Assembly: GCA_964349125.1 (NCBI GenBank)
Contig: CAYGFH010000005.1
Location: 38,211 to 98,735 of the forward strand
DNA length: 60,525 nt
Direction of reading: 5' to 3'
From: an uncultured Gammaproteobacteria bacterium
Lineage (GTDB): Bacteria; Patescibacteriota; Microgenomatia; UBA10105; UBA927
A model generated the notes under the pieces. That model ran no database searches. It saw nothing but the letters and a program-made list of their open reading frames with translations, and was not told where the DNA came from. Of this stretch, positions 1-60,525 are shown in pieces. How positions within the stretch are numbered: the first letter of the stretch is position 1; each line of letters starts with the position of its first letter. A program made the translations under genes and the position numbers.

Positions 1-55
1 GTCCTCTTCAATGAGATCCGCAAAAATCAACAGGCGCTCCGTAGTGCTCCCAGGG
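1..55. repeat. Exact direct repeat of 144..198 (3' end of the sortase gene); probably continues left of the window
   Basis: gtcctcttcaatgagatccgcaaaaatcaacaggcgctccgtagtgctcccaggg occurs at 1..55 and 144..198. Confidence 0.95.
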
Positions 56-128
56 CGGTTTACCCCGTAGACACGCTCTTGCAAAGCACGGCTGTAAGCC
101 CTGTGAGCAGGGAAGTGTTCTACAACTG

Positions 129-971
129 TTAGATCTGTTTGCCGTCCTCTTCAATGAGATCCGCAAAAATCAACAGGCGCTCCGTAGTGCTCCCAGGGGG
201 CCAGCATGTTTGCAGGATCAGATTCTTCTTCCCGGCGTATGGTATCAGGTAAGAGATAGAACTTGGAGATACTACCTTTTTTGCCGTGATTTTGTACGTA
301 TATCGTTTCTTGTTATACAAGATGACGACTACATCGTCCTTTTCCAGATTCTTTACCAGATAAAATACCGCGTTGAGATCCTTCACAAACCAGTCGTAGT
401 TTGTTGAGTGGGAAAAGAGATAGACAGTTCCATCCTGGTCAGGAAAAAATGAGGTATTTGCGTGTGCAACTCCTGCCGAAAGCGCGTCTGTGTAGCCCTC
501 AGGTGAGGATGGATCCACACCTGGTATCACCATAGAATTGACACCGATTTTCGGTATGACGATGCCGAAACTGGTACTGACAGGTTCAATCACTGATCCG
601 TCAGGGGCTTTGAGCGGTTCAAAGACCACAGGCACAGCTTTTGGAAGCGGTTTAGCGGTACTGTCAACTTCCAACTGCCGTTGATCAAGCGCACCAAGAA
701 CAGAAGGGAGTTGCGAATACGCATACCGTGCTTCCATACGGATTTGAGGAATAAGCGGACCGACAATACCACCCATACCAAGCGCCAAAAGCATCAATCC
801 CAAGAACGTTCGGACGTCAAAGGTATAGCGTGCGTTCAGTTTTTGCTGCACCGTCTTTGGGTGGGGAGGCTCCACGCGGTAGAATCCGTGTAGCTCACAC
901 GGCTCTTTTGTGCCTGATTTTGCACAGGTCGGGGTTTCGCAGTATTGATAGATAACTCCCCACTGATTCAT
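129..971 (-). CDS. Sortase family protein
   Basis: N-terminal TM helix, FSHS His motif, LQTCWPPG catalytic Cys followed by Arg (TERL). Confidence 0.9.
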   Translation of the reverse strand: MNQWGVIYQYCETPTCAKSGTKEPCELHGFYRVEPPHPKTVQQKLNARYTFDVRTFLGLMLLALGMGGIVGPLIPQIRMEARYAYSQLPSVLGALDQRQLEVDSTAKPLPKAVPVVFEPLKAPDGSVIEPVSTSFGIVIPKIGVNSMVIPGVDPSSPEGYTDALSAGVAHANTSFFPDQDGTVYLFSHSTNYDWFVKDLNAVFYLVKNLEKDDVVVILYNKKRYTYKITAKKVVSPSSISYLIPYAGKKNLILQTCWPPGSTTERLLIFADLIEEDGKQI

Positions 972-980
972 ATATTTTTT

Positions 981-1013
981 GTCTTTGCGAGGAGCTTGCG
1001 ACGAAGCAATCTC
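981..1013. repeat. REP-like palindromic element (GTCnTTGCGAGGAG...GAAGCAATC type)
   Basis: gtctttgcgaggagcttgcgacgaagcaatctc in an intergenic position. Confidence 0.6.
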
Positions 1014-1066
1014 TCAGGCAAAGATATCTTAAACTTAATTGAACAATTATACACTATAGGACTATA

Positions 1067-1828
1067 TTAGTCAAGTCTGGTGGCGTAGGGGATTTCTGGA
1101 ATTTGTTCAGTTTTTACGAGAGAAAATATATCAGGGACTACCGATTCCCAGCACATAGCGCCGGGGGATTTCTGATTCATGTATGTATTCAAGGCGATTA
1201 TCCAGGATATATTCTCGTGCATTGCTTCCGTTACCTGGGCAAATAGTACGCCTCCCGGTGCGAGTTGGGCATACAGTCTGCGATACAATTCCAAAGAAAT
1301 ATCAGGATAGGGGGATAAATAGTCACTCGTTCCAGCCTTTTGTGGGTAAAAATATATCAGTCGGAAACCGTCTATCCCTCGTCATATTTTCACTGCTTCC
1401 AAATCAGTCCAAAGCTTTTCCAGCAACATATCTCCGTTTACCGGATAGATATGCATGTCGTTGTACGAGGGCAAATGTTTATTTGCCAGACCAAGGGCAA
1501 CACCGTTTGTGAGCACACCGGCAGTATGTAGATCAGCAAGTACGCGCGGTGCGCCTGCCGCGTTGAGAATGTTTACCGGATTGCCGTTGTGTAGTTCTGT
1601 TTCTAGCCATGGAATCACACCTCCGGCGCGCATCACGAATTCGGGACGCACTATGGTAAAATGGTTTTGAAAATCAGTAAACGGGAGAGCCGGTTTTTTC
1701 CATACTTTTAGCGGATTTTCATTCTCTTGTTGGGCTGTGAACTCATTGGTTTGGAGTATGGCCTGTATGGCCGCATCTCGCTCAGATGTTATATTGATTG
1801 TCGGGCCAAGTTCAGGTGTGGTTTGCAT
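1067..1828 (-). pseudogene. Class I SAM-methyltransferase-like gene interrupted by a single in-frame TGA (1382..1384)
   Basis: ORFs 1382..1828 and 1067..1294 share a frame. Manual translation across the stop gives DLEAVKI*RGIDGFRLIYFYPQKAG...LYRRLYAQLAPGGVLFAQ with no other stop. Motif-I-like ILNAAGA and the LxPGG motif are present. Confidence 0.7.
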
Positions 1829-1836
1829 AGCGTGTG

Positions 1837-3528
1837 TTACTGCGTTGATACCGTCCCATATCTAGCCAAAAAAGCATCCAGTGGCATTACGGCAAGCAGG
1901 CAGGGTTCCTCACGGCTTTTTGTGCCGATATGGCTTGGTAAATCCTGTATTCTTCGCCTGAATGAGTAGAGGTATGCTTGATTTCTGATGTTTGAGGCAA
2001 TCCGCGCTTCAGGAAGCTGCTCTATAATGGTGAAACCTAAACGTGTAAGCGCACGGACAAACCGTGCATTGGTAGCAATACTTACCGCCTTCGGCGTTAC
2101 AAAGTCAGGGAGTCCCAATAGCTCTTGCGACTGGATAATCCAGTCAGCAATTGCCTGCAGTGATGTCTGCGCCACAGCGTAGCCGTCAGTATATGATGCA
2201 ATTGCTTCAGGGATTAATTCTTTTTCCTCCGTCAATTTGGGTTCAATGTGCAGATTAAACAACAAATCATTTGGCATGATAGTTATGTTATACGCTGGGA
2301 TATGAGTAGGGGAGCCTATGTATATAATAGGTTCAATTTTGATATCCTGGTCAAAGACTTCCAATTTCGCATCTCCATGCAGGAAATCCAATCGCTGGTC
2401 TTGTGAGTAGTTCAGCTGCACAGCCAAGTCTCCAATAGGGAGGTGTTCATTTTTATGTGGCCGTAATTGGTAGTATGACCCCGCAGCATCGTATGGTGAG
2501 AGAAGCGCTTTTACCATTGCCCCACGGGATGGAAAACCAAGCTCAGAAGCAAATTGGGAAAATCCAATCTGTTGGATGATCCCCGTGAGGAGTGCAACGG
2601 TTGTAGTCTCTAGGTTAGACGCGTGTCCATACCTGGCAATTGCTTCCGCACAGATCATTTCCCACTGATGTTCAACAATACGCTGTTGGATTTCTGTCCG
2701 CATAGATTCGTCAATCTGCTTTTGAGTGAGGGAATGCAACTGGTGTGCAACCAGATGTCCTGTCCCGCGTCCGGTACCTACATTCCCTTGTACAACACCT
2801 CCGATAACTTCAGATGTTTGCAGCGCTTGCAGGTAGGTGAATAATTCAATTCGTGTGACAGGATTCATAATCATGTCATTTCTTTGTTCTTTTGTTGCAC
2901 GAAGGAATTTTGTGTATGTTTCAGTGAACTGTGGGGGGAAGAATCCCAGATAGGCGTATTCGGCCGACAAGCCTTTTTTAGTCTGTTCTGTGCTTTTTTT
3001 TGAACTTTCAAATACCACCTTCCACGCCAATGATTTATTACGCAGTTGATAGGAATTGCTTAGTGGTGCGGCTTCAAAGCCACGGGTTATTTGAGAAAAC
3101 ATGGTTACTGAGACAAAGTCATTACTTGGGATGGTGATGTGCATCCGATCAGGGTGCCACTCAACCACTGCCTGTTTTGCAAAAATGGTTCCGTTTGTTC
3201 GGTTTACAAATAGTCGTTGGAAACACTCATATGGACTGTTCTCATAGGCCTGCTTGATCGTTGCTAGTTTCTGCGCAGTTTTAATTGATTGATTAATCCA
3301 ACGTGTAACCAAACCATCCAACCCGGGTGATAGGGAGGTATATGTTTGTTCAAGAGCCGATTGCAGTAAACGGGGATCCTCACGGACGAGTTCATACGAG
3401 GTATCTCCTAGTTCTTGAAATGATGTATAAACATGCGCAAGTGATTGTGACGCCTCAATGTACGGCGCCATAACAGTAGCAATTTCTCGTTCTTTTTGCG
3501 GGAGATCTAAATCTAACGCCTCAAGCAT
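1837..3528 (-). CDS. Hypothetical protein (~563 aa; start MLEALDL)
   Basis: Long ORF; TATAAT lies 6 nt upstream of the ATG at 3528. Confidence 0.8.
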   Translation of the reverse strand: MLEALDLDLPQKEREIATVMAPYIEASQSLAHVYTSFQELGDTSYELVREDPRLLQSALEQTYTSLSPGLDGLVTRWINQSIKTAQKLATIKQAYENSPYECFQRLFVNRTNGTIFAKQAVVEWHPDRMHITIPSNDFVSVTMFSQITRGFEAAPLSNSYQLRNKSLAWKVVFESSKKSTEQTKKGLSAEYAYLGFFPPQFTETYTKFLRATKEQRNDMIMNPVTRIELFTYLQALQTSEVIGGVVQGNVGTGRGTGHLVAHQLHSLTQKQIDESMRTEIQQRIVEHQWEMICAEAIARYGHASNLETTTVALLTGIIQQIGFSQFASELGFPSRGAMVKALLSPYDAAGSYYQLRPHKNEHLPIGDLAVQLNYSQDQRLDFLHGDAKLEVFDQDIKIEPIIYIGSPTHIPAYNITIMPNDLLFNLHIEPKLTEEKELIPEAIASYTDGYAVAQTSLQAIADWIIQSQELLGLPDFVTPKAVSIATNARFVRALTRLGFTIIEQLPEARIASNIRNQAYLYSFRRRIQDLPSHIGTKSREEPCLLAVMPLDAFLARYGTVSTQ

Positions 3529-3620
3529 TCGCGTATTATAGGATATATCAGCGATAATCACAAGACCGGTTATAAATTCTAATTATACTAATTTCTAATT
3601 ATCCTAAGTTCTAAGATTAA

Positions 3621-3993
3621 CTAGGCTAATTTCTGACTTATTTTCTTATAAATTGAGTTAAAGATTAAATGAAACTCAGTCGCTTCCTGCAAAAGCACAG
3701 GTATTTTAGGAGCACAGTCGGGGAGTGCTGTCATGAACATTCGAAGGAAGTGCTTAGTTTCCCTACTTCTTTTTTGCATATCCCAATTTTATGTCGGAAA
3801 TCAAGGCTACTTTCAGCATCATCAGCTTCACAATAGTTTGCGCCTATGCTCGTCCCCGATTTAACGAGTTGAACGATTAATGGTGTAGTGATCGGCGTTC
3901 GAGGGAGTGAATTGCAAAATTTATAATCTCTTCTCCGAATCTGGCAGTACTTTCTTCTAGATCGTATATTTTCTTTTTCTGTTCACCCGTCAT
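3621..3993 (-). pseudogene. Four-helix-bundle protein (23S rRNA-IVP/bAvd-like family) with two 1-nt frameshifts
   Basis: Joined frames give MTGEQKKKIYDLEESTARFGEEIINFA/PRTPITTPLIVQLVKSGTSIGANYCEADDAESSLDFRHKIGICKKE/RETKHFLRM...EFHLIFNSIYKKISQKLA*; SGTSIGANYxEA is the family signature. Confidence 0.85.
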
Positions 3994-4088
3994 ATTAGGT
4001 AATTAGAAATTAGGTTAATTAGATCAATTAGACGTTAGGTTTATTAGAACAATTAGACATTGATTAATTAGAGCTATTATACAACCCG

Positions 4089-4466
4089 TCACTCATCTTT
4101 TTTCCCTGAGCCTTGCCAGACGAGTTCCACTTGTCTGGTGGTTGCCTGTTTAGCCAGCTTTATCGCGGCGTCGTACTGGCCCTGTTTTATGAGTTCTTCC
4201 ACGCTGGTTTGAGCACTACGGGTAATATTTTCTTCATACTCTCTCATGTAGGGGATGACGATTGGTGCTAGTTCAGTAGCATGGTTATCCAAATGCGGGA
4301 TCGCGCGGTAGAGCTCTTCCAGAGACATGCCGGGCGTCAGTGTCTGGAGCGCGATGGTCGAAAGTTGTTGCGCGCGCGCTTCGGTAATAGTGCCATCTTC
4401 AAGCAGTTGCTTGATTAGCTCGACAATTTTCAGTTCTATATCTTGTCGGATTTCTTCGGGAGACAT
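4089..4466 (-). CDS. Hypothetical helical protein (125 aa; start MSPEEIRQDIELK)
   Basis: Coding-like composition; TACAAT lies 6 nt upstream of the ATG at 4466. Confidence 0.8.
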   Translation of the reverse strand: MSPEEIRQDIELKIVELIKQLLEDGTITEARAQQLSTIALQTLTPGMSLEELYRAIPHLDNHATELAPIVIPYMREYEENITRSAQTSVEELIKQGQYDAAIKLAKQATTRQVELVWQGSGKKDE

Positions 4467-4758
4467 GACGTTATTGTATATGATTTTTACGCAAATCGTT
4501 ATAGTGGAATAATCCAAATAAGGCCTATAATATTGACTTCTTCTTTTCTTTCTGATAGACTTTATACGTTTTGTAGACCGCCAGAAAACGCAATTTGCTG
4601 CGATACACGGTGCTCCGCAAAATTCGTACATTAACATGGGGGATATAGTTGCTTTTTGATAATGTATGAATTGGTCATTGTCAAATAGCCTTATATGGGA
4701 AGAAGACTATCTTCTTATATTAGGCTGTTTGACCCAATGAATAATATGAGGAGATATC

Positions 4759-5112
4759 ATGCGAACCCCGATACGTGAACTACTGCTTCAAAAGAACGGA
4801 AAAAGAGAAGGTGAATCCGTCAAAGAATGGCTCGTCCGCATAACAGCAGACAGCCATCCGGATGACCATAAGCATAGAAGCGCTTTGTTCGACGACCTCT
4901 GCATCTATTGCGGTTGGATAGGACCAGAAGCTAAATGTGCTGACTGCAATGAGCCCGCCATCGCCCACGCGAGGATTTATGTGGAAATGGTGGAGAAATT
5001 GGGCCCCGAAATGGCGGAACTCTGTCTTAGCAAGTTTGGCTTTGCGATTGTTCTTCCGCCAGTCACTGTGTCCATTAAACAACGTCGTCCGTTTTCGGAT
5101 CGACTGAATTAA
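4759..5112 (+). CDS. Small hypothetical protein with putative Zn-ribbon (CxxC...CxxC)
   Basis: CIYC and CADC pairs; GAGGAG upstream. Confidence 0.7.
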   Translation: MRTPIRELLLQKNGKREGESVKEWLVRITADSHPDDHKHRSALFDDLCIYCGWIGPEAKCADCNEPAIAHARIYVEMVEKLGPEMAELCLSKFGFAIVLPPVTVSIKQRRPFSDRLN

Positions 5113-5483
5113 AATTTAAAATTGTCCTGGGTCAAAAAGATAATTATAATCAACAATATAGGATCATCATGAGCTTAGCCCGCTCATCCAGACGATGTTC
5201 CATTATGTGTTGGTCGACGTTTTGCTTGTGGCGATTTTTTTGCCGCTCGTTTCTCGTTGCCCCATGTTAATTATCTTTCCTCAAGTTGCTCACATGCAAA
5301 GTGTAAATCTTTTCCTTCGAGTGGGTTTTTTTGTGGAATAATCCAGATGATATCTTGTATCGTTCTGCTATCATGCCTGTCGCGTTTGACGCGATACCGG
5401 TATATATCCTCGAAGTGGGCATGATAGCATTATTATTTCTCGGTGTTGTCCATGATACACTTATCCCATACCCGCCGATTGCT

Positions 5484-6098
5484 ATGAACGAAACTCAGGA
5501 AACTGATGTTGCAAAAGTTGTATTGGTGTCTCCCATGGATCTCTGGAACGGGACGATCATGGATCCCGATTCGGGACTGTCACTGGTGTCATTTGATTCA
5601 GATCTGTTGACATACGAACGTGCGGTGGGGGCACGTCTTAATCCAGCTATTGCATACACTTTTATAGACAAAGAAGCAGACACGTCAGAAGCAGCTATCA
5701 GATCCCGCTTGGAAGCCAGAAAAACAGATCCCTCCACCGCGATGTTTGAGATCAGAGATAGAGACGGAGCGTACCTGGGCGAGGTTGAACTGTTGGAGAT
5801 TCATGCGGGCCGAAAGGAAGCCTATATCGGCGTTGCGATTGCACACACAGATCATCAACAGCAAGGGATAGGCACGAAAGCCGTACATATGCTGCTTTCA
5901 CATGCAAAAACCTGTGGCATGAACCGTGTCTTTGCTGCGGTGGACGGCAACAACGACGCATCGGTAAAACTGTTCGGCAGATTGCCTGTTACAGTTCATC
6001 AGTTCGATGAAGATGACCACAACATGCTGGATATGGAAATACACCTGGATCAATGGGAGCCCGATGTGGATGTGAAGTGGATTCCACGTTCTATATGA
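5484..6098 (+). CDS. GNAT family (RimJ/RimL-like) N-acetyltransferase
   Basis: IGVAIAHTDHQQQGIGT acetyl-CoA motif and NNDASVKLF; start chosen at MNETQ. Confidence 0.85.
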   Translation: MNETQETDVAKVVLVSPMDLWNGTIMDPDSGLSLVSFDSDLLTYERAVGARLNPAIAYTFIDKEADTSEAAIRSRLEARKTDPSTAMFEIRDRDGAYLGEVELLEIHAGRKEAYIGVAIAHTDHQQQGIGTKAVHMLLSHAKTCGMNRVFAAVDGNNDASVKLFGRLPVTVHQFDEDDHNMLDMEIHLDQWEPDVDVKWIPRSI

Positions 6099-6155
6099 AT
6101 CAAATCCTTATCCGATCGTGGGCAGAATGAAATTTTGCGATCGAGGTATGAGTAC

Positions 6156-6824
6156 TCAAACTAACCCCAAATTCTCGATGGAAGTAGTATAAAATTTACC
6201 ACCGACAGTTTGACCGTTGGACCATATTCTGTGCGGATTCGTATCGGGGAGTAAGTCAGTTTCATACTGAAACACTCTCCGTTGATCACCGTATATACCG
6301 GCACCATTTATATCAACTACAATATCCGGCCCCCATGCTTTAATCAGGTCTCTATGTGACTCATAGGCTGCTTCTAAGGTCATAGGGATCAAATACGCCT
6401 TTTGAGGATTGGTGATAAATGCGATGCGTCTACGAAGTATCTCTATAGCCTGTTTTGATGTTGGGTTGGGTGCATATCGAAATCCTTCTAATAGCGCCTG
6501 ATCTACCGTATCATATGGGAGAGGATCAATAATCATTGGTTTGTGGACTTCAGTAATAAAGCCGTTTATCCCAGCACCCACTTCCAATACCTTTAGCTTG
6601 TGTTTTTTTATAAATTGAAGTGAACCTGAAGGGATAAATCCTCCTCGTTCATACGTTGGTGCGTCATGAGCCGTAACATATGTATCAGGTAAATTTGGAA
6701 GATCTATGGTTAAAAAGAGGTGCCCATCCCGACCGATCGAAAAGCGTATGATATCGTGTCGATAATCGAACACATTTTCAGATACATGCCTGTCAGCTCT
6801 CGGCATCAATTCCTGCGGTCTCAT
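6156..6824 (-). CDS. Hypothetical protein, possible methyltransferase fold
   Basis: LKVLEVGAG motif-I-like stretch; TATAAT 6 nt upstream of the ATG. Confidence 0.7.
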   Translation of the reverse strand: MRPQELMPRADRHVSENVFDYRHDIIRFSIGRDGHLFLTIDLPNLPDTYVTAHDAPTYERGGFIPSGSLQFIKKHKLKVLEVGAGINGFITEVHKPMIIDPLPYDTVDQALLEGFRYAPNPTSKQAIEILRRRIAFITNPQKAYLIPMTLEAAYESHRDLIKAWGPDIVVDINGAGIYGDQRRVFQYETDLLPDTNPHRIWSNGQTVGGKFYTTSIENLGLV

Positions 6825-6915
6825 GCAAGTATTATACTATAAGATAATTTTGAAGTCAGTAGCGTATAAGGTCTGGGATGGCGCATGTAGTCAACACATA
6901 TGCCGTTTTTCATTT

Positions 6916-6941
6916 GCTATCATGTAACGGTGCATGATAGC
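6916..6941. repeat. Palindrome GCTATCATG-N8-CATGATAGC, copy 1
   Basis: Second copy at 20950..20975 with one mismatch. Confidence 0.8.
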
Positions 6942-7184
6942 ACATCCCGAAAAAGTATTTATCTTTACTAGAGCTGATGTATATTGAAACAATGTATGAA
7001 TGCACTGTCTATCGCAACGAATGCGATGGGAGGGGAAAAAATAAAACCGGAGAAAAGAAATGCAAAAAATACATATAATACAGCAATAAGACTGTTCAAA
7101 TATCATACTAATAATGTAAAAACAGATACCTCATAGACGAGGATGTGACTATGAGGTCTGTTTTTACGCATGACTAGGCGATTA

Positions 7185-7403
7185 CTATTCGAACGGCCAT
7201 GCGCCTTTCTCCCAAACAACTTTCGTGCGGGGTCGAGGAAAATAGTATGCGATGACTGGTGAAACCAGGATGCATAATATCCCAACGACCCAATAGGATT
7301 GAGTGCAAGCGTAAACGCCCAATCCGATCCCAACGATAAGGATCAATAACTTGATAAAGATATTGCGATAGTCCCATTTGTAGGTCGGTCTTTGTGGTGC
7401 CAT
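7185..7403 (-). CDS. Small two-TM membrane protein
   Basis: 72 aa with two hydrophobic segments; AGGAGA upstream. Confidence 0.7.
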   Translation of the reverse strand: MAPQRPTYKWDYRNIFIKLLILIVGIGLGVYACTQSYWVVGILCILVSPVIAYYFPRPRTKVVWEKGAWPFE

Positions 7404-7686
7404 TGTTGCGATTCTCCTTTGTACACTAGAATTTTGACTTTTTGCGATTCGATTATCCTCGTAGCTATGGGAATCCGAAAGTCAAAAATTTGACATGCAG
7501 ATTGCCATAGCCAGAAAATAATATTCTTTCTCTCCGGTTTTTAAGGTACAAAAAAGGCTCATTGATAGAGTATCGCGCGATTGCGAACAATCCAATCAGC
7601 CGCGTGTATTCTAGCATATTTACTATAGGTTGTCAATCTCTTTTGCGACTAGGCAAGTGTGGTATAAGTTTGTTACGATAGATTTT

Positions 7687-8982
7687 ATGAGTGATAATTC
7701 TTCTAACTTGCCGTATAAAAAAACAGTATTTGCCAATGGTGCGAGGGTCCTGATGATCCCTATGGTCGGTGTCAACAGTGTCGCCACCTCCGTGATGGTC
7801 GGGGTGGGGAGCAGATACGAAACACCGGAGATAAACGGTATCAGTCACTTTTTGGAACACATGGTATTTAAGGGGACAACGAAATATCCTACCACCGAAG
7901 ACGTCAACACGATAGAGCGCGCGGGTGGCCTCCAAAACGCATACACAGATATCGATATTACCAATTACCATAACAAAGTACTTGGTGAAGATTGGGAGCT
8001 AGCACTGGACATCAACAAAGAATTAGCCATACATCCGAGTCTCGAACAGCAATACATAGATAAAGAACGGGATGTCATTCTTGAAGAAATGAAGCGCTAT
8101 GATGATGAGCCGGCTGCCAAGGTCGGGGAGACATTCCATAGTATGATGTACCCGAATTCACGCCTCGGCATGAGAATCATCGGAGAAGTCGAATCGCTCA
8201 AGTCTTCTGATGCGGCAACGCTTCGCGCCTACCACTCAGCGTGGTACAAACCCGAAAAGATGGTTGTCGTACTGGCAGGGAAGTTAGATGCGCTTGATGC
8301 AGTGTCAGCCAAAACAGCAGAGTGGTTTGGAAATTTGAAGGCAGAAAAAACAGCCGAGGTTGAAAAGGTCGCCAATGATTCGCAAGATGCGCCACATGTT
8401 GCAGTAGTAACTAAACCCGATGCCCAACAGGCGCACATAAACGTCGGCCTTCGCACGTTTGCCAGGGGCAATGAAGACCGGTTTGCCTGGGGGTTATTTA
8501 ACCTTATTATGGGTGTTTCCTTTACCTCTCGCTTATTCAAGGAAGTCAGGGAAAAACGGGGGCTGTGTTATCACGTACGAAGCAGCAGCGATAATTGGGT
8601 TGATGTTGGATACTGGTCAATTTATGCTGGCGTCGCCACAGCAAAAGTGGAAGAAGCTCTTAAAGCAATCCTGCATGAAGTTTCCGTAGCTGTTGACACA
8701 GGCGTCACAGAAGAGGAGCTCACAGTGGCCAAAAAAAGACTCAAAACCATGCTGGCATTTAAAAGCGAAGATCCTGAGTTTATGGGGGAGTTTTATGGCA
8801 GACAGGAAGTATTCAACGAACCGCTTATGACCATGGATCAGTATATTGAGAAATTGGATAGCGTGAATACTGCTCATATCAACGGTCTAATAAAGAAATA
8901 CTGTATACAAAAAAACCTCAATTTAGCAGTGGTTTGGAATAAGCCGGTAGACGATACATTATCTACATTGTTGGTGCTCTAG
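7687..8982 (+). CDS. M16 (pitrilysin/insulinase) family zinc peptidase
   Basis: GISHFLEHMVFKGT inverted zinc-binding motif HxxEH; C-terminal REKRGLCY. Confidence 0.95.
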   Translation: MSDNSSNLPYKKTVFANGARVLMIPMVGVNSVATSVMVGVGSRYETPEINGISHFLEHMVFKGTTKYPTTEDVNTIERAGGLQNAYTDIDITNYHNKVLGEDWELALDINKELAIHPSLEQQYIDKERDVILEEMKRYDDEPAAKVGETFHSMMYPNSRLGMRIIGEVESLKSSDAATLRAYHSAWYKPEKMVVVLAGKLDALDAVSAKTAEWFGNLKAEKTAEVEKVANDSQDAPHVAVVTKPDAQQAHINVGLRTFARGNEDRFAWGLFNLIMGVSFTSRLFKEVREKRGLCYHVRSSSDNWVDVGYWSIYAGVATAKVEEALKAILHEVSVAVDTGVTEEELTVAKKRLKTMLAFKSEDPEFMGEFYGRQEVFNEPLMTMDQYIEKLDSVNTAHINGLIKKYCIQKNLNLAVVWNKPVDDTLSTLLVL

Positions 8983-9050
8983 TGGCATGTCTTGGTTTGT
9001 TGACAAACAGAGCGTCATTTGTCAGGATGTGTCTATAAGAGGTGTGCTAT

Positions 9051-9812
9051 ATGCAGTTTCAGTCAAAAAGATCTCCCCTCGTGTTTGTTATCCCATTTGC
9101 AATCATGTTTGCGGTCGTTGGTATAGCTATGTTCGCAGCAAGTAGCGGCACAGACCTACGTAGTCATGCCAGTAACAATGCCGAAAAGAACTGTGTCGCT
9201 ACATGCACAAAAATGGGAGGATCTATGGCTCCATGCGTGAATATATGTCCCAAAGTGATCAATGGTACCGTGTCATGTAATCAGGCGGCAACTACATTAG
9301 GCATAACATCTTCTATCTTCATGACCACATGTGCCAACATCGCGCCGAAAAATAGAACATGTGACCAAATTTGCAGTAGCATACGCCTGGGTAGTACTGA
9401 AGGCGCAGGCATAGCGAAGAATGTGTGTAAAACAGTATGTGCAGATGTAACACATCGCTCCTCAACATGTGACCAGGCTTGTTCAAGCGCACTGGCATCA
9501 GTGCCACGCGGCCAATCATATCAGGGCTCATGCGCATCAATGTGCACGCAAATTCCAGTGAAAACACCCACACCAAGCGATAGACTGGAATCTCCGACCC
9601 TCACTCCTGCGCCGGCAGCTAGTAAGGCAGCATGTATGAGTAAATGTAAGCCGGCAAGAGGGTTGGCAGGGGAGAATGCGGCTGCGTATCAATCACGATG
9701 TATGAGTATTTGTACTGACATAGCTTCTGGGGTAACAACGTGTCCCACAGCATGCACTGGTATGGAGAGCTTTTGGGCGAACGAGTGTAGGTTGAAGCTT
9801 TGTTCACGGTAA
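9051..9812 (+). CDS. Membrane-anchored or secreted Cys-rich repeat protein
   Basis: N-terminal TM followed by DLRSHAS; repeated CxxxC modules; Pro/Thr linker. Confidence 0.8.
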   Translation: MQFQSKRSPLVFVIPFAIMFAVVGIAMFAASSGTDLRSHASNNAEKNCVATCTKMGGSMAPCVNICPKVINGTVSCNQAATTLGITSSIFMTTCANIAPKNRTCDQICSSIRLGSTEGAGIAKNVCKTVCADVTHRSSTCDQACSSALASVPRGQSYQGSCASMCTQIPVKTPTPSDRLESPTLTPAPAASKAACMSKCKPARGLAGENAAAYQSRCMSICTDIASGVTTCPTACTGMESFWANECRLKLCSR

Positions 9813-9864
9813 GATACAAATCTCGTAGTCATGACGAATAGACCCACTTGAAATGGGATCCTGA

Positions 9865-10308
9865 TTGCTGTATGACTACGGTAGGACTATATTCATGCCT
9901 GTTGGAGAAGCGTTCCACTTTCTTATAGATTCTACCCATCGCGCGCCGGAATTTGTACGGCCAGAAGATATGCTTCCGGCTCTTTCATCGTTTGTCATGA
10001 CGAGTACAGTGAACGAGACTGATCATACAGGCCAAAATCTGAACCATATTGAAGCACATGAATCACACATATATACCTTTGCCCGTATTCACGAGCAGGC
10101 GGATGGTGGAGCTGTGGAACAGTTTACGCGCGCAGCTGCAGCATTGAAAGCAGGAGAGTCAGTAGGAGTGACTGTGTATGTGTATGATCACCCGAAAGAC
10201 ATACCGGTGACTGCTATACGGATGTCTGATGATCAAAGAGGCATGGAAGTGCTTTTCCGATGGCCTGAAAGCATCTCTCACGATGCTGTAGGTAGTCAAA
10301 CGCAATAA
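9865..10308 (+). CDS. Hypothetical protein
   Basis: 147-aa ORF filling the gap, co-oriented with its neighbours; start uncertain. Confidence 0.6.
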   Translation: MLYDYGRTIFMPVGEAFHFLIDSTHRAPEFVRPEDMLPALSSFVMTSTVNETDHTGQNLNHIEAHESHIYTFARIHEQADGGAVEQFTRAAAALKAGESVGVTVYVYDHPKDIPVTAIRMSDDQRGMEVLFRWPESISHDAVGSQTQ

Positions 10309-10370
10309 TTGTAATTAGCTTCAAAATCCCGTACTATTAGATCAATATCAAGTATTTTTGAGGGGGATAT

Positions 10371-10787
10371 ATGATTGAACAAACCGTAGTGCTTATTAAG
10401 CCTGATGGATTTCAGAAAAAAGTAGTGGGCCAAATTATAGACAGATTTGAACGGGCTGGACTGGAAATCAAAGCCATGAAATTGTCAAAGCTCACAAAAG
10501 AAATTCTCGATGTATGGTATGCGCATATCGCGGACAAGCCGTTTTATCCATCCATTGTTACCGATATGACGGTCACTCCCGTCGTTGCGATGGTATTGTC
10601 GGGGGAAGGCGCGATTCAAAAAGTATTTGATTTATGTGGTCCGACAGATCCTGCGGTAAATCCGGAAGGCACGATTCGCAAAGCATATGGAGAGAGTAAA
10701 GCACACAATGTCGTTCACCGAAGCGATTCACCCGAAGCCGCTGCCAAAGAAATAGGATTGCTGTTTACAGCGGGCGAACTCTATTAG
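10371..10787 (+). CDS. ndk: Nucleoside diphosphate kinase
   Basis: IKPDG, GPTDP, GTIRK and NVVHRSDS (catalytic His) motifs. Confidence 0.97.
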   Translation: MIEQTVVLIKPDGFQKKVVGQIIDRFERAGLEIKAMKLSKLTKEILDVWYAHIADKPFYPSIVTDMTVTPVVAMVLSGEGAIQKVFDLCGPTDPAVNPEGTIRKAYGESKAHNVVHRSDSPEAAAKEIGLLFTAGELY

Positions 10788-11383
10788 TTCCAGAACTCGA
10801 TAGTATTGTACGCAAGCGCTGTGGCATCAAAGGGAGCTTTTCCGATGGTCAATAGCATGGTTAGCGCTTCATAGGTAGTGAACATTTGGGCTGATTCATT
10901 GGATATCTGCCCATCTGTTAACCGTTCCCGATCGAGCAGGTATGCGATTTTTCCTGCAATTTCTCCGGATTTTTCATACGCTGCTATTTGCGTCATCCCC
11001 TTGAGTGGACGAAGCGCAACGCCGGAGCATCCTTGGGATCGAAATTGAGCGATGAGATCGGGATCATAGCCATGTTCCCGTGGTGATACAATGTGGTCAA
11101 TTTGCCCGGGTGAATGCAGGTTTCCAATGATTACCCCGGCGGCAGCACCGTCTAGTCCTAGAAATGTAGTAGCCTTAAATTCCACAGGTTTATGAAACGC
11201 GGCGTGCCGGCTGATAGAACCATCCATCCACCCTATTGCTACTCGTTGTAGCACCTGCTTTTTCATTACACGATCCTGATTCAGGAGTGTAAGAAATTCT
11301 ATCCATCGCGATTCTGCTTTATCGCACGCCGGATGGTCTTGGGATTCTAAATTCTTTGAGAGTAGTTCTCTGTGTACTGTCAT
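10784..11383 (-). CDS. Hypothetical protein
   Basis: 199-aa ORF; the 5' part may extend through a frameshift. Confidence 0.6.
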   Translation of the reverse strand: MTVHRELLSKNLESQDHPACDKAESRWIEFLTLLNQDRVMKKQVLQRVAIGWMDGSISRHAAFHKPVEFKATTFLGLDGAAAGVIIGNLHSPGQIDHIVSPREHGYDPDLIAQFRSQGCSGVALRPLKGMTQIAAYEKSGEIAGKIAYLLDRERLTDGQISNESAQMFTTYEALTMLLTIGKAPFDATALAYNTIEFWN

Positions 11384-11680
11384 CCGTCAATTTTACTACA
11401 GGATATATCTCGTCGTCCACCGCAATACCTATATGTTCCTGTTCATTTACAACATAAAAGGTCTTGCGATCAACGTTGATACAATCCCTGATGCCGGTCA
11501 ATAGACGAGCGTTGTGTCTAGTGGCAGAAAGCGACGCCGTGTTGTACTTTTTTATGAGCATTGCCTATACCAAACGGTTCGTGGATAGCTATAACGTCTA
11601 GTCGCCCTCCGACTGTCGCATAACATACCGCGTGGAGTGTCCCAAACACCCTAAGTTCGCTCCAGGGTATGTTTTATATG

Positions 11681-14600
11681 CTATTTCTTCTTTCTAGCCC
11701 TTCCTTTATTTTTTCGTATGCTGATATTATTTGTATCGACAGTCCCATTTGGAAAGATTGGAATATAAAGCGTGGCCTCCGAGTCGTATTCTAGTCTTAT
11801 AATCTCATCTGACCCATCATCTTTTTTAAACCGGCGAGGCGATTTCGTGAGAGATTCTACAATACCAAGAATGTCTGGACTTCTTGCAATTCTATTCAGT
11901 TTTTCGATTAACAGTTCATCTTCCAGATCGGCGCCTACTGTCGCATACACTTCTACAATTCGTTCATTTTTCTCAAGAAAATCTTGTGGTCTTCTTTTGA
12001 ATCGTAGCGTAACAGTGGTTTTTTTCCGGTTCACAGGAAATTCTATATCATCGAGTAATCCGGATGCTGCAATACGGGCAAGGTCTTGAGCGTTTATGGT
12101 ATTAGAGAGTCGTGTCGCCTTCACAGCACTGTTAGACCTATTTGAATACGGCGGTGAGGACAAATATCCAAGGGTAGAAAGTAGGAATTCTTTGCCGTTT
12201 GCATGTACCTCAGTTGATTGTATTCGACTTTTTGGGTTTTTACTACTCTGGTCGAGCACATCAAGTGCGGTTCGTGGCGAATCTTTTGGACGATCTATTT
12301 CCGAAAGTATCCGAGCATCCTCCGCAGCAAGAGAGACAATCTTAGGTTCGTTAAAAAATGCTGCGACAGTGTTTTCTCCGATGAACCCAAATGTATCAAT
12401 GGTCGGTATATCATCCGCCGTGATAGGGATAGACGCAGCAACCCCGGCAATTATGATATCTTCGTTTGGTATCCTTCTTCCGATAACCTTCTCTGTGTTA
12501 GAGTCTACTACAGGTTCTGTGAGAGCCTGTATGGATGGTCTAGATGGTTGTACCCCCACAGGTTTCAAGTCAGATGTATACGTATCGAGCTTAAATTTTA
12601 TTTGTTCGGGTGGGTCAGAGGGTCCTTTTGTGATGACAACTGTGACCGTTTTGGGTGTGCGTTTAATAATTGTATGCGTGCTCCCATCTTCGAAAAATAG
12701 TTGTGCATCTACGCGTAAAAGGTTCTCTCTAATATTTTTTTCCCTGTCAAAAATATCTATTGGCGCAACAATTATTCTTTTTTGAGAAATAGGCTCAAGA
12801 AGCGCGGGCATTTCATCCGTAAATCCCGTGGCAAAAATAACACGGTCTCCCTGTGCATCTTGTGAGTTTCCCTTCTCATCGAGCCAAAACACCTGAATTG
12901 TATCGGTAAAATTCTGTTCTATGCGTAGGGCTTTTCCCGGCTTGGAGGTGATTCTCTGATACGAGTATCCGGATCTTTCTAGATCGAGACCGACTCGTGC
13001 GTACCGTGGGCGCGCTTTCTTAAGAAAATCTTGCTTTGTGATCGCGGGTTGTCCTATCCAAGTGATACGCCTTGGCCAATCGAGCTGTATTGGGCCACGA
13101 TTATCTGGGCCATATCCCAATAATGATTCCATAACGGTATTTGCAGAGTCATTCGATCCGATCACAATCACATCACCGGTAAAAAACTTTCTGGGAAACG
13201 CTTGTGACCTATCTCCAATAATCTGATACACCCATGATGAGTGAAGTATCTTTGGTATAATCCCTGCATCAATATCGTTTTTTGCCCGTGCAATTACTTC
13301 TTGTGTCTCTTCATCCTGTGCGTCCAAAAGTGGGAACGCTTCTTTCCCGACTCCTGTGAGTTGCCGTATTCTATCGGTGATAATTTTTAGTTGTTTTACC
13401 CCTTCAGGCCCGGTGTATTCGATGGTTACTTTGTATTTTGCCTTCGGATTTATGCGATCGGATTCGGGAATAATTTCGTAGGAAGTGGCGCTGGCGTTTA
13501 GTAGTGTTGGCCCGGATAAAAATTTATTAGTTCGTATAGCAGTTGCAAAATCTTCCTGTGTAGCGTACGTGGATCCTGTAATATCTGGTAACTGAATCGC
13601 TGCGTGAGGGCCAAGGGGATTTAGATTACCCGGATTACCAGGGATCCCTGGTTCATCATTGTTTTGCGGACGGGTACGGCTATTTAATGCGAGCGCTGCG
13701 GCCTCAGCTTCTGCAAATTGTCCTCCAAGTCTTCTAGATGAGTCTATGGTTAGTACTTGTGCAGTAGGGCTACCATGCAGAAGCTCAGATGTATATATGC
13801 TACCTGCCAATCCGGATCCGATAACGAGCGTAGGCACATATGTGTAATTCGCCTCCAACGCTTCGGCGATTTTTTGACTTTCTGCCATTGCCGCTCTGTC
13901 CAGTGCCGTATTGAACAGCTCTCGTGTGCGCTCAGATGAGAGTATAGCTGAAAATAGTGCTGTGAATTCTCTATGTGTCTCATCTCTCTCTTTCGTGCTT
14001 TCGGCAAACTCATCTCTACGCTCAAGAAATGGTTGTGCGAAGCGTTTGAAATCGACATCTTTTGAAAGTAAAGAAAAGAACGACCGCAAATATGGTGATC
14101 GCAATCGTTTTGCCCTGTACTCATGAGACAAAATTCTATCGGGTCGATTTTCCGGATCATAGGAAAGACCCGGAAGTTTTCTCCGATCAGTTAGGATCGG
14201 CCGTAGAGACTCATTTGCTTGTTTGATAGCATCAAATGGAGCTGGATTTCGCCTCTCCTCTGCGTCGAGGAGTAATCTGACATACAAATCTGTCCTCGTG
14301 TCACTGGGCGAGCTCTTGTTAATGACATTTGACACCACAGTCTGAAGGAATAGATACCGTTCTGTGCTTTGTTGTCTCTCTTCACTGACACCCTTCAATC
14401 GCGCATATCCAATTTTCAAGGCTACAGGGATTAACGCATTTAATCTTTCTGAGCGTCTGTCAGATGTATACTCGGGGGCATTCGTGTTTATTTTATTCGC
14501 CAGCAGTATTGCCAGTAATGATTTTTCATTTTTTGTCAGACCGGTATTTTCTATGCTTTTTGCGCCAGCTTTCACGTCTTCAGAAATAGAAGGTAATTGT

Positions 14601-14827
14601 CCGACTGAGCCTGCTACTGCTTCGACAATTTGCTCAGCTTTTTCTTCAGCTGTAACAAGATTTCTCGTAAATTCTGCTCGTATTCGTGTGACGGGCAACA
14701 CCACAGAGACGCTTGGTCTTCCTCGATTCTCTCGTGTCGGAATAACGGTATCGAGTAATAAGTCATATTCAATATCGTTCGTCCATTCAGGAAAAGATTG
14801 GCGTTCTTGATTTTGTGATTCAGCCAT
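11681..14827 (-). CDS. Large FAD/NAD(P)-binding oxidoreductase-like protein (1048 aa)
   Basis: LVIGSGLAG Rossmann motif, D..RRLGGQ, second dinucleotide motif VIVIGSNDSA, VIFATGF. Confidence 0.8.
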   Translation of the reverse strand: MAESQNQERQSFPEWTNDIEYDLLLDTVIPTRENRGRPSVSVVLPVTRIRAEFTRNLVTAEEKAEQIVEAVAGSVGQLPSISEDVKAGAKSIENTGLTKNEKSLLAILLANKINTNAPEYTSDRRSERLNALIPVALKIGYARLKGVSEERQQSTERYLFLQTVVSNVINKSSPSDTRTDLYVRLLLDAEERRNPAPFDAIKQANESLRPILTDRRKLPGLSYDPENRPDRILSHEYRAKRLRSPYLRSFFSLLSKDVDFKRFAQPFLERRDEFAESTKERDETHREFTALFSAILSSERTRELFNTALDRAAMAESQKIAEALEANYTYVPTLVIGSGLAGSIYTSELLHGSPTAQVLTIDSSRRLGGQFAEAEAAALALNSRTRPQNNDEPGIPGNPGNLNPLGPHAAIQLPDITGSTYATQEDFATAIRTNKFLSGPTLLNASATSYEIIPESDRINPKAKYKVTIEYTGPEGVKQLKIITDRIRQLTGVGKEAFPLLDAQDEETQEVIARAKNDIDAGIIPKILHSSWVYQIIGDRSQAFPRKFFTGDVIVIGSNDSANTVMESLLGYGPDNRGPIQLDWPRRITWIGQPAITKQDFLKKARPRYARVGLDLERSGYSYQRITSKPGKALRIEQNFTDTIQVFWLDEKGNSQDAQGDRVIFATGFTDEMPALLEPISQKRIIVAPIDIFDREKNIRENLLRVDAQLFFEDGSTHTIIKRTPKTVTVVITKGPSDPPEQIKFKLDTYTSDLKPVGVQPSRPSIQALTEPVVDSNTEKVIGRRIPNEDIIIAGVAASIPITADDIPTIDTFGFIGENTVAAFFNEPKIVSLAAEDARILSEIDRPKDSPRTALDVLDQSSKNPKSRIQSTEVHANGKEFLLSTLGYLSSPPYSNRSNSAVKATRLSNTINAQDLARIAASGLLDDIEFPVNRKKTTVTLRFKRRPQDFLEKNERIVEVYATVGADLEDELLIEKLNRIARSPDILGIVESLTKSPRRFKKDDGSDEIIRLEYDSEATLYIPIFPNGTVDTNNISIRKNKGRARKKK

Positions 14828-14886
14828 ATAAGCCAGTATGGCATGGTCTCAGAATATCTGACAAGTATATATCTCTGCGCGTTTTC

Positions 14887-16002
14887 TTATCGTTTCTTCT
14901 TACTTCTCTTGTGCTGTGTTGTGTGAAATGCATCTTTATATGCCAATTCCATATCACGCATCAATGCAAGCCGTTTATGTATCATTTCCATAGGAATACC
15001 CGCGTTTAGTAAGATCTGGTACTGCTTTTTTCCAATTGTTTGTATCGATTGCCAATTCATTTTGGGGTATACCCGTTCAATCTTAGGAATTAATGTCCTG
15101 ATAGTGGCCATGAGCATGGTTGCCGATATACTATCCGTAGGATCTTCTGTCACCCTGAGCGTATGTTCCTGTTTGCGAAATTTGCTTCGTATATTGGGTG
15201 ATTGTCGCCGCAGTAGTGCCAGCGCAAGGCGTTTCCACATGCGTGCTTCATACACCCACATTTCGGTCTCAATAGCGTTTCTGGTTCGGTGTGTATCTTC
15301 AAGATCTACAATGACACCGGATAGCGCATGGCGTTCCGGTTTCAATGACAGATTATCGATAAGCGTTCCCGGATATGCGGAGGATACATGCACCTCATCG
15401 TGGAGTAAATGCGAAACCTGTTCTATGGTGAAGCGTTGTGTTATCACTATATTTTCATTACGCACGAACCTGCGTTTGGTGCTCTGTCTGCGCGGGATAT
15501 ATGCCACGATCAGTGATTCACGATTTCTCCGTTTGGTAATCACGTTCCCGTTTCGCATATCAAATCCGTAGGTGCGTGTACAGTCTTCCCGCAGTCTGGC
15601 ATTACTCGTTGTATGACCGGTCTCATCCTTCAATTCCTTGAGGCCGCCTCGTATGATTTCATCCGGTGTCGGGTTCGGAATGTCTAATCCGCCACCCCCC
15701 GGAAGTATATACATATCCGGGCTTTTACTATCGGCGTCTTTCTTCTCCCAGATAATACGGGTGAGATGGGGAGTAGGTGAACAGAATTGCCTGAACACAT
15801 GTATAGCAGTACTCGCGTCCGAGATACGGGTAAAGACATTCCTAATCTCTTTCCGATTTAGAAACATGCCGTGCCGCATTTCGCCAAACGAAGCTACCTG
15901 TAGCGCGATGACGCGAGAGACATCTCGAAACTCCTCGTGTATATCGAGTTCAGGCCTGTTCATCGCACCAGTTCCCTGTTCCATTTCTGTTCCTTTTGAC
16001 AT
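14887..16002 (-). CDS. Nudix-domain protein
   Basis: ILPGGGG...GGLKELKDETG Nudix box; paralogous to the N-terminus of the upstream gene. Confidence 0.75.
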   Translation of the reverse strand: MSKGTEMEQGTGAMNRPELDIHEEFRDVSRVIALQVASFGEMRHGMFLNRKEIRNVFTRISDASTAIHVFRQFCSPTPHLTRIIWEKKDADSKSPDMYILPGGGGLDIPNPTPDEIIRGGLKELKDETGHTTSNARLREDCTRTYGFDMRNGNVITKRRNRESLIVAYIPRRQSTKRRFVRNENIVITQRFTIEQVSHLLHDEVHVSSAYPGTLIDNLSLKPERHALSGVIVDLEDTHRTRNAIETEMWVYEARMWKRLALALLRRQSPNIRSKFRKQEHTLRVTEDPTDSISATMLMATIRTLIPKIERVYPKMNWQSIQTIGKKQYQILLNAGIPMEMIHKRLALMRDMELAYKDAFHTTQHKRSKKKR

Positions 16003-16123
16003 ATATGTTGATCGATATTATACAACAAATATCCTATAACATGCTACCAATGGTATTTAGTAGGATAAAGGCACGTATACCCGGATATGTGTGTAGGAGC
16101 GTTTTCCATACTTCATTACCAGG

Positions 16124-18757
16124 TTAATTATTGCTCGAATCACGCCTAAATAGCACGGTAGATTCTATTTTTTTCGCCAAATCGAGCAGGAGTTGATGGT
16201 ACCAGGTAAATATTCGCATCCGGATCGAGCTGGGGAGTGCATAGAACGGGTCTTTACGCTTGTGGTACTCCGACATGACATCGTTATATGCTTTTTTTGA
16301 TCCAAAAAGAGTTTCCAACATGGAATACCTATGTTCAATAAACTGAATATGACGCCTAAAATTATAATCAGGGTCATCGAGCTTTTTGTGTATAAGGTCG
16401 TCCAGTGATCTGAATATTTGCCACTCAAGCTCATATACGCCGGAATCATCGTGCATCATATATCCATATTTTAACCATTGAAATGAGTCGCTATCTGATG
16501 CGGCGCTGCCGCCATCCTGAGGCTCTATAGTAAGGATTTTTGAAAATTTTTTATCCCATCGACCTTTCTCCAATGTGTGTTTTGGGTGCAGTGATGCCCG
16601 TCTTTCATCTAACTGATCATGAAATTTCACCAGTATTCGTTGTATTGCCCATACACTGAAGTAGTCGGCCATTTCTGAAAGGTGATCATTTGACAGGTGA
16701 GGGTATTCTTCGGAGAGCGCTTTTTTCCATGAATCTATGTCCAATGCCAGCATGAAGCCAAATTCATCTGTCATTTCACGCTCTGGATGCTCCAATATGC
16801 CCTGCGCAAGAAATTTTCTGTATCTGGAATACTTATCTTTTTCTCGCAGCGAGAAGAATATATCCACATCAAATTGGCTTACATCTATATCCCGAAATAC
16901 AGGATCAGTAAATTCGCCATCGTATGGACGTGATGAGCGGTCCGGGGGTATTGCGAGCAATTCTTTCGGGATATGATGCCTGGTGTATCTACCCCCCTCT
17001 ATAGTGATCGTCTCAACAGGCGCGCCGATGATTGCTTTTGCAGATTCTCTGATAGGTTTGATATGCAAGTTTGTTTTTACTCGAGCAGCCGCATCCACCC
17101 GATCCATGTGAAGTTCATGTACGAGCTTGCACAGGGCAGCAGCCCGTTCTGAAGCGTGCACAGGTTCATCTGCGTATTGATCTACTCCGAGTATAATCAT
17201 CATAAGTTCTCCAATTTCCGACGTGGATGTACCCAGCGGATCACCGTTGAGGCGATTAAGATTTTCCTTTGGAATTTTGTGTGAGAGTGCGAGGATTTCC
17301 TTTTCGATAAATTTATTGACTTCCCCGGATAAATACCCTAATTTTTCCGGATCACCTATTCGCCAAACTTCGGCTGATGTCGGATTGCAAAATCGTTTTG
17401 CCAGAGTTTTACCAACCTGCTCGTACGCCTTAAAATCACTAAATTCCAATTGTCTGTAGAGATTAAATTGCTCTAACAGCTGTGCATGCCACATATCATT
17501 TCTCGGATTTATCTCAAAAACATCACATATTGTATCGATAATATGCTTGAGTTCCGGGCATCTGCTGATGATGCTATATTCGTATGCACCCCAAGTCTCA
17601 ACCTGACTAATGGTATGCGCGAGTAGCAGAGGAAACTGAGGGCCCGCTTCTTTATAATACTCTGTCGTGATATCTAATTTGACTTGACGGACTGCCTCAT
17701 TCATTAACATAGTAAGCATAGATCGTTTTGCAATGCGCTCTTTCGTGACACCTCGTTTTGTGAGTGAAACAATTGTCTGTTCTGGGAATAGGGCAGGGCC
17801 AATAGGTGATAAGGGATTGAGTCGTTTTTCAATTTTTTGTATGAAACCTAATGTTTTGGACAAATCCCTCTGGGCTTCACTCTTCGTCGTAGGTTTTGGT
17901 GCTGCTATAAAATGGCGGATGCTACTGGTAAGCTCCGATTTACCAATTTTTGATAATTGGAGCAATCGAGATAAGACTTTCCTTTGTATAAACGATTCAT
18001 AAACATAGCTTTCCGTTTCGACCGTTTGGGTGAATTGATCCGGTGAATTGTAGAGTTGCACCCTGGCTTTTTTATGATTTTTCGTATCGCGGGATAAGCT
18101 GTCCACTATTGGGTAAAATTTACCGTCAATAGTGAGTCCATTATTGGCAAATAGCGTTGTCACTTGACTTGGCAGCAGTCCGACGACGTTTTGAAGTTTG
18201 TCTTTCGGGTCGAAATAATTGACTTTATCGTGTGGCGCGCCCTTTGCAATCACTAGGTGTGTGGTATTTTTTAACCGTCCTGGGGATTTTATATCAGGTA
18301 ATCGGGGATGATCAAAACTATATGTATATGAGGCATTTGGTGCGACATGCGCTTTGTGAGCATTTAAATGCACCTCATCAAATAGCTCTCGACGGGCTGT
18401 CTTCAATATTGTTTTTTCAGAGATGGGTTTTTCTGGATCTACTTTTATTCCGCCGCCTCCAGGCAAAATGAGCTGCTCAGGATTTACAACCGCCTTTCCG
18501 TTTGCTTTGATTTCCATCATGACGGTGGTCATCTGGGGCATGGCAGATGAGTGATCATGAAACAGCTCATGTTCCAGCGCGATACCGGTAGCGGCCGTAC
18601 CGGCAAGTATCGTGTCTATATTCCCGGGAGATGGGATCATTTGCGATTCGATCGTTGTCCCGTCCATTCTGTAAAGCGCGACACGAACTGTGTCCTGGTG
18701 GTACACATGTTCTGGTGATTTTCTATCTTCTTTATACTGTGATTCAAGTGCATTCAT
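16124..18757 (-). CDS. Nudix + RelA/SpoT-like nucleotidyltransferase fusion (~877 aa)
   Basis: Nudix box LPGGGG...ARRELFDEVH; RSH-synthetase-like motifs REKDKYSRYRK, DEFG and EWQIF. Confidence 0.7.
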   Translation of the reverse strand: MNALESQYKEDRKSPEHVYHQDTVRVALYRMDGTTIESQMIPSPGNIDTILAGTAATGIALEHELFHDHSSAMPQMTTVMMEIKANGKAVVNPEQLILPGGGGIKVDPEKPISEKTILKTARRELFDEVHLNAHKAHVAPNASYTYSFDHPRLPDIKSPGRLKNTTHLVIAKGAPHDKVNYFDPKDKLQNVVGLLPSQVTTLFANNGLTIDGKFYPIVDSLSRDTKNHKKARVQLYNSPDQFTQTVETESYVYESFIQRKVLSRLLQLSKIGKSELTSSIRHFIAAPKPTTKSEAQRDLSKTLGFIQKIEKRLNPLSPIGPALFPEQTIVSLTKRGVTKERIAKRSMLTMLMNEAVRQVKLDITTEYYKEAGPQFPLLLAHTISQVETWGAYEYSIISRCPELKHIIDTICDVFEINPRNDMWHAQLLEQFNLYRQLEFSDFKAYEQVGKTLAKRFCNPTSAEVWRIGDPEKLGYLSGEVNKFIEKEILALSHKIPKENLNRLNGDPLGTSTSEIGELMMIILGVDQYADEPVHASERAAALCKLVHELHMDRVDAAARVKTNLHIKPIRESAKAIIGAPVETITIEGGRYTRHHIPKELLAIPPDRSSRPYDGEFTDPVFRDIDVSQFDVDIFFSLREKDKYSRYRKFLAQGILEHPEREMTDEFGFMLALDIDSWKKALSEEYPHLSNDHLSEMADYFSVWAIQRILVKFHDQLDERRASLHPKHTLEKGRWDKKFSKILTIEPQDGGSAASDSDSFQWLKYGYMMHDDSGVYELEWQIFRSLDDLIHKKLDDPDYNFRRHIQFIEHRYSMLETLFGSKKAYNDVMSEYHKRKDPFYALPSSIRMRIFTWYHQLLLDLAKKIESTVLFRRDSSNN

Positions 18758-18830
18758 AATTGACACGTCGCCTACGCGACATAGTTCCTTCTAAGCTCAT
18801 TCATATGAATGAATTCGCTAAGTAGTCACT

Positions 18831-18852
18831 AAAAAACCCGCTTATCGCGGGT
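18831..18852 (-). terminator. Intrinsic terminator (attenuator C:D hairpin) upstream of the Nudix-RSH gene
   Basis: Minus strand ACCCGC-GAUAA-GCGGGU followed by U-tract. Confidence 0.75.
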
Positions 18853-18884
18853 GTAATTTATAAGGTTTTATGATTCCTATTCCA

Positions 18885-18953
18885 TTACACCCTCGACCCA
18901 TCCCAAAGAAGGGCTGGTTTTCGTGTAATAAAATGGACGACGAATTGATTCAT
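18885..18953 (-). CDS. Putative attenuator leader peptide MNQFVVHFITRKPALLWDGSRV*
   Basis: TACTAT 7 nt upstream; stop codon lies inside the antiterminator strand (18884..18892). Confidence 0.6.
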   Translation of the reverse strand: MNQFVVHFITRKPALLWDGSRV

Positions 18954-19009
18954 AAAACTCATAGTAATGTATCACACATATTTGAAATATGTCAACTCTT
19001 TGTCATAAC

Positions 19010-19038
19010 TTCAAAGCTAAGCTTTGAAATTTTCCGGA
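19010..19038. repeat. Palindrome TTCAAAGCTAAGCTTTGAA plus tail ATTTCCGGAG, copy 1
   Basis: Inverted second copy at 40810..40839. Confidence 0.85.
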
Positions 19039-19318
19039 GCGTATGGATGGGCTGTAAAAACGATAAAACCCCACTTTTTCAAATTGAATCAATGGGGCTT
19101 TAATCACGTATTTCTTTTTTTAAGCAGTGTTACCGTGTGGGGGAGATGTCTCAATCCCGACGTATGTCGGGACTAGGAAAACTCCCACACACACAGATAT
19201 TAATACTTAGTCAAATTGAATTGACTATTTTTTCCTGCAGGTTCATGTGTCTGGAAGTTTTTTCAGTGTCCGAAAGTTAGCTCTCGAGGGCGAATCGAAA
19301 ATATCTTTCGGGTTGGGT

Positions 19319-19756
19319 TTATTGTTGGGTTGCTTCTGGCGTAACTTTGAAAATAGTGCCAATCAAAGCTAATATCCCAGTGACTGTAACCAGAACGGTG
19401 TAAGCCAGCATAATCCAGCCATCCGCAACTTGAAATTCAGCGAGTTCATGAATTCCAAATGGGGTAACCTGAGTGACTAACACCATGCCAGTTGCCAAGG
19501 TTACAAAACCCATAACACCAACTAAAACTCTTGCGATTATCGGAGTTTGAGAATTGTTGAGCCAAGGGCTCATTGCCAAAAGCATGCCTAACGTACAGCC
19601 AAGAGTGTAGGAGAACATATAGTTTGTGCCACCGCTGACTGAAAACCAAACAGCATCTTCAGTCCACGCATTCACTGCGGTTTGAGCGGACCAAAGAAAT
19701 GCAAATGACAAAACTAACCCGGCTACTGTCACAAGCAATCTACCTAAATTCTTCAT
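19319..19756 (-). CDS. Four-TM membrane protein
   Basis: Four hydrophobic helices; strong SD AAAGGAGGTA. Confidence 0.85.
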   Translation of the reverse strand: MKNLGRLLVTVAGLVLSFAFLWSAQTAVNAWTEDAVWFSVSGGTNYMFSYTLGCTLGMLLAMSPWLNNSQTPIIARVLVGVMGFVTLATGMVLVTQVTPFGIHELAEFQVADGWIMLAYTVLVTVTGILALIGTIFKVTPEATQQ

Positions 19757-20066
19757 GGTCTACCTCCTTTCTTTATCATGATCTTCATCAGTCGCCCGAG
19801 GCACAGCCTCTCTCCAAAGCTGATGAAGTGTCAGATCGCATCCGTGGCGTATGGCTGTCCCAGCCGCCTGCGATCGGGGTCAAAGATGACCTGTGTGAAA
19901 AAGAAGAAGGTCATCTTCTGTTTCATTCAGGCCACCTATGTCAAAAAGGAGTGTTCTGCAGAAAATTGGTAATGTGCAATATAAAAAATACGTATTGATA
20001 CAAAGCCGCAAATGGCCATATTCAACGAATAGAGTATAACACTATAAGCTATATATATCAAACCAA

Positions 20067-20140
20067 GGACACGTCGCTCACGCGACATATGTGGCAGTAC
20101 GCCTTGCTCAGGCTTAGGCTACTGCCACAAAAAAATCCCT
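20067..20140. repeat. Dispersed repeat GGACACGTCGCT...ATATGTGGCAGTACGCC...AAAAATCCCT, copy 1
   Basis: First 37 nt nearly identical to 21032..21068 and both copies end in AAAAATCCCT; partial copy at 18762..18783. Confidence 0.8.
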
Positions 20141-20200
20141 AGATCAGTCAGACGCGTTTGCCTGAGATATAAGGATTTATGTTTGTTCGTATCTTATCTT

Positions 20201-20286
20201 TTTCTACAACGCGTTAATTGAAACAATCAACCCCGATACAATCGGGATCAACGCAATTGATTGCTTCAGAAAGAGCGTTGTAGAAA
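20201..20286. repeat. Long REP/MITE-like imperfect palindrome
   Basis: Ends TTTCTACAACGC / GCGTTGTAGAAA with a central CCCCGA-TACAA-TCGGG hairpin. Confidence 0.75.
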
Positions 20287-20466
20287 TAGGTGAAAGGGTC
20301 ATATGAAATGGATTGTCTGCACGATTGCAGCAAAAGTTTCATAGTTTTTTTCAGCTATTTTTTTGGGGAATCCGACGTTTGTCAGATTACGCTCAAGTTC
20401 ACCTTCTCCGGCGCAAAACCAAGAATTATCATCTTGGCTGAAGGATGCAAGACCGGAGAAGGGAGG

Positions 20467-20539
20467 CGGGGATGGCAGGACTCGAACCTACAACCGCTGC
20501 ATTTAAAGTGCAGTATTCTGCCAATTGAACTACATCCCC
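20467..20539 (-). tRNA. tRNA with anticodon UUA (ochre-suppressor type), Trp-like body, no encoded CCA
   Basis: GGGGATG TA GTTC AATTGGCA GAAT A CTGCA CT-TTA-AA TGCAG CGGTT GTAGG TTCGAGT CCTGC CATCCCC G; all four stems pair. Confidence 0.9.
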
Positions 20540-20552
20540 GAACTTAAGAAGA

Positions 20553-20627
20553 CCACACTTCCCAATGGATTCATTCCTCGGAGGACCCGATGAATCCAAA
20601 GCTACCGTTATAACTCGGGAAGTGTGG
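20553..20627 (-). ncRNA. Structured spacer element between the two atypical tRNAs
   Basis: 11-bp stem CCACACTTCCC/GGGAAGTGTGG enclosing a 9-bp stem TGGATTCAT/ATGAATCCA and a small TCCT/AGGA hairpin. Confidence 0.55.
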
Positions 20628-20630
20628 AGG

Positions 20631-20702
20631 TGCCCACGGAAGGATTTGAACCTCCGCTCTTTGCACGGTGAGTGCAATGCTCAACGACTGAGCTGCGTGG
20701 GC
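20631..20702 (-). tRNA. Atypical tRNA(CAC), Val-like or pseudo-tRNA
   Basis: GCCCACG CA GCTC AGTCGTT GAGC A TTGCA CT-CAC-CG TGCAA AGAGC GGAGG TTCAAAT CCTTC CGTGGGC A; C8, no D-loop GG and C37 are non-canonical. Confidence 0.7.
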
Positions 20703-20949
20703 AAGAACTGTGCCTTTTTTCTATCTACCCCCCCCCAACAAAAAGAAAGATACAGATACAAACAACAAAAAAGCTATCTGTTGCTTGTGTCTGTATCTTC
20801 ATCTGATGATGTAAACGTGCAAAAACGAACGTTTTGAGAGTGTATCATAAACGATCAGTATTTCGCAATCTATTCTTTATTTCTCTGACATGTCTCTTGC
20901 GGATATTTGTGGCACAGCGCGCCCCAAAATTCTTGTTAATACCTATTTC

Positions 20950-20975
20950 GCTATCATGTAACGGTACATGATAGC
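20950..20975. repeat. Palindrome GCTATCATG-N8-CATGATAGC, copy 2
   Basis: Matches 6916..6941; extends to tatttc...gaaata (20944..20981). Confidence 0.8.
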
Positions 20976-21031
20976 GAAATACTGAAACTGTCCACATGTC
21001 AAATATACGGAATCAGATAGTAATCTATTAT

Positions 21032-21160
21032 GGACACGTCGCTTGCGCCACATATGTGGCAGTACGCCAAGGAGTGCAATGTATCCAGCTTTGCCGGATA
21101 GTGCCTCGTACGCCTTTTCTCTATGAATCGAACGGGCTACGATTGCACTAAAAAATCCCT
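21032..21160. repeat. Dispersed repeat, copy 2, with an internal insertion flanked by GTACGCC duplication
   Basis: Same ends as 20067..20140; GTACGCC at 21062 and 21107. Confidence 0.75.
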
Positions 21161-21306
21161 CGGGAGTTCAACGCAAATGTTGAATCTCGGGGGACTTAAT
21201 TACGGTCTCGCAAAGGGGGATTGGATCAACCCCGATTAAATCGGGACTGAGTAAAACCCCCTTTCTTCTAAATTGTTGTATTGCACTAACCGCCGGTTCA
21301 CGCCTG

Positions 21307-21813
21307 TTACACATCCACTTTCTCAGGTGGAGGAATTTTGGGAACTTTTTCCCGTTCAAAAAAATGCCGTTCCGCCCAAGGAAACAATGACCAGAACAAA
21401 ACGTTACCCAGCACAAATGGAAGATCAATTAGCATAAGTAACGCAGGGAGCACTGCTGATGCTACAAACGCGCTGATTGTGTTTTTCGGCTTCGCTGTAA
21501 TTCCAGTTGAATGATTCCAACTAAAACCCAGGTAATACGCACCTATGAAGCCGGATAGTATGCCAGCGATGAGCCTGTTAATTCCTGCAGTTTCCATAGA
21601 GACGAACGTGAGAAATACCGCGATCAAAAAGGCGAGTATCTGTTCGATGTTCGCAGTATTTTGATCATCATCGTATCTGGTGATCCTCCTTTCCTTTTTG
21701 CTCTTCATTCTTGATACGGCGACAAGCAAGTTTCCAAAAATCGCCAGAAGGCTTGCCAGAACTGCTAAAACTGCGAGCCATTCGTGCCAGTTCGATGGAT
21801 ATTGAATTACCAT
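21307..21813 (-). CDS. Membrane protein, hypothetical
   Basis: Several TM segments; closely coupled to the upstream ORF. Confidence 0.8.
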   Translation of the reverse strand: MVIQYPSNWHEWLAVLAVLASLLAIFGNLLVAVSRMKSKKERRITRYDDDQNTANIEQILAFLIAVFLTFVSMETAGINRLIAGILSGFIGAYYLGFSWNHSTGITAKPKNTISAFVASAVLPALLMLIDLPFVLGNVLFWSLFPWAERHFFEREKVPKIPPPEKVDV

Positions 21814-21815
21814 GA

Positions 21816-22064
21816 TTACCTCTGCATTCTGCTTAGTGCTTTACCAATCAGCCAGCACCCTCCGATTGGGGCTATAAGACAACAAGTCCCTACACCAAGA
21901 ACGAGTAAGGTTTGAATAACTGATGGGAGGTTAGCCATTGCATTCCTCCTTATTCCGGACGCACGCCGAAATACTTGAGCGTGCCGAACTTGGGCGCTTC
22001 TAACAAAATAACTATGACGATGCCTGCGCCTGTTGCGACGAGCAAAAATTTCCACCATGGCCAT
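21816..22064 (-). CDS. Small basic membrane protein
   Basis: Arg-rich N-terminus, one TM, AAAGGAG upstream. Confidence 0.65.
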   Translation of the reverse strand: MAMVEIFARRNRRRHRHSYFVRSAQVRHAQVFRRASGIRRNAMANLPSVIQTLLVLGVGTCCLIAPIGGCWLIGKALSRMQR

Positions 22065-22558
22065 CTCGTTTTCATCTTATTTCGATTCTCCTTTCGTTTC
22101 TAAGATGATATTCCAAAAAAATAGTCAATCCACGTTCGTTGGCTATTTTTCATGGAATACCATGTGAATCCAGTTAGAAAATTGCGTTACAACAATGTCA
22201 AGGTGCTAAGCACCGCAGTCCCGTAGCATCGCTCTTCCAATAGAGAAGTAAGATGTTAGCGGGGCAATGTGCGAGACTTTTGGGATTATAGCAAAATGCA
22301 TCGGGTTTTGTGAAACATCCTGTCTGGTAGCTTCAAACAAAAAGGGCACTTATTACTATAAGCCTTTCTATGGTATAATACAGAGGCAATCTTTGGCAGA
22401 AGCGCCAAAACGATTGTTTTTTGCACGTTTACATCCCCCATATTACAGAACTACCATTCTGTTGTCGCGCGCATTTGGGATACATACTACATGTATTTCA
22501 ACTGTGCGCGACACACAATTTTCAATTCTATTTAAACAGTAAAGGAAAAAGAGTAATC

Positions 22559-22882
22559 ATGTCAAAGAGAAGAATGGTAATAAGAACTGGTTTGGACCAA
22601 AAGAATGTAGACTACGTAATAGAAACCGCGGTTTCAGTAATGGGAATCATTACTGGGAAAATCGGGGACAATGTACTTGAGTTCACATGCAAAAGTGATG
22701 TACCCGCAGACGAAATGTATCTTACATTTGAATTCGGTCTCACTAGAGGTGCCTCAACTTTCCTCACAACGTACGAGGAGATTTTCGCGAATGTTGGTTG
22801 GGACTTTGGTGAGCTGGAAATCATTCGTGAGGATGATATTCCAGAGTCTGCAATTTCGCAGATAGAACTCAAGTTGCAATAA
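22559..22882 (+). CDS. Small acidic hypothetical protein (107 aa; start MSKRRMV)
   Basis: AAGGA upstream; downstream hairpin tggccgttatt/gtaatggcca. Confidence 0.75.
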   Translation: MSKRRMVIRTGLDQKNVDYVIETAVSVMGIITGKIGDNVLEFTCKSDVPADEMYLTFEFGLTRGASTFLTTYEEIFANVGWDFGELEIIREDDIPESAISQIELKLQ

Positions 22883-22964
22883 TCATTGCCTTTGGCCGTT
22901 ATTCGGTCGCGCCGTAATGGCCAAGGGTGTTGGTGTGTTTTGTTGTATGGGGGATTGATTTTAC

Positions 22965-23849
22965 TTAGTGAAACATCTCCATGATAATCCGTCCGCTTTC
23001 CCAGAAGCCGTACAAAGCCAGTAGAATAAAGGCAATCGTACCCGCAAACGAAATGTATTCATTTTTCACTGCCTGTATTGTCTTGGCGGGGGAAATAAAC
23101 AGTGCAATATTCAGAATCGTATGGGCGGATATGACGCCGATGGCAAATCCGTAGACGTTAATGACACTAAAAAGTGGCACATATCCGGCAAAATCATCCA
23201 AGCCCAGTATAAAAGGAACAGATGCGGAAAATACAAGCAATTGTTTCCAAGATAATTTACTCTGACCTTTTAACTTTTCTCCAAGATTCGGCATGATGCG
23301 GGATAACACGGGGTCTGTGAGCTTGTTTATACCGCCTAAGAATCCTGAAAGGGCCTGAAATATAGCGTTTTTGACCCCATGACCCGCTTTCCAGGTTTCA
23401 AAGTGCTCCAGTGAGCCATGCGCCAGTTCAAACAATACCAGAGCCGCAAGCGCGACCATGAGAGCGAGCAGGATGTGCACATCTTTGAACAATACCCAGA
23501 GACCGATAATGGCAATCGTTCCCAGGGCGTTGCCTGCCGCCGTGCCGATCTCTATGGCCACTCTATTTTTCCATCCGGTGTTTGTGGTCATGAGCCTACC
23601 CATGAAAATAGCGAAATCGATGGATGTCTTGAGATAGATGGTTATACCGATTGCCACATCCACCCAGTGAATATTCATGTCTATAACTTCTCTGACGGGA
23701 AACAGATTAAAAAATAAGAGAGCACTATGAAGAGTGAAAATGAGCACCAGAAGAACCACGACTGTAAGGCAGAGGGGGACGAGCTGACGCAATAATCTGG
23801 AATCCTCTACGGTTTTGACAAATACATTCATTGTCACAGTATACCTCAA
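22965..23849 (-). CDS. CadD-like (LysE superfamily) membrane transporter
   Basis: TSIDFAIF and LGLDDFAGYVPLF resemble the two CadD repeats; multiple TM helices. Confidence 0.65.
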   Translation of the reverse strand: MRYTVTMNVFVKTVEDSRLLRQLVPLCLTVVVLLVLIFTLHSALLFFNLFPVREVIDMNIHWVDVAIGITIYLKTSIDFAIFMGRLMTTNTGWKNRVAIEIGTAAGNALGTIAIIGLWVLFKDVHILLALMVALAALVLFELAHGSLEHFETWKAGHGVKNAIFQALSGFLGGINKLTDPVLSRIMPNLGEKLKGQSKLSWKQLLVFSASVPFILGLDDFAGYVPLFSVINVYGFAIGVISAHTILNIALFISPAKTIQAVKNEYISFAGTIAFILLALYGFWESGRIIMEMFH

Positions 23850-23905
23850 TCAGCCCAATCATACCGCTGAATTTATATGTTGTAAAGATATATACAACAC
23901 ACCTA

Positions 23906-23933
23906 TTGACATTTCATATGTTTGGAGTATGAT
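23906..23933 (+). promoter_or_regulatory. sigma70-type promoter of the attenuated right operon
   Basis: TTGACA-N16-TATGAT. Confidence 0.7.
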
Positions 23934-23967
23934 GTCCTATAAAACGCCAAAGCTTTGGCAAAATACC

Positions 23968-24021
23968 ATGAAATCATTCGCCGTAACAAAATTTATTATT
24001 ACAGACCTTCATTTTGAGTAG
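23968..24021 (+). CDS. Putative attenuator leader peptide MKSFAVTKFIITDLHFE*
   Basis: TAG overlaps the antiterminator strand 24020..24032; N-terminus resembles the 18885..18953 leader. Confidence 0.6.
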   Translation: MKSFAVTKFIITDLHFE

Positions 24022-24057
24022 GTTTGTGTTTGCGTATGTAATGAGTTACTCAAACAC

Positions 24058-24084
24058 AAACCTCCAGCAAATGGAGGTTTTTTT
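24058..24084 (+). terminator. Intrinsic terminator (attenuator C:D hairpin)
   Basis: AAACCTCCA-GCAAA-TGGAGGTTT followed by TTTT, 25 nt before the first operon gene. Confidence 0.85.
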
Positions 24085-24109
24085 GTGGAAGCAAAAGAAA
24101 TGAATATCT

Positions 24110-24706
24110 ATGAATAAAGAGATACCGGAACGTTCATTTATGATCACTGGCGTGCCTTCTGTAGGGAAGACGGAGCTCTCGCGTGAACTGTATAAACTGC
24201 AAGACTTTATACCACATCCGCCATATACAACTCGCCCACTCAGAGTAAATGAGTGTTCCTCAGATATGCGTAGCATCACAGAAGAAGAATTTCTGAATTT
24301 ATATGCACTTCGTCGTCTCATAGAGGGTGAACTTAATATTCCATACGAACGAACGGGATATTTGGGAAAACGATATGGTTCGCCTGTTGACTGGATGGTT
24401 GTGGAAACGCATATGCATGCAGCAATAGGATTTGTATCGTTTAGTACGTTAATTGCGTCCGTCGTCAAGCGCTCTGTTGGGGAAAACGTTGCATGGATTC
24501 ATCTTACTGCAAATGAACAGGTGCGTCGGATCAGGCTTGCTGAACGAAAAATTCCGGAAGAGGAAATAACCCGCAGATTAGCAAATACAGATGGAGATAG
24601 TCATGCATATTTTGATGCAGCTGATCTTGTTGTAGATACCTCATCTATTTCATTAACTGATGAAGCGTCGATGGTTCTCTCGTATATCAATCGTGCTTCC
24701 ATTTAA
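24110..24706 (+). CDS. Guanylate-kinase-like P-loop kinase
   Basis: TGVPSVGKT P-loop, YTTRPLRVNE and YGSP motifs. Confidence 0.85.
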   Translation: MNKEIPERSFMITGVPSVGKTELSRELYKLQDFIPHPPYTTRPLRVNECSSDMRSITEEEFLNLYALRRLIEGELNIPYERTGYLGKRYGSPVDWMVVETHMHAAIGFVSFSTLIASVVKRSVGENVAWIHLTANEQVRRIRLAERKIPEEEITRRLANTDGDSHAYFDAADLVVDTSSISLTDEASMVLSYINRASI

Positions 24707-24717
24707 CACACATATCT

Positions 24718-27700
24718 ATGCCTGAACTTCCCATGAGCCATTTTAAAATTCCTATTGATCATCAGCAAAATAATGCTGATATGACACAGCGGACTCTCTT
24801 ACAAGGGGAGTCGTTAACCATGGACGTATCAGACGCTGAACAGTTTTCATTACCGGCATATATGAGTGCACTTGAACACCATGTGTTGCATAACAGATCC
24901 CGTATTAAAGAAACATGGATGGATATGCCTGTATGGGGTGACGGAATCAGTTTGCGGCATTTTAGCGAGCCTCAGGCTGTTTTTCACCCTCTTTCAGGGG
25001 GAATTCTTATACCAAAGAATGGACTGAGTGATCAGTTGCACTCATTTTATGCAGTACCTCGACATGGAGTAGTATTGGGCAATCATATAGATAACAGGGC
25101 TGCCGCATATTTTGCCCCCGTAGATCCTGCCATGTCGACCCGTGATAGGCTCAGCGCTATACAACAAAATATCAACGATACTCTGTCTGTTTTATCTACA
25201 GTAGATTTTACCGAACAATCAGATGCTGATTTTTTAGGCACTCTGGGCTTGTTAGATACCATAAAAACGAGCTATCTATCTTTGTACCATACTCTTACGT
25301 ACTCCGAACGCACAGATACTCAATTTCATGACGATGAGTATGCCACAGTCAAACAATCTCTGCTTGGTAGGGCATTTGATGCTGTCCAAACGTATTATTT
25401 ATACATGCTTGGGCACACTCAACGTGCTTTGCATATTTCGGCAAAACTGCCAAACATGCAGCGTGTATTGGCACGTGATATTGAATATATGAAGCAACGT
25501 AATCTTCCGCGGGAGCATTTCCGGTTACCAGAGTTGGATCATCCGTTAAGCATTGCTGGAAATGTCATCTTGAATATTGCTACATACCCTTCGATAGATA
25601 CGATAATCGGTTTACCTTCTGGGGGAACTGAATTGGCCTTTGCTCATCAAATAGGGTACGAATTGATACATGGTAGGATGCCGGATATTATCTTGGTTCC
25701 GTTGTCTACACATTCTGGCTTGCCAAATACCGACGAAAAACGCGACATTCAGATCGTTAAACAATGTCTGGACTCCTATCACAACGCTATAGATGGGAAA
25801 TCTATACTCGTGACCGAAGATAATGCTAATTCCGGAGAAACAGCCTCAATTATACAGTCTCAGCTTTTGTCTGCCGGTGCAAAAGAAGCACATGTAACTA
25901 TAGCAGCGTTAGATACTATTCGCACCGCAATAAAACAAACAAAATGGCCTGCGGATCGTCGGCCTCGTATTGTTCCCGGTATGTCACTTGTTCAAAACGC
26001 CGTTACAATAGCGCCAATTATAAAACGCACGTTCAATGACGTATCAGATGATCGTCAGATTGTGAAATTACTGCGTCTCAGACGTATTCGAGATGCATAT
26101 AGAGCACATCTGCCGAACAATGAACCACTTCCGGATGTACAGCCGGGTATTTCCACAGCATTGAACGTGAAAATATGTGGTATTCATAACGCGGTTGATT
26201 TACGCAATGCCGTTAGTGCCGGTGCTCGGATGGTAGGAATTCATTTGACGTATGACAACCCACGCGGATACGAGTCAAAAGTAGGCTCATTTGCTCATCC
26301 TATGGCTGAAATAGGACTTACTATGGCGCGTGGATTCCACCCACAGAAATCGCTACCGTTACCATGGGCGGAATATGGGTCTCTGAAGCACATGATGGCG
26401 GATGCCACTGATATTCAAGTGCCGCTTACATTCGTCCTTCTTATGCGTCCAAAATCCGTACATGACGTATTGGCCATGGTAGAAACGGCAGTTCCAAAAG
26501 GATTTACCCATCAGATCGATCTTCAGATACAGCGGTCATATGATCAAGACTTTTTGAAGGAACTGAGAGAAACGCTCAACGCTCATGGGTATACGAATAT
26601 CCGAATAATTCAGACATTCGGTGCGAATCAAGAACATATAGAATCACTTCTGCAACGTGCGAACGCGGATGATCATATTGATTTTATATTATTGGATTCA
26701 GACCTCAAGGGTGGGACTGGCATACAAACCAGCTCAACCCTTCTAGTCAACTTGGCGGAGCAAATACAAAAACCATGGTATCTGTCCGGTGGTCTGCGTG
26801 CAGAAAATATAAAAAATACGCTCACGTCGCTGAGAGGCACAAATCTGTTTGGTGTGGATGTAGAATCATCGGTGGAACTGGAGAGACCGATTTCTACAAC
26901 AGTAGGGGCAACGCACGCGTTCGCGCGTGTGAGAAAAGATATCGAAAAAATGAACACATTTATGTATCAGGTACAGCAAGCTGAACTGCAAACATTTTTT
27001 GAGACCCGCTATATGGATTTGGATGTACGCCAAACAGAATTCTATGCTGTACTCAAGAATGGATGGAAATCTGCATATGAGGAATGTGGATACTATAATC
27101 TTGATGCAATTGCTCGTGCAGTATATGCGGAAGCGACATCACGTGGTATTGTCGGTAGCATTAACGAAGAAGATTTTGTAGCAGTATTTAAAGAAGGTGC
27201 CATAGCGTATCCATTCGTGCCGGATCAATATATTCAGGACAATTGGCCGGCAAATAACGTACAAGATTTTCTCAATATCATACGAACGCAGGTATCTGCA
27301 ACAGCGGGATCTGTAGGAGTGTTAACATCAGGTGACTCTGAGTTGTTCGATAGCGGCAGCTACCAAGGTAGCCCAGAACAGGTATATAGATTCCGATTAT
27401 CAGGGTTACAACGGCTAATGAATGACCTATATGGACCTGAAGGATATACGTTTATAGCGCACCCATTTAAGGTACAAGAATTTGAATCCCACATACTCGA
27501 GAAGGCCAAGTCATCTTCCTCTCTAGTTATATGTATTGATGATAGGGTAGAGAATCTTCAAAAAACCAGGCACTTATGTGAACGTGAAGGGGTACGGTTT
27601 GTTGGAATCAATATATCTTCAGAGAGTAATGATGCTGATTTTATACAATGTGCCGATCTGGCATCTGCGGCAGAAGTTATAACCCAACTGCCCACAGATG

Positions 27701-27819
27701 CACCGCATATGTATGTGTTGGATATGGATGACGTACTTCTGAAGGAACAATTTAGAAAAGATCATCAGGCCAAAAATATATACCTTAATCTGGTAAAACA
27801 TACCTGTATACACATATGA
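24718..27819 (+). CDS. Multidomain fusion: unknown N-terminus, type I phosphoribosyltransferase, TrpF/PRAI-like TIM barrel, HAD-like domain
   Basis: SILVTEDNANSGET (PRPP loop); VKICGI, FILLDS, GGTG, LSGGL, GVDVESSVE and KDIEK (TrpF); MDLD, LTSG, HPFK and IDDRVENL (HAD). Confidence 0.85.
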   Translation: MPELPMSHFKIPIDHQQNNADMTQRTLLQGESLTMDVSDAEQFSLPAYMSALEHHVLHNRSRIKETWMDMPVWGDGISLRHFSEPQAVFHPLSGGILIPKNGLSDQLHSFYAVPRHGVVLGNHIDNRAAAYFAPVDPAMSTRDRLSAIQQNINDTLSVLSTVDFTEQSDADFLGTLGLLDTIKTSYLSLYHTLTYSERTDTQFHDDEYATVKQSLLGRAFDAVQTYYLYMLGHTQRALHISAKLPNMQRVLARDIEYMKQRNLPREHFRLPELDHPLSIAGNVILNIATYPSIDTIIGLPSGGTELAFAHQIGYELIHGRMPDIILVPLSTHSGLPNTDEKRDIQIVKQCLDSYHNAIDGKSILVTEDNANSGETASIIQSQLLSAGAKEAHVTIAALDTIRTAIKQTKWPADRRPRIVPGMSLVQNAVTIAPIIKRTFNDVSDDRQIVKLLRLRRIRDAYRAHLPNNEPLPDVQPGISTALNVKICGIHNAVDLRNAVSAGARMVGIHLTYDNPRGYESKVGSFAHPMAEIGLTMARGFHPQKSLPLPWAEYGSLKHMMADATDIQVPLTFVLLMRPKSVHDVLAMVETAVPKGFTHQIDLQIQRSYDQDFLKELRETLNAHGYTNIRIIQTFGANQEHIESLLQRANADDHIDFILLDSDLKGGTGIQTSSTLLVNLAEQIQKPWYLSGGLRAENIKNTLTSLRGTNLFGVDVESSVELERPISTTVGATHAFARVRKDIEKMNTFMYQVQQAELQTFFETRYMDLDVRQTEFYAVLKNGWKSAYEECGYYNLDAIARAVYAEATSRGIVGSINEEDFVAVFKEGAIAYPFVPDQYIQDNWPANNVQDFLNIIRTQVSATAGSVGVLTSGDSELFDSGSYQGSPEQVYRFRLSGLQRLMNDLYGPEGYTFIAHPFKVQEFESHILEKAKSSSSLVICIDDRVENLQKTRHLCEREGVRFVGINISSESNDADFIQCADLASAAEVITQLPTDAPHMYVLDMDDVLLKEQFRKDHQAKNIYLNLVKHTCIHI

Positions 27820-28847
27820 AAGAAACAGGAAATATAGGCTCAGTATTTGCAGCAAAACACATACCGTTGTCCCTAAAAGAAAGCGGTGTACAGATTAGAT
27901 ATGCAGAAACAGTACAGGGATTAGCAGAGCAGAGTGTCCCTCTTGATGCGCTCCTTGAAACAGCCCAGCAAACGGTAACCGAACAAACACAGCAAATAGT
28001 AAACCCCGGAAGCGTTATTGTATATCCGGGGAGGCATCCGGAATCTAAACATCCTATGGATGTTCTGTTGGCTAAAGGTATTGCATTGTATCGTATGGAA
28101 ACCAGCCCATGGAATGACGCTGTTGTCCAGTTCGCGCTTCAGACAGAACAGGCGTTGTGCGGCAACCTACCAATACACAAGGATACATTGTTTTCAGATA
28201 TGTTAGGTACCATAAAACAATCGGAGGTTGAATCTGGCGCCGTTGGCATCATAGGAGCAGGAGATATTGGTTCAGGGATAGCGCAGGCGATGTGTGAGAG
28301 TGGTAGGCATGTGTTGTACGTTTCAAGATCTGTACGGCCTCAATTGGATGCGTTTGGTGCACGCAGAGTGGGGTTGAAAGAAGCATTCTCAACTGCGCAA
28401 AGTTTGTTTATTACATTGCCGTACTCGTTAGACACTAAAAACATGATACATGGTAGTCTCATTTCTCAAATGCGTCCGAATGCCCGTTTGATTTCTGTAT
28501 CCGCAGCTGGTGTTATAGACGAAAACGCCCTTGTTTCATCTCTATGCAATGGAAACACTATCTCTGTAGCGTTGGACGTATATAACGGAGATATATCAGG
28601 TTCTGTGCTACATCCGGGCAATTCTCCAGGACTTACGTCTGTATATAAGCAAGGGAGGATACTTGTGACACCGCATATTGCGTACAAAACCGGAGAGTCT
28701 ACGAAAGTACTACTTCATACGATGGCACAGCCTATTTTGAATATGCTATACGGATATGGACTAGAGGAAACAGTGATCGTACCTACACCAGCTGAGCTTC
28801 AAACGCATTATTTAAAACCATCTTATACTATCAAACGGACAGTATAA
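27816..28847 (+). CDS. D-isomer-specific 2-hydroxyacid dehydrogenase family protein
   Basis: IIGAGDIG, ALDVY and LVTPHIAY motifs; overlaps the upstream stop (ATGA). Confidence 0.85.
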   Translation: MKETGNIGSVFAAKHIPLSLKESGVQIRYAETVQGLAEQSVPLDALLETAQQTVTEQTQQIVNPGSVIVYPGRHPESKHPMDVLLAKGIALYRMETSPWNDAVVQFALQTEQALCGNLPIHKDTLFSDMLGTIKQSEVESGAVGIIGAGDIGSGIAQAMCESGRHVLYVSRSVRPQLDAFGARRVGLKEAFSTAQSLFITLPYSLDTKNMIHGSLISQMRPNARLISVSAAGVIDENALVSSLCNGNTISVALDVYNGDISGSVLHPGNSPGLTSVYKQGRILVTPHIAYKTGESTKVLLHTMAQPILNMLYGYGLEETVIVPTPAELQTHYLKPSYTIKRTV

Positions 28848-28920
28848 GCGTGTATATATGCGCTTTCCAACCTAACTGTTGTTATAGGGCTATAACCTAT
28901 AGTATAATGGCGCTACCTTT

Positions 28921-29475
28921 ATGAACATTTTTGAGAAAAATGATCGTTTTCGTGGAGATCCGTATGGCTGGCTCCCCCGTGGAGAAAATGCCGGTGTTTC
29001 GTTCGTCAAAATGAAACCTTTATCGGTTGATGATATAAAACGATTTACTTCACAATTATTTTTTGTAGAGGCAGATCCTGGTGATGGTGTTTTTATACCC
29101 AATGGAAGTGTTGGCGTGACGCGAGATTTTGGCCCGTGCTCGGCAGCCATATTAACCGGTATCAATGATTACTCTTGGTTAGGACATTTAAAACCGGGAA
29201 CAGGTATTCCACCCGAACATGTACAGCAAATTAGACGCGATATAAATGCAGGTTCTCAATTGAATATTGCTCTTGTCGGCGGGTGTGAATTTAACAGAAC
29301 CGGTATGGGATCATATCGACAAAGTCAGATTGTCACAATACAAAAGCAGTTTGCAGATTCCGGTTTATCTGTTGCTATTCAAGCGTATTGGAATCCTGTT
29401 GCGGACTCCTGGATGTTTGCTGCTGTCCATGCTAACTTTGGCCACGCCACAGCCACCGTAGCTTACGAATTATAG
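28921..29475 (+). CDS. CheD/CNF1/YfiH-like Cys-His hydrolase (putative deamidase)
   Basis: TRDFGPCSAAIL...WLGHL spacing resembles CheD TxGLGSCV...GxxH. Confidence 0.55.
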   Translation: MNIFEKNDRFRGDPYGWLPRGENAGVSFVKMKPLSVDDIKRFTSQLFFVEADPGDGVFIPNGSVGVTRDFGPCSAAILTGINDYSWLGHLKPGTGIPPEHVQQIRRDINAGSQLNIALVGGCEFNRTGMGSYRQSQIVTIQKQFADSGLSVAIQAYWNPVADSWMFAAVHANFGHATATVAYEL

Positions 29476-29774
29476 TCATCAAATTCAATTATCCTCACGG
29501 AAAAATATATTGTTTAAAAATATACAACAAAAACTTCATTTTATTGACATTATAGGATATAATATGGGTACCTGCGTGGAAACAGGTATGTATGTTGCCA
29601 CACCGACCCACACATGCGTGGAATCGGGGGGCGACTACGAGCTCTTTAACATGGGATAAGGGTGTGTATATCTCCTTTTTTGCTTCATTTTTTGCCCGGA
29701 AACATGGTCACAGTCGTCCTGCGGCCGTATCTACGGGCAAAAAATTCAAAATCAGAAAGATTGGAGATAGCGAA

Positions 29775-30638
29775 ATGAATAAAAAATATGGTAGGTTAGT
29801 TTTGCTGCTTGTTGCAGCAATCGTATTGTCGGCTTGTGGCGGCGTCAGTGGCCCCAAATTGACCATTACGACTGTGGTTGTCGCGCAAGTTGGAGATGTC
29901 GAATTCGAGTTGACGACGTTAGGTTCGGAAGCGATTTCCGTTTCGAAGGTTGAAAACGAAGACACCGGTGCCTCCAGTTGGAATGCTGACCTGGCGAAGC
30001 TTGCTAAGGCTCGTTCAGACGCTGAAACTGAGGTCGCTGCTATGAACGGGCGGTATGATGCAATCAACGGCATCAGCCACCCCAAAATTGTGTTGGAATC
30101 GTCTGAACTTGACGAGCTCATTGCGGCGAAAGGCGTCATAAAGAAAGGGAAGTACGAAGGTAGTGAGATCACGATAGTCTATCGTGTAGAGGGCGGCGAT
30201 GATCTCAAATTCAATAGCCTGGTAGGTGATAGAATCAGCTTCACAATCAACATTGCTGACGGCGGGCTTGTAGGAGATTTCTCTCAACCGACAGCCAGCT
30301 TCGTATCTTTCCTGCAAGGAGATAGGCTACCTGAGGCGAAAATTCGCGTAGACATGCGGTCCGATTTCTATGATCCAAGCCTTCGTGTAATCGAGTCTGG
30401 ACATCTGGGAACTCTTACCGTTCTCAACACAAATAATGGTCCTGTGTGCGATATCGCCAATGCTTTATTGAGCTTCATCTCAGCACAAAATGGTGGAAAC
30501 ATTGTCAAGAGGGTTTGGACAAATGGACCTTCCATGACCATCTCATTATGGGAGGATCGCAATCCACCCACACCCACCCCGTATCCCTCCTCAACGCCTT
30601 ATTCGCCGGCTACGCCCGTACCGACGATAATGCCGTAG
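29775..30638 (+). CDS. Putative lipoprotein with Pro/Thr-rich C-terminal tail
   Basis: MNKKYGRLVLLLVAAIVLSA|CGG signal peptide with lipobox; GGAGA upstream. Confidence 0.8.
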   Translation: MNKKYGRLVLLLVAAIVLSACGGVSGPKLTITTVVVAQVGDVEFELTTLGSEAISVSKVENEDTGASSWNADLAKLAKARSDAETEVAAMNGRYDAINGISHPKIVLESSELDELIAAKGVIKKGKYEGSEITIVYRVEGGDDLKFNSLVGDRISFTINIADGGLVGDFSQPTASFVSFLQGDRLPEAKIRVDMRSDFYDPSLRVIESGHLGTLTVLNTNNGPVCDIANALLSFISAQNGGNIVKRVWTNGPSMTISLWEDRNPPTPTPYPSSTPYSPATPVPTIMP

Positions 30639-30653
30639 AGGCTTCCACGCAGA

Positions 30654-30720
30654 TCCTTAACCGGGTCGCCAATGTTTTTTTTGTAATTTATTGGCGCCCG
30701 GTTAGGATTTGTTTTTTTCA
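30654..30720 (+). terminator. Long-stem terminator-like hairpin
   Basis: atcct-taaccggg...gccaat / attggcg-cccggttaggat followed by a U-rich tract. Confidence 0.65.
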
Positions 30721-30896
30721 ACGAAAACTCCCTAAGCGAATATACCCAGTTACTAATTAATTACCTTGTAATCTAGTTTGCTATCATGTCCCGCATGGGG
30801 ATAAAAATACCGTTACATAGTAGCAAAAATTTACCCCGTAACACAGTAAGCAAGCTGATGAGCAATATATTGCTACAATGAAGAATCAGGGAGATG

Positions 30897-31550
30897 CTAG
30901 ATAATAATTTTCAGTGATCTGAGGATCGGTATGATTACCTCGAGTGGCAATCCGATCACGTTAGTGTAACTTCCGTCCACTTTCGTCACCAAATCCCATG
31001 GCGCTTCATTGAGCGCATATCCACCCGCAAACCGGGTGAAATCAAATCGTCCGATGTAACTTTCCACCTCAGGACCTGTCATTTTTCTGAATGTTACTTT
31101 TGTGACAACGGTCTTTTCCCACGTTTTCTTTGCTTTGCCTTCCTGAACGAGTGTGACATGTACTGCTGTGACAAATTCATGAGTTTTTCCCATCAGGGCG
31201 CTCAACATTTGTTTTGTGTCTTCACGGTCCGCAGATTTTCCAAACACCTTGGCTCCGAGCACTGCCATAGAATCAGCGGCAATAATCAGGGATTCGCGTT
31301 CCTCAGGAATGCTGTATACACGGGGGTGTTGCAATACTTCCGCAGCCTTTGCTGCCGCTCTCTTTTTGATTGTCAGTTCCGGTTTTTTGTCTACAATTGC
31401 GTCTTCATCCACACGTGCTACGACCACACGGAAACGGACGCCGAGTTTTTCGAGGATCATTTTTCGTCCGACTGATTGTGATGCGAGGATCACATCTGGT
31501 TTTGGCGGTTCTTCTGGTGGGGCATTTTTGGAAGCGAAAGATAATTTCAT
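30897..31550 (-). CDS. maf: Maf family nucleotide pyrophosphatase
   Basis: ILASQSVGRK, IIAADS and AGGYA motifs plus GSYTNVIGLP. Confidence 0.93.
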   Translation of the reverse strand: MKLSFASKNAPPEEPPKPDVILASQSVGRKMILEKLGVRFRVVVARVDEDAIVDKKPELTIKKRAAAKAAEVLQHPRVYSIPEERESLIIAADSMAVLGAKVFGKSADREDTKQMLSALMGKTHEFVTAVHVTLVQEGKAKKTWEKTVVTKVTFRKMTGPEVESYIGRFDFTRFAGGYALNEAPWDLVTKVDGSYTNVIGLPLEVIIPILRSLKIII

Positions 31551-31671
31551 ATGATCGTATTTTAGCAGATTGTGATGGAATTTACTAGATAAATCATTTT
31601 TGTGCTCCCCAAGTGGAATCATCCCGCTTTGCGGGATTTCGCTCCAATATATCGGAGCTCAAAACGACGTG

Positions 31672-31743
31672 TACCTCCAGAAGGAATTGAACCCTCATCG
31701 TACCCTTAGGACGGGTCTGCTCTATCCGTTGAGCTATGGAGGC
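31672..31743 (-). tRNA. tRNA-Arg(CCT)
   Basis: GCCTCCA...anticodon loop GT-CCT-AA...TTCAATT...TGGAGGT A cloverleaf. Confidence 0.9.
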
Positions 31744-31809
31744 GTACGCACATTATACACGAGTGACACCACCATGTTGTATACCGTGTGGTTTCTGTGT
31801 ATTATATAA

Positions 31810-32204
31810 ATATGTATTCTTCGCATAAAAAAGGGATATTGGGTGAGCTTGAATTTGCATTACATCTTATTAAACAGGGCTATACAGTGCTTCAGCCAGT
31901 AAATCCCAATTCCAGTTACGATTTAGTTACAGAAAAAGAAAATACGTTTCAAAGAATTCAGGTTAAATATTTAACGCCAAAAAATGGTATACTTCGCATT
32001 GAGCTGGAACGGCCAAAAAGAAAAACGGCGAATTACAGATCCAGGGAAGTAGATGCGTTTGGCGTGTATGATCCAAGCCATCAGAAGTTTTATTTAATTC
32101 CCATCGGTAAAATTACCAGTAAATCAGATTTTTGGCTTCGGGTTGAAAAACCTAAAAATGCACAACTGAAGAATGTGCATTTGGCACAAGAGTTTGAAAT
32201 TTAA
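31810..32204 (+). CDS. Group I intron-associated-type PD-(D/E)XK endonuclease
   Basis: GELEFA...YDLV...RIQVK...YRSREVDAFGVYDP motif series. Confidence 0.85.
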
Positions 32205-32208
32205 TTCT

Positions 32209-32281
32209 CGGGGTGTAGCACAGTTGGTAGTGCGCTTCGTTCGGGACGAAGAGGTCGGCGGTTCGAATCCGCCCACTCCGA
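32209..32281 (+). tRNA. tRNA-Pro(CGG)
   Basis: CGGGGTG...TT-CGG-GA...TTCGAAT...CACTCCG A cloverleaf. Confidence 0.95.
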
Positions 32282-32316
32282 CAAGAGTATTTTTTGCGAT
32301 TTATGTACTCCAAGGG

Positions 32317-32345
32317 TTGACGAAGCCAAGAGATTATCCTATAAT
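32317..32345 (+). promoter_or_regulatory. sigma70-type promoter
   Basis: TTGACG-N17-TATAAT. Confidence 0.7.
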
Positions 32346-32490
32346 AATATTGTTTTCTATAAATAAGAACCGACAGCGGCTCTTTTTTTTGTGGGAAACG
32401 AACCTTAACATGTGCGGAGATTACATGAATACGTCACCAATATGGTTTTATATATAGTGAAGCCAAATTGGTGGCGTATTGGAGGATTCG

Positions 32491-32802
32491 ATGGCTGTGC
32501 TGTTTCAAGGCGAAGTATTTACTGCGGAGAAGGACTGGGTTGTAAGATTTGACTTGGTGGAGAAAGGCCAAGACAAATATGAGCTTCAGTATAACCTTCT
32601 AATGGAAGAGAAAGATAAAAGTATCACTTCAAGAGCTAAAAGTGAAATAATTATCCATAAATCCATGAATAGGGAGGAACAGATATCCCTTGCATTAAGT
32701 ATTCTCGCTCCCGTGGTTAGAAAGAAATTATGGAAAGATGATAGGCACGAATACGTAAACCCAGAGATTGAGAGACAATTAAGAGAGAAATGGCCCAAAT
32801 AG
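32491..32802 (+). CDS. Small hypothetical protein
   Basis: GGAGG upstream of ATG 32491; charged composition. Confidence 0.7.
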   Translation: MAVLFQGEVFTAEKDWVVRFDLVEKGQDKYELQYNLLMEEKDKSITSRAKSEIIIHKSMNREEQISLALSILAPVVRKKLWKDDRHEYVNPEIERQLREKWPK

Positions 32803-32965
32803 CTTTAACCGTAATCCCGCACTAAACATCAAATACTCCCGACTATCCTCACGGATAGCATACCGCCTGCCACCAGCACTACGGTATGGGATCACCAGCA
32901 TAAAACCATGCGCACAGTTCTGCGCCTATGCAACACGTGATCTTTTGGGAGTATTTTTTTTTACC

Positions 32966-34294
32966 TTACCGTAAATTCACTGTGTAGAGGTTTGGGAGTG
33001 TGGCAGCATTGCCGTTGAGGTTCGTCATAATGATGATACGGCTGCCGTTACTCCAGGGGGCTACAAATCCGTCCACAAAAGGCCCAGAATACAGCGTGGT
33101 CCAGTTAGTGCGGTCATACTCCATAATATCAATCTTCCCCTGTAAAGTGAGTATCAGATGTCTGCTGGTTGGGAACCAATGAATATATTCGTCTATTTTT
33201 GGAGAGGGGAGTGCTGCCTGTTTTGTCGGTTGTCGCAGCGGTGCTTTGTTGGCGGTAGGTGTCGGTGTTAATGTGGGGATAGTGATTTCCTTGGTATCGA
33301 GTAGAAAATAGTTTTTATCTTCTTTACTGTCATAGACATAGATTTTCCCCGGTAATATCGTTCTGTTTTCTTCCGTAGAATTTGTGCCAATAAGCGGTGG
33401 ATTGATAGCGATTGGTATAGTTGCGCTGGCTGTCGCTTCATATAAAATTTTCGTTTCATCGGGCGATACGGATATGATACGGGCACTACTGGATGCGATA
33501 TCAATGACCTGTTGATCGAACGCTTCCAATTTTTGATGCTCTTTGATACTGCGTTCATCAGTCCATTCTGACATAAGCGTCTCGTGAGTCAGGGTAACAT
33601 CGGTGTATGAATCAGGGTTATTGATATTGTAAAGATGGTATATGATAGTGTTGTGAACTAGCAGTTGTGTTGAATCAGGAGACCACAATATAGTGGCTTT
33701 TTGTATATCAATACCATCCGTAAATGGTGCTATGTATATCGGATCACGATTTCTTCCAAGTGGTCCTTCTGACAGTGTATATACCCAGAGACCCGCTTTT
33801 TTCTGTAGAGCCTCGTCTAAATGTTCTTGAGGGACTGTGTACGCAATTTTATTGCCGTCCGGGGATAGTATAGGGCGTTCCACTCCGAGATTTGTGAGCG
33901 GGGATAAGCTCGGATTGCTGGGAAACAGTACCGCATCTGTTTTCGATACAACTTCTCCCTGTACCCGTATTTTCTTTTGCCATGATATATATCCCTCCTT
34001 CGATATGGTGACTGTGTACCAACCAGGTTCGATCGCTACAGAATTATTCGTTGCTGTTTTTAATTTCCCCTCTATAAATACCTGTGCTCCAACTGGGTCG
34101 CTTATGGTAGAAAGTAAACCGGTAGGTTTGAGGGAACTCTGTTTTATATCCAGCCGGTATCCGCGTCCATATGCGATAACCATCGCAGACACACCAAGAA
34201 TAGAACAAAATGTAACAAAAGATATAAAAAGTGGTCTATATTTGCGCATTTTATGAGAGACCATATATCCCAATAGTATACCTTGATGCACCAC
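32966..34294 (-). CDS. PEGA domain-containing membrane-anchored protein with beta-propeller-like C-terminus
   Basis: TM + YGRGYR, SDPVGAQVFIEG...GWYTVTISKEGY (PEGA), repeated SPDG/SPDS/SPDE motifs; start uncertain. Confidence 0.85.
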   Translation of the reverse strand: MVHQGILLGYMVSHKMRKYRPLFISFVTFCSILGVSAMVIAYGRGYRLDIKQSSLKPTGLLSTISDPVGAQVFIEGKLKTATNNSVAIEPGWYTVTISKEGYISWQKKIRVQGEVVSKTDAVLFPSNPSLSPLTNLGVERPILSPDGNKIAYTVPQEHLDEALQKKAGLWVYTLSEGPLGRNRDPIYIAPFTDGIDIQKATILWSPDSTQLLVHNTIIYHLYNINNPDSYTDVTLTHETLMSEWTDERSIKEHQKLEAFDQQVIDIASSSARIISVSPDETKILYEATASATIPIAINPPLIGTNSTEENRTILPGKIYVYDSKEDKNYFLLDTKEITIPTLTPTPTANKAPLRQPTKQAALPSPKIDEYIHWFPTSRHLILTLQGKIDIMEYDRTNWTTLYSGPFVDGFVAPWSNGSRIIIMTNLNGNAATLPNLYTVNLR

Positions 34295-34401
34295 ATAAAC
34301 TCAAGGATATAGGAGTTTATGAGTATAACTCTGCCTAATTCAGATTGAGTTTTGGGATCATCAGAATAAGGCAGAGTAATGTGCTAAAATGCTATTACAA
34401 T

Positions 34402-34468
34402 GTCATTCCCGCGAAGGCGGGAATCTAAATGATTTTACTGATGGATCCCCGATCAGGTCGGGGATGAC
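34402..34468. repeat. Composite REP-like element (GTCATTCCCGCGAAGGCGGGAATC ... GATCCCCGATCAGGTCGGGGATGAC)
   Basis: Two palindromes with GTCAT/ATGAC ends; related half copy at 43533..43559. Confidence 0.8.
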
Positions 34469-34478
34469 AAGAAAAATA

Positions 34479-35648
34479 ATGTTCAACAGATTTACCAAGC
34501 GCATCGGCATTGATTTAGGCACGGCAAATTCAGTTGTGTGGCTGGCTGGTGAGGGCGTGGTGATGAATGAGCCGACCGTTGTGGCTGTGACAGTCGATGA
34601 CAATAGAGTTGTGGCCGTAGGTAATGAGGCCAAAGAGATGTTGGGCAGAACTCCCGGAAACATAGTTGCCACGCGTCCTATGCGTGATGGCGTGATTGCA
34701 GATTATCGCATCACAGAGGCTTTATTGTCCTATCTTTTGGATAAGGCAGCGGGGCGAAACCGCATGTTCAAACCTGAAGTCATGATATGTGTCCCAAGCG
34801 GTGTGACGCAAGTGGAGCGTCGTGCTGTGCTGGATGCCACATTGTCAGCTGGAGCCAAAGTTGCGTACCTCATAGAAGAACCGCTTGCAGCAGCCATTGG
34901 TGCGAAGATCCCCATAGCCCAAGCGTCGGGTCACATGATCGTCGATATCGGCGGAGGATCCACAGAGGCTGCAGTTGTCTCATTGGGCGGTGTCGTGGTT
35001 CACAAGAGCGCTAGAGTGGCCGGAAACAAGCTCGATGAAGCGATAGCACAGTATATCAAGAAAAAATACAATCTCATTATCGGTGAGCGTATGGCTGAGC
35101 AGATCAAGATTACGCTCGGGGACGCTCTGCTGGTAAAGCCAACTGAGTCCACCGGCATGAGTTTTGATGCGCTCATGAAAAAAGATAAAAAAGGTGCTTC
35201 CGGGATTGCCCATAATTCAGCGATTCTGCAGGATCATGCACAACAGGGTAGGCAAAGTAAGCAGTTAGGACAAGATAAACCCCGTGCAGACGGAAAAAGC
35301 GATGTTATGGAAATCCGCGGCCGCGATGCCATAACCGGGCTGCCCAGGATGCTGGAGCTTTCCCGGTGGGAAGTAGCCGAATCCATCACGGGAGTCCTTC
35401 AGCACATCATAGGCGCCGTCAAAGCAGTGCTTGAGGACACCCCTCCTGAACTGGCAGCGGACATCATAGACAAAGGAATTGTGATGGCAGGTGGCACGAG
35501 CATGCTGACAAACTTAGATAAACTGATGACACAAATGACAGGAGTTGTCTGTCATGTGGCGGAAGATCCTCTCTTGTGTGTAGTGCGCGGCACAGGAGTT
35601 GCGATAGAAAATATCGAGCTATACAGAAGAAGTATAAATAGAAAATAG
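34479..35648 (+). CDS. mreB: Rod shape-determining protein MreB (with internal insertion)
   Basis: GIDLGTANS, NEPTVVA, RPMRDGVIAD, DIGGGST, AGGTSML. Confidence 0.97.
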   Translation: MFNRFTKRIGIDLGTANSVVWLAGEGVVMNEPTVVAVTVDDNRVVAVGNEAKEMLGRTPGNIVATRPMRDGVIADYRITEALLSYLLDKAAGRNRMFKPEVMICVPSGVTQVERRAVLDATLSAGAKVAYLIEEPLAAAIGAKIPIAQASGHMIVDIGGGSTEAAVVSLGGVVVHKSARVAGNKLDEAIAQYIKKKYNLIIGERMAEQIKITLGDALLVKPTESTGMSFDALMKKDKKGASGIAHNSAILQDHAQQGRQSKQLGQDKPRADGKSDVMEIRGRDAITGLPRMLELSRWEVAESITGVLQHIIGAVKAVLEDTPPELAADIIDKGIVMAGGTSMLTNLDKLMTQMTGVVCHVAEDPLLCVVRGTGVAIENIELYRRSINRK

Positions 35649-35779
35649 CCTTATAGTAGTCATTTATCGACCAAAATATGTTAAAAAATACATATTGTCG
35701 ACACTATAAAAATATACCCTAGAGTAATATTTTTATACGAAGGTATAGCCGGAAAAAATATTATCACAATAATTTAATT

Positions 35780-36670
35780 ATGAGTCTTCATGCGGTAAAT
35801 ATACAGGGAATAAATATTACAAATTCTTCAAAAAAAGAAATCCTAGAAGTTTTGAGAAAGTTCTTGATTGATGGCGCATGGAATGGTCAAAAATCATCCA
35901 AAAACAGCAGAAAAACCATCACAATTGTGACCCCAAATCCCGAACAACTGGTGTTGGCGAAGAACAATTTGGCATTCAGTGAAGTGCTGAATCAGGCCGA
36001 TGTGGCGATCCCTGATGGTATCGGATTGGTGTGGGCTAGTCGCATACTCTCATCATTTCGAATTTCGAATTTCGAATTTCGAATTTCACACACTATTCCC
36101 GGCGTCGATTTTATGGAGGAGCTGGTGGGAATTGCTGCAAAACAGCACGTCCCAATAGCACTTATTGGCGGCAAATCAAAAGTAGCAGTCAGCGCATTTG
36201 AGTGCTTACGACAGAATCATCCTGACCTGCTTGGTGTCGCGCTGGATGCTCCTGATTTTATGATTACAGCGTCAGGACTGTCCATGAATGGCTCCATTGA
36301 TGAGTATTTCAAAAAACTGTCAGAAACGCTCGGTCTGGAGAAGATTGGCGTTATTTTCGTCGCCCTCGGTGCTCCAAAACAGGAGTTTTTTATGGAAAGA
36401 ATACGAGACTCGTTAACCGAAAAAGAACAAGCACGCATCGCGATTATCGATTCACGATTAGCGGTTAGCCGGATTATTCTCATGTCCGTCGGCGGCGCAT
36501 TTGATGAGATATCCGGTCGGATACCCCGTGCGCCCGGATGGGTGAGTAGGGTAGGCATGAAATGGCTTTGGCGGCTTATGCTTGAACCGTGGAGAATTAA
36601 ACGGCAATTTGCACTGCTTATGTTTGTCGTATCTGTGCTTAAAGAACGGCTATTTATTCGTGTGAAATAG
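35780..36670 (+). CDS. WecB/TagA/CpsF family glycosyltransferase
   Basis: VTPNPEQ, IPDGIG, VALGAPKQE, VGGAFD, RAPGW, EPWRIKRQ. Confidence 0.93.
   Translation: MSLHAVNIQGINITNSSKKEILEVLRKFLIDGAWNGQKSSKNSRKTITIVTPNPEQLVLAKNNLAFSEVLNQADVAIPDGIGLVWASRILSSFRISNFEFRISHTIPGVDFMEELVGIAAKQHVPIALIGGKSKVAVSAFECLRQNHPDLLGVALDAPDFMITASGLSMNGSIDEYFKKLSETLGLEKIGVIFVALGAPKQEFFMERIRDSLTEKEQARIAIIDSRLAVSRIILMSVGGAFDEISGRIPRAPGWVSRVGMKWLWRLMLEPWRIKRQFALLMFVVSVLKERLFIRVK
36055..36087 (+). repeat. (ATTTCGA)x4 + ATTTC heptamer microsatellite inside WecB/TagA
   Basis: 33 nt, frame-preserving, encoding part of SFRISNFEFRIS. Confidence 0.9.
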
Positions 36671-36748
36671 GCTCAATCGTTCGTTCTATTCAATGCTGGC
36701 GGTATCTTTAATCGCTCGTCAGCGTGGGTGAGCAATTTTCAGGAATAC

Positions 36749-36949
36749 TTATCTTCTTTCAAGGGAAGTTGTGCTTGCGGGTGGAGCATCAGGAGTTGGT
36801 GGTCTGAGATCTGCATGTGCCTCTCGTAAATCCCTGGCAATTTCATCTTGTACATCCGCAGGCAGTCCTTCAGGAACTCCATCGACTGCAGTTGATTCAT
36901 TTCCTGGTACCGGTCCGCCTGTTGGTGTTGGCATACCAATATTGTACAA
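36749..36949 (-). CDS. Small Pro-rich hypothetical protein
   Basis: 66-aa ORF. Confidence 0.5.
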   Translation of the reverse strand: MYNIGMPTPTGGPVPGNESTAVDGVPEGLPADVQDEIARDLREAHADLRPPTPDAPPASTTSLERR

Positions 36950-37103
36950 AATAGTAGAAAAATGTCCAGATAGTATATATATTTATATATATTGATATAT
37001 TAATTCCCATGAAAAAGCACCGATGTCATGAAGGTTGGTTGAGAGGATAAGTCTCACTCAGCGATTCAATCGTCGGTGCGTTTCACAGTGATGTTACTCC
37101 TCC

Positions 37104-37340
37104 TTACTTGGGTATCGTTCCGGTGAAGGCAGGGTTTCCCTTCAGTGTTTGGATTTCATCGTCGTTCAATTCAGTAGCCTCAAATTCTGGCTCAGTGTCG
37201 AGATTGATGGTTTTTCGAGCGTGCCCACCCGAATTATCTAATACCTTTGTTGCATTCTTGCCATCGAGGTCTACCTGATACAGCGTCTCCATCGCCCCTA
37301 TTTTAAAAATTTGATTGGGCTTTAACTTTGAACTTTTCAT
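37104..37340 (-). CDS. Small hypothetical protein
   Basis: Translationally coupled to 37337..37576. Confidence 0.7.
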   Translation of the reverse strand: MKSSKLKPNQIFKIGAMETLYQVDLDGKNATKVLDNSGGHARKTINLDTEPEFEATELNDDEIQTLKGNPAFTGTIPK

Positions 37341-37576
37341 ATTTGCTCCATAACTTTACTTCCTTTCACTATCGTTAAAACTTCAGGATTGCTGGTCTCA
37401 AGTGCTTTAATGAGGCCATCAATCGATGTTTCATCCGGCGCTGTAAGTTCTCCGTTGATAAAAATCGTTCCGTTGTACGGAGCAACGGTTAGGCCAGGCA
37501 ATTGGGAAATGCGCTCATAACACGCTACTGATCCGTCATGAGCTGTTATAACGACGTTGAACTTCACTGTGATCAC
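37337..37576 (-). CDS. Small hypothetical protein
   Basis: SD AAAGGAGGTGA; GTG start. Confidence 0.75.
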   Translation of the reverse strand: MITVKFNVVITAHDGSVACYERISQLPGLTVAPYNGTIFINGELTAPDETSIDGLIKALETSNPEVLTIVKGSKVMEQI

Positions 37577-37848
37577 CTCCTTTCCATGAGTAATTTCGGA
37601 TCACAACGCGACCTCGAACTGTTCAAAGCCATGTTGTGATCCAAAATAGGGAAGAGAGGTGTATGTTAAGGTGCTATAATCGCATGACGTGAGCGCATAT
37701 GCTACGTATGCAATTAGGCTAATAGTATTTCTGAAGGATTTGAAGGTCAATAAGCAACAAAAAAGCCGGCGGGTACAATAGAGTGGTGAGGATATTCCTC
37801 GATTTCACACCTATTGCCCCTACCGGCATTCTTGACTTCTTTGCGGAT

Positions 37849-38139
37849 TTATTCCAGTAATTCCTCCATCTTGCTCAAAATTCCAGACAGTTTTTTCTTA
37901 TCGTTCTGGTTCACAAGCCACCGAACGTACTCGAGAAACGATTCAGGGCAAACGTGCTGATGTTTCGTGTCCTGAAATTGGAAGGCGTCCCCGAGGCCCC
38001 AGAGCACTTTATCGTCCCCAGACACGCCGGTCATTTCTCCGAGTTGCGTTGCTACTTTCATGTAAGCCTGTGCCCAGGTGCTATTGAGAGCGGCTTCAAC
38101 ATTATCTGTCTTCAACATGTTCACGGTTGATACTATCAT
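37849..38139 (-). CDS. Small hypothetical protein (start MIVSTVN)
   Basis: ATGA overlap with the upstream gene; AAGGAG SD. Confidence 0.7.
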   Translation of the reverse strand: MIVSTVNMLKTDNVEAALNSTWAQAYMKVATQLGEMTGVSGDDKVLWGLGDAFQFQDTKHQHVCPESFLEYVRWLVNQNDKKKLSGILSKMEELLE

Positions 38140-38381
38140 GATGACTCCTTGATCGTTACAACAGCGTCGTTGCCAAAGCTTTTCACTTTGCCAACTTTTA
38201 AGAATGCGCGGGAGTGCCATTGCGCCTTAGTGCAGCGCACCTTAACGAAGTAATCTGTGCTGGTTGCCTCTATCACAACGAATTCATTTCCCGCGAAGGT
38301 CACGATCTTCTTTCCGACCAATCCTCCTTCTTTCCGAAGTTCCCCAATTGTTTTTGTTTTGGTTTCGGCTTTTTTTGCCAT
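38136..38381 (-). CDS. Small basic hypothetical protein
   Basis: Lys-rich 81 aa; TGGAG upstream. Confidence 0.7.
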   Translation of the reverse strand: MAKKAETKTKTIGELRKEGGLVGKKIVTFAGNEFVVIEATSTDYFVKVRCTKAQWHSRAFLKVGKVKSFGNDAVVTIKESS

Positions 38382-38509
38382 GTTTCAGTTCTCCAAGAGT
38401 AGTTCAAAATAATTCGCCTCGTTCATGCTCATTCATGCGTTAAAAGCGAAAAGGGATGAGATACTAGGCAAAAGGTCAGACCGTTTGCTCTTCACCTGAG
38501 TGCTCTATC

Positions 38510-38779
38510 TTACTCTCGTTGAGCAATCTCAGCTGCTTCAACTGATGGGAGTTCGTTAATCCTTTTGAGGACGCGTTTCGAAAACTCCTCCTTGACGTTG
38601 ACAACGCAACCCTTTTCTCCTGATTGCTCAACGCTTACCACTCCTTCGAAAGCCAGGATAATGCCAGCCAACACTTCCGTAAATGCCAGCTTCAGGCGTA
38701 CATCAATAGTAACCATCTTTCTATACCTCACAAATTTATTATATTCGCCTTCATTCGTGCTCGCATGCCCATTTGTCAT
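38510..38779 (-). CDS. Small hypothetical protein (start MTNGHAS)
   Basis: In-frame ATG after the upstream gene's stop. Confidence 0.6.
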   Translation of the reverse strand: MTNGHASTNEGEYNKFVRYRKMVTIDVRLKLAFTEVLAGIILAFEGVVSVEQSGEKGCVVNVKEEFSKRVLKRINELPSVEAAEIAQRE

Positions 38780-38801
38780 GCATTGAAAGCGATAGGATGG
38801 G

Positions 38802-38990
38802 TTACTTGGACCAAACAACTTCTTGACTATCAACGCCGTAGTGACGAATTGCGTTGCCGTTGATGGTGGCTGTCACACTATATTCGCCTTTTTCTTCATC
38901 AACGAGTTTCACTTCATCAATCGAAGTGACTTTCGAGCCGCTTTCGGCAATGAATGCGCATACCAACTCTTCTGCCTTTTTCTCGTTCAT
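38802..38990 (-). CDS. Small acidic hypothetical protein (start MNEKKAEE)
   Basis: SD GAAAGGAGG. Confidence 0.7.
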   Translation of the reverse strand: MNEKKAEELVCAFIAESGSKVTSIDEVKLVDEEKGEYSVTATINGNAIRHYGVDSQEVVWSK

Positions 38991-39271
38991 ATCGTGTGCC
39001 TCCTTTCCGATAGGATGAATTACTACACATTTTCGGTAGGCCAAAAACAGGTAGTAATTCACCGTATTGGGAAAGGATATATTCCGCAAAGTGTCAAGGT
39101 GCTATAGTTCGAGCTGTCAGGATCAGTTTCGCTTGCGAAAAGACTCAACAGTCCGAGCTCATATCCTAACATATTGTTAGGAAAATAACAACACTATAAG
39201 CCTATATGATCAAGAAGAAGAAATAGAGTATAATACCCGTATGCGTCGGGTAGTGAATTTTTCAGAAGATT

Positions 39272-39544
39272 ATGTTCTTTTATGTGTACGTACTTGAGAG
39301 TACAATAAAATCGAGGCTATATATCGGATACACAGAAAATCTGAAACGTCGATTTAAAGAACATAATCTTGGGCTGAATCAATCAACGAAACCATACAAA
39401 CCGTGGCTACTCATATACTATGAAGCATGTCGAAATATGGAGGATGCAAAACGCCGTGAGAAATATCTTAAAACTAGTCAAGGAGGGAGGTTGGTCAGGA
39501 GTCGATTGAAAGAATATTTCTTTCATGGTCGGCGTTTTGCCTGA
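39272..39544 (+). CDS. GIY-YIG nuclease family protein
   Basis: YVYVL...LYIGYTENLKRRFKEHN, A..RE..LK. Confidence 0.92.
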   Translation: MFFYVYVLESTIKSRLYIGYTENLKRRFKEHNLGLNQSTKPYKPWLLIYYEACRNMEDAKRREKYLKTSQGGRLVRSRLKEYFFHGRRFA

Positions 39545-39559
39545 AAAATCTACAACCCG

Positions 39560-40783
39560 ATGCGGATAATGTTCCTCTACATGTTTCCTTTGTGGGGCAA
39601 TGGGTCCGGCGCCTGGCTTCGAGCTCTGGCCGCGGAAATGGTCAAAGACGGCAATGAAGTTTGTATTGTTTCGCCTGAGCATAGAACGCTGCCCGGTGTG
39701 AAACACTATCTGGTTACCCCTCCCCAAATGGGCGTATTTGTCGGTAATCCCGAACTCCCTGAGATCAAAAAATATGAAGATATGACGGGTATTGAGCTTG
39801 GGCGTATATACACCACGTACATAAACGCTACGCTCGCAGCCGTGAAAGATTTTGAACCTGAGATTGTGCATGCGTTCCACACAGCATTTCTGCCTCCCGT
39901 CGCCCGTATCGCAAAGATTATGTACGGCATTCGGTACGTGGTCACCACACATGGGAGTGACCTGCATTACTTCAATCGGGACAAGCGCATGATTGGGCTC
40001 AATCGTGATGCATATAACGTAGCAGCGGCAATCACAGCGAACAGCACATTTACCAGACGGTGGTTTTTGGATATGTTTGGCCGCGAATTTGATCGTCGGC
40101 TTCGGACTATTCCGGGTGGAGTATATATCGATGAGTATAAACGAGACGAGGAGGCTATTAAGGAAATTGATGAAAAGTATGATCTGAAAGGGAAAAAAGT
40201 AGTCCTATTTACAGGCCGTTTGACGCCGCAAAAGGGCGTTGATTATCTTATCCGTGCGGCAAAACAGATTGATGGAGAAGTACTTATCCTTGGTGACGGA
40301 CCGGAACGGGAAAATCTGCAAAAACTCATAGATACGCTCAAAATTACCAACTGCAGGATTCTCGGATACATGAGCCCCCGCAGTCATATAGGCTATAAAG
40401 CCTTTTATGCTCGTGCGGATGTCTATGTCGCTCCATCTACGTGGAAAGAGCCCCTTGGTTTGGTAGTGCTGGAGGCTATGGCAGCAAAAACTCCGGTCAT
40501 ATCCACGCGTGCGGGTGGTGTTATGTCCCTCATAAAAGATGGATATAATGGATTTTTGGTACATGTACGGAAAAGCCAGGAGATAGCCGATAAAGTAAAT
40601 ATATTATTAGCCAACGATAAACTGCGTGAAAAGATGGCAGAGAGGTCCTACGACATGGTAGTGAAGCGGTACACGTGGGGGAGAATTGCAGAGCAATTCA
40701 CCGCGATTTACAAAAAGCATGCGTTTACCTCAAAAGAATACCTCCGGATGGTCAAACCATACGTTGCAAAAAAAGTCGGGTAG
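39560..40783 (+). CDS. Glycosyltransferase family 4
   Basis: TTHGSD, FTGRLTPQKG, EPLGLVVLEAMA. Confidence 0.93.
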   Translation: MRIMFLYMFPLWGNGSGAWLRALAAEMVKDGNEVCIVSPEHRTLPGVKHYLVTPPQMGVFVGNPELPEIKKYEDMTGIELGRIYTTYINATLAAVKDFEPEIVHAFHTAFLPPVARIAKIMYGIRYVVTTHGSDLHYFNRDKRMIGLNRDAYNVAAAITANSTFTRRWFLDMFGREFDRRLRTIPGGVYIDEYKRDEEAIKEIDEKYDLKGKKVVLFTGRLTPQKGVDYLIRAAKQIDGEVLILGDGPERENLQKLIDTLKITNCRILGYMSPRSHIGYKAFYARADVYVAPSTWKEPLGLVVLEAMAAKTPVISTRAGGVMSLIKDGYNGFLVHVRKSQEIADKVNILLANDKLREKMAERSYDMVVKRYTWGRIAEQFTAIYKKHAFTSKEYLRMVKPYVAKKVG

Positions 40784-40809
40784 TGCTTCTTTTTTATCAC
40801 GTCACAACC

Positions 40810-40839
40810 CTCCGGAAAATTTCAAAGCTAAGCTTTGAA
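40810..40839. repeat. Palindrome TTCAAAGCTAAGCTTTGAA with CTCCGGAAAAT flank, copy 2 (inverted relative to 19010..19038)
   Basis: Direct sequence comparison. Confidence 0.85.
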
Positions 40840-40864
40840 ATTAATAAATCTTTCCCGTATGTTG

Positions 40865-41650
40865 TTACATTGTCTGTGGAACTCCCGGTATATGCGCTAG
40901 CACCTCGTGTTCTTGTTGTTTTGGGCTCTTTATCCCTGAGTTAAGCGGATCGATTGTGCAAAAGTACAGCGCGTGAGACATATAGTCTCCGACATAATAC
41001 AAGCTTGTCCACCCATCTGTCCCTAAAACAGAGAGTGTTTTCATATCATTTGAGAACGTATGGCGTCTATATGTACCGGAAATCTCCAATGTTTTGCATA
41101 AAAATGGCATTTCTTCATCCAGAATTACGCCATTAGTTGAATGTTTTTTCAGCAATATGCCTAAATACGAGGTGACATCGACAACATTTTGAGATAAAAA
41201 TCTGTTATAAAACCTGAAATTTAAAATAGATTTCCTTTTGGGATCGTACGTACTGAATAAATCTACGGATTCAATTGGTTGATTATTCTGAACCATTTGT
41301 AAAATCTTATTTCTATCAGGCATTCGATACATATCGAGTGGTATCGGTATGCCAATTTCCCATGCAAAATTTCGTACTGAGTGATCAGTATAGAGTGTTA
41401 TCGTATCTACGTTTGGTTGTTGATCCATGTGTCCGTTTACTACGCTAAAGACATATTTTGAAGCAGAGGTGGATTCATGTGGTGGTAATAATGGGCTATG
41501 TAGTGCGAATGTAAGCGCGTCTACTGATTGTTCCAAGGTCCTCTGGGCATCCTCTTCATGGTTTATATATTCGTGCGTATACACGTATCTTGCAGGCTGG
41601 TTTAACAGCCGTTTTGTCATACCTATGATAGGATTTTCCCCACTGTGCAT
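40865..41650 (-). CDS. Hypothetical protein
   Basis: 261 aa; TATAAT 6 nt upstream of the ATG. Confidence 0.75.
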   Translation of the reverse strand: MHSGENPIIGMTKRLLNQPARYVYTHEYINHEEDAQRTLEQSVDALTFALHSPLLPPHESTSASKYVFSVVNGHMDQQPNVDTITLYTDHSVRNFAWEIGIPIPLDMYRMPDRNKILQMVQNNQPIESVDLFSTYDPKRKSILNFRFYNRFLSQNVVDVTSYLGILLKKHSTNGVILDEEMPFLCKTLEISGTYRRHTFSNDMKTLSVLGTDGWTSLYYVGDYMSHALYFCTIDPLNSGIKSPKQQEHEVLAHIPGVPQTM

Positions 41651-41847
41651 ACATGTATTATACTATAGGTTTAAATACTACTCAAATAGCCACCGTTAGG
41701 GTTGCAGTTTTATTCATCTAGATGTGGTTGAGTTGATCTAAATTTGACTCGCGCTTCTTATTTCCGTATGATCCCAACTAATCCAGTGTTCACTGGTACC
41801 CGCACAAGTGTCCGTCAAACACGGACGCACATTGAAAGAGGTGTACG

Positions 41848-42078
41848 ATGCATTTCAAGATTCAGTACCGCATGCGTTGCACGTGTGGAGCATGGACGAG
41901 TGGCGAATACACAGCCGTATTCTCTAAAAGTTCAAAAATCCATCCGTACAGAGACGCACTTCAGCAAGCTGAAAAGGAGCACCCTCAAGCGACATCTATC
42001 GCGCCGCGAAAAGGGCACTACCTGCGAACCACGTGGATAACGAGTCCACAATGGGTCGATCAGCAACCTGAAGAATAG
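41848..42078 (+). CDS. Small hypothetical protein (CxC motif)
   Basis: GAGGTG upstream; 76 aa. Confidence 0.45.
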   Translation: MHFKIQYRMRCTCGAWTSGEYTAVFSKSSKIHPYRDALQQAEKEHPQATSIAPRKGHYLRTTWITSPQWVDQQPEE

Positions 42079-42396
42079 TGCTTGAATCCGTAATCTTTTC
42101 CACTCTTTGGCTTCAAGGGAAGCTCAATAGACGGAGAAGGCGACCAGCAAATATAGGCCTATGATATGTGCTATCTACCCCTATATTGTCAGAGAAGACC
42201 GCCTCTGAATGGAGTATTTCTGTATCAATTGTTCTGTGTCATGCGCAAACTCCAATTACGCGTATGCCAAAAGAACAGATTAACCAATTGAATACAGAGA
42301 AAATCTGCTGCAGCATTGATTACGAATGTACACCTTAACAGGTTGATTGTGGCTTTAGGAGCTTCCTGTCCCTACTGTTACCCTCCACAATCTGTT

Positions 42397-43275
42397 TTAC
42401 ACAGATACCATCGATAACGCGACGATACCGCATATGGTGATTGCTACACTGAGTTTCTGGAGTCCGCCAAGTTTTTCTTTAAACAATAACAGTGATAATA
42501 CTGCGTACAGCGTGGAATACGAGCCTGCAATTGGCGCGACTACCGATACATGTCCGTGAATTATGCCGATATTAAACGTACTTTCCGCAATGACTGTCAG
42601 TACGGCATAAAGTATTAAAAGTCCGCTCGTCTTCGCCTTTATCGGATTTTCTGGCCAGTTTTTCTTTACGACAAGTTGATAGAGCGCGATAGCCATAAAA
42701 GGGATAACGAGTGCGTAGGTAGACCAGAACCAGCCGATTGCCTGTATGGGTATCTTTATGAAGCTTCCGCAGATACCCCACAGTAGCAGGCTCAAAAACG
42801 CATACCCGATGCCTTTGTCTCTCATGATAGAAATGCGCCATGTGCCTGTTGTAGCCTTTGATGTTTGCAGAATACCCAGCATAATGCCAATAAAAATCAC
42901 AATGAGCGCTGCGGTTTGTGACTGTGTTGGCACTTCATGTAGAAATAGGAGGGAATATAACAGAGAAGATGCTCCCCACGAGCAGGAGATCGCTCCTGCG
43001 AGCGTAGGATTCGTCAGGTTTGTGGCTTTATAAAATGAGAGGTAGCCTAGGGCTGAAGCAGATCCTACAACAATAGCAATGAGTGCAATTGTTGGGGTAA
43101 GTCCTTGTAAGTCAGAGAGAAAAAAGGGAATACATGCGCTGTACAACAACAATCGGATCAAAAACCCCCAGAATGTTAGGCTCCATGATGACATACGACG
43201 GCTGATAATAGCTCCTGTCGTATCTCCAAGTCCCCATCCGAAATATGCGGTCAGTGCATAGAATATTGCGTTCAT
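42397..43275 (-). CDS. EamA/DMT family transporter
   Basis: About 10 TM helices in two repeats; VAPIAG, LLFKEKL; start MNAIFYAL. Confidence 0.9.
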   Translation of the reverse strand: MNAIFYALTAYFGWGLGDTTGAIISRRMSSWSLTFWGFLIRLLLYSACIPFFLSDLQGLTPTIALIAIVVGSASALGYLSFYKATNLTNPTLAGAISCSWGASSLLYSLLFLHEVPTQSQTAALIVIFIGIMLGILQTSKATTGTWRISIMRDKGIGYAFLSLLLWGICGSFIKIPIQAIGWFWSTYALVIPFMAIALYQLVVKKNWPENPIKAKTSGLLILYAVLTVIAESTFNIGIIHGHVSVVAPIAGSYSTLYAVLSLLLFKEKLGGLQKLSVAITICGIVALSMVSV

Positions 43276-43330
43276 ACGTGACAGTATGATTGATATATTG
43301 ACGATGCACAAACAGTTGTGCAAAATATGC

Positions 43331-43498
43331 ACAAGACAGTAGATTTTCTGATTCAGAGAAGAAAATCGTACTGTCTTGGGTGCCGCAACGCGCTTGCGAT
43401 TGCGGCCACAGATAATAGAGATTTTCTGATTCAGAGAAGAAAATCGTACTGTCTTGGGTGTTCCGATGTACTTCGGGACCACAGACAATAGAGATTTT
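43331..43498. repeat. Tandem hairpin repeats separated by variable palindromic inserts
   Basis: 42-nt identity at 43341..43382 and 43419..43460; partial third copy at 43479..43498. Confidence 0.9.
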
Positions 43499-43586
43499 TA
43501 AAGGTTCAACCTTACAAAGTAAGTATATTTCTGGATTCCCAATCGGAGTCGGGGATGACAGACGGTACGATATATCGAATCGATCT

Positions 43587-44375
43587 ATGAAACCAATTAT
43601 CCACCACTCAGACGACATCATTTCATACCTGGAAACCCTTGGCATCGACCCTCAAGGGGCGAAGCTCTATAGAACCTTAGCTGCCAAAGGGCCACAAACC
43701 TTGCTTCAGATCTCCCGCGAAACCCGTATAGAGCGCACCAAACTGTATAGATCAATCGAAGGATGGGTGTCAGAAGGCATTATCGAGGAAGAATTGTCAC
43801 ACAAAACAAAGCTGTATCGTGCTTCCTCAGTAGAGCGCATGCGCCTATTGGTTATGCAAAAAAAAGCCTCGATAGATGCGTTGGCTGGTTCTTTCAACGC
43901 ATTTTCTGATCAGATAGCATCGTTGCAACAAAATGTGGTCTCCACAAAAGTACTGCACTACAAAGGTCGCGAAGGTGCCCGGCAAATGCTCTGGAATTCT
44001 ATGCGTGCCAAAGATGAACTCTTAAGTTATGTGTGTAGAAACTGGCAGGAAGCGGTTGGGCAGACGTTTTTCAATAATTGGGTCGGCGAATTCAGGAAAA
44101 TGGGCATAAAAAACCGTGAGCTTCGGCACCCACAATTTTTATCTACCGTTGATGATTCAAGATTACGCTATGTGGATTTAGGGCCAACATATCAATGGCG
44201 CAACATTCCGGTATCCAGTGTCAATATTACGCACAGTATGGACATCTATAATGATGTGGTGGGCATCTCGTATTGGAATGGCGACGACATATTTGGCGTG
44301 GAAATGTACAACGAGCATATTGCAGTCATGCAAAAGAGTATATTTAATCATTATTGGCGATTAGCAAAAAAATAG
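43587..44375 (+). CDS. TrmB-family-like transcriptional regulator (winged HTH + effector domain)
   Basis: LETLGI...AKLYRTL...ISRETRIERTKLYR HTH; V.HYKGREG motif. Confidence 0.85.
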   Translation: MKPIIHHSDDIISYLETLGIDPQGAKLYRTLAAKGPQTLLQISRETRIERTKLYRSIEGWVSEGIIEEELSHKTKLYRASSVERMRLLVMQKKASIDALAGSFNAFSDQIASLQQNVVSTKVLHYKGREGARQMLWNSMRAKDELLSYVCRNWQEAVGQTFFNNWVGEFRKMGIKNRELRHPQFLSTVDDSRLRYVDLGPTYQWRNIPVSSVNITHSMDIYNDVVGISYWNGDDIFGVEMYNEHIAVMQKSIFNHYWRLAKK

Positions 44376-44437
44376 ATGCCCCATTGTATGGCATCGAACT
44401 GATAGAAGGCATCCAAATGCAGTAAGATCACCAGTAT

Positions 44438-44620
44438 ATGAGCACTGAATCTGAGAAAGCCGCACAGGAATTGAGCAAACGTATAGAGAGAGATGCTGCG
44501 ACGCTCTTGGCAGAAAAATTAGCGGGTCCCAACCCTCCTCCCGGTAGAGTAAAAGAGATAGCTGCGAGCATTGGAAAACCAGCTCCCGCTCCTGCTACGC
44601 AGCCCAAGCCAAAGGCATAG
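44438..44620 (+). CDS. Small hypothetical protein
   Basis: 60 aa, helical then Pro/Ala-rich. Confidence 0.55.
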   Translation: MSTESEKAAQELSKRIERDAATLLAEKLAGPNPPPGRVKEIAASIGKPAPAPATQPKPKA

Positions 44621-44702
44621 CCCCTAGGGTGATATACAGAGGATTGATTTCATTAAAAAATATCACATTGCTCTGATATCGGCTATGGGGTACGATGGAT
44701 AT

Positions 44703-45689
44703 ATGATTGCCGTTTCCTGTGTAATGCCTACGTATAAACGCGTAGATCAAACGCTCAAAACCATAGAATTACTTCTCGCATCTGATGGCGTGCAGTCAGT
44801 CTTTACACTTGAGCTCATCGTGTCTGACTCGACTCCAGATGATTCTGTGAAACTGGCTGTGCATGGCGCATTTGGTGACCGTGTCCGCTATGTCAGACCT
44901 GATCATGAAGGCATTTCCGCAAACAAAAATGCTGGGGCCAAAGCATCATCACACCCTATTCTCATATTTTGCGATTCTGATATGGAAGTGGAAAAAAACA
45001 CACTCCTTGAAACTGTCGAGTATATGCGACTCCACCCGGCAGTTGCGATGGTGGGAGGATTCGTGATGTGGAAAGGTGGTCCCAACGACAAAATGAAAGA
45101 CCGTCCTCGCAGTGAAGACCGTATGATGCGAAAGGGGAATACCGCCTATATAGAGGCGTTGTACTCTCGCTACGTTGCCACGTATCGGGATATTTTCTGG
45201 CAAGTGGGTGGCTATGACGAAGATGTCTTTAACATGCGCGGAGAGGGATCTGATTTGTCCATACGATATTGGAGAGCAGGGTATCCGCTTGCGTTTCATG
45301 AAGGAATCATTGTGCATCATGTGCATGATGTTCCTGACGCTGCTGCTGTCCGTGTGAATCACTCTGAGTGGGGTATAGCAAGGGATTTCCTGTTACTTGG
45401 ATATAAGTACCGCATGTTTGACACTGATTACAAGTCATTTGCCTCCACTGTGTCTATGAATTTTTCGCCACTCGGGATGCAGGGATCATACAGGATGCTA
45501 CAGGGCATTGGGCGAAACTTGGATCAGATCGCCGCATCAAAAATGAAGTTGGATGTGTTTAGATCGACAGATACGCCCGTATATGAATTTAGATTTCTGG
45601 AAATTTTTTCAAATACCGCACTGTTTGAATCATGTATTAACCAGGCTGCTTCCCGTTTCCTCGATATACACAAGCATGCATTTGGGTAA
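44703..45689 (+). CDS. Glycosyltransferase family 2
   Basis: VMPTYKR, FCDSD (DxD), VGGYDE, GEGSDL. Confidence 0.92.
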   Translation: MIAVSCVMPTYKRVDQTLKTIELLLASDGVQSVFTLELIVSDSTPDDSVKLAVHGAFGDRVRYVRPDHEGISANKNAGAKASSHPILIFCDSDMEVEKNTLLETVEYMRLHPAVAMVGGFVMWKGGPNDKMKDRPRSEDRMMRKGNTAYIEALYSRYVATYRDIFWQVGGYDEDVFNMRGEGSDLSIRYWRAGYPLAFHEGIIVHHVHDVPDAAAVRVNHSEWGIARDFLLLGYKYRMFDTDYKSFASTVSMNFSPLGMQGSYRMLQGIGRNLDQIAASKMKLDVFRSTDTPVYEFRFLEIFSNTALFESCINQAASRFLDIHKHAFG

Positions 45690-45750
45690 TGGATCGCTAC
45701 GCTATCCCCATGTACAGAGTGAAATCCGAATAGTATAATCCCATAGTTAT

Positions 45751-46827
45751 ATGGCACATGAAGTTGATCGGTATGAAAGTTTTCCGTCTGGTATTCATTA
45801 TCCGGACGGACGCATGCAAACATTCCGGGATGTGTATCTGATGATTCGCGAATCTCCCGTAACTAGTCCATTATTCCACAAGACTCGTTGGCTTGGCTTT
45901 AAACCGGAAGGAGCAACAGAAGAAGAATTTCAACATCGTGTCGGCAAAGATACAAACAATGGGCAACACATGTGGCACCAATATGGTATCAGTCGGGCAT
46001 CTACACAGTACAACGAAAATCCGCCTCCCGTTTGGAAAGGAAAGATATCAAAAAAAGCGTTACTCTCTCCGAAGGAAAAAGTTGTTAAGGCTACCGCAAT
46101 AACCTGGCATGATTTGGGTGAATTAAAGGTTGGAGACATAGCTCAACCACTTAAAACTAAAAAATCAGAACGGAAAGAATTTAAGGCATTATTTCGTATT
46201 GCCAACGAGCTTACGAGATCAGAACATGGGAAATTTGGAGAAGTTTTCAGTAAATTCGAGCCGTATTTGCGTAGAGCACCTGATTCTTTGTATTACGCGT
46301 TTTTTCAGGGTGCATATATAGTGACGCGAGGGGACACTGAGCTGTTTGGAAAGATGTTTCAGGCTTTTTATAAAACCCTCGTTCAGTCTGAGTCGAAAAT
46401 TGCGAAACAATTTAATTGCGAAGAAAAAATCGGCTATCACATAACAGGACTTCAGGTATGGAAAAAATCAAAAAAACTTGAAACAACTGATCCGTATTAT
46501 GACAGTTTTCGGGGAATGGCGTTCAGTGTGCACACACATAATGTCGCTGAGTTAGTTGAGTATTCGAAAATCTATCCAGCGGCGTTTGTCCATTTAGTCG
46601 CTAATGCAGATACAATTTCAGACGTGTACAGCACAGACGCTATGGAAGCGACTACACTGCTTCACCGGTTTCAGGGGAAGAATGAAAAGCCACGCGAAAT
46701 AGAGATTCAGGAGCTCGCGGCGAAATTTGAATCACAGAGAGAAGCGTGGATCGCCTGGCGAGAAAAACACGAGTCAGAGATTGAACAGTGGGAGATGAAT
46801 CGGGGCGCGTCTGCACAGGAGTCGTAG
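45751..46827 (+). CDS. HD-domain phosphohydrolase-like protein
   Basis: HMWH followed by ITWHDLGELKVGD (YfbR-like HD motif). Confidence 0.65.
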   Translation: MAHEVDRYESFPSGIHYPDGRMQTFRDVYLMIRESPVTSPLFHKTRWLGFKPEGATEEEFQHRVGKDTNNGQHMWHQYGISRASTQYNENPPPVWKGKISKKALLSPKEKVVKATAITWHDLGELKVGDIAQPLKTKKSERKEFKALFRIANELTRSEHGKFGEVFSKFEPYLRRAPDSLYYAFFQGAYIVTRGDTELFGKMFQAFYKTLVQSESKIAKQFNCEEKIGYHITGLQVWKKSKKLETTDPYYDSFRGMAFSVHTHNVAELVEYSKIYPAAFVHLVANADTISDVYSTDAMEATTLLHRFQGKNEKPREIEIQELAAKFESQREAWIAWREKHESEIEQWEMNRGASAQES

Positions 46828-46830
46828 GAT

Positions 46831-48051
46831 ATGAACGCTACAGAAACAGCACTTACAATCAACCCATACATGAATGCACAGGACATCTGGAGGCAGCTAC
46901 CCGGATTGGACGATGTCTCAGATCATGAGATTGCACTTGGAATAGCGGATCTACTACGTTCCAGGATTGCCGGAAAAAACCCCCTGGCTGTTCCGATCGG
47001 ACCCACGGATGCCGCATTGGCATTTACGCTCGGAGCATTTTCTCACGATGGTGAACCCCGGTTAGATTCAGAAAGAGATAATTCGTTGCTTGTGCGCGAA
47101 CTGGAGGCATGGAAAACCCTCGGTGAGTCATTTTCGCGTGAAACTGTGAGGCAGCAGTATCCGCATCCATTGTCAGAAAAACAATGGAATATCGGATCGT
47201 TCGGGTTATGGAAGTTTGCCCATACCATACAAAAAAACGAACGGACAGTAAATGCCCTGGCACTACTGTTAACGCACGCTGAAACACTACGCGATGACGG
47301 GATATCCGTATTAGGCTCGGCGGATCAGGACTATGTGTTCAATTCAAACAGAGCGATTTTGGAATACATGATTACGTCTGCACGCCCTATATCGGGAACT
47401 ATGGATGAAGATATGATGATATTTCAGACGTTTCGGGATCAGTTTGGTGAATATATATTGGCAAACACATCCGATAGTGGAAATACGTTACGGGTTGTGC
47501 TGACAGATGGGTTATTGCAGCGATATCTGATCACCGACACGCGTATGGAGCAAATATTAGAATCTCTTGCTGTGAGAATATTTGACGCTAAGGTTGATTA
47601 CAACAGAATAGAAGTACACAGGGATCAGGATATATCGATGCTCACCCGTGCGCTTGATGCGTATATGAGCATGCTCAGTCACTACATTGGTTCGCGGTGG
47701 GAGCCGGAAGCTGTGAATCTCAAATATATTAGTTTGACGGAAGCGCTGCTTGCCGCAGCGGTGTCTGTGTATAATATAGGCCGTTCCAATGGGGCGAATT
47801 TTCCCGATATGCGTTTTGTAGGATTTTCGAGGGCTACGGATTTTATACAGTATGCCATATCCTCAGGTGAAATAGACTCGTTGTATCAATTTGTAGTTGA
47901 TGGAGTGTTAACTCCCGATGAGATTGTTTCGACGGATGTATGGGCAAGAGGGGTAAAATTACCGATCGAAAAACAATCGGATCATGCAAAGCAGTTAATT
48001 AAGTACATACGCTCCGGTGTGGATATGGGAATGATTGCAAAACATATGTAG
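46831..48051 (+). CDS. Hypothetical protein (406 aa)
   Basis: Long ORF in frame with the upstream gene. Confidence 0.8.
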   Translation: MNATETALTINPYMNAQDIWRQLPGLDDVSDHEIALGIADLLRSRIAGKNPLAVPIGPTDAALAFTLGAFSHDGEPRLDSERDNSLLVRELEAWKTLGESFSRETVRQQYPHPLSEKQWNIGSFGLWKFAHTIQKNERTVNALALLLTHAETLRDDGISVLGSADQDYVFNSNRAILEYMITSARPISGTMDEDMMIFQTFRDQFGEYILANTSDSGNTLRVVLTDGLLQRYLITDTRMEQILESLAVRIFDAKVDYNRIEVHRDQDISMLTRALDAYMSMLSHYIGSRWEPEAVNLKYISLTEALLAAAVSVYNIGRSNGANFPDMRFVGFSRATDFIQYAISSGEIDSLYQFVVDGVLTPDEIVSTDVWARGVKLPIEKQSDHAKQLIKYIRSGVDMGMIAKHM

Positions 48052-48098
48052 TGTATTTTTCGAGTAAAAACAAATACTACGAAAAAATTCAGTGGAAA

Positions 48099-48127
48099 TT
48101 GACTTCTATAAGCCTATTTGATACGAT
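48099..48127 (+). promoter_or_regulatory. sigma70-type promoter
   Basis: TTGACT-N17-TACGAT. Confidence 0.65.
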
Positions 48128-48360
48128 TCTGATCTGACAAATCAACACGTGTCCCGTGTATCGCGGAACATATTGGTGGTTTGTTTTTTGTACATTAACA
48201 GGGGAGAGGAAATGAATAACACATATGAGATTGCGGGGTATGTTAGGCCGATTACTATATCGGCAGAAGATCTCCCGTAATCTCTCTCGTGTTGTGATAC
48301 ATACATTCCTGGGAATCACAAAGTAGTCAAAAAGAGAGTAAATCCATTAAGGAGTCAGCC

Positions 48361-48672
48361 ATGTCCACTGTTCGCACGTTCGAAGAGATTCGCCTCAGTG
48401 AGTTACCAGGGGCAAATCCTGAAGGCCTTGCAGGCTACACGCTTGCAATGGCAAAAGTCGTGTTCAATTTAGACCTTAAGGGGTGGGATGAGGTTGACGG
48501 AGAGCCAAGCGCGGTTTTCTCGTACAATCCATCTTCCTCGGGCAAATCATTGGAAACAAATGCATTACTGTATCGCGCTGGCGAACAGGCATATTTCCTG
48601 ATAACCCTTGAAGGGCATGATGAAGAAGGGGCAACGCAGGTAGTTGTGTATGTTTCGGGAATAGCTCCCTGA
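48361..48672 (+). CDS. Small acidic hypothetical protein
   Basis: SD TAAGGAG; 103 aa. Confidence 0.75.
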   Translation: MSTVRTFEEIRLSELPGANPEGLAGYTLAMAKVVFNLDLKGWDEVDGEPSAVFSYNPSSSGKSLETNALLYRAGEQAYFLITLEGHDEEGATQVVVYVSGIAP

Positions 48673-48806
48673 CCATCTTGCGTAGATACTTTGTCATTCC
48701 TCCCCCCACTTGTCCGGCAGGCGTATGCACCATGTACCCTGCCGGACAACATTTTTCGTATCTTTTTCCCCTTTGAAACGACCGTTTCCTTTGTTACACT
48801 GGATAC

Positions 48807-49886
48807 ATGCGTCCTCTTCGAATTGCCCAAATCGTGTTGCCTTGGATCTCGCTTCCACCGCAGGGGTACGCAGGCACCGAACGGATCGTCTATCATCTGA
48901 CCGAAGAGTTGGTCCGTCGCGGGCACCAGGTGACGTTATTTGCCTCAGGTGATTCACATACCTCCGCCAAACTGGAATCCGTTATCCCCAAGGCATTGGG
49001 ACTTCAGGGAAAAGTTATTGAAACGATGCAAACATCCTTTTATCCGCTTATGCATGTTGCCCGTGCGTATGAGCTTGCTGACCAGTTCGATATTATCCAT
49101 TCCCATGCTCAATTTTTATCCCTCCCGTTTTCCGCAGCCAGCAAGACACCCGTGATCCACACCTTTCACCGGCAATTTGAATTTGACACACAGGAAGAGC
49201 GGGATATCATAGCGGCATATGGGAGTAAGTTACTGTTTACCTCCATCAGCAACGCCCAACGGGTCGATGGGGTACAGTTTGTCGACACCGTCTATAACGG
49301 TGTGGATACTGGTGCGTATGTTCCGTCTCCCACTCATCCTACCCGTGATTATCTCTTTTGGGCAGGTCGGGTTACCGACAAAAAGGGACCGGAAGAGGCA
49401 ATCAAAGTTGCCAAACATGTGAAAATGAATCTGGTTATGGCCGGTGAGGTCACGGACATGGAGTATTTTGAAAAAAAGATTCGTCCGCACATAGACGGAG
49501 TTCACATACAGTTGGCCCAGCATGAAAATCGGGAGCATATCATAAACCTGTACCAGAACGCGAAGGTAACCCTGGTTCCGACCAAATGGAATGAGCCGTT
49601 CGGGCTGGTTCCTGTAGAGTCCATGTCGTGTGGCACGCCAGCGGTATCGTATGACAGGGGAGGCGTGTCCGAAACCATAGCAGATGGCACAGGATTCCTC
49701 GTGAACGAAGCGGAAGGGGTAGAGGGGTTGGTGCGTCGTGTGAAACAGATACTGGATATGTCTCCGGATCAATTTGGGGACATGAGTGAGAAGGCGCGTA
49801 CGCATGTCGTAGAGCATTTTTCCATTGGCGCAATGACGGACGGCTATGAACGCGTGTATGACAGAGTGGTGAACAAACAGGTATAA
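48807..49886 (+). CDS. Glycosyltransferase family 4
   Basis: PPQGYAGTER, WAGRVTDKKG, WNEPFGLVPVESMSCG. Confidence 0.93.
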   Translation: MRPLRIAQIVLPWISLPPQGYAGTERIVYHLTEELVRRGHQVTLFASGDSHTSAKLESVIPKALGLQGKVIETMQTSFYPLMHVARAYELADQFDIIHSHAQFLSLPFSAASKTPVIHTFHRQFEFDTQEERDIIAAYGSKLLFTSISNAQRVDGVQFVDTVYNGVDTGAYVPSPTHPTRDYLFWAGRVTDKKGPEEAIKVAKHVKMNLVMAGEVTDMEYFEKKIRPHIDGVHIQLAQHENREHIINLYQNAKVTLVPTKWNEPFGLVPVESMSCGTPAVSYDRGGVSETIADGTGFLVNEAEGVEGLVRRVKQILDMSPDQFGDMSEKARTHVVEHFSIGAMTDGYERVYDRVVNKQV

Positions 49887-49925
49887 ACAGTCAGTAGTAG
49901 TATCCCTCTTTACGGGATATCAATT

Positions 49926-51104
49926 ATGCGTATCGGTTTGGTATTTCCTTCTATTTATGCTTCATTGCACATGTTCCCCGATAAAATTTTTGCACCGCGA
50001 GAGCTATGTATAGATCTGGTAAACGGATTGGTGAGACATGGTCATGAAGTGACAGTCTACAGCGTCCCAGATTTTCAGACTGAAGCTACGCTTATAAGTG
50101 AGCCTATTGATACTGTTTCACACCCGCGTGTATACCATAAATTCAGACACATGCAGTCTGTGGATCGTGCAAAGATTGAGCATGAATATGCCAAACATCA
50201 GTTTGAACTACGGATGTTCACCCGGGCATTTAGGGATGCTCAAAACGGGAAGTACGATGTCATCCACGTATACCATGATTCCAGTTTATTCTTCTCCCAT
50301 TACCTGCAGCAATTTTTGCCGCACATGCCGGTTTGTTACACGCTGCATGATCCGCTTCCACCTCCAGATGCCTATGAATATGAAGAATTCACCAGGCATG
50401 CCAATCACAACTATGTGGCCATCAGCGATAGTTTTAGACGGAGTGCACTTCAGATTCATTTTGTCGATACGGTCTATCACGGTATTGATACGACGATCTA
50501 TCCGTATAATGATCACCCATTTGAATCATTCCTGTTTCTCGGTCGACTGGTAAAAGAAAAAGGACTGCATACAGCACTTGCAGCCTCACGAATCACGAGT
50601 GATTCCCTCGTTGTAAGCACGAACTTTCCAGATGAGGGAGAAAAAAATGCGTACTATGACGAGCTGATGGAATCGCTACATCTGTCGCAGGTACATCGTA
50701 TTGGTGTGGTGAGTAAGCCTGAGCGTATTGAGCTCTATAGACAGGCAAAGGCGCTACTGTTTCCGATAGAGTGGGAAGAACCTTTTGGGATTGTCCTTAT
50801 AGAGGCAATGGCGTGTGGTACACCGGTTATCGCATTTAACCGCGGCAGCGTTCCTGAAATAGTGAAAGACGGCGTTACCGGGTTTATCATCGAGCCTGAT
50901 GATGGGCATACAAGAAACCATTCTGGTCCATTGTCCGTACAGAAAACCGGTATCGATGGTATTGTGGAGGCAATGAGGAGAATACGCGAGATAGATAGAA
51001 AAGATTGTAGACAACACGTACAGGAAAAATTTTCAATCGATCACATGGTCCGCGGATATGAGCGCGTATACATGTCTATACGAGATAGTATCTTTCAACA
51101 ATAA
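49926..51104 (+). CDS. Glycosyltransferase family 4
   Basis: FLGRLVKEKG, WEEPFGIVLIEAMACGTP. Confidence 0.93.
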   Translation: MRIGLVFPSIYASLHMFPDKIFAPRELCIDLVNGLVRHGHEVTVYSVPDFQTEATLISEPIDTVSHPRVYHKFRHMQSVDRAKIEHEYAKHQFELRMFTRAFRDAQNGKYDVIHVYHDSSLFFSHYLQQFLPHMPVCYTLHDPLPPPDAYEYEEFTRHANHNYVAISDSFRRSALQIHFVDTVYHGIDTTIYPYNDHPFESFLFLGRLVKEKGLHTALAASRITSDSLVVSTNFPDEGEKNAYYDELMESLHLSQVHRIGVVSKPERIELYRQAKALLFPIEWEEPFGIVLIEAMACGTPVIAFNRGSVPEIVKDGVTGFIIEPDDGHTRNHSGPLSVQKTGIDGIVEAMRRIREIDRKDCRQHVQEKFSIDHMVRGYERVYMSIRDSIFQQ

Positions 51105-51461
51105 TGAAGCTCCGATTTTTCGTACACTTCAGCGTTTTCCGCACGTAAATATAGCGATACGAGAGATTTAGTTATAGCGCATAATATAGATCTATAATAG
51201 CTATATGCGTATAGATTTTATCTCAGAAATAATTCAGATATATTTGGAAAAATTTTAGCACTCAAAAGCTTGTATGTGACAGTATCCAAAACAGGATAGT
51301 ATACGACAATAACACTGATATGTGTGAACTATGTTTGGGACATATTTCTTTCACAAGAATTAAAATCTGTCCTTGACAACAGCGCACGTCTGCGACAAGA
51401 TAGTATCAACCAATAACACTGTCGCTAGTAGCTGTATACGGGTTGTTATAATGGTCTATAC

Positions 51462-52061
51462 ATGAACTCAGATGCACAGGATCCATCAGAATCAATTAAA
51501 TTGCCGAGCGAAGAAACGCTGATTGCCACTGCGAAGGCAATGCTCGAGAAGTTTAAAACAGCGCCTGATGACGGTTCAAAATACGCATCAGTGCAACATC
51601 TGTTGTGCTTGATATGCGTGGGACTTCCCGTCGATTCATCAACTCTGCCCCAGTATAACCCATACTATATAAAACGCACGTTAAAGCGTCTCAAAGCCCA
51701 AAAACTTGCAGAACTGGTAGACAAAACTTACGTGCTTACCGTACGGGGGAAGCGGTGGATATTGAAGTATACTCTGGAAGATCTTTCTATAGCAGTACCG
51801 GCAAAATGGGACGGCAGGTGGCGTATGATTATTTATGATGTCGCTCGTCATAAAGCAACACTTCGAAATATATTCAGATCAACTATTAAGCGACTAGGAT
51901 TTTATAATGTCCAGGAAAGTGTATGGATTTTTCCATTCCCCTGTGAAAAAGAAATTTCTTTCCTGCGAGACTATTGCGGTATGGGAACTGATGTCATGTA
52001 TATCATCGTCCACAAGATAGAAAACGATGCCGTGTACAAAGAGCATTTTAAACTTCAGTAG
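51462..52061 (+). CDS. PaaX-like regulator (wHTH + Cas2-like/ferredoxin domain)
   Basis: YVLTVRG, KWDGRWRMIIYD, LGFYNVQESVWIFP. Confidence 0.85.
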   Translation: MNSDAQDPSESIKLPSEETLIATAKAMLEKFKTAPDDGSKYASVQHLLCLICVGLPVDSSTLPQYNPYYIKRTLKRLKAQKLAELVDKTYVLTVRGKRWILKYTLEDLSIAVPAKWDGRWRMIIYDVARHKATLRNIFRSTIKRLGFYNVQESVWIFPFPCEKEISFLRDYCGMGTDVMYIIVHKIENDAVYKEHFKLQ

Positions 52062-52405
52062 CTTTTTTCGGCGTACATACCCCCTTTTTTTGGCAGCATA
52101 GTATTTTTCCTGCTAATATCGATATGGACTGTTATAAAAGGATATTACACGGGTGTTACACAAATGCACCGACGAAAAAAATGCTAAAAGTGCCTATAAT
52201 TCGCCGTATTTCCATACCGCTATACTCAATTTGGCACTATATATTATCGATTGATAGCTTGATCTTCTTAATAGGTTGAATCCGGTGCACATATTGCTGC
52301 TTGTCTCTGTCAACTGCCAGGTGAAAAACTCTATCGTTTGCCAATTTTCCCACCTGTGTAAGTATGCGAATCATACATTCATATAATTCATGGTAGTATA
52401 GGTGT

Positions 52406-53863
52406 ATGAATATAGTATTTGTGACAAGCGAAGTGGCAGGGATATATAAAATCGGTGGACTTGCTGACGTAAGTCAATCACTTCCGAAAGCACTGGGAAA
52501 ACTAGGACATACTGTTACGGTACTGTTACCAAGATACCGGGAGGTAGAATCATATGGTGGTAAACACATAGGGGATATAGTCGTTCGGTTCTCGGGGCAA
52601 ACCGAGTCCGTGTCTCTCTACGAGTTGACTTGTGCTGATGCGGGTGTTCGTACCATTGTTCTGGATCATCCGCTCCTAAAGGAATATCACTCGGAGAAAA
52701 TATCGGAAGTATTTACCTTCTATTCTATCGTGGCTGCGAGCCTCTGTAGTGACTCTGAACGGTATTTCGGCGTGTCGACGGATATTGTGCACTGTCATGA
52801 CTGGCATACTGGGCTTGTACCCGTGTTAATGGCTCCAAAGAAATGTCTTCCCGGGTCGTCAGAACGAGGTAAAATGAAAAACATTCCAACTGTTTTTACA
52901 ATCCATAATCTACTATATACCGGTAATATTTCTGCGGAATTATTGCACAGATTGATTGGCGATTTAGATCTTTGCGATGGTCCGGGTAATAATATTTTTC
53001 ATGAATTTTCCCACGATAAAACATATACAAGTTTACTGCGGGAAGGTCTTGAACATGCTACTGTGGTCTCAACTGTTTCTCCAACCTACGCCGACGAAAT
53101 TAGCATAACGCACCCGGCTCCTATAGAAGATGTACTCGTTAGAAGAAAATCAAAGTTTTTCGGTATACTAAATGGTATTGATATGCAGATTTGGGATCCG
53201 CAAACTGATGGTAAAATCCAAAGTAATTATGGTGTACAAACTGTTGATGCACTCAAGAAAAATAACAAAAAACACCTCCAGGAGATATTGCAATTGCCGA
53301 CTGATAATACATTTATCATTGGGTTTGTCGGAAGGATAGAGCCACGTCAAAAGGGGATTGACCTAGTGCTTTCTATTTTGTCGAAGATAGTTTCAGACAG
53401 AAATATTCAGGTAATTTTTTTGGGGACAGGAGAAGATAAAACTGAAAAATCTTTACTGGAAATAGCAACCAAATTTCCGGGTCAGATCGCGTTTATGAAT
53501 AGGTTCGACGACAGAATAGCACATCAGATATATGCTGGTAGTGACGCGCTTCTTGTCCCATCAAAATTCGAGCCGTGCGGGTTAACTCAGCTTATTGCAA
53601 TGCGCTACGGGACTCTACCAATCGTAAGAAAAACTGGCGGATTGGCTGACACGGTGGAGGATGGTGTTACCGGGTTTGCGTTCAATGACTATGATGCCGA
53701 TCAGCTTAGGGATAAAATATGCAATGCCTACGATCTGTGGTTACTGCATCGATCGACATGGTCAGGTATGATGCGAACTTCTATGCAGCGTGACTTTTCA
53801 TGGGAGCAAAGTGCTGCAGCGTATGTCCATATGTATGAGACAGCTCTAGGTGCTATACAGTAA
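52406..53863 (+). CDS. glgA: Glycogen/starch synthase (GT5)
   Basis: KIGGLADV, HCHDWH, FTIHNL, PSKFEPCGLTQLIAMRYG, TGGLADTV. Confidence 0.95.
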   Translation: MNIVFVTSEVAGIYKIGGLADVSQSLPKALGKLGHTVTVLLPRYREVESYGGKHIGDIVVRFSGQTESVSLYELTCADAGVRTIVLDHPLLKEYHSEKISEVFTFYSIVAASLCSDSERYFGVSTDIVHCHDWHTGLVPVLMAPKKCLPGSSERGKMKNIPTVFTIHNLLYTGNISAELLHRLIGDLDLCDGPGNNIFHEFSHDKTYTSLLREGLEHATVVSTVSPTYADEISITHPAPIEDVLVRRKSKFFGILNGIDMQIWDPQTDGKIQSNYGVQTVDALKKNNKKHLQEILQLPTDNTFIIGFVGRIEPRQKGIDLVLSILSKIVSDRNIQVIFLGTGEDKTEKSLLEIATKFPGQIAFMNRFDDRIAHQIYAGSDALLVPSKFEPCGLTQLIAMRYGTLPIVRKTGGLADTVEDGVTGFAFNDYDADQLRDKICNAYDLWLLHRSTWSGMMRTSMQRDFSWEQSAAAYVHMYETALGAIQ

Positions 53864-54068
53864 CGGTCTGCTACCTAACCCCGACGGAAATATAGGAACG
53901 CGCTTCGATAATGGTTCAACCAAAAATACCGGAATTTTTGGTACTACTATGCCAAAAGTAGTGTATTATTGTGATCTATTTGTATATACTTGTAAGAACT
54001 TGTATTAAAATTACATTATCCTTTCATATCAATCCAAATCGGGATATAGATCACTTTAATTGCTCAAT

Positions 54069-55019
54069 TTAGCCCGATCGAAGATATGCTATGGATCTGC
54101 TCTTGCCAAATGCGGTCAATACACCTTGCGATACGAGGTACGAAAGATCGCGTGATGCAGTCAGTTGAGATATCCCAAAGCGTCTGCGAAGTACGGCATT
54201 ATTTATACTGCTTCCCGGTTTATCCAATAACTGAAGGATTGAACGTTGTCGTTGTGTCAACAAAATGCGTCTATTCGTCGTTATGTTCCTGTCTGTGATG
54301 CGATTTGTGAGTACTGTGATGCTATCCTCGAGTGTTTTTTTCAGTACAAGCGAATTAAACAGTATCCAGTGATTCAGATTTTTGTCTGTATCGATACTAT
54401 GCAGTGCAGATTGGAGTGATTCTGATTGTATTGCCCACTCAGAGAGCGGGTTAACCCGCCCAGAACATACATACCCGTGTGACGCCAGGACTGCATACGC
54501 AATCAGCATAGCTGCCTCACGCCTCGTATCTGTTTCCAGTGGGCTTGTGTATACCAGAGCGCTCATAATAGCCGCCTGTATGACCGGATGCTCATTTCCT
54601 GAGCTTATGTATGCAATACCGCTTGAAATATGACTTTGGACGATATTCCAGGCTGAATTACCCGTCTTGCGGAACTCACGAAATAAGTCTGCATATGAGT
54701 TGGTCTGTACATAGGCATCTGTGCCTACCCATAATTCATGGATGGTGCATAGAGCGTCCCAATAGTGTCTGTACCGTATGCCTTCGGGTGTGCTGCTTCG
54801 TTTTGACCTGATGGTATGTTCTATATGCTGGTACACTGAAGGATGCTGTTCCAGCCCAAATGCAGTAGCGATAACGGCAAGCTGAGTATCAAACCGTACC
54901 CCACGATCAACGGCGGGCGGAACTACAAGTGATGATAATTGAACGCGGAGCATTTCTATCTTCCGAAGGAGGGATTCTTGCGCTATGGACTGTGTGTATG
55001 TCAGCGGAATCATATCCAT
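54069..55019 (-). CDS. Fic-like protein with degenerate catalytic motif and C-terminal HTH
   Basis: HPVIQAA followed by SPLETDTRREA in place of HPFxxGNGR; C-terminal TASRDLSYLV HTH. Confidence 0.65.
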   Translation of the reverse strand: MDMIPLTYTQSIAQESLLRKIEMLRVQLSSLVVPPAVDRGVRFDTQLAVIATAFGLEQHPSVYQHIEHTIRSKRSSTPEGIRYRHYWDALCTIHELWVGTDAYVQTNSYADLFREFRKTGNSAWNIVQSHISSGIAYISSGNEHPVIQAAIMSALVYTSPLETDTRREAAMLIAYAVLASHGYVCSGRVNPLSEWAIQSESLQSALHSIDTDKNLNHWILFNSLVLKKTLEDSITVLTNRITDRNITTNRRILLTQRQRSILQLLDKPGSSINNAVLRRRFGISQLTASRDLSYLVSQGVLTAFGKSRSIAYLRSG

Positions 55020-55249
55020 ATGATCGTACCGGTTATCGTATCATGTCGGTGGGTCGTGGACAAGTTGATTTTGCACGATTTCATTTCACAAATGTATATT
55101 TGAAATGATAAGCAAATGAATAGATATGTTCCAGTTCGATACCAGTCTATTGACAAGCGCTTTTTATTATTACATAGTATGTATACGGGCTTGGGTGAAC
55201 TTGTAAAAACAATTGGGCTAAATTGTAATAACTGGTAAATTTCGAGCCT

Positions 55250-57193
55250 ATGCCTGCCACATTCACCGTAAAACAAGTTGCCGATATTTTAGGGTATAGC
55301 ACGAACAGCATTTATACGTTCCTCAAGGCAAAGCGCATCAAAGGTGTACGGGTGGGAAAAGGAAGATTCCGCATTCCACAGTCTGAACTCGATAGGTTAC
55401 TTCTCGTAAAAACCGGATCATCAAACACTGTGCTACCTCAATCTTCAAGCATTGTATCCCAAAAACCGTATCTTGCCTCCGTAGATATGCCTACCGTTGA
55501 GTCTCGTGTGTATGCGCCCGACGTATTTGTTGATCCGATTGCATCGCACGGGCGTGTAGAAGTTCCGAGTCTATTCGATTGGTTTGTGGGAGTGGGATCC
55601 ATTATTTTGGGCTTTGCGATGTTTTTATTTTCAAAATCATATGAAGAATTTGCAGCGACAACGAGTATTTCATGGATTCCAATGGTACGCAGCATATGTA
55701 TAGCCGGCGGATTTGGTCTACTGCTTTCAGATATCCTAGGAAAAAAATCTGCTGCATGGGCATCTATTTTTAGGGCTATCTTACTGGTTGTATATGGTCT
55801 GTATGCAGTTGTATCCGTATACAGCGGGAATAGTGATGCTGGTGTCGTGTTTGGACTCTTAGTTCCTCTGTTGGCATTGTCTTTTAGTTCTGCGTTTGGT
55901 GGCCTAAAGCTTTTTATCGCATATGCTAGTGCTACCTCCGTCTATTTGCTTGGTTCACTGGTGCTTCAAAGCGGCGCTGTGGGTGAAGCACCCGGATTAT
56001 TGGCTGGCGGTGGGATCGGTATTGTAGGACTTCTCGTGGCTTGGGCATTATTTTTGCTCGTTGAACGAGGTGTGTTTTTCAATAGTGGCATCGTGATGCT
56101 CTGTGGTTTGCTACTATATGCATCTGCGCAATATGCCGGGCACATGATGTGGGGGAGAGCGCTGTATATTTTGATGGCCTCCTTGTGTACCGTATTTATT
56201 CCGATATGGAAAACATTAGCATTTGCCCACAAACGCGATAGATCATTCGTATTTGGCGTTATCGGTTCGTTATTACTTGTATTTATCTTCGTAATCGGAT
56301 TCATACGTATTATGCAATCCAACATGGTGTCAGTCGCGTCTCGTGAACTTGACAACAAAGTTGTTTATGGGAAAGTTTCTGTCGAAACATCGTTGGAATC
56401 AGCTAAAAATTCTCTCACCTCGCTTGCTACAAATCCGCTTCTTATTGATGCGCTGCAATCAAATAAAACGACCACACTTATTGATCTAAGTAAAACTGTC
56501 GTTGGGGTAAATACTACGATTCGCCGTGTGGTAACCATATCTCCACAAGGAGATGTCTATGCTGTCTACCCATATAGCGAACAGACGAAAACAAGCGCGC
56601 TGGACACAGAGTATTATAGTAGGGCTAGAGCCTCAAAACAGCTCGTTATATCAGATATTTTTGAAGTGGTGACAGATGAGTCAAAGCGTAAAGTTGTCGT
56701 TATTGCGGTCCCGGTGCTGGGCAAAGAGTCAGATGTTGTTGGTGTCATTGCCGGCTTTTTGGATATAGACAATATCGGCTTGAAACTACAGCAATTGTCA
56801 TCCGAATCAATTGGAGAATTTGCAGTAGTGGTAGATAAGAGCGGCCGGCACATCATTCATCCTGATATGGCGTTATTAGGCGTGGAGGTTGATAAGAATG
56901 ACCCTATTAGGATGGGGCTTACAGGAAAGCGCGGCGTGAGTGATGCATACAGAGAGCGTGGTATGTACATGTTAACTGCCGTAGAAACAGTGAATGACGG
57001 TACAGGTTGGGCGATCGCAATGAGAGTGCCTCTTGTCTCCGTGCTTCGAATGTCTGAAACATCTCTATTTGTTTTATTATTTCTTCTTGTTGTAAGTTCG
57101 TGTATTATTGCAATCTTTTTTTTCAGTCATCGAAAGAAAGTGTATCTAAGCAGACAGGACGAGTATGTCGTACAGAAAGGGAATAGTTCATGA
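55250..57193 (+). CDS. Excisionase-type HTH + multi-TM + Cache-like sensor domain protein
   Basis: FTVKQVADILG...GRFRIPQSELDRL; about 9 TM helices; ISDIFE...VVIAVPV...VVDKSGRHIIHPD. Confidence 0.8.
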   Translation: MPATFTVKQVADILGYSTNSIYTFLKAKRIKGVRVGKGRFRIPQSELDRLLLVKTGSSNTVLPQSSSIVSQKPYLASVDMPTVESRVYAPDVFVDPIASHGRVEVPSLFDWFVGVGSIILGFAMFLFSKSYEEFAATTSISWIPMVRSICIAGGFGLLLSDILGKKSAAWASIFRAILLVVYGLYAVVSVYSGNSDAGVVFGLLVPLLALSFSSAFGGLKLFIAYASATSVYLLGSLVLQSGAVGEAPGLLAGGGIGIVGLLVAWALFLLVERGVFFNSGIVMLCGLLLYASAQYAGHMMWGRALYILMASLCTVFIPIWKTLAFAHKRDRSFVFGVIGSLLLVFIFVIGFIRIMQSNMVSVASRELDNKVVYGKVSVETSLESAKNSLTSLATNPLLIDALQSNKTTTLIDLSKTVVGVNTTIRRVVTISPQGDVYAVYPYSEQTKTSALDTEYYSRARASKQLVISDIFEVVTDESKRKVVVIAVPVLGKESDVVGVIAGFLDIDNIGLKLQQLSSESIGEFAVVVDKSGRHIIHPDMALLGVEVDKNDPIRMGLTGKRGVSDAYRERGMYMLTAVETVNDGTGWAIAMRVPLVSVLRMSETSLFVLLFLLVVSSCIIAIFFFSHRKKVYLSRQDEYVVQKGNSS

Positions 57194-57326
57194 AGATGTA
57201 TCTATCAATAGATGGCACATCCCGCACCGCGGGATTTTTGGCTTTATGTGAAGCTGATTTTACCGGTTTTTACAAGTTCTTTACAGTGATTTTACAAGTA
57301 TCATCGAGTGTATACATACAGTACTT

Positions 57327-60300
57327 ATGAACCGAATAACGCATATGATGATTCGACTTGGCATGATGCCTGTGTTCGTGCTGCTATTACTCATTATCGT
57401 GGGGAGTATTGTTCACACGATTTGGGGTGGGGCATTTCAGGCTATATCACGTACAAAATCATCTTTGACATCTAAGAATCATCCCTCAAATACCTATGAA
57501 GTAACCACTGTCGACAAAACAACTCTTGAGAAAAGTTCGTTTTCCGGACCGTTTATCGTATCAATTCTCAGAAAAGATGGATCTTTTTCCTATGCTGTTG
57601 TCCTGTCTGCAGATTTAATTGGAGATGCATTCCTCGGAGATATCACGGTTCAATTCCCCAACGGAGACATGGGTGAGGTGACCGAGAGTAGTGGAAATGT
57701 CGAGCTATTTCTCACGAAAAAAGGTAACCGTGAGTCTGTTACTATAGTAGATCGGTTACTATCCGGAATTGTATTGCCTGATGATTCGATATTGCCGGTA
57801 AAGTTTAAAGATGCAACAATTCGTGATGGTAGGCTCGTTGGAAATTTTCAGTTATATGCGTTCGCAGATAAAAAGAAAGTAATCGGGAATTTCTCTTCAC
57901 GGGGCGATCTGTTGAGTCTACAAGTTACACCCAGCCTCGCAACGCTTGATTCAACATCTTTATTAGTTACCCGTGAGTTATTAAAGCTGATTTATGCCCG
58001 TTCAAGCGAATCAGAGCAAAACGTATTGGGTATTACTTCGGAAAATGCCACTGTAATCGGATCGGATTCGACACAAATTAGCATAGGATCTATTTCGTCG
58101 TCAATTGTGGCGCGTAGGGATGATGAAGAAGGTACCGTACGACTTTTTCAGCAGGCGCTTCCGGGTATTTCACAATCCGTAGCAATAGAGAGCTTAACAC
58201 CCGGACTTGAAGTCATTCAAAACAACGGAGTTACACAAATCCGTATCACAGCTCTTGATGCAATAACCGTAGCGGGTGGAATAGGCGCGACAGGTGCTTC
58301 CGGTATTGCCGGAGCAACCGGAGAGCGAGGGCCGGCCGGAGAGGATGGAGCAGATGGTTCTGGTTCAGGAGGAAGTTCGAGTGGCACAACAGGTGTATCC
58401 GGTCCGACAGGGGAAACTGGCGCAACAGGAGTAGCTGGCGCATCAGGTCCAACTGGTGCAAGCGGAATTCAGGGAGCTACAGGTATGACTGGTTCGACGG
58501 GAATTCAGGGAACATCCGGTCCAACCGGTGGCACAGGCACAAATGGTCCGACGGGCGCTACGGGTGCAACAGGTCTGGCTGGTATTGCGGGAGCGACTGG
58601 CGCTTCAGGAATCACCGGTCCATCTGGCTCAACTGGTGCGCAAGGTGCTACAGGAGTGTCAGGCGCAACGGGGGCTTCCGGATCGATCGGTATAACGGGA
58701 CCGACAGGATCCACGGGGACAACTGGCATCACAGGTGTATCAGGTGCCACCGGATCGACAGGTGAAATTGGCAGTTCGGGGCCAACAGGCGCTACAGGAA
58801 GCACGGGTACAAATGGTGTTCAAGGCCCGACGGGAAGTACAGGATCAACGGGTGTTGAGGGGCCTACCGGATCGTCCGGCAGTACCGGAGTCTTGGGTCC
58901 TACCGGAGCGACGGGGGGCACCGGTATTGCAGGTGGCGGTGGGTATGGCCCGACGGGATCAACAGGCGCAACAGGAACTCAAGGTACTGCAGGGGCAACA
59001 GGATCAACGGGAGATGTGGGCCCGACAGGAAGCTCAGGAGCCACAGGGTCAACCGGTATACAGGGCCCGACAGGGATGACGGGAACAACGGGAATAAATG
59101 GTCCGACGGGTGCAACGGGTGGCACAGGTGTCGCCGGTGGTGGCGGTATGGGTCCGACGGGCAGTACTGGTGCATCTGGACAGGGTGGTGTGACAGGATC
59201 GACAGGAGTTATCGGAGAGACAGGGCCGACAGGATCGACCGGATCAAGTGGTGTTGCAGGTCCGACAGGGAGCACAGGATCTACCGGTTTGGCGGGTACA
59301 AGTGGTCCGACAGGCAGTACTGGTGCATCGGGACTGGGTGGCGTGACGGGAGCGACGGGAGTTATAGGAGAGACAGGGCCTACAGGATCGACCGGATCAA
59401 GCGGTGTTGCCGGGCCAACAGGAAGTACGGGATCTACAGGTTTGGCTGGTACAAGTGGTCCGACGGGTGCCACAGGGTCAACCGGTACTGTCGGCGCATC
59501 AGGGCCGACGGGAGCAACAGGTGCAACCGGCGGGATAGGAGAAACAGGCCCGACAGGCAGTACGGGCGCAACAGGAAGTATCGGGGCATCGGGTCCGACC
59601 GGTACGACGGGGACCACCGGAGCAAACGGCCCGACGGGAGCAACGGGAGGCACGGGAATAGCAGGTGGCGGCGGATACGGTCCGACAGGCGCAACGGGAG
59701 GTACAGGTACAGAAGGTGTACAAGGCGTCACGGGAGCTACCGGCTCAACAGGGTCCGTAGGTTCCAACGGTCCGACCGGAGATACAGGATCAACCGGTAC
59801 TCAGGGTCCGACCGGTACCACGGGGACCACAGGGACAAACGGCCCGACGGGAGCAACGGGTGGTACAGGAATAGCAGGCGGCGGAGGAATGGGGCCCACA
59901 GGGTCTACAGGCACGACAGGAGTCGCAGGTCCTACAGGATCCACGGGAGCAACAGGTATTGATGGATCCTCAGGTCCGACGGGATCATCAGGAGCTACTG
60001 GTGGTACTGGGGCAGTCGGTATAAGTGGTCCGACAGGAAATACAGGCGCAACGGGTACAAATGGTGTTCAGGGACCGACCGGTGCAACCGGTCCGACAGG
60101 TCAGACTAACGGTCCTACAGGCTCAACAGGAGGCACCGGGTCGGCAGGAGAAACGGGACCGACTGGAGCCACGGGTGGAACGGGTGCAATTGGAACCACG
60201 GGTCCAACTGGCGCTACAGGAGCTTCAGGTGTAATTGGACAGACAGGGCCTACAGGTGCCTCCGGAGCGACAGGATCAGTCGGAGTAACAGGTCCAACGG

Positions 60301-60525
60301 GAGCAACGGGTGGTACAGGCTCAGTAGGAATCACGGGTCCATCGGGAGCAACAGGCTCCTCTGGGGCTATTGGACAGACAGGGCCTACGGGTGCCTCTGG
60401 AGCTACAGGATCAGTTGGGTTGACAGGTCCGACAGGAGCAACAGGCTCCACGGGTTCAATAGGAATTACCGGTCCAACGGGAGCAACGGGTGGTACAGGC
60501 TCAGTAGGAATCACGGGTCCATCGG
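57327..60525 (+). CDS. Giant collagen-like (G-X-T) surface protein, 3'-truncated by the window end (>1066 aa)
   Basis: Manually translated open frame from ATG 57327 (signal/[16 protein letters not shown]) into G-X-T/S triplets from ~58284 to the window end; absent from the ORF track because no stop is present. Confidence 0.92.

Follow-up and report, generated by a model that had tools for sequence, protein, structure and literature searches.

The bacterial stringent response centres on the RSH (RelA/SpoT) enzymes, whose catalogue is generally taken to be well mapped. The locus described here raises the question whether a large protein, passed over by the common domain libraries, carries a further RSH synthetase domain joined to a hydrolase, and what such a protein would do in the cell. 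It lies in a window of 60,525 nucleotides (the whole stretch of DNA that was analysed, positions being counted from its first letter) and the host, a Patescibacteria (CPR) bacterium, has a tiny genome. An earlier note had proposed a fusion of a Nudix and an RSH domain followed by a paralogous Nudix protein, together forming an alarmone or tRNA-modifying toxin module; both genes exist, and all motifs quoted for them were found in the translation where they had been placed.

Architecture of gene A

Gene A (16124-18757, minus strand) encodes 877 aa from an ATG at 18757, the start in the database copy and in all homologues, while an alternative GTG at 18766 would give 880 aa (ORF 16124-18766). It is co-directional with the two ORFs downstream, genes B and C, all on the minus strand. 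Searches of A, B and C against Pfam, NCBIfam, PADLOC and PHROGs gave nothing beyond sub-threshold NUDIX and NAD_binding_8 matches, a single-sequence search against the PDB returned noise (SUMO and L27 at E > 0.5) and a homologue search by word index, started from the 43-sequence alignment, brought in three further sequences and no more. The family is both rare and unannotated, escaping Pfam, NCBIfam and PADLOC. Flags reading "1 TAA inside" on the homologues in G017 and G105 were considered as read-through and dropped, at least the gene in G017 being an ordinary 833-aa ORF with a terminal stop, and a genome-wide reassignment of TAA was ruled out as this codon terminates 380 of the 703 long ORFs.

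The AlphaFold2 model of A, computed from an alignment of 43 relatives (pLDDT 91.9, pTM 0.89), consists of a Nudix fold at the N-terminus and an alpha/beta domain at the C-terminus, with a helical scaffold of 340 residues between them; an earlier run with five sequences, in which the Nudix domain was unfolded (pLDDT 58.9), was left out of the fold searching. According to the secondary structure of the model the all-helical scaffold covers residues 240–577 (17027..18040, minus strand), the first ~120 of which are common to B in the alignment, and the 50 Foldseek PDB matches listed are all Nudix or SAS proteins. Further helices at the C-terminus are modelled at residues 813–865 (16163..16321, minus strand).

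The N-terminal part of A (residues 18–235; 18053..18706, minus strand) is, judged from model and motifs, a Nudix fold, as had been proposed earlier. The best of the 50 Foldseek PDB matches listed are the Nudix hydrolases 5cfi, 4mpo, RppH and NudI (E 4e-4 to 1e-2, prob 1.0), the closest among them also including Ap4A hydrolases, NudC and Dcp2, and the best matches in BFVD are likewise all Nudix enzymes. A itself reaches 14.3 bits against the Pfam NUDIX cut-off of 21.1, and 16 of its 43 relatives match this family at E <= 0.1 (best 3e-12). When compared to the canonical Nudix box GX5EX7REUXEEXGU (PF00293), the box of A, GGGGIKVDPEKPISEKTILKTARRELFDEVH (18368-18460, minus strand), reads GGGG-x5-E followed by a loop of 12 residues instead of the usual 7 and then RELFDEVH. 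In many relatives the spacing is canonical and the motif reads RExxEExH, and the RExxEE-type acidic residues are conserved.

Genes B and C

Gene B (14887-16002, minus strand; 371 aa) is a paralogue of residues ~20-360 of A and consists of a Nudix domain and the first scaffold helices, without the RSH-like domain. The proposed paralogy is real and extends past the Nudix box: A and B match in BLASTP (E = 2e-8), and the family profile matches positions 17-343 of B (E = 4e-45), the alignment reaching about residue 350 of A. The Nudix-box variant of B is KELKDETGH; B gave no match to Pfam NUDIX, and the B-type relatives P0031, P0035 and P0056 exceed the cut-off of 21.1 bits. In L099 and L004 B follows downstream of A, with 76% and 40% identity respectively. 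Its suggested role as antitoxin or obligate partner is not supported, since G093, G094 and L060 have A with no B beside it and G001 has B with no A.

The start of gene C (11681-14827, minus strand) is found 59 nt past the stop of B. It encodes a 1048-aa orphan with one Rossmann-type GxGxxG stretch, a weak NAD_binding_8 match (E 0.027) and no sequence relative in the PDB. Full-length homologues (34-35% identity) were found solely in G093 and G094, ~12 kb downstream of A on the same strand, and a partial match in a 1439-aa ORF adjoining B in G001; the link between C and A is uncertain. The 849/861-aa protein downstream of A in G093/G094 was examined as a relative of B or C and showed no detectable similarity to either.

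A domain remotely related to the RSH synthetases

The C-terminal domain of A (residues 580–805; 16343..17020, minus strand) is, by profile comparison, a remote and very divergent homologue of the RSH synthetases. When the family profile was compared with PDB sequences, three of the six matches were Rel or RelA proteins (GTP pyrophosphokinase 9s6k_B, E 0.001; RelA 8fr8_I, E 0.0045; Rel 5xnx, E 0.08), all aligned on RxKxxxSxxRK...DxFG. Apart from the family itself, a six-frame profile search of 401 Patescibacteria genomes retrieved solely canonical Rel genes of ~500 aa, which came from nine genomes (E 1e-6 to 4e-4), and hhalign of the family against 22 Rel synthetase domains gave P = 7.7e-5. When the whole model of 877 residues was the query, Foldseek matched RelP (6ex0_B, prob 0.87) and a RelQ-like protein (2be3_A, prob 0.95), the sole non-Nudix enzymes among the 50 PDB matches listed; these matches are weak (E 0.13-0.15, TM 0.38-0.41, target-normalised, for the whole-model query). 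The earlier note had tied its reading to a Pol-beta/RSH fold in the C-terminal region and, as this part is a relative of the RSH-type synthetases, its call stands, the RelP/RelQ support from Foldseek being weak. Stand-alone forms of ~200-240 aa also exist in the family (P0043, P0054).

Other search results weigh against the RSH reading. Pfam RelA_SpoT (PF04607) gave no match to A and a weak one to two of the 35 domain sequences (best E 0.0034, under the cut-off of 27 bits), though it is the sole Pfam family weakly matched by more than one member. In the reverse direction, an HMM of 22 Rel synthetase sequences did not pick out A among the 4,916 ORFs of genome G000, this narrow HMM giving family members at most 7 bits. 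The ExQ half of the domain is by profile alone not significant (P = 0.07), its best local alignment being on EiQIRT. A protein-kinase reading, with DxFG taken as DFG, was discarded as the order K...D...K...E is unlike VAIK/HRD/DFG, and so was a Pol-beta pattern, as beyond G750-S751 the DxD expected 9-13 residues after GS is absent.

Alignment of the family (43 sequences, mean identity 21%) revealed the motifs R638xK640xxxS644xxR647K648, D664xFG, G750SxAS, (F759)xW761xK763, E778xQ780 and K791KxDD795. The sole invariant columns are K640 of RxK, D664 of DxFG, K763 of WxWxK, E778 of ExQ, and K791, and residues R647, K648, R652, W761, Q780, D794, D795 and R802 are conserved in at least 90% of the 43 sequences, a pattern beyond what chance would give. 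The ATP-binding motif RxKxxxSxxxK is present as R638-E-K640-DKY-S644-RY-R647-K648 (REKDKYSRYRK, 16814-16846), as are the Mg2+ Asp of DxxGxR (D664 in DEFG, 16757-16768), where the trailing Arg is unconserved, and the catalytic Glu of ExQ(IRT) (E778 in EWQ, 16418-16426), all on the minus strand. The acceptor-stacking Tyr of the YxxxH G-loop is absent; as first noticed in the earlier note, FQWLKY (16466-16483, minus strand) stands instead, and across the family this is (F/W)xWxK (F759-Q-W761-L-K763), keeping one aromatic and one basic residue, neither of them Tyr or His. A changed acceptor site in the RSH-like domain is plausible on the motifs, and since an aromatic residue is retained the acceptor may still be a nucleobase. 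In the SAS toxin FaRel2 both the Mg-binding Asp and the stacking Tyr were shown to be essential (bioRxiv 10.1101/2021.04.30.441581).

Upstream region and genome context

The region upstream of A (18830..18995, minus strand) contains a promoter-like element TTGACA-18-TACATT (18995-18966), a 22-codon leader ORF, MNQFVVHFITRKPALLWDGSRV (18953-18885), and a hairpin with a T-run (18852-18830); the fold z-score obtained for this region is -4.1. The leader is near-identical in L099 although the flanks diverge, and the layout of promoter, uORF of 22-26 codons, terminator and A is also found in L005 and L006 and in shorter form in L004. A 12-codon uORF overlapping the start of A (ATG at 18782) was dropped, being absent from L099. 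The arrangement suggests attenuation, in which leader peptide and terminator would gate the transcription of A, so that its expression would couple to ribosome stalling.

In the host genome PF04607 and PF13328 were not found, nor was a canonical RSH synthetase or HD hydrolase. A sits in a variable, NDK-flanked chromosomal hotspot, and in the sister genomes the same hotspot is occupied by long HD_4 (HD-type RSH-like) proteins; three HD_4 proteins were counted in G002 and a single one in G001, and a weak, sub-threshold ACT match was found in the long protein of G002, not in that of G001. That A simply takes the place of the HD protein was considered and excluded, since G094 and G105 carry both. 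Members of the family were found in 5 of the 87 genomes of the order and in 2 of the 401 of the phylum sample, with a patchy distribution even inside the genus, and the locus is syntenic across genera. Identity is 39% for A and 74% for the neighbouring M16 peptidase, and such fast evolution is more in keeping with an accessory or conflict gene than with a core regulator of stress. In two genomes tRNA genes with stop-reading anticodons adjoin A. The neighbourhood of A also contains large orphan proteins.

Proposed function

On sequence and model, we consider it an even chance that A is a self-contained make-and-break enzyme for a nucleotide signal, with two opposed activities held in one rigid protein. 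The C-terminal domain would bind ATP through K640 and R647/K648 and Mg2+ through D664, with E778 and Q780 serving in transfer catalysis, and its acceptor pocket appears rebuilt, with WxWxK in place of the stacking Tyr-xxx-His and a new GSxAS loop. The reaction that we infer moves the beta,gamma-pyrophosphate from ATP onto the 3'-OH of an acceptor nucleotide, which may be other than GDP/GTP. The Nudix domain, which retains its acidic catalytic residues, may together with the free-standing B cleave or trim the product and so do the job of the HD domain in the long bifunctional Rel/SpoT enzymes, the 340-residue scaffold presumably tying the two domains together. According to Atkinson (2011) bacterial SAS do not occur without a hydrolase, and (p)ppGpp hydrolysis by Nudix enzymes is established, one such enzyme being cited there. 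A bolder version, that A represents an unrecognised RSH branch in which Nudix replaces HD, the product is other than (p)ppGpp and a whole leader-attenuated alarm circuit is held by one gene in a Rel-less CPR bacterium, is tentative and on balance doubtful.

A toxin or defence module, in which A would be a (pp)pApp maker of the toxSAS type or a tRNA 3'-end pyrophosphorylator restrained by its Nudix domain and/or B and released by phage or stress, is a weaker reading than the make-and-break enzyme and in our view unlikely. The toxSAS are indeed divergent members of the RSH synthetases whose acceptors have changed and which are kept in check by hydrolases or by antitoxins that bind them (PMC7229694, PMC11782079), and a hypervariable hotspot, divergence much faster than that of the flanks, patchy presence within the genus and the neighbouring stop-reading tRNA genes would all suit such a module. 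Against it, no toxin-antitoxin or defence signature was found at the locus with PADLOC and PHROG, A with its 877 aa and rigid scaffold is no small toxin, A and B occur without each other, the synteny across genera comes with no recognisable mobile element, and no paper in the literature examined mentions toxSAS and Nudix together. It is rather improbable that A works on RNA ends, its Nudix domain acting on 5'-triphosphate, capped or dinucleoside-polyphosphate ends, as RppH or Ap4A hydrolase does, and its RSH-like domain modifying the 3' ends of RNA or nucleotides in turnover or repair rather than signalling. The nearest Nudix structures among the matches listed (Ap4A hydrolases, RppH, NudC, Dcp2) point in this direction, and tRNA 3' ends can serve RSH-fold enzymes as acceptors, but the Foldseek order among Nudix enzymes at 12% identity is no substrate assignment and no RNA-binding domain was detected in A by domain-library scan or Foldseek.

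The failed reverse HMM search and the silence of Pfam could also indicate a convergent resemblance or a dead relic, the C-terminal domain being a non-catalytic scaffold or ligand binder; this is improbable, as the sole invariant residues of the 877-aa family are the expected catalytic ones and several independent profile searches match RSH enzymes only. The bacterium is probably episymbiotic, and its CPR lifestyle, together with fast evolution and the orphan proteins nearby, would accord with an effector directed against the host cell, comparable to the (p)ppApp-making Tas1. Such a role is highly improbable: the N-terminus, MNALESQYKEDRKSPEH, has by eye no hydrophobic signal-peptide-like stretch, no secretion genes were found nearby and a fused hydrolase would undo its own product.

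For the make-and-break enzyme the meaning is twofold. The RSH superfamily and its range of nucleotides may exceed the current listing, since this family is missed by Pfam, NCBIfam and PADLOC, has Nudix for HD and altered acceptor residues. It also bears on the stress signalling of ultra-small CPR bacteria, many of which are without Rel; if the bolder version given above is true, some CPR bacteria that have lost Rel would hold a one-gene alarm-nucleotide circuit, and a leader attenuator responding to stalled ribosomes would be the transcriptional counterpart of ribosome sensing by RelA.

Comparison with known systems

Like the long RSH enzymes (Rel, SpoT), A has a hydrolase N-terminal to an RSH synthetase in a single polypeptide, the motifs RxKxxxSxxxK, DxxG and ExQ in the same order and a helical linker between opposed activities, which in A are predicted. 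Unlike them its hydrolase is of the Nudix and not the HD fold, no HD, TGS or ACT domain was found by domain-library scan, the scaffold has 340 helical residues instead of a short three-helix bundle, WxWxK replaces YxxxH, DxxG and ExQ are set apart by ~55 additional residues, and Pfam RelA_SpoT misses it. With RelP and RelQ (6ex0, 2be3) the domain has the catalytic Asp and Glu in common and, in the model, appears to share their beta-alpha-beta core, but those are ~200-aa single-domain tetramers using GDP/GTP whereas the domain of A is embedded in 877 aa.

The toxSAS (FaRel, FaRel2, PhRel, CapRel, Tas1) can be likened to A as divergent RSH synthetases with non-guanosine acceptors (ATP/ADP or the tRNA CCA end) countered by a hydrolase or binder. 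Known toxSAS are however small and retain the stacking Tyr, and what counters them is an SAH (HD) hydrolase or a binder rather than a Nudix domain; where a toxSAS module consists of a small SAS with an adjacent co-inherited antitoxin, A has 877 aa and B is missing beside A in three genomes and present without A in one. The Nudix fold and acidic RExxEE residues are shared with Thermus Ndx8, B. subtilis NahA, E. coli MutT/NudG and Ap4A hydrolase/RppH. The alarmone-degrading Nudix enzymes are free-standing and ~150 aa in length, whereas the Nudix domain of A is fused to a putative synthetase and duplicated as B, its box having the 12-residue loop and His for the last Gly. Set beside these systems, A may represent a new route for making and breaking an alarm nucleotide.

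Gene A and its family

Three consecutive open reading frames are located on the minus strand, the first of them being gene A (16124–18766), then gene B (14887–16002), a Nudix paralogue of the first ~360 residues of A, and gene C (11681–14827), encoding an orphan protein of 1048 aa with a single Rossmann GxGxxG stretch. In the database copy and in homologues A starts at the ATG at 18757, giving a protein of 877 aa, and its residues are numbered from this codon; the motifs quoted for A in the earlier note all translate at the expected coordinates. The window is situated on contig 5 of a genome (G000) of 1.6 Mb that is 98% complete and belongs to a taxonomic class consisting exclusively of genomes of 0.6–1.8 Mb. 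Two contigs with related loci, L005 and L006 (CAYUKU010000007.1 and CAZKLT010000007.1), are titled "uncultured Gammaproteobacteria" at NCBI yet fall in the same family as G000, and since the class holds solely such small genomes, this label looks wrong for the two MAGs.

A search of A against Pfam gave a sub-threshold NUDIX match alone (14.3 bits), and scans of NCBIfam, PADLOC and PHROGs gave no match. A word-indexed search found four relatives, and their profile, run exhaustively with HMMER against 1.84 billion representatives, revealed 59 proteins at E ≤ 1e-3, mostly of 700–950 aa together with some shorter pieces and proteins of partial architecture. A few of these, ~360 aa long, match profile positions 22–362 alone and are thus of the B type, and two of ~200–240 aa match the C-terminal domain alone. 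With near-empty library scans and 59 relatives in the exhaustive search the A family is rare and unnamed; within the order, A was found in 5 of 87 genomes. Proteins of ~757–791 aa in G142, G085, G144, G139 and G140 (L035–L038, L052) share the N-terminal Nudix region alone (profile ~16–250), their C-terminal part being different from that of A and uncharacterised.

Predicted structure and Nudix domains

AlphaFold gave a pLDDT of 58.9 on five sequences, and 91.9 with a pTM of 0.89 on a 43-sequence alignment of the family. The model consists of a beta-rich domain (residues 18–235), an all-helical region (240–577), an alpha/beta domain (580–805) and terminal helices. The top Foldseek matches in the PDB are Nudix hydrolases (E from 4e-4, prob 1.0), including the Ap4A hydrolases 5cfi and 4mpo, RppH, NudI, NudC and Dcp2, and the sole other enzyme class among the matches listed is the small alarmone synthetases (RelP 6ex0_B, E 0.13, prob 0.87; 2be3_A, E 0.15, prob 0.95), whose RelP/RelQ scores are weak because the whole protein was used as query. 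A viral structure library gave the same picture, including a weak match to a phage RelA/SpoT protein.

The motif GG-x(7)-E-x(7)-RExxEExH can be found in most relatives of A, and 16 of 43 give a Pfam NUDIX match, the best at 3e-12. The loop of the Nudix box is longer in A itself, where the motif is RELFDE, and B has KELKDETGH; as the acidic residues are retained, activity is likely for both domains. The alignment of B to A begins at the first strand (DxVRV) and extends to about residue 350 of A, and B-type relatives score above the NUDIX cut-off.

The RSH-like C-terminal domain

A profile made from 35 sequences of the C-terminal domain matched six of all PDB sequences, three of them RSH (RelA/SpoT superfamily) enzymes: the GTP pyrophosphokinase 9s6k_B (E 0.001), RelA 8fr8_I (0.0045) and Rel 5xnx (0.08), all aligned on RxKxxxSxxRK...DxFG. 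When run against six-frame translations of 401 Patescibacteria genomes, the same profile found G000, one more family member (G495) and nine genomes with Rel, at E 1e-6 to 4e-4 per genome; the latter are ordinary genes of ~500–780 aa which, read directly, contain HDxxED, RxKxxYSxxRK, PKPNGYxSxH and EVQIRT. Alignment with 22 Rel synthetase domains of the same class by hhalign gave P = 7.7e-5 (probability 62%), and RelA_SpoT is the sole Pfam family weakly matched by more than one member of the A family. These four tests agree with the RSH-type C-terminal part proposed earlier, each through the first half of that domain; for the second half (ExQ), the alignment to EiQIRT reaches just P = 0.07, and a reverse search of G000 with a narrow Rel HMM did not single out A. 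Taken together, the C-terminal domain very probably has an RSH fold.

Over 43 sequences with a mean identity of 21%, just five columns of the whole protein are invariant (K640, D664, K763, E778 and K791), with R647, K648, R652, W761, Q780, D794, D795 and R802 conserved in at least 90%. K640, R647 and K648 lie in the ATP-phosphate motif, D664 corresponds to the Mg-binding Asp and E778 to the Glu in ExQ. Neither the Asp equivalent to D664 nor the acceptor-stacking Tyr is dispensable in FaRel2 (bioRxiv 10.1101/2021.04.30.441581). The Tyr-xxx-His strand of RSH enzymes is replaced in the A family by (F/W)xWxK, preceded by a conserved GSxAS loop. Judging from these residues, an aromatic platform is retained in the putative acceptor site and the pocket is altered, which makes a non-canonical acceptor plausible but unproven.

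The leader of A and neighbouring tRNAs

The region 18830–18995 upstream of A contains, on the minus strand, a good promoter match (TTGACA-18-TACATT with TG) and, between this and A, a 22-codon ORF followed by a GC hairpin and T-run. The leader has a good fold score (z = -4.1), and its segments, inspected by eye, allow the classical alternative pairings 1:2, 2:3 and 3:4. It is near base-for-base identical in contig L099 (~600–785), where A is just 81% identical and the flanking DNA unalignable. The layout of promoter, ORF and terminator is kept in L005 (9786–9960) and L006 (9770–9935), from two further genera, with 26-codon ORFs ending in GDVV, and a shorter version occurs in L004; the leader peptides end G..V-stop.

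At 20465–20539 on the minus strand lies a well-formed tRNA whose UUA anticodon reads UAA, a stop codon (Rfam 70.9 bits; 7-nt loop CTTTAAA); another tRNA(UUA) is found in G118 (L080 1388–1466). The closest relative of the tRNA in the window is the tRNA-Phe(GAA) of G095 (83% identical), a tRNA that Aragorn did not find in the 98%-complete G000. Long ORFs of G000 end in TAA more often than in any other stop codon, so a genome-wide reassignment of TAA is excluded. At the corresponding place in L004 (7538–7612, plus strand), some 1.4 kb upstream of its A homologue, a tRNA with a Trp-like body and anticodon UCA, reading UGA, adjoins a tRNA-Met. The leader ORF there ends with TAA and not TGA, which is at odds with a simple coupling of suppressor tRNA to leader stop codon.

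A variable hotspot

The A module is situated in a variable hotspot (10787–22965) between NDK (10371–10787) and a conserved gene encoding 294 aa (22965–23849), with 12 kb of cargo in the window compared to about 3 kb in G002. Identity to relatives is 72–96% in the flanks and 74–87% for the neighbouring M16 peptidase but 28–44% for A. The cargo in G000 consists of C, B, A, a small membrane protein, tRNA(UUA) and tRNA-Val. In L099 and L004 it is A then B, in L060 A alone, and in G093 and G094 A followed by large, unrelated orphans. Only G093 and G094 have full-length homologues of C (34–35% identity), encoded ~12 kb downstream of A in the same orientation; in G001 the ORF next to B, of 1439 aa, contains a partial match. 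The large orphans differ among the hotspots of relatives, G093 having an alpha/beta-hydrolase-like protein of 761 aa. Outside the hotspot, a 1033-aa protein with a PRAI (TrpF) domain and a DUF2608-like end (24718–27819, plus strand) is preceded by an AAA_18 kinase-like gene and followed by a 2-hydroxyacid dehydrogenase.

Two genomes of the same genus lack A. G001 harbours the 1439-aa protein, B and an HD_4 protein of 754 aa (L065 11071–13335), and G002, which has three HD_4 proteins, only one of 723 aa at this site (L088 5263–7434), with a weak, sub-threshold ACT match. PF04607 detected no synthetase domain in the two long HD_4 proteins, and their EvQIRT strand, read by eye, is VRLRF; from their sequence they resemble long RSH proteins carrying an inactive synthetase. 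Of 87 genomes of the order, which otherwise lacks RSH synthetases, 14 encode such a protein. G000 has no homologue of it and no PF13328 or PF04607. A strict replacement by A is ruled out because two of the 87 genomes carry both. RSH-related nucleotide enzymes nevertheless recur at this locus.

Proposed function

The best-supported reading is that A may both make and break a 3'-pyrophosphorylated nucleotide as a self-contained enzyme, with synthesis by the RSH-like domain and cleavage by the Nudix domain. B would then act as an additional free-standing hydrolase, and attenuation at the leader may gate expression of A.

A and B could instead form a toxin-antitoxin pair, a version kept alive by the fast evolution, patchiness and hotspot location of A. 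The earlier suggestion of B as antitoxin is not supported by its distribution, as A can do without B (G093, G094, L060) and B is kept where A is absent (G001). As A is moreover large and rigid, PADLOC and PHROGs gave no marks of defence or phage, and the A locus is syntenic across genera, this version is less likely than the make-and-break enzyme.

In the literature searched no description of a Nudix-RSH fusion was found, nor any paper treating toxic small alarmone synthetases and Nudix together; in the 2011 RSH survey Nudix appears solely in fusions with DUF429 and as a distinct enzyme hydrolysing ppGpp. As an analogue of long Rel/SpoT, A would likewise hold hydrolase and synthetase in one protein, with a Nudix domain where Rel/SpoT has HD.

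What the first reader, a model, noticed from the sequence alone, without database searches (positions are those of the whole stretch)
20402..20800. Tandem [tRNA + CCTCC + multi-stem hairpin] units behind a leader hairpin and G9 run
Reading the minus strand: a ~20-bp hairpin with U-rich tail (20747..20799), a G9 run (20728..20736), tRNA(CAC), an 11-bp-closed branched hairpin (20553..20627), tRNA(UUA), and a 10-bp-closed branched hairpin (20402..20462). Both tRNAs lack CCA, are followed by CCTCC, and share the anticodon arm YTGCA-CT-nnn-nn-TGCAR and similar T-arms. This looks like a duplicated scaffold with different anticodons. It could be a conditionally expressed tRNA cassette, decoys for anticodon nucleases, or one composite ncRNA.
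Basis: partly seen in the sequence, partly recalled or inferred. Interest (0 to 1): 0.7.

Follow-up and report, generated by a model that had tools for sequence, protein, structure and literature searches.

The report
Accessory operon of stop-codon-reading tRNAs
A small uncultured (Patescibacteria) bacterium that uses the normal genetic code carries a two-tRNA mini-operon, set in conserved hairpins, whose tRNAs read stop codons (UAA here; UAA, UGA or both in two relatives); it looks like a natural, probably tightly controlled stop-codon suppressor module.

Summary
The minus strand of 20204-20849 holds a -10-like box, a 55-nt leader hairpin with a U tail and G9 run, tRNA(CAC), a 75-nt hairpin, tRNA(UUA), a 65-nt hairpin and a closing hairpin. 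ARAGORN and Rfam call both tRNAs. All hairpins fold far better than shuffles. Three independent assemblies carry the cassette base for base.

Two relatives have the same hairpin scaffold at the same locus, but different tRNAs: UUA+UCA (G001) and UCA+CAU (Logan contig L051). At least seven other genus-level relatives, 81 family genomes and about 400 class genomes lack it.

All 21 cloverleaf pairs hold in the four G000/G001 tRNAs, and 9 show compensatory changes, so the tRNAs are under selection. The genome uses the standard code: TAA is 53% of stops, RF1 and RF2 are present, and there is no recoded island.

Missing CCA is ordinary here. The "duplicated scaffold" idea fails: the two tRNAs are 55% identical, and their shared anticodon stem is a family trait of tRNA-Phe and tRNA-Val.

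Best reading: an accessory, regulated suppressor-tRNA operon with exchangeable tRNA slots. Non-decoding tRNA mimics remain a serious rival.

The parts
20844..20849 (-). -10-like box TATGAT. The wider block TATGATACACTCTC is invariant in G000 and G001. L051 has TGGTATAAT at the same place. This is the putative promoter of the cassette; no good -35 element was found.
   Evidence: The consensus promoter scan did not flag it, so the promoter is inferred only.
20808..20836 (-). 29-nt leader motif CAAAACGTTCGTTTTTGCACGTTTACATC, containing the palindrome AAAACG-TT-CGTTTT. It could be an operator or a 5'-end RNA element.
   Evidence: It occurs exactly twice in the 1.6-Mb genome. It is about 70-80% conserved in G001 and L051.
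20746..20800 (-). Leader hairpin of about 23 bp with a 7-nt loop. The outer stem AAGAYACAGA/TCTGTRTCTT is conserved in all three species, while the inner stem has a different sequence but still pairs.
   Evidence: z -7.75, -7.14 and -6.06; (found only in G000 and G001 among 81 family genomes).
20737..20745 (-). U-rich tail (CUUUUUGUU). Together with the hairpin it looks like an intrinsic terminator or attenuator.
   Evidence: G001 has U7 here. In L051 the U run lies 15 nt further downstream, so terminator function is not strictly conserved.
20728..20736 (-). G9 homopolymer run.
   Evidence: It is identical in 3 assemblies. G001 has G5 and L051 has none, so it is not a conserved part of the cassette.
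20631..20702 (-). Slot-1 tRNA, anticodon CAC, discriminator A73. It is irregular (C8, D-loop without G18-G19, C37). It is closest to the family's tRNA-Val(CAC), at 77%.
20553..20627 (-). Spacer hairpin 1, preceded by the CCUCC linker. The closing stem CACACUUCCC/GGGAAGUGUG is conserved with compensated indels in G001 and L051.
20467..20539 (-). Slot-2 tRNA, anticodon UUA (ochre type), discriminator G73. It is fully canonical: U8, A14, G18-G19, U33, A36-A37-A38 and T54-A58. Its ortholog in G001 carries UCA.
20400..20464 (-). Spacer hairpin 2. The closing stem is CCUUCUCCGG/CCGGAGAAGG, and the interior motif GCAUCCU is conserved in all three species.
20204..20283 (-). Closing hairpin CUACAACGC...GCGUUGUAG with the conserved core CUUUCUGAAGCAAU. 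In G000 and G001 its tip carries a REP-like CCCGAUUGUAUCGGG insert. In L051 it is followed by U6, making it the likely operon terminator there.
22406..22435 (+). Second genomic copy of the leader motif (CAAAACGATTGTTTTTTGCACGTTTACATC). It lies downstream of a TGGTATAAT box and is followed by a hairpin, in front of the orphan ORF 22560..22882. This may indicate co-regulation, but it is specific to G000.
   Evidence: The ORF has no homolog in G001 or G002, and G001 has no second motif copy.

Best explanation
This is a genus-restricted, accessory polycistronic tRNA operon whose selected cargo is one or two nonsense-suppressor tRNAs.

Inferred transcription and processing. Transcription starts at a -10-like box and runs into a conserved long leader hairpin. 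In G000 and G001 that hairpin carries a U tail, so most transcripts should stop there. This would keep the tRNAs at a low or conditional level. Read-through transcripts contain tRNA, hairpin, tRNA, hairpin. The long hairpins begin 4-6 nt after each discriminator base. They isolate the tRNA folds and probably direct 3' endonucleolytic processing. RNase P and the CCA-adding enzyme would finish the tRNAs, as they must for the 33 other CCA-less tRNA genes of this genome.

Inferred function. The canonical member here is tRNA(UUA) with A36-A37-A38 and G73. If charged, it would read UAA, and by wobble UAG, in competition with RF1 and RF2. That would give low-level or induced read-through.

Shown. The tRNA slots are exchangeable. 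Across three species the same hairpin scaffold holds CAC+UUA, UUA+UCA or UCA+CAU. Each cassette keeps at least one canonical stop-codon reader next to an irregular partner.

What is shown: gene structure, conservation, selection on the cloverleaves, the standard code of the host, and the patchy distribution. What is inferred: transcription, attenuation, processing, charging and decoding.
For: - Two independent programs call both tRNAs.
- The cloverleaf is under selection. All 84 stem cells of the four G000/G001 cassette tRNAs pair, 9 of 21 pairs show double (compensatory) changes, and 0 of 500 shuffles reach this.
- The scaffold recurs with other anticodons: G001 has UUA+UCA and L051 has UCA+CAU. 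The leader stem, the CACAC spacer stem, the GCAUCCU motif and the closing hairpin are all conserved.
- Four of the six cassette tRNAs have stop anticodons, and every cassette has at least one that is canonical in tertiary positions.
- The L051 tRNA(UCA) has A1-U72 and G73, the tRNA-Trp identity set by E. coli rules. This rests on recalled knowledge.
- The leader hairpin is followed by a U run in G000 and G001.
- The host uses the standard code. ORFs of at least 200 aa cover 1.43 of 1.61 Mb, and stops are TAA 579, TGA 298 and TAG 221. RF1 and RF2 are present in G000, G001 and G002. There is no recoded island. These tRNAs are therefore suppressors and not sense decoders.
- The sequence is identical in three assemblies, so it is not an assembly artefact.
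- There are no phage, defence or transposon genes nearby.
Against: - There are no expression, processing or charging data.
- The genome shows no adaptation to UAA read-through. Tandem in-frame stops after TAA are not enriched (5.5% against 3.6-3.8% in the control frames). TAA is not over-represented among in-frame ORF pairs.
- The anticodon of an orthologous tRNA differs between sister species (UUA against UCA). A pure decoding role would not predict this.
- The partner tRNAs are irregular: C8 and C37 in G000, A8 in G001, and a defective T arm in L051.
- The cassette is absent from at least seven genus-level relatives, including ones closer by p294 identity. It is therefore dispensable.
- In L051 the leader hairpin lacks an adjacent U run, which weakens the attenuator reading.
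- The promoter is only a -10 match.
Confidence: 0.5

Rival explanations
1. The cassette encodes non-decoding tRNA mimics. These would be stable tRNA-shaped RNAs used outside translation, for example as decoys or sponges for tRNA-targeting nucleases or modification enzymes, as regulators, or as amino-acid donors. Stop anticodons would then simply be the least harmful 'parking' anticodons for a tRNA-shaped RNA that must not mistranslate sense codons.
For: - The anticodon changes between orthologs and between slots while the stems are kept.
- Each cassette contains an irregular member lacking U8, G18-G19 or R37.
- Distribution among close relatives is patchy.
- There is no genomic signature of read-through.
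That is a lead only.
Against: - The UUA and UCA members are fully canonical. They have A36-A37-A38, the hallmark of tRNAs that read U-starting codons, which a non-decoding mimic has no need to keep.
- No partner protein was found. There is no Ro60/TROVE protein in the genus, no Rfam Y-RNA or YrlA hit, and no nuclease, toxin or defence gene nearby.
- A decoy for anticodon nucleases would be expected to copy a real target anticodon loop.
Confidence: 0.27
2. The cassette is horizontally acquired cargo, such as a phage tRNA-cluster fragment or a small mobile cassette. It sits in a variable chromosomal island and is nearly neutral to the host. Any stop-codon reading once served a recoded phage.
For: - The 4.2 kb between the conserved p294 and p880 genes is a variable island. 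In L046 the two genes are adjacent, and other relatives carry other small ORFs there.
- The cassette tRNAs are not close to any housekeeping tRNA of the genome (at most 71-75% identity).
- tRNA(UUA) is 80% identical to mycobacteriophage tRNA-Asn and 76% identical to a CUA-anticodon tRNA of T5-like Aeromonas phages.
- REP-like hairpins flank the cassette.
Against: - No integrase, transposase or phage gene is nearby.
- The tRNA pattern and the leader box gave 0 hits in IMG/VR.
- The 88 viral hits to the leader-stem pattern are unrelated hairpins with no adjoining tRNA.
- The cassette is at the same locus in three species, with compensatory evolution. That indicates vertical descent under selection.
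- 75-80% identity among tRNAs is weak evidence of relationship.
Confidence: 0.15
3. The cassette is a pair of decaying tRNA paralogues (pseudogenes), or one composite structured ncRNA, with no tRNA function.
For: - tRNA(CAC) has C8, C37 and no G18-G19.
- The whole 451-nt block is strongly structured (z -7.6).
Against: - 100% of stem pairs are kept across roughly 25-45% sequence divergence, with 9 compensatory pairs.
- The global folds contain only independent local modules and no long-range helices that would tie the block together.
Confidence: 0.06

Closest known systems
Polycistrons of irregular tRNAs and allo-tRNAs of Acidobacteria and others (Mukai et al. 2017, NAR, PMC5389517)
   Same: - Extra, non-housekeeping tRNA genes arranged polycistronically.
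- Highly diverse anticodons, including UUA (UAA-reading).
[quoted passage not shown]
   Different: - Allo-tRNAs have 8/4 or 9/3 acceptor/T branches and a long variable arm (Ser type). The tRNAs here have a standard 7/5 cloverleaf with 5-nt variable loops.
- No toxin-antitoxin or transposon association was found here.
- The conserved leader, spacer and closing hairpin scaffold is not described for those polycistrons.
Classical E. coli nonsense suppressor tRNAs (ochre supB/glnU, supG/lysT, supC/tyrT; opal trpT suppressors). Recalled knowledge, not tested here.
   Same: - Canonical elongator tRNA bodies.
- Anticodons UUA or UCA.
- An A37 context suited to reading U-starting codons.
- They compete with RF1 and RF2 in a standard-code cell.
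   Different: - The classical suppressors are laboratory point mutants of housekeeping genes. The genes here are separate and evolutionarily maintained, with no close housekeeping parent.
- They have their own leader and scaffold.
- They are shared by three wild species.
Cryptic trn operon / L-arrays of cyanobacteria (Santamaria-Gomez et al. 2021, PMC8421152; TrcR repressor, PMC10272220)
   Same: - An accessory tRNA operon alongside the housekeeping set.
- It is silent under standard conditions and switched on conditionally (abstracts).
- It contains some pseudogene-like members.
   Different: - The cyanobacterial arrays hold 23-43 sense tRNAs, sit on a megaplasmid, and respond to translation inhibitors through a protein repressor.
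- Here there are two tRNAs, centred on stop anticodons, behind a hairpin leader.
- Regulation here is only inferred.
Suppressor tRNAs of stop-codon-recoded phages (as summarised in bioRxiv 10.1101/2024.03.08.584096)
   Same: Stop-anticodon tRNA genes present in a system whose host uses the standard code.
   Different: - Those tRNAs lie in phage genomes that themselves use the recoded codon.
- Here there are no phage genes, no recoded region in the genome and no IMG/VR match.

Membership tests
tRNA (Rfam RF00005) | Cloverleaf with 7/4/5/5-bp stems that scores above the gathering threshold | tested here: met
   70.9 and 56.2 bits against a threshold of 29. ARAGORN calls both. All 21 pairs form in all four cassette tRNAs of G000 and G001.
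tRNA (Rfam RF00005) | Canonical tertiary and loop positions: U8, A14, G18-G19, U33, purine 37, T54-A58 | tested here: inconclusive
   All are present in tRNA(UUA). tRNA(CAC) has C8, no G18-G19 and C37 (read).
Functional nonsense-suppressor tRNA | Anticodon complementary to a stop codon, in an organism that uses that codon as a stop | tested here: met
   The anticodon is UUA. TAA makes up 53% of the stops of long ORFs. RF1 and RF2 are present.
Functional nonsense-suppressor tRNA | Transcribed, processed, CCA-tailed and aminoacylated | not testable with these tools
Functional nonsense-suppressor tRNA | Measurable read-through of UAA or UGA | not testable with these tools
   This needs a reporter assay or proteomics. 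An indirect genomic test (tandem stops after TAA) shows no signal.
Genetic-code reassignment (e.g. tables 4 and 25) | The stop codon is used in-frame as sense, and the cognate release factor is lost | tested here: not met
   Standard-code ORFs cover 89% of the genome. No window gains coding density under TAA, TAG or TGA read as sense. There are two PF00472 release factors in each of G000, G001 and G002.
allo-tRNA (Mukai 2017) | 12-bp acceptor branch arranged 8/4 or 9/3, with a long variable arm | tested here: not met
   7/5 arrangement with a 5-nt variable loop.
Irregular-tRNA polycistron (Mukai 2017) | Tandem non-housekeeping tRNAs with suppressor or odd anticodons on one transcript, associated with a TA system or transposon | tested here: inconclusive
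   The tandem arrangement and odd anticodons are met. A single transcript is not shown. No TA, transposon or defence family was found in the neighbours.
Phage or prophage tRNA cluster | Embedded among phage genes, or present in viral contigs | tested here: not met
   No neighbour gives an informative PHROG hit; the only match is a kinase-like gene 3.3 kb away. IMG/VR scans gave 0 hits.
YrlA / bacterial Y RNA | A tRNA-like module working with Ro60 (TROVE domain), and an Rfam match | tested here: not met
   No PF05731 match in G000, G001 or G002, with positive controls hitting. No Rfam hit at E<=1 apart from tRNA.
Type III toxin-antitoxin RNA array | Near-identical short tandem repeats followed by a terminator and a toxin gene | tested here: not met
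   The two units are only about 55% identical. The terminator-like hairpin precedes the units. There is no toxin family downstream.
Cyanobacterial L-array / trn operon | Long array (up to 43 genes) of sense tRNAs that duplicates the housekeeping set | tested here: not met
   There are only two tRNAs. The core cargo is stop anticodons.

The most novel reading that the evidence does not exclude
A standard-code Patescibacteria genus maintains a dedicated, attenuator-gated 'stop-codon read-through module'. It is a fixed RNA scaffold made of a leader hairpin, a CACAC-stem spacer, a GCAUCCU spacer and a closing hairpin. The two tRNA slots in this scaffold are swapped or re-anticodoned over evolutionary time among UAA-, UGA- and start-codon-type (GUG/AUG) readers. 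This would be a natural inducible suppressor system. It would let the cell, or an element exploiting it, switch termination efficiency on demand. It would also be a living intermediate state for stop-codon reassignment.
Probability: 0.3. Interest if true: 0.85.

Novelty: new variant of a known kind. Interest (0 to 1): 0.68.

Why it matters
Natural, chromosomally maintained nonsense-suppressor tRNAs in organisms that keep the standard code and both release factors are rare and poorly understood. In this case the same conserved non-coding scaffold carries different stop-codon readers in three wild species. The tRNA bodies show clear compensatory evolution.

If the tRNAs are active, this would be a regulated read-through device. 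It would also be a concrete model of the 'ambiguous intermediate' stage of genetic-code change, in the phylum where UGA reassignment has actually happened.

If they are not active in decoding, they are selected tRNA mimics of unknown use in ultra-small symbionts.

Either way the module is small enough (about 650 nt) to be tested directly in a laboratory strain.

Tried and rejected
- **Void search.** My first family-wide pattern search was mistyped, with one extra base in the anticodon loop. It missed even the window itself, so one search is void. The pattern was checked locally and rerun.
- **Exact-pattern scans.** Genome contigs found only G001. The two metagenome-contig scans, for the leader box and for the tRNA2 pattern, found nothing. 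Viral contigs found nothing for the tRNA2 pattern, the leader box or the closing-hairpin core.
- **Leader-stem pattern in viral contigs.** It gave 88 hits. These are unrelated palindromes in prophage-like contigs with no tRNA beside them, so they were rejected as chance.
- **Genome recoding.** Rejected.
- **Prophage or defence-island context.** Rejected.
- **Known leader RNA family.** Rfam at E<=1 gives only sub-threshold noise.
- **Leader peptide.** A 25-codon ORF (ATG at 20802) runs through the hairpin and G9 to a TAG. It has no counterpart in G001 or L051, so it was rejected as a conserved feature.
- **Anti-Shine-Dalgarno mimicry.** CACCUCC after tRNA1 is not conserved in G001, so this was rejected.
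- **Integron-like cassettes.** There is no integrase and no attC consensus. This was not pursued.
- **Covariance model R1.** It is not specific: the family's tRNA-Phe scores 82 bits. It was therefore used only to screen fetched loci.
- **RNAalifold on the spacers.** Uninformative, because MAFFT cannot put the indel-rich stems in register.
- **ARAGORN with introns at low threshold.** It gave 253 mostly false calls and did not recover the missing tRNA-Phe.
Full report
**What is there.** On the minus strand between about 20849 and 20204, the window carries the following elements in order:
- a -10-like box, TATGAT;
- a 29-nt motif;
- a long hairpin at 20800..20746, followed by UCUUUCUUUUUGUU and nine Gs;
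- a tRNA with anticodon CAC (20702..20631);
- a CCUCC linker and a branched 75-nt hairpin (20627..20553);
- a tRNA with anticodon UUA (20539..20467);
- CCUCC and a 65-nt hairpin (20464..20400);
- about 120 nt further on, a large closing hairpin (20283..20204).

ARAGORN and Rfam both call the two tRNAs, at 56.2 and 70.9 bits against a threshold of 29. The three hairpins have z-scores of -7.75, -4.81 and -5.91, and no shuffle folds as well. The whole 451 nt folds as a chain of independent modules.

**Which parts are ordinary.** Of the 43 tRNA genes in the 1.61-Mb genome, 33 lack an encoded CCA. About five other tRNAs are also followed by a strongly structured flank; for example, two tandem tRNA-Ala genes are separated by a long hairpin. 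The two cassette tRNAs are not copies of one another. They are 55% identical, less than tRNA(UUA) shares with unrelated tRNAs. Their common YTGCA...TGCAR anticodon stem is also present in the ordinary tRNA-Phe(GAA) and tRNA-Val(CAC) of related genomes.

**The host uses the standard code.** Stop-to-stop ORFs of at least 200 codons cover 1.43 of 1.61 Mb under table 11. They end in TAA 579 times, TGA 298 times and TAG 221 times. Two release-factor genes (PF00472) are present in G000 and in both sister genomes; one has the short open frame expected of prfB. No 4-kb window gains coding density when any stop codon is read as sense. A UUA tRNA here is therefore an ochre-suppressor type and not a sense decoder. 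The organism is a Patescibacteria/CPR bacterium. Homologues of the neighbouring 294-aa membrane protein are named 'Patescibacteria group bacterium' by NCBI. Earlier notes of this scan say the same. The GenBank title of the sister MAG says 'Gammaproteobacteria'.

**It is real and it is conserved.** The 491-nt block is identical, including the G9 run and the UUA anticodon, in two ENA assemblies and one Logan assembly.

The sister species G001 (CAYSEV010000014.1) has the same order of parts. These are the TATGATACACTCTC box, a leader hairpin with U7 then G5, a tRNA, a CACAC-stem hairpin, a second tRNA and a hairpin with a GCAUCCU interior. Its anticodons are UUA in slot 1 and UCA in slot 2.

I then fetched contigs that encode close homologues of the flanking p294 protein. 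This turned up a third instance, L051 (Logan SRR11476867, p294 79% identical), at the same locus between p294 and the 880-aa gene. It has:
- a TGGTATAAT box;
- a leader hairpin with the same outer stem (AAGACACAGA/TCTGTGTCTT);
- tRNA(UCA);
- CCUCC and a CACACAC-stem hairpin;
- tRNA(CAU);
- a hairpin with GCAUCCU;
- the same closing hairpin, here followed by U6.

The non-tRNA scaffold is thus the constant part and the tRNAs are the variable part: CAC+UUA, UUA+UCA, UCA+CAU.

**Selection.** In the four tRNAs of G000 and G001, all 84 stem cells pair and 9 of 21 pairs have changes on both sides. No shuffle and no slid register comes near this. Slot 2 is orthologous between G000 and G001: 79% identity, the same acceptor stem GGGGAUG/CAUCCCC-G73 and the same anticodon stem. 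All eight stem differences preserve pairing, yet the anticodon differs at position 35, UUA against UCA.

Slot 1 is only 60% identical between the two species. The G000 copy resembles the family's tRNA-Val(CAC), at 77%. The G001 copy shares its acceptor stem with slot 2 of L051. I infer that tRNAs have been replaced or moved between slots.

Each cassette holds one member that is canonical at U8, A14, G18-G19, U33, R37 and T54-A58 and that carries a stop anticodon. Its partner is irregular: C8, C37 and no GG in G000; A8 in G001; an imperfect T arm in L051. The L051 tRNA(UCA) has A1-U72 and G73, the tRNA-Trp identity set by E. coli rules (recalled knowledge).

**Distribution.** The cassette was absent from every other place searched:
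- G002, of the same genus;
- the contigs of five further genus-level p294 homologues (P0002, P0003, P0005, P0006, P0007) and two more distant ones (P0020, P0040) (the P0001 contig ends right after p294 and says nothing);
- all other members of the family, 81 genomes screened with the leader-stem pattern;
- about 400 genomes of the class, screened with the stop-anticodon tRNA pattern;
- the species-representative genome collection, apart from G001;
- JGI metagenomes;
- IMG/VR.

In L046 the p294 and p880 homologues are adjacent. The 4.2 kb that holds the cassette in G000 is therefore a variable island. No integrase, transposase, phage, toxin-antitoxin or defence family was found in the neighbours.

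**Regulation (inferred).** The leader hairpin is conserved in structure and in its outer-stem sequence. In G000 and G001 it is directly followed by a U run, so it looks like an intrinsic terminator placed between the promoter and the tRNAs. That is an attenuator arrangement which would keep a potentially harmful suppressor at a low level. In L051 the U run lies 15 nt downstream, so this is not certain.

The 29-nt motif at the start of the leader occurs once more in the genome. That copy is at 22406..22435 (+), behind a perfect extended -10 box and ahead of another hairpin, in front of an orphan 107-aa ORF. This suggests a shared regulator in G000. However, neither the ORF nor the second motif copy exists in G001. 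The G9 run is specific to G000.

**What it most likely does.** The simplest reading that fits the canonical features of the UUA and UCA tRNAs, their retention in all three cassettes and the gating hairpin is a conditional nonsense-suppressor operon. I give this about 0.5.

Several facts argue against it:
- the genome shows no adaptation to UAA read-through;
- the orthologous anticodon has changed;
- close relatives do without the cassette.

These facts fit equally well with selected but non-decoding tRNA mimics that 'park' on stop anticodons. I give that about 0.27. For that reading no partner protein was found: there is no Ro60/TROVE and no Rfam Y-RNA hit.

A third possibility is a horizontally acquired, nearly neutral origin, at about 0.15. 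It is suggested by the island position and by weak similarity of tRNA(UUA) to phage tRNAs. These are 80% identity to mycobacteriophage tRNA-Asn and 76% to a CUA-anticodon tRNA of T5-like Aeromonas phages. It is opposed by the fixed locus and the compensatory evolution.

Decay or a single composite ncRNA is unlikely, at about 0.06.

**Caveats.**
- No canonical tRNA-Phe(GAA) could be found in the G000 assembly, and the best match to the family's tRNA-Phe is tRNA(UUA) itself. Several other essential tRNAs are also missing (Cys, Ile-GAU, Gly-GCC, Gln-UUG), and the assembly has gaps. I read this as incompleteness.

**Comparison with known systems.** The closest published kind is the 'polycistrons of irregular tRNAs' and allo-tRNAs of Mukai et al. 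(PMC5389517). Those also carry diverse anticodons, including UUA, and were proposed to be suppressors and/or regulatory RNAs. The tRNAs here lack the defining 8/4 or 9/3 structure and the long variable arm. They show no toxin-antitoxin or transposon link, and they sit in a conserved hairpin scaffold.

The cyanobacterial cryptic trn operon (PMC8421152, PMC10272220) is a functional analogue for conditional accessory tRNAs, but it carries sense tRNAs. Classical E. coli suppressors are point mutants of housekeeping genes. Phage suppressor tRNAs serve recoded phage genomes.

I therefore class this as a new variant of a known kind.

Noticed in passing
window 18766-22965: The segment between the conserved 294-aa membrane protein gene and the 880-aa gene is a variable island. 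It is 4.2 kb in G000, where it holds an orphan 107-aa ORF, small membrane ORFs of 82, 168 and 145 aa, and the tRNA cassette. It is about 180 nt in one relative (L046), and other relatives carry different small ORFs there.
   Followed up: partly
window 22406-22435 (+) and ORF 22560-22882: There is a second copy of the cassette's 29-nt leader motif. It lies behind a perfect TGGTATAAT box and is followed by a GC-rich hairpin (GTCGCGCGCA...TGTGCGCGAC), upstream of an orphan ORF. That ORF has no Pfam, PHROG or PADLOC hit and no homolog in the sister genomes.
   Followed up: partly
genome G000 (all contigs): ARAGORN finds no tmRNA. It also finds no tRNA-Phe(GAA), Cys(GCA), Ile(GAU), Gly(GCC), Gln(UUG) or initiator tRNA in a genome rated 97.7% complete. 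Unusual tRNAs are present: Ile(UAU), Ser(ACU) and Arg(GCG).
   Followed up: partly
G000 contig C2, around 206,000-239,228 (minus strand): A single stop-to-stop open frame of 10,931 codons, which would be a giant gene.
   Followed up: no
G000 C7:3974-4100: tRNA-Pro(UGG) is followed, about 25 nt downstream, by a repeat of its own 3' half (GAGCGTGAGGTCGCCAGTTCGAGTCTGGCCATCCCGAC). This looks like an integration scar.
   Followed up: no
G000 C2:242330-242543: Tandem tRNA-Ala(GGC) and tRNA-Ala(CGC) genes are separated by a long, near-perfect hairpin. A tRNA followed by a hairpin is therefore a recurring gene layout in this genome.
   Followed up: no
L013 (CAYSEV010000014.1): The GenBank title of the sister MAG says 'uncultured Gammaproteobacteria bacterium'. 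Its proteins, however, cluster with 'Patescibacteria group bacterium' entries, so the title is probably a taxonomic mislabel.
   Followed up: partly
window 20226-20252, 21209-21279; L013:843-915; L051:7200-7225: A REP-like palindrome, CCCGATTGTATCGGG, recurs around the cassette in all three species. In G000 and G001 it sits inside the tip of the closing hairpin. One flanking 76-nt element (window 20064-20139) lies on the opposite side of the cassette in G001.
   Followed up: partly
L028:308-382 (Aeromonas phage AhSzq-1, MG676224.1): An unannotated tRNA with anticodon CUA (amber-suppressor type) sits in a T5-like phage tRNA cluster. It is 76% identical to the window's tRNA(UUA).
   Followed up: no

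What the first reader, a model, noticed from the sequence alone, without database searches (positions are those of the whole stretch)
20467..20539. Intact tRNA with anticodon UUA (ochre suppressor) in a genome that uses TAA as a stop
All stems pair, canonical U8, G18G19, U33, A37 and TTCGA are present, and the anticodon is UUA (20506..20504). The D-arm (TAGTTCAATTGG), loop context (CT-nnn-AA) and G73 resemble bacterial tRNA-Trp, but two anticodon changes separate UUA from CCA, so this is not a trivial single-base slip from Trp. Many genes here end in TAA, so the code is not reassigned. It is established that UUA anticodons read UAA and, by wobble, UAG. A chromosomal natural ochre suppressor would be unusual for a bacterium.
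Basis: partly seen in the sequence, partly recalled or inferred. Interest (0 to 1): 0.85.

Follow-up and report, generated by a model that had tools for sequence, protein, structure and literature searches.

The report
Stop-codon-reading tRNA in accessory tRNA cassette
A tiny-genome (CPR) bacterium that uses the ordinary genetic code carries an intact tRNA gene whose anticodon reads the stop codon UAA. It belongs to a small, fast-evolving two-tRNA cassette whose relatives carry other stop-reading anticodons, so stop-codon reading looks selected rather than accidental, although nobody has yet shown that the tRNA is made or charged.

Summary
Window 20467-20539 (minus strand) is a canonical class-I tRNA gene (Rfam 70.9 bits, all 21 pairs intact) with anticodon UUA, and a second, independent assembly has the identical sequence. 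The genome uses the standard code: TAA ends 54% of long ORFs and two class-I release factor genes (presumably RF1 and RF2) are present.

The gene is not a stray mutant. It is gene 2 of a ~0.75-kb non-coding operon between diverged direct repeats ~1 kb apart:
- promoter-like box
- terminator-like leader hairpin
- tRNA-1 followed by a hairpin
- tRNA-2 followed by a hairpin
- a conserved structured 3' RNA with its own terminator

The same cassette sits at the same hotspot in two related lineages, with different anticodons:

| Lineage | tRNA-1 | tRNA-2 |
|---|---|---|
| This genome | CAC | UUA |
| Same-genus genome G001 | UUA | UCA |
| Logan contig L082 | UCA | CAU |

Four of six anticodons read stops. 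The folds are kept by compensatory changes, while the sequences diverge far faster than housekeeping tRNAs.

I found no TAA-interrupted genes, no backup-stop enrichment, no phage or defence neighbours and no extra synthetase.

Best reading (about 0.5): a natural, probably conditionally expressed nonsense suppressor. The inserted amino acid is unknown, and the Trp resemblance is weak.

The parts
20467..20539 (-). tRNA-2 of the cassette: class-I tRNA with anticodon UUA (20506..20504) and G73; no encoded CCA, followed by CCUCC
   Evidence: ARAGORN; Rfam 70.9 bits; 21/21 pairs; identical in the second assembly
20631..20702 (-). tRNA-1 of the cassette: Val(CAC)-derived tRNA with a degenerate core (C8, D loop AGUCGUUG without the GG dinucleotide, C37 G38), A73, followed by CCUCC
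   Evidence: ARAGORN and Rfam 56.2 bits; 77-78% identical to true tRNA-Val(CAC) of other genera, differing at U8, the D loop and A37; a separate housekeeping Val(CAC) lies on contig C3
20808..20849 (-). Conserved promoter-like box (extended -10 type, TATGATACACT) and conserved leader start
   Evidence: About 90% identical to G001; L082 has TGTGGTATAAT at the same place. Promoter function is inferred.
20728..20799 (-). Leader hairpin (about 22 bp, 20747-20799), then a U-rich run and a G9 run: terminator-like element upstream of tRNA-1
   Evidence: Inverted repeat I2; fold z=-4.5; the same hairpin with compensated changes and a U run occurs in G001 and L082. Not listed by the simple terminator scan.
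20553..20627 (-). Long branched hairpin directly after tRNA-1 (base CCACACUUCCC/GGGAAGUGUGG)
   Evidence: Fold -37.7 kcal/mol, z=-4.6; the equivalent hairpins in G001 (z=-6.3) and L082 have compensated stems
20402..20464 (-). Long hairpin directly after tRNA-2, holding the motif GCAUCCUNCA that is invariant in all three cassettes
   Evidence: Fold -31.5 kcal/mol, z=-4.4; motif invariant in the three-way alignment
20124..20296 (-). Conserved structured 3' module: 22-mer ACAACGCNCTTTCTGAAGCAAT (20260-20281) at the base of a long hairpin, then an intrinsic terminator (about 20128-20179) with a U run
   Evidence: The 22-mer occurs only in the three cassette-bearing lineages among 85 loci held; consensus fold of 43 pairs, -43.7 kcal/mol; this is the best conserved part of the cassette
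21032..21246 (-). Upstream copy of flanking direct-repeat blocks A (21225-21246), B (21146-21160) and C (21032-21068; contains the palindrome GCCACATATGTGGC)
   Evidence: the repeat finder families D1, D2, D4; the full 37-nt block C and blocks A and B have only these two copies in the genome
20067..20247 (-). Downstream copy of blocks A' (20226-20247), B' (20126-20140) and C' (20067-20103), followed by a sigma-70-like promoter (20033-20061) for the 145-aa membrane-protein gene
   Evidence: promoter scan TTGATA-17-TATACT, 10 of 12 matches; the same layout occurs in G001 across the overlapping ends of contigs C14 and C34

Best explanation
The feature is a genuine tRNA gene with anticodon UUA. 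It is the second gene of an accessory, lineage-restricted non-coding RNA operon.

Shown:
- The operon has its own conserved promoter-like box, a terminator-like leader hairpin, two tRNA genes each followed by CCUC(C) and a long hairpin, and a conserved structured 3' RNA with a terminator.
- It occupies the same variable chromosomal hotspot in three related CPR lineages.
- The tRNAs keep a perfect cloverleaf through compensatory substitutions, yet diverge much faster than housekeeping tRNAs.
- Their anticodons differ between lineages, and four of six read stop codons (UAA twice, UGA twice).

Inferred:
- Stop-codon reading is the selected property.
- In this genome the tRNA is transcribed at a low or conditional level, because read-through of the leader hairpin is needed.
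- It is trimmed by RNase P and a 3' endonuclease, given CCA by the CCA-adding enzyme, and charged by an unidentified synthetase. G73 and A36-A37-A38 fit a Trp-type opal suppressor that later changed C35 to U, but this is weak.
- It then competes with RF1 and RF2 at UAA, and by wobble at UAG, producing C-terminally extended proteins.
- No dedicated target gene was found. The effect would be global, low-level or conditional read-through rather than recoding of one gene.
For: The tRNA is intact and high-scoring and identical in two assemblies.

Orthologous cassettes:
- G001 has UUA (66 bits) and UCA (62 bits) at the syntenic site, with conserved flanks, leader and hairpins.
- Logan contig L082 has UCA (63.9 bits) and CAU (60.3 bits) in the same framework.

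Selection on the fold: 21 of 21 pairs are kept in all four G000/G001 tRNAs, with 2 and 7 double compensatory changes between positional orthologues.

Fast evolution: the cassette tRNAs are 79% and 58% identical between G000 and G001, whereas housekeeping Lys(CUU) is 94.5% and Arg(UCG) 100% identical.

The stop-reading loops are alike (CUUUAAA, CUUUAGA, UUUCAAA, UUUCAAA), although stems and acceptors differ.

The cassette is rare. Only 3 of 87 genomes of the order hold any UUA tRNA matching the pattern, and only G000 and G001 hold the cassette.

The leader and trailer hairpins fold far better than shuffles, z -4.4 to -6.3, in both species.

Published precedent: natural accessory tRNAs with UAA-reading and other odd anticodons are active suppressors in E. 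coli (PMC5389517), and a repressed accessory tRNA operon exists in Anabaena (PMC8421152).
Against:
- The genome shows no adaptation to read-through. In-frame backup stops within 5 and 10 codons after TAA occur at 0.21 and 0.37, against 0.19-0.21 and 0.38-0.39 out of frame.
- No coding ORF is interrupted by TAA. All nine candidates are adjacent genes; eight have an ATG within four codons of the stop.
- Two of the six cassette tRNAs carry sense anticodons (CAC, CAU). The CAC one here has lost U8, the GG of the D loop and R37, so the cassette framework tolerates non-suppressor and possibly non-decoding tRNAs.
- There is no extra Trp/Tyr-type synthetase.
- A UUA tRNA active against the main stop codon should be costly.
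- Only three lineages are known, so the anticodon statistics are thin and partly non-independent.
Confidence: 0.5

Rival explanations
1. The tRNAs are processing handles or scaffolds. The functional products would be the linked hairpin RNAs and the conserved 3' structured RNA. The tRNA-shaped parts would serve only as RNase P / RNase Z cutting signals (as in tRNA-linked small RNAs) and would not decode, so the UUA anticodon has no translational meaning.
For: The non-tRNA parts are the best conserved: the 22-mer and 3' module, the GCAUCCUNCA motif and the leader. The tRNA bodies look exchangeable within a fixed framework: Val(CAC)-derived in slot 1 here and a CAU tRNA in slot 2 of L082. Positions needed for decoding or tertiary structure, but not for the cloverleaf, are lost in some members: C8, the D-loop GG and C37 here in tRNA-1, and A8 in G001 tRNA-2. 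The genome shows no footprint of read-through.
Against: Unconstrained anticodons would not give 4 of 6 stop readers with near-identical loops YUUYARA. The UUA tRNA here is fully canonical, with U8, G18G19, U33, A37 and the T loop, and is among the five best-scoring of 45 tRNA hits in the genome. A processing role does not exclude decoding.
Confidence: 0.2
2. Service to, or relic of, a mobile element or phage with recoded stop codons. The cassette would supply UGA/UAA-reading tRNAs, plus Met/Val tRNAs as in phage tRNA sets, for a co-resident element that uses stops as sense codons. Alternatively it is cargo left behind by such an element.
For: Phages with recoded stops carry suppressor tRNAs, and a patescibacterial phage carries tRNA-Sup(UCA) together with tRNA-Met(CAU) (bioRxiv 10.1101/2024.03.08.584096). 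The cassette lies in a variable hotspot, between diverged direct repeats, and its distribution is patchy: present in 3 of about 10 close lineages.
Against: No phage, defence or mobile-element family hits any of 10 neighbouring proteins. The cassette tRNA and the 22-mer have no match in 2.9 million viral contigs. No region of this genome has coding ORFs interrupted by TAA; the apparent TGA cases are mostly reverse-strand shadows of GC-rich collagen-like repeats. The cassette is syntenic in three lineages, which points to vertical inheritance.
Confidence: 0.1
3. Read-through switch on leader-peptide attenuators (a lead from a first-reader note). The UUA tRNA would read the TAA and TAG that end two nearby leader ORFs (about 18885-18953 minus strand, and about 23930-24020 plus strand). 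Ribosomes would then run through the downstream terminators and switch on the 880-aa gene and the kinase/PRTase operon.
For: Both leaders exist and end in TAA and TAG just upstream of intrinsic terminators. Read-through frames extend across the terminators.
Against: The left leader and terminator are conserved, with the same TAA, in a relative that has no cassette at this locus (L079), and with TGA in another (L076). In L082, whose cassette has UCA and CAU but no UAA reader, the corresponding leader ends in TAA and already spans the terminator. The leader stop therefore does not track the suppressor anticodon.
Confidence: 0.07
4. Neutral decay. The cassette holds redundant tRNA copies that are drifting, and UUA is a recent C35-to-U change in a formerly UCA (or sense) tRNA with no present function.
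For: The partner tRNA(CAC) shows damaging changes. The anticodon differs from the orthologue by one transition. No target or genomic footprint was found.
Against: Every stem pair is maintained by compensatory change over a divergence at which unpaired positions changed at 8 of 31 and 18 of 31 sites. The UUA tRNA is fully canonical. Stop anticodons recur in all three lineages.
Confidence: 0.1
5. Assembly or sequencing error in the anticodon of a sense tRNA.
For: The MAG lacks detectable Phe, Cys, Gly(GCC), Gln(UUG), Leu(CAA) and two of the three expected CAU tRNAs, so a miscalled sense tRNA could be imagined.
Against: Two assemblies from different samples are identical over 2.8 kb. Orthologues in two other lineages also have stop anticodons. 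No single base change converts UUA to the anticodon of a tRNA whose body it resembles.
Confidence: 0.02

Closest known systems
Classical E. coli ochre suppressor tRNAs (UUA mutants of tRNA-Gln, -Lys, -Tyr: supB, supG/L, supC/M); from established knowledge
   Same: A class-I tRNA with anticodon UUA that would read UAA and, by wobble, UAG, in competition with release factors, in a cell using the standard code.
   Different: Those are laboratory-selected point mutants of housekeeping genes. This is a natural extra gene in a conserved cassette with its own leader, and it has no close housekeeping parent (at most 71% identity).
allo-tRNAs and polycistrons of irregular tRNAs in Acidobacteria (Mukai et al. 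2017, PMC5389517)
   Same: Natural accessory bacterial tRNAs with diverse and shifting anticodons, including readers of UAA. They are sometimes polycistronic, proposed as nonsense or missense suppressors or regulatory RNAs, and are toxic when over-expressed in E. coli.
   Different: allo-tRNAs have 8/4 or 9/3 acceptor/T-stem geometry, long variable arms and Ser or Ala identity. The tRNA here is a canonical 7/5 class-I cloverleaf with a 5-nt variable loop, in a CPR bacterium, and embedded in a hairpin framework.
Suppressor tRNAs of stop-codon-recoded phages, including a patescibacterial phage with tRNA-Sup(UCA) plus tRNA-Met(CAU) (bioRxiv 10.1101/2024.03.08.584096)
   Same: A naturally selected tRNA with a stop-reading anticodon. 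The anticodon set of the cassette family (UCA, CAU) recalls phage tRNA sets.
   Different: This gene is chromosomal and syntenic in three lineages, with no phage genes nearby. The host and its locus use the standard code. The target is UAA, whereas the recoded phages cited here reassign UGA; reassignment of UAG is from general knowledge. No match was found in IMG/VR.
Repressed accessory tRNA operon (trn operon / L-arrays) of Anabaena and other bacteria (PMC8421152, PMC10272220)
   Same: An accessory tRNA operon separate from the housekeeping set, silent by default and switched on under particular conditions.
   Different: L-arrays hold 20-40 sense tRNAs that duplicate existing anticodons and are controlled by a protein repressor. 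Here there are two tRNAs, mostly stop readers, behind a terminator-like leader. Regulation is inferred, not shown.
tRNA-linked small RNAs released by tRNA processing enzymes (3' external transcribed spacers of E. coli tRNA operons; tRNA-like/pre-miRNA units of murine gammaherpesvirus 68); from established knowledge
   Same: The unit structure 'tRNA followed directly by a stable hairpin', repeated in tandem.
   Different: In those systems the tRNA part is either an ordinary tRNA or an uncharged mimic. None has conserved stop-reading anticodons.

Membership tests
tRNA (Rfam RF00005) | Cloverleaf with 7/4/5/5-bp stems, a 7-nt anticodon loop with U33 and a purine at 37, U8, A14, G18G19 and the T loop TTCRA; score above the gathering threshold | tested here: met
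   70.9 bits against a threshold of 29, full-length match; all listed residues are present; 21/21 pairs
Nonsense (ochre) suppressor tRNA | Anticodon complementary to UAA | tested here: met
   U34 U35 A36 at 20506..20504; identical in a second assembly
Nonsense (ochre) suppressor tRNA | Expressed, processed and given a CCA end | not testable with these tools
The gene encodes CCU, not CCA, after G73.
Nonsense (ochre) suppressor tRNA | Aminoacylated and accepted by the ribosome, giving UAA read-through | not testable with these tools
   This needs charging assays and reporters. Indirect genome footprints (backup stops, TAA-interrupted genes) were sought and not found.
Stop-codon reassignment (alternative genetic code) | TAA frequent inside genes, loss of the cognate release factor, and the stop rarely used for termination | tested here: not met
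   TAA is 54% of the stops of long ORFs. Two PCRF-domain release factor genes are present in G000, G001, G002 and G031. There are no TAA-interrupted coding ORFs.
Bacterial tRNA-Trp (as parent) | G73, an A1-U72 pair, anticodon CCA (UCA in code-4 organisms), and specific similarity to the genome's own tRNA-Trp | tested here: inconclusive
   G73 is present, but the first pair is G1-C72 and the anticodon is UUA. Identity to the genome's own tRNA-Trp(CCA) is 60%, rank 14. The G001 orthologue has UCA with G73, and the L082 relative has UCA with A1-U72 and G73.
allo-tRNA (Mukai 2017) | 8/4 or 9/3 acceptor/T-stem geometry and a long variable arm | tested here: not met
   7-bp acceptor, 5-bp T stem and 5-nt variable loop
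tRNA-Sec / tRNA-Pyl | Sec: anticodon UCA, 8/5 or 9/4 geometry, 6-bp D stem, long variable arm. Pyl: anticodon CUA, 3-nt variable loop, small D loop. | tested here: not met
   Canonical geometry. ARAGORN's 'SeC' label on the UCA relatives reflects the anticodon only; they align end to end with the standard tRNA model.
Phage-borne suppressor tRNA | Located in a phage or prophage genome whose late genes contain the recoded stop | tested here: not met
   No PHROG hit to structural or replication genes; only a guanylate-kinase-like hit. No PADLOC hits. No viral-contig matches.

The most novel reading that the evidence does not exclude
A CPR lineage maintains a dedicated, regulated 'punctuation-decoding' RNA operon. 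It would be a fixed framework of leader terminator, processing hairpins and a conserved 3' RNA into which tRNA bodies are swapped. Their anticodons would be repeatedly retuned among readers of stop codons (UAA, UGA) and of the start-type codons AUG and GUG. All six anticodons seen in three lineages fall in that set. When induced, the operon would globally reprogramme where translation ends (and perhaps how AUG/GUG are read), for instance as a stress, dormancy or abortive-infection response. This would be a natural, chromosomally inherited, switchable change of stop-codon meaning in a standard-code bacterium.
Probability: 0.2. Interest if true: 0.85.

Novelty: new variant of a known kind. Interest (0 to 1): 0.65.

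Why it matters
Natural stop-reading tRNAs in cells with the standard code are usually treated as annotation noise, phage cargo or laboratory mutants. Here a canonical UUA tRNA is part of an inherited cassette whose orthologues carry UUA and UCA and keep their fold under rapid divergence. That argues that read-through of stop codons is itself maintained by selection in a free-standing bacterial genome.

If the tRNA is active, three consequences follow:
- Stop-codon meaning in these ultra-small bacteria is conditional.
- It gives a natural example of a tRNA lineage moving between opal and ochre specificity.
- It may offer compact suppressor tRNA scaffolds with a built-in regulatory leader.

If the tRNAs are only processing handles, the cassette is instead an undescribed non-coding RNA operon. 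Either way the cassette makes a concrete, testable system.

Tried and rejected
1. **Close orthologues by BLAST.** BLAST of the tRNA against 60 relatives gave only generic tRNA hits (Phe, Lys, Asp, Pro). The similarity to G018 tRNA-Phe (83%) proved non-diagnostic.
2. **Class-wide pattern.** CTGCAYTNNNAATGCAG in 401 genomes gave only unrelated tRNAs and one coding-sequence match.
3. **Collection scans.** The tRNA-2 pattern and block C found nothing in metagenome contigs. The genome collection held only G001. Three viral scans found nothing.
4. **Neighbour-anchored searches.** The 168-aa neighbour has no homologues. Via the 294-aa and 880-aa proteins I read 11 related loci; only L082 holds a cassette.
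5. **TAA-recoded genes.** All nine candidates with coding potential on both sides are adjacent genes (eight with an ATG 1-4 codons after the stop). The TGA candidates are mostly shadow frames of GC-rich collagen-like repeats.
6. **Backup-stop enrichment after TAA.** None.
7. **A small ORF over the conserved 22-mer (YNALSEAIN).** The flanks are not conserved in frame and there is no common start, so it was rejected as coding.
8. **Dedicated second TrpRS/TyrRS-type enzyme.** Each genome of the genus has just two.
9. **Initiator-tRNA features (C1xA72, three G-C pairs in the anticodon stem).** Absent by inspection.
10. **ARAGORN intron mode.** Only noise.

Full report

Yes. ARAGORN reports a tRNA at 20465-20539 on the minus strand with anticodon tta. 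The Rfam tRNA model matches 20467-20539 end to end at 70.9 bits, E=1.7e-13.

The RNA reads GGGGAUG-UA-GUUC-AAUUGGCA-GAAU-A-CUGCA-CUUUAAA-UGCAG-CGGUU-GUAGG-UUCGAGU-CCUGC-CAUCCCC-G. U8, A14, G18G19, U33, A37 and the T loop are present, and all 21 stem pairs are standard. It is among the five best-scoring of 45 tRNA hits in the genome, and it is the only one with a stop anticodon.

A contig assembled independently from another sample (ERZ27247817) is 100% identical over 2,801 bases around it, so an assembly artefact is unlikely.

**2. The genome and its code**

The window lies on contig 5 of a 1.61-Mb, 8-contig assembly that is 97.7% complete. It belongs to the CPR/Patescibacteria: homologues of a neighbouring protein are named 'Patescibacteria group bacterium', and earlier scan notes say Microgenomates/Gottesmanbacteria-like.

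- ORF statistics fit the standard code, and TAA ends 465 of 862 ORFs of at least 250 aa.
- Two class-I release factor genes are present here and in three relatives.
- A normal tRNA-Trp(CCA) exists on contig 4.
- The assembly lacks detectable tRNA-Phe, -Cys, -Gly(GCC), -Gln(UUG), -Leu(CAA), two CAU tRNAs and -Ile(GAU). These probably lie in unassembled tRNA or rRNA clusters.

**3. Context in the window**

The UUA tRNA is preceded at 20631-20702 by a second tRNA that ARAGORN calls Val(CAC). Both lie in a 1.5-kb stretch without a convincing ORF, between two small membrane-protein genes.

Two sets of short direct-repeat blocks lie about 1 kb apart and bracket the tRNAs. Each set comprises a small hairpin (A), the end of a terminator (B) and a 37-nt block with the palindrome GCCACATATGTGGC (C). 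The full 37-nt block C and blocks A and B occur nowhere else in the genome.

Reading the minus strand, the elements are:
- a promoter-like TATGATACACT
- a 22-bp A/U-rich hairpin followed by a U run and G9
- tRNA-1, then CCUCC and a 75-nt branched hairpin
- tRNA-2 (UUA), then CCUCC and a 63-nt hairpin
- about 100 nt of variable sequence
- a conserved structured module ending in an intrinsic terminator

The hairpins fold far better than shuffled controls, z -4.4 to -4.6. Housekeeping tRNA genes of this genome are followed by other sequences, mostly N73-CA..., never CCUCC.

**4. Relatives: the key result**

A DNA search of 40 relatives found the same locus in one same-genus genome, G001. Its cassette aligns block for block: flanks, promoter-like box, leader hairpin, U run, both trailer hairpins and the 3' module. 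Its two tRNAs carry UUA (slot 1, 66 bits) and UCA (slot 2, 62 bits).

The slot-2 tRNA is the positional orthologue of the UUA tRNA here. It has the same acceptor GGGGAUG, the same anticodon stem, G73 and a CCUC trailer, and is 79% identical.

I then walked out from a conserved neighbouring membrane protein. This gave a third cassette on a Logan contig, L082 (run SRR11476867), with UCA (A1-U72, G73; 63.9 bits) and CAU (60.3 bits) in the same framework.

| Lineage | Slot 1 | Slot 2 |
|---|---|---|
| G000 (this genome) | CAC | UUA |
| G001 (same genus) | UUA | UCA |
| L082 (Logan contig) | UCA | CAU |

Ten other related loci read, the third species of the genus (G002) and all other genomes of the order lack the cassette. 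In the whole order (87 genomes), only G000, G001 and one other genus (G031, a different tRNA beside Asp/Ile/His tRNAs) have a UUA tRNA matching a strict pattern, with no false positives.

**5. Evolutionary behaviour**

- All 21 pairs are intact in the four G000/G001 tRNAs. Positional orthologues differ by 2 (slot 2) and 7 (slot 1) double compensatory changes and have no broken pair.
- The cassette tRNAs are only 79% and 58% identical between the two species. Housekeeping tRNA-Lys(CUU) and tRNA-Arg(UCG) are 94.5% and 100% identical.
- The four stop-reading loops are nearly the same (CUUUAAA, CUUUAGA, UUUCAAA twice), although the acceptors differ.
- The slot-1 tRNA here descends from tRNA-Val(CAC), at 77-78% identity to true Val(CAC) of other genera. 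It has lost U8, the GG of the D loop and A37, so it may no longer decode well.
- No cassette tRNA is specifically close to any housekeeping tRNA of this genome. For the UUA tRNA the best is Pro(UGG) at 71%, and Trp ranks 14th at 60%.

**6. Tests for a translational footprint or a partner**

- No ORF pair joined by TAA has continuous coding potential except tightly spaced neighbouring genes.
- In-frame backup stops after TAA are no more frequent than out of frame.
- The ten neighbouring proteins have no defence or mobile-element family hits, and their only phage-family hit is a guanylate-kinase-like one. Most have no family at all.
- Each genome of the genus, with or without the cassette, has just two class-Ib synthetases, TyrRS and a long TrpRS.
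- A lead from another first-reader note proposed that the tRNA reads through the TAA and TAG ending two nearby leader peptides and thereby defeats their terminators. I checked it. The leaders exist. However, the left one is conserved with TAA in a relative lacking the cassette at this locus and has TGA in another. In L082 the leader stop (TAA) does not match that cassette's suppressor (UCA). The idea is not excluded, but it gains no comparative support.

**7. Interpretation**

The data exclude an artefact and a reassigned code. They also make simple decay unlikely. They show an inherited accessory RNA operon in which the cloverleaf fold is under selection and stop-reading anticodons recur.

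I therefore favour a genuine natural suppressor, at about 0.5. A terminator-like leader and the lack of any genomic footprint suggest that its expression is low or conditional.

The single transition separating UUA here from UCA in the orthologue, together with the UCA/G73/A1-U72 tRNA in the outgroup, suggests an opal-type ancestor (possibly Trp-accepting) that became ochre in this species. The amino acid now inserted is unknown.

The main rival, at about 0.2, is that the tRNA-shaped units are processing handles for the better-conserved hairpins and 3' RNA. Their apparent exchangeability and the damaged CAC tRNA speak for this. The non-random anticodons and the fully canonical UUA tRNA speak against it.

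**8. Comparison with what is known**

The feature works like an ochre suppressor. However, it is not a mutant housekeeping tRNA, not an allo-tRNA (7/5 geometry; PMC5389517), not phage-borne and not part of a recoded genome. As a regulated accessory tRNA operon it recalls the Anabaena trn operon (PMC8421152), but that operon holds sense tRNAs.

My literature searches found no description of stop-reading tRNAs in standard-code CPR bacteria. Earlier notes of this scan list many UUA tRNAs in other phyla, mostly class II and transposon-borne. Those are unchecked leads and are structurally different from this one.

I rate this a new variant of a known kind.

Noticed in passing
window 19752-20195 (minus strand), versus G001 contig C34 (L039/L048): About 440 nt of apparently non-coding sequence lie between the cassette terminator and the 145-aa membrane-protein gene. 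They are 81% identical to G001, although the downstream protein genes (145 aa versus 74 aa) are not recognisably alike. This may be a long structured 5' UTR or a separate RNA. Rfam gives nothing at E<=1.
   Followed up: partly
window 20808-20825(-) and 22418-22435(+): A perfect 18-nt copy (TTTTTGCACGTTTACATC; about 28 nt with mismatches) of the tRNA-operon leader lies in the 5' UTR of a divergent 107-aa gene (22559-22882). There it sits behind a TGGTATAAT promoter-like box and ahead of a GC-rich hairpin. It is unique to these two sites in the genome, which hints at shared regulation. The gene is absent from G001.
   Followed up: partly
window 20944-20981: A 38-nt perfect palindrome (TATTTCGCTATCATGTA-CCGT-TACATGATAGCGAAATA) is inserted between block C and the promoter-like box. 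It is absent at this site in G001. Related copies occur on contigs C2 and C5 and in G001 and G008: a small dispersed palindromic repeat family.
   Followed up: partly
window 18755-18785, 20067-20103, 21032-21068; L079 12760-12900: The motif ATATGTCGCGnnAGCGACGTGTC (small hairpin GUCGC...GCGAC) recurs in intergenic regions of this clade. One copy lies directly between a Shine-Dalgarno-like AGGAA and the start of the 880-aa gene.
   Followed up: no
window 18830-18960(-) and 23906-24117(+); L083, L079, L076: Leader-peptide ORFs followed by intrinsic terminators precede the 880-aa gene and the kinase/PRTase-TrpF operon. The left one is conserved in three relatives, with stop codon TAA, TAA or TGA.
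   Followed up: partly
L007 1390-1466 (G031, same family): A different UUA tRNA (62.6 bits) with either a 6-bp anticodon stem or a 9-nt loop (UCUUUAAAA), A73 and a CCUC trailer. It lies 27 nt after tRNA-Asp in a His/Ile/Asp tRNA cluster: an independent stop-anticodon tRNA in the same family.
   Followed up: partly
genome contig C7:3890-3914 and 3974-4048: The 5' half of tRNA-Pro(UGG) is duplicated about 60 nt upstream of the intact gene, together with part of the upstream flank. This looks like the scar of an insertion or recombination at the tRNA.
   Followed up: no
genome contig C3:104212-104283: A tRNA-like sequence (Rfam 37.8 bits) that ARAGORN does not call. It has a His-like GUG loop and an aberrant T arm.
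   Followed up: no
whole genome: Most housekeeping tRNA genes do not encode CCA but are followed by N73-C-A. Only about 11 of 43 encode full CCA.
   Followed up: no
window 57327-60524 and contigs C2:10-22 kb, C2:78-100 kb, C1:840 kb: GC-rich (55-59%) collagen-like repeat genes. Their reverse strand gives long PVxPVEPVGP 'ORFs' interrupted only by TGA, which could be mistaken for TGA recoding.
   Followed up: partly
L062 5843-6880 (G001): A 345-aa class-II synthetase-like protein without an anticodon-binding domain (AsnA/AsnRS-core-like motifs) lies about 5 kb from the G001 cassette. No counterpart lies near the cassette in this genome.
   Followed up: no

What the first reader, a model, noticed from the sequence alone, without database searches (positions are those of the whole stretch)
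23906..24109. Second attenuator with a similar leader peptide in front of the kinase/PRTase-TrpF operon
A promoter (TTGACA-N16-TATGAT) precedes the leader MKSFAVTKFIITDLHFE*. Segment A ACAGACCT (24001..24008) pairs with B (24020..). B AGGTTTGTGTTTG (24020..24032) forms a perfect 13-bp duplex with C CAAACACAAACCT (24051..24063), which overlaps the terminator (24058..24084). The leader resembles the left one (MKSFAVTKFIIT vs MNQFVVHFIT) and has no Trp codon despite the TrpF-like cargo, suggesting a shared signal such as Phe/Ile/Thr/Val tRNA supply or general ribosome stalling.
Basis: partly seen in the sequence, partly recalled or inferred. Interest (0 to 1): 0.75.

Follow-up and report, generated by a model that had tools for sequence, protein, structure and literature searches.

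The report
Leader-peptide transcription attenuator, CPR bacterium
A short translated mini-gene followed by a switchable transcription stop signal sits in front of an orphan nucleotide-chemistry operon in an ultrasmall (Patescibacteria) bacterium; it is a well-formed, selectively conserved example of a known regulatory device, but what it senses is still unknown.

Summary

I add a fourth pairing. The last ORF codons (24003-24016) pair with the terminator's 3' arm, so untranslated RNA folds into one long hairpin ending at the U-tract (-34 kcal/mol, z = -6.4).

Modelling a ribosome footprint gives three states:
- No ribosome, or an early ribosome: the long terminator forms.
- Ribosome at the stop codon: the plain terminator forms.
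- Ribosome held at about codons 10-15: the antiterminator forms.

In the only relative that has the element (97% identical kinase), the 204-nt control region has 2 changes, against 7.1% divergence at fourfold sites (P = 4e-5). The elements are unique in the genome, match no Rfam family, and are absent from 40 related genomes.

The organism is Gottesmanbacteria-like. The "left" leader belongs to a conserved translated leader family. Its resemblance to this leader is only modest (p about 0.01-0.03), and that family's invariant features are absent here. A shared signal is therefore unproven.

Verdict: a real ribosome-mediated attenuator and a new member of a known kind, with the signal undetermined. 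No transcript data could be obtained.

The parts
23906..23933 (+). Sigma-70-type promoter, TTGACA-16-TATGAT. The inferred transcription start is about 23940.
   Evidence: 11 of 12 matches, the best in 18000-32000. In the 97% relative, sequence conservation begins exactly at the -35 box: 5 differences in 23850-23905 and 0 in 23906-23967.
23946..23959 (+). Perfect 14-bp palindrome GCCAAAGCTTTGGC in the 5' UTR. It may be a 5' stem-loop or an operator; its role is unknown.
   Evidence: It is unique in the genome and identical in L003.
23968..24021 (+). Leader ORF, 17 codons plus TAG: MKSFAVTKFIITDLHFE*. It starts at the first AUG of the predicted transcript. It has no Shine-Dalgarno sequence, which is normal for this genome.
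   Evidence: The ORF is intact in L003 with T7A and I10V. SD-like motifs precede only 16% of genes, against an 11.5% background.
24001..24016 (+). Segment 1, inside the ORF (codons 12-17). It pairs weakly with segment 2 (24001-24008 with 24020-24027, -8.4 kcal/mol). It pairs strongly with segment 4 (24003-24016 with 24065-24080).
   Evidence: I1.
24020..24032 (+). Segment 2, the 5' arm of the antiterminator. It overlaps the last 2 nt of the TAG stop codon.
   Evidence: A modelled ribosome at the stop codon masks it.
24051..24066 (+). Segment 3. Positions 24051-24063 form the 3' arm of the 13-bp antiterminator. Positions 24058-24066 form the 5' arm of the terminator. The two share 6 nt.
   Evidence: I2.
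24072..24084 (+). Segment 4, the terminator 3' arm TGGAGGTTT, and the U7 tract (24078-24084).
   Evidence: 9-bp stem, 4 GC pairs, 5-nt loop, T-run; -12.8 kcal/mol.
24100..24117 (+). Mini-ORF MNIYE* in the leader's reading frame. Its TAA overlaps the kinase start codon, so translational coupling is possible. The leader frame is also open from the TAG to this TAA (31 codons).
   Evidence: The open frame is expected in 6% of composition-matched shuffles.
24110..28847 (+). Controlled operon: a guanylate-kinase-like P-loop kinase (24110-24706), a 1033-aa PRTase-like / PRAI / HAD-like fusion (24718-27819) and a D-2-hydroxyacid dehydrogenase (27816-28847). Two further genes, 28921-29475 and 29592-30638, may also belong to it.

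Best explanation
This is a ribosome-mediated (leader-peptide) transcription attenuator that is OFF by default.

Transcription starts at about 23940 from a strong promoter. The operon can only be transcribed by reading through the terminator at 24058-24084.

The RNA has four segments and three outcomes:
1. No ribosome, or a ribosome still in codons 1-8. Hairpin 2:3 forms and is then extended by 1:4 into one long interrupted hairpin ending at the U-tract. Transcription terminates.
2. A ribosome that has run to the TAG. It covers segment 2, so segment 3 is free to pair with segment 4. Transcription terminates.
3. A ribosome held with its P-site at about codons 10-15 (I-I-T-D-L-H). It covers segment 1 but leaves segment 2 free. 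The 13-bp 2:3 antiterminator forms first and segment 4 has no partner. Transcription reads through into the kinase / PRTase-PRAI / dehydrogenase operon.

The early 1:2 hairpin probably acts as the pause or synchronising hairpin.

The sequence shows the anatomy, the energetics, the purifying selection and the lack of any alternative promoter. Translation of the ORF, the stall and its cause are inferred.

My best guess for the cause is slow decoding at the Ile-Ile-Thr codons (and neighbouring ones) at the 5' edge of segment 1. That would mean limiting charged tRNA or general elongation stress in an amino-acid-auxotrophic symbiont. This assignment is weak.
For: Anatomy and statistics.

Footprint-masked and length-stepped folding reproduces the three states:
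- P-site codons 1-8: the long hairpin forms, with P(segment 4 paired) = 0.94.
- P-site I11-D13: a 12-13 bp antiterminator forms and only a 4-bp remnant is left at the terminator.
- P-site E17: the full 9-bp terminator forms.

Only 22 nt lie between the U-tract and the kinase ATG, and the upstream gene is divergent. The terminator therefore ends no upstream gene and must gate the operon.

Purifying selection, L003 against the window:
- 2 differences in 204 nt and 0 in the 150 non-ORF nt, against 30/421 (7.1%) at fourfold sites of the adjacent genes.
- P = 4e-5 and P = 1.5e-5 respectively.
- Both changes lie upstream of the paired segments and keep the ORF intact.

The elements are unique in the genome. 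A genome-wide scan finds only six terminators in 5' UTR position, and two of them are these leaders.

The same lineage demonstrably uses translated leader ORFs before terminators. Five orthologous loci of the left cluster carry leaders with conserved start and stop codons, and all three indels are multiples of 3. A more distant homologue in G029 also carries one.

The missing SD is normal for this genome.
Against: - There is no transcript or ribosome data.
- Only two near-identical instances exist, so there is no covariation and no test of coding constraint. Both substitutions in the ORF are non-synonymous.
- A 17-codon ORF in 54 nt is not improbable by chance.
- At equilibrium, the antiterminator (-15.3) and the combination of truncated 2:3 plus terminator (-18.1) are close in energy. 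Antitermination therefore depends on kinetics.
- The leader has no run of one amino acid's codons and no rare codons.
- More distant homologues of the operon have no such leader (L004, L117).
Confidence: 0.62

Rival explanations
1. The RNA switch is the same, but the stall comes from the nascent peptide itself (F-A-V-x-K-F-I/V-I-T), together with a small molecule in the exit tunnel. That molecule could be a ribosome-targeting antibiotic or a metabolite, as in the erm, cat and ABC-F leaders, TnaC or SpeFL. tRNA supply would not be the trigger.
For: - The leader is hydrophobic and has no run of one amino acid's codons and no rare codons.
- It resembles the second leader in the same island.
- From my own memory, not tested here, it looks like the IFVI / IAVV class of macrolide arrest peptides.
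- uORF attenuators that respond to general ribosome stalling are documented, for example whiB7 (PMC10274678) and vmlR (PMC9226507).
Against: - The FAVTKF part sits where a modelled stall does not relieve termination (P-site codons 4-9).
- The 97% relative already changes two residues of the motif.
- The cargo is not a recognisable resistance gene and has no PADLOC hits.
- The peptide similarity is only p about 0.01-0.03.
Confidence: 0.15
2. This would be a stop-codon read-through switch. The nearby tRNA with anticodon UUA (20465-20539, minus strand) would read the leader's UAG by wobble. The ribosome would then translate 31 more codons through segments 2, 3 and 4. That would prevent terminator formation, as in pyrBI, and the ribosome would stop at the TAA overlapping the kinase ATG, coupling translation into the operon.
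For: - An intact tRNA(UUA) lies 3.4 kb away in the same island (ARAGORN; Rfam 70.9 bits).
- The leader frame is open from the TAG to the TAA at 24115-24117, which overlaps the kinase start.
- That open frame occurs in only 6% of composition-matched shuffles.
- The genome is SD-poor, so coupling would be useful.
Against: - TAA is the main stop codon and TAG a normal one in this genome (460 and 161 of 831 long ORFs). An active ochre suppressor would be costly.
- p = 0.06 is weak evidence.
- The mini-ORF MNIYE* could provide the coupling without any read-through.
- The left leader's frame closes 8 codons after its TAA, before the terminator.
- Left-type leaders occur in genomes without any sign of this arrangement.
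- The elaborate 1:4 / 2:3 / 3:4 alternatives are not needed for this model.
Confidence: 0.08
3. The ORF is incidental. The terminator/antiterminator would be controlled by a trans-acting protein or RNA. Alternatively it is a constitutive leaky terminator, or the end of a separate ~145-nt small RNA.
For: - There is no direct evidence that the ORF is translated.
- Both substitutions in the ORF are non-synonymous.
- A conserved, unique 14-bp palindrome in the 5' UTR could bind a regulator.
- The whole 204 nt is conserved, not just the ORF.
Against: - The stop codon abuts the antiterminator arm and segment 1 lies inside the ORF. This is exactly the layout of the translated left-type leader family of the same lineage.
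- Rfam gives no riboswitch, T-box or PyrR match even at E <= 10. The best match is Phe_leader at 25 bits against a gathering score of 55.
- The perfect 13-bp hairpin has no aptamer-like features.
Confidence: 0.15

Closest known systems
Classical leader-peptide attenuators of enterobacterial amino-acid operons (trpL, pheL, thrL, ilvL, hisL)
   Same: It has a promoter-proximal short ORF and four RNA segments with mutually exclusive antiterminator and terminator. The stop codon lies at the segment 1/2 boundary. Termination is the default without translation. Candidate control codons (Ile-Ile-Thr) lie at the 5' edge of segment 1.
   Different: - There is no run of codons for one amino acid.
- The cargo is not amino-acid biosynthesis.
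- The 'no ribosome' lock is made by 1:4 extending 2:3 into one long terminator, not by a strong 1:2 hairpin.
- The host is a Patescibacteria genome with almost no SD use.
- It is not a member of Rfam Phe_leader (25.1 bits against 55).
Ribosome-stalling attenuators of stress and resistance genes (erm/ABC-F leaders such as vmlR, PMC9226507; the whiB7 uORF, PMC10274678)
   Same: A short hydrophobic leader without amino-acid runs precedes an intrinsic terminator. Induction would come from any event that holds the ribosome inside the uORF. The cargo is not an amino-acid pathway.
   Different: The cargo is not a recognisable resistance or stress regulator. No arrest motif has been verified, and inducers are unknown.
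The 'left' leader family of the same lineage, upstream of the 880-aa orphan gene (window 18953-18885 and orthologues L110, L112-L115)
   Same: It occurs in the same genome and island and has the same architecture, with the stop codon inside the antiterminator 5' arm. The N-terminus resembles M-x-x-F-x-V-x-F-I-T.
   Different: - The left family has a strong 1:2 hairpin, an invariant Val-His, an invariant CGA Arg codon and a GxGDVV-stop end. It also has a start codon 6-9 nt after the -10 box, which looks leaderless. None of these is present in the right leader.
- The DNA similarity is not significant.
- The modelled stall windows differ.
The E. coli pyrBI attenuator (UTP-sensitive coupling; the leader ORF runs through the terminator)
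   Same: It controls a nucleotide-metabolism cargo and has a U-rich leader. The leader frame is open through the terminator if the TAG is ignored.
   Different: An in-frame TAG stops the ORF before the antiterminator, so the pyrBI mechanism would need stop-codon read-through.

Membership tests
Leader-peptide (ribosome-mediated) transcription attenuators | An intrinsic terminator between a promoter and the first structural gene, with no upstream gene to terminate. | tested here: met
   The promoter is at 23906-23933, the terminator at 24058-24084 and the gene ATG at 24110. The upstream gene is divergent.
Leader-peptide (ribosome-mediated) transcription attenuators | An antiterminator helix mutually exclusive with the terminator. 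| tested here: met
   The 13-bp 2:3 helix shares 24058-24063 with the terminator's 5' arm.
Leader-peptide (ribosome-mediated) transcription attenuators | A short ORF whose 3' part and stop codon overlap the segments that decide between the two folds. | tested here: met
   Segment 1 is codons 12-17, and the TAG overlaps segment 2 by 2 nt. Footprint masking gives position-dependent folds.
Leader-peptide (ribosome-mediated) transcription attenuators | The leader ORF is actually translated and ribosome position changes termination. | not testable with these tools
The only indirect support is that the ORF is kept in L003 and that the left-type leaders have indels in multiples of 3.
Amino-acid-specific attenuators (trp/phe/thr/ilv type) | Clustered codons of the regulatory amino acid, and a cargo in that amino acid's pathway. 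| tested here: not met
   The leader has 3 Phe, 2 Ile, 2 Thr and 1 Val scattered along it, and no rare codons. The cargo is a kinase, a PRTase-PRAI fusion and a dehydrogenase.
Rfam Phe_leader (RF01859) and all other Rfam cis-regulatory families | A score at or above the family's gathering threshold. | tested here: not met
   Phe_leader scores 25.1 bits against 55 (E = 0.034). No riboswitch, T-box or PyrR match appears at E <= 10.
Left-type leader family of Gottesmanbacteria-like genomes | Invariant GTC-CAY (Val-His), an invariant CGA codon, a G-x-G-D-V-V-stop end forming segment 2, and an ATG 6-9 nt after the -10 box. | tested here: not met
   Alignment A1 and the leader listing. The right leader has none of these features, and its ATG is 34 nt after the -10 box.
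Antibiotic-inducible arrest-peptide attenuators | A drug-dependent arrest motif and a resistance gene as cargo. | tested here: inconclusive
   No resistance or defence family matches the cargo. Arrest cannot be tested in silico.

The most novel reading that the evidence does not exclude
Two unrelated orphan nucleotide-chemistry clusters flank an intact ochre-suppressor-type tRNA(UUA). Both are gated by leader ORFs whose stop codons sit on the antiterminator arm. In the right one, the frame stays open for 31 codons through the terminator to a TAA that overlaps the kinase start codon. Together these could form a tRNA-driven stop-codon read-through switch. Suppressor activity would carry the ribosome through the terminator, turning on transcription and coupled translation of the operon at once.
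Probability: 0.08. Interest if true: 0.8.

Novelty: new member of a known kind. Interest (0 to 1): 0.4.

Why it matters
If it works as modelled, an amino-acid-auxotrophic, host-dependent Patescibacteria bacterium uses ribosome position as the input for switching on an accessory PRPP- and nucleotide-type pathway. That pathway has almost no relatives among about 5.8 billion proteins.

Three things follow:
- The library I could search holds no paper linking leader-peptide attenuation with Patescibacteria. This element would be one more case for the view that the device is a general regulatory tool in the phylum.
- It offers a compact three-state switch design: a 1:4 extension lock plus the classical 3:4 terminator.
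- It gives a practical handle on the orphan operon. Whatever stalls this leader is the condition under which the operon is needed.

On its own it does not change how attenuation is understood.

Tried and rejected
- **Rfam.** Gathering thresholds on the whole window and E <= 10 on 23850-24150 gave only a sub-threshold Phe_leader match.
- **Orthologues in 40 related genomes.** The kinase is absent. DNA hits are only generic CCTCC...GGAGG terminators.
- **Protein search of 5.8 billion sequences.** The kinase has 2 homologues and the fusion protein 4. Only the 97% relative has the leader. L004, L117 and L118 do not, or are truncated.
- **Genome-contig scan with the fusion protein.** Nothing found.
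- **Metagenome scan with a degenerate back-translation of the leader peptide.** 0 hits.
- **Hypothesis that the two leaders are a recent DNA duplication.** Rejected: local alignment score 19 against a null of 15.8 +/- 2.5.
- **Hypothesis of a shared palindromic operator.** Rejected. The left palindrome, CAAAGCTAAGCTTTG, is a multi-copy genomic motif. The right one is unique and different.
- **Repeat or MITE origin of the hairpins.** Rejected.
- **Longer 30-codon leader containing a Trp codon (ATG at 23929).** Rejected. Those ATGs lie inside the -10 box, and conservation in L003 starts at the -35 box.
- **PADLOC defence families.** No hits for either cluster.
- **PHROGs.** Only a guanylate-kinase family and one family of unknown function matched two operon proteins.
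- **RNAalifold on the left-type leaders.** The alignment was too poor for useful covariation.
- **RSH assignment of the left cargo.** Not reproduced. There is only a weak NUDIX hit at E = 0.042.

Full report
**Observation**

- A TTGACA-16-TATGAT promoter at 23906-23933. It matches 11 of 12 positions and is the best promoter-like site in an 18000-32000 scan.
- An ORF at 23968-24021 encoding MKSFAVTKFIITDLHFE*.
- Segment A, ACAGACCT (24001-24008).
- Segment B, AGGTTTGTGTTTG (24020-24032).
- Segment C, CAAACACAAACCT (24051-24063).
- A terminator, AAACCTCCA-GCAAA-TGGAGGTTT (24058-24080), with seven T at 24078-24084.

The region folds much better than shuffled controls: z = -4.8 for 156 nt and -6.4 for 96 nt, with 0 of 200 shuffles as good. 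None of the arms occurs anywhere else in the 1.6-Mb assembly, so this is not a dispersed repeat.

The minimum-energy fold is not the textbook 1:2 plus 3:4 arrangement. The last codons of the ORF (24003-24016) pair with the 3' arm of the terminator (24065-24080), around the 13-bp B:C hairpin. The result is one 32-nt interrupted inverted repeat (I1) whose 3' end abuts the U-tract.

Evaluated separately, the helices are:
- 1:2, -8.4 kcal/mol.
- 2:3, -15.3 kcal/mol.
- 3:4, -12.8 kcal/mol.
- Truncated 2:3 plus 3:4, -18.1 kcal/mol.
- Nested 1:4 plus 2:3, -33.9 kcal/mol.

**Context**

The upstream gene (22965-23849) is on the other strand. The U-tract ends 22 nt before the ATG of the first gene (24110). 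The terminator therefore cannot be the end of another gene, and there is no room for a second promoter. The operon can only be transcribed by read-through.

The cargo is:
- A guanylate-kinase-like P-loop kinase (AAA_18, 1.6e-7; phrog_1815, 6e-11).
- A 1033-aa protein with a PRAI domain (3e-11), a weak PRTase signature and a HAD-like end.
- A D-2-hydroxyacid dehydrogenase.

MreB neighbours identify the organism as Patescibacteria / Microgenomatia, Gottesmanbacteria-like. The genome uses the standard stop codons: TAA 460, TGA 210 and TAG 161 of 831 long ORFs. It hardly uses Shine-Dalgarno sequences. SD-like 4-mers precede 16% of genes against an 11.5% background, and upstream regions are A-rich. 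The missing SD before the leader is therefore not an argument against translation.

**Modelled mechanism**

I masked a 27-nt ribosome footprint at each P-site codon and folded the RNA available when polymerase reaches the U-tract. I also folded stepwise-lengthened transcripts.

- Without a ribosome, a 1:2-type hairpin forms first (by 24028). It is replaced by 2:3 once segment 3 is made (24064). That hairpin is then extended by 1:4 into the long hairpin (-40.7 kcal/mol for the whole leader).
- With the P-site at codons 1-8, the same long hairpin forms, with P(segment 4 paired) = 0.94.
- With the P-site at I11, T12 or D13, the 12-13-bp antiterminator is the minimum-energy fold. Only a 4-bp remnant, not adjacent to the U-tract, is left at the terminator.
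- With the P-site at E17 (stop codon in the A site), segment 2 is covered and the full 9-bp terminator forms.

The element therefore behaves in silico as a default-OFF switch that opens only when a ribosome is held at about codons 10-15. At equilibrium the antiterminator and the 'truncated 2:3 plus terminator' state are nearly isoenergetic. As in the classical attenuators, the outcome would be under kinetic control. This step is inferred.

**Comparative evidence**

The kinase has only two homologues among about 5.8 billion proteins, and the operon is absent from 40 related genomes.

The 97% relative (L003, Logan SRR22387875) carries the same control region. Counts against the window:

| Stretch | Differences |
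|---|---|
| 23906-23967 (promoter to ATG) | 0 of 62 |
| 23968-24021 (leader ORF) | 2 of 54 (T7A, I10V; both 5' of the paired segments) |
| 24022-24109 (structure to kinase ATG) | 0 of 88 |
| 23850-23905 (just upstream of the -35 box) | 5 of 56 |
| Fourfold sites of kinase and fusion genes | 30 of 421 (7.1%) |

This gives P(<=2 of 204) = 4e-5 and P(0 of 150 non-ORF nt) = 1.5e-5. The whole unit, starting exactly at the -35 box, is under purifying selection.

The 57% relative (L004) and more distant homologues of the fusion protein (L117, L118) have no such leader. A degenerate search for the leader peptide in metagenome contigs found nothing. The element is therefore lineage-specific, and no covariation test is possible.

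**The 'left' leader and the shared-signal idea**

The left leader (18953-18885, minus strand) has a classical 1:2 / 2:3 / 3:4 layout.

I collected seven homologues of its 880-aa cargo and read their upstream regions.
- Five have a leader ORF followed by a terminator: L110, L112, L113, L114 and L115. Examples are MNQTVVHFITRKPALLWDGSRV, MNAQRFQITVHTSRRFLAGIGGGDVV and MAHLRAKQFPVHYFRLICVGEGDVV.
- L111 has only a 13-codon MNQT... ORF that runs into the terminator itself, so it looks truncated.
- L116 has no obvious leader.
- A more distant homologue in G029 also has a leader and terminator.

In the aligned leaders:
- The start and stop codons are conserved.
- All three indels are multiples of three.
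- GTC-CAY (Val-His) and a CGA Arg codon are invariant.
- The ATG lies 6-9 nt after the -10 box.

This shows that the lineage uses translated leaders before terminators, which supports the reading of the right element by analogy.

It does not support a shared signal, for five reasons:
- The right leader lacks every invariant feature of that family.
- The peptide resemblance is marginal, with p about 0.03 (local) and 0.01 (N-terminally anchored) against 8516 short ORFs.
- The DNA resemblance is not significant.
- Close orthologues alter shared residues: F4T on the left, T7A and I10V on the right.
- The modelled productive stall windows differ: left P-site F4-F8, right about I10-H15.

**What it senses**

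This remains open.
- The leader has no amino-acid run and no rare codons. The Ile-Ile-Thr codons do sit at the 5' edge of segment 1, where control codons sit in trpL-type leaders.
- Limiting charged tRNA or general elongation stress is my first choice. These bacteria must import their amino acids.
- A peptide- or ligand-dependent arrest is second.
- Read-through of the TAG by the nearby tRNA(UUA) is a more exotic option. It rests on the leader frame staying open for 31 codons through the terminator to a TAA overlapping the kinase ATG. That happens in 6% of composition-matched shuffles. The evidence is suggestive but weak, and TAA and TAG are ordinary stops in this genome.

**Comparison with known systems and novelty**

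All structural criteria of a ribosome-mediated attenuator are met. The amino-acid-specific criteria (codon run, cognate pathway) are not. It is not a member of Rfam Phe_leader (25.1 bits against a gathering score of 55) or of any other Rfam family.

Functionally it is closest to the general ribosome-stalling attenuators, such as the whiB7 uORF (PMC10274678) and vmlR (PMC9226507).

I found no paper linking leader-peptide attenuation with Patescibacteria. Earlier notes of this scan report many such elements in the phylum. Those notes are unverified leads. They raised my prior that this element is real and lowered its novelty.

I class it as a new member of a known kind and set interest at 0.4.

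**Limits**

Translation of the ORF, the stall site and the inducing condition are all inferences.

Noticed in passing
window 20465-20539 (-) and 20629-20702 (-): An intact tRNA with anticodon UUA (it would read UAA, and UAG by wobble) lies next to tRNA-Val(CAC), between the two attenuated clusters. The genome uses TAA as its main stop codon (460 of 831 long ORFs).
   Followed up: partly
window 18885-18953 (-); loci L110, L112-L115, L006: The left leader belongs to a conserved family of translated leaders with terminators, upstream of an 870-880-aa orphan gene in Gottesmanbacteria-like genomes. Val-His and a CGA Arg codon are invariant, the peptides end in GxGDVV-stop, indels are multiples of 3, and the ATG lies 6-9 nt after the -10 box, suggesting leaderless mRNAs. 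In L111 the leader is truncated to MNQT... running straight into the terminator.
   Followed up: partly
window 19012-19026 and 40823-40837; also C2:44266 and C2:52340 of the genome: The palindrome CAAAGCTAAGCTTTG, often followed by AAATTTTCCGGAG, recurs at four or more loci, with further near-copies. One copy is just upstream of the left leader's -35 box. It may be a transcription-factor site or a REP-like element.
   Followed up: partly
window 22965-23905 against L003: The divergent upstream gene differs by 17% from the 97% relative, mostly at synonymous sites. The leader and operon differ by only 1-5%. A recombination or transfer boundary therefore lies at about 23850-23905, just upstream of the promoter.
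   Followed up: no
L004 (SRR13131472 contig) and L117 (JAXDEL010412981.1): Homologues of the kinase and PRTase-PRAI fusion lie in sugar and glycan contexts. In L004 they follow PGM/PMM, an inositol-monophosphatase-like gene and a 539-aa orphan. In L117 the kinase is fused to the large protein, inside a cluster of GT4/GT2 glycosyltransferases, a methyltransferase, a Ham1-like protein and an SDR. The operon may make a PRPP-derived building block for a surface glycan.
   Followed up: no
window 24022-24117: After the leader's TAG, the same frame is open for 31 codons (VCVCVCNELLKHKPPANGGFFVEAKEMNIYE). It ends at a TAA overlapping the kinase ATG. The last six codons (five sense codons plus the TAA) also form a mini-ORF, MNIYE*, that could couple translation into the kinase gene.
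   Followed up: partly
window 16124-18766 (-): The 880-aa left cargo gives only a weak NUDIX hit (E = 0.042). Pfam, NCBIfam, PDB sequences and PADLOC give no sequence support for a RelA/SpoT-type domain.
   Followed up: partly
whole genome (G000): Shine-Dalgarno motifs are barely enriched before genes (16% against an 11.5% background). Position -1 before ATG is T in 64% of tightly defined starts. This suggests unusual initiation signals, or many leaderless or coupled starts.
   Followed up: no
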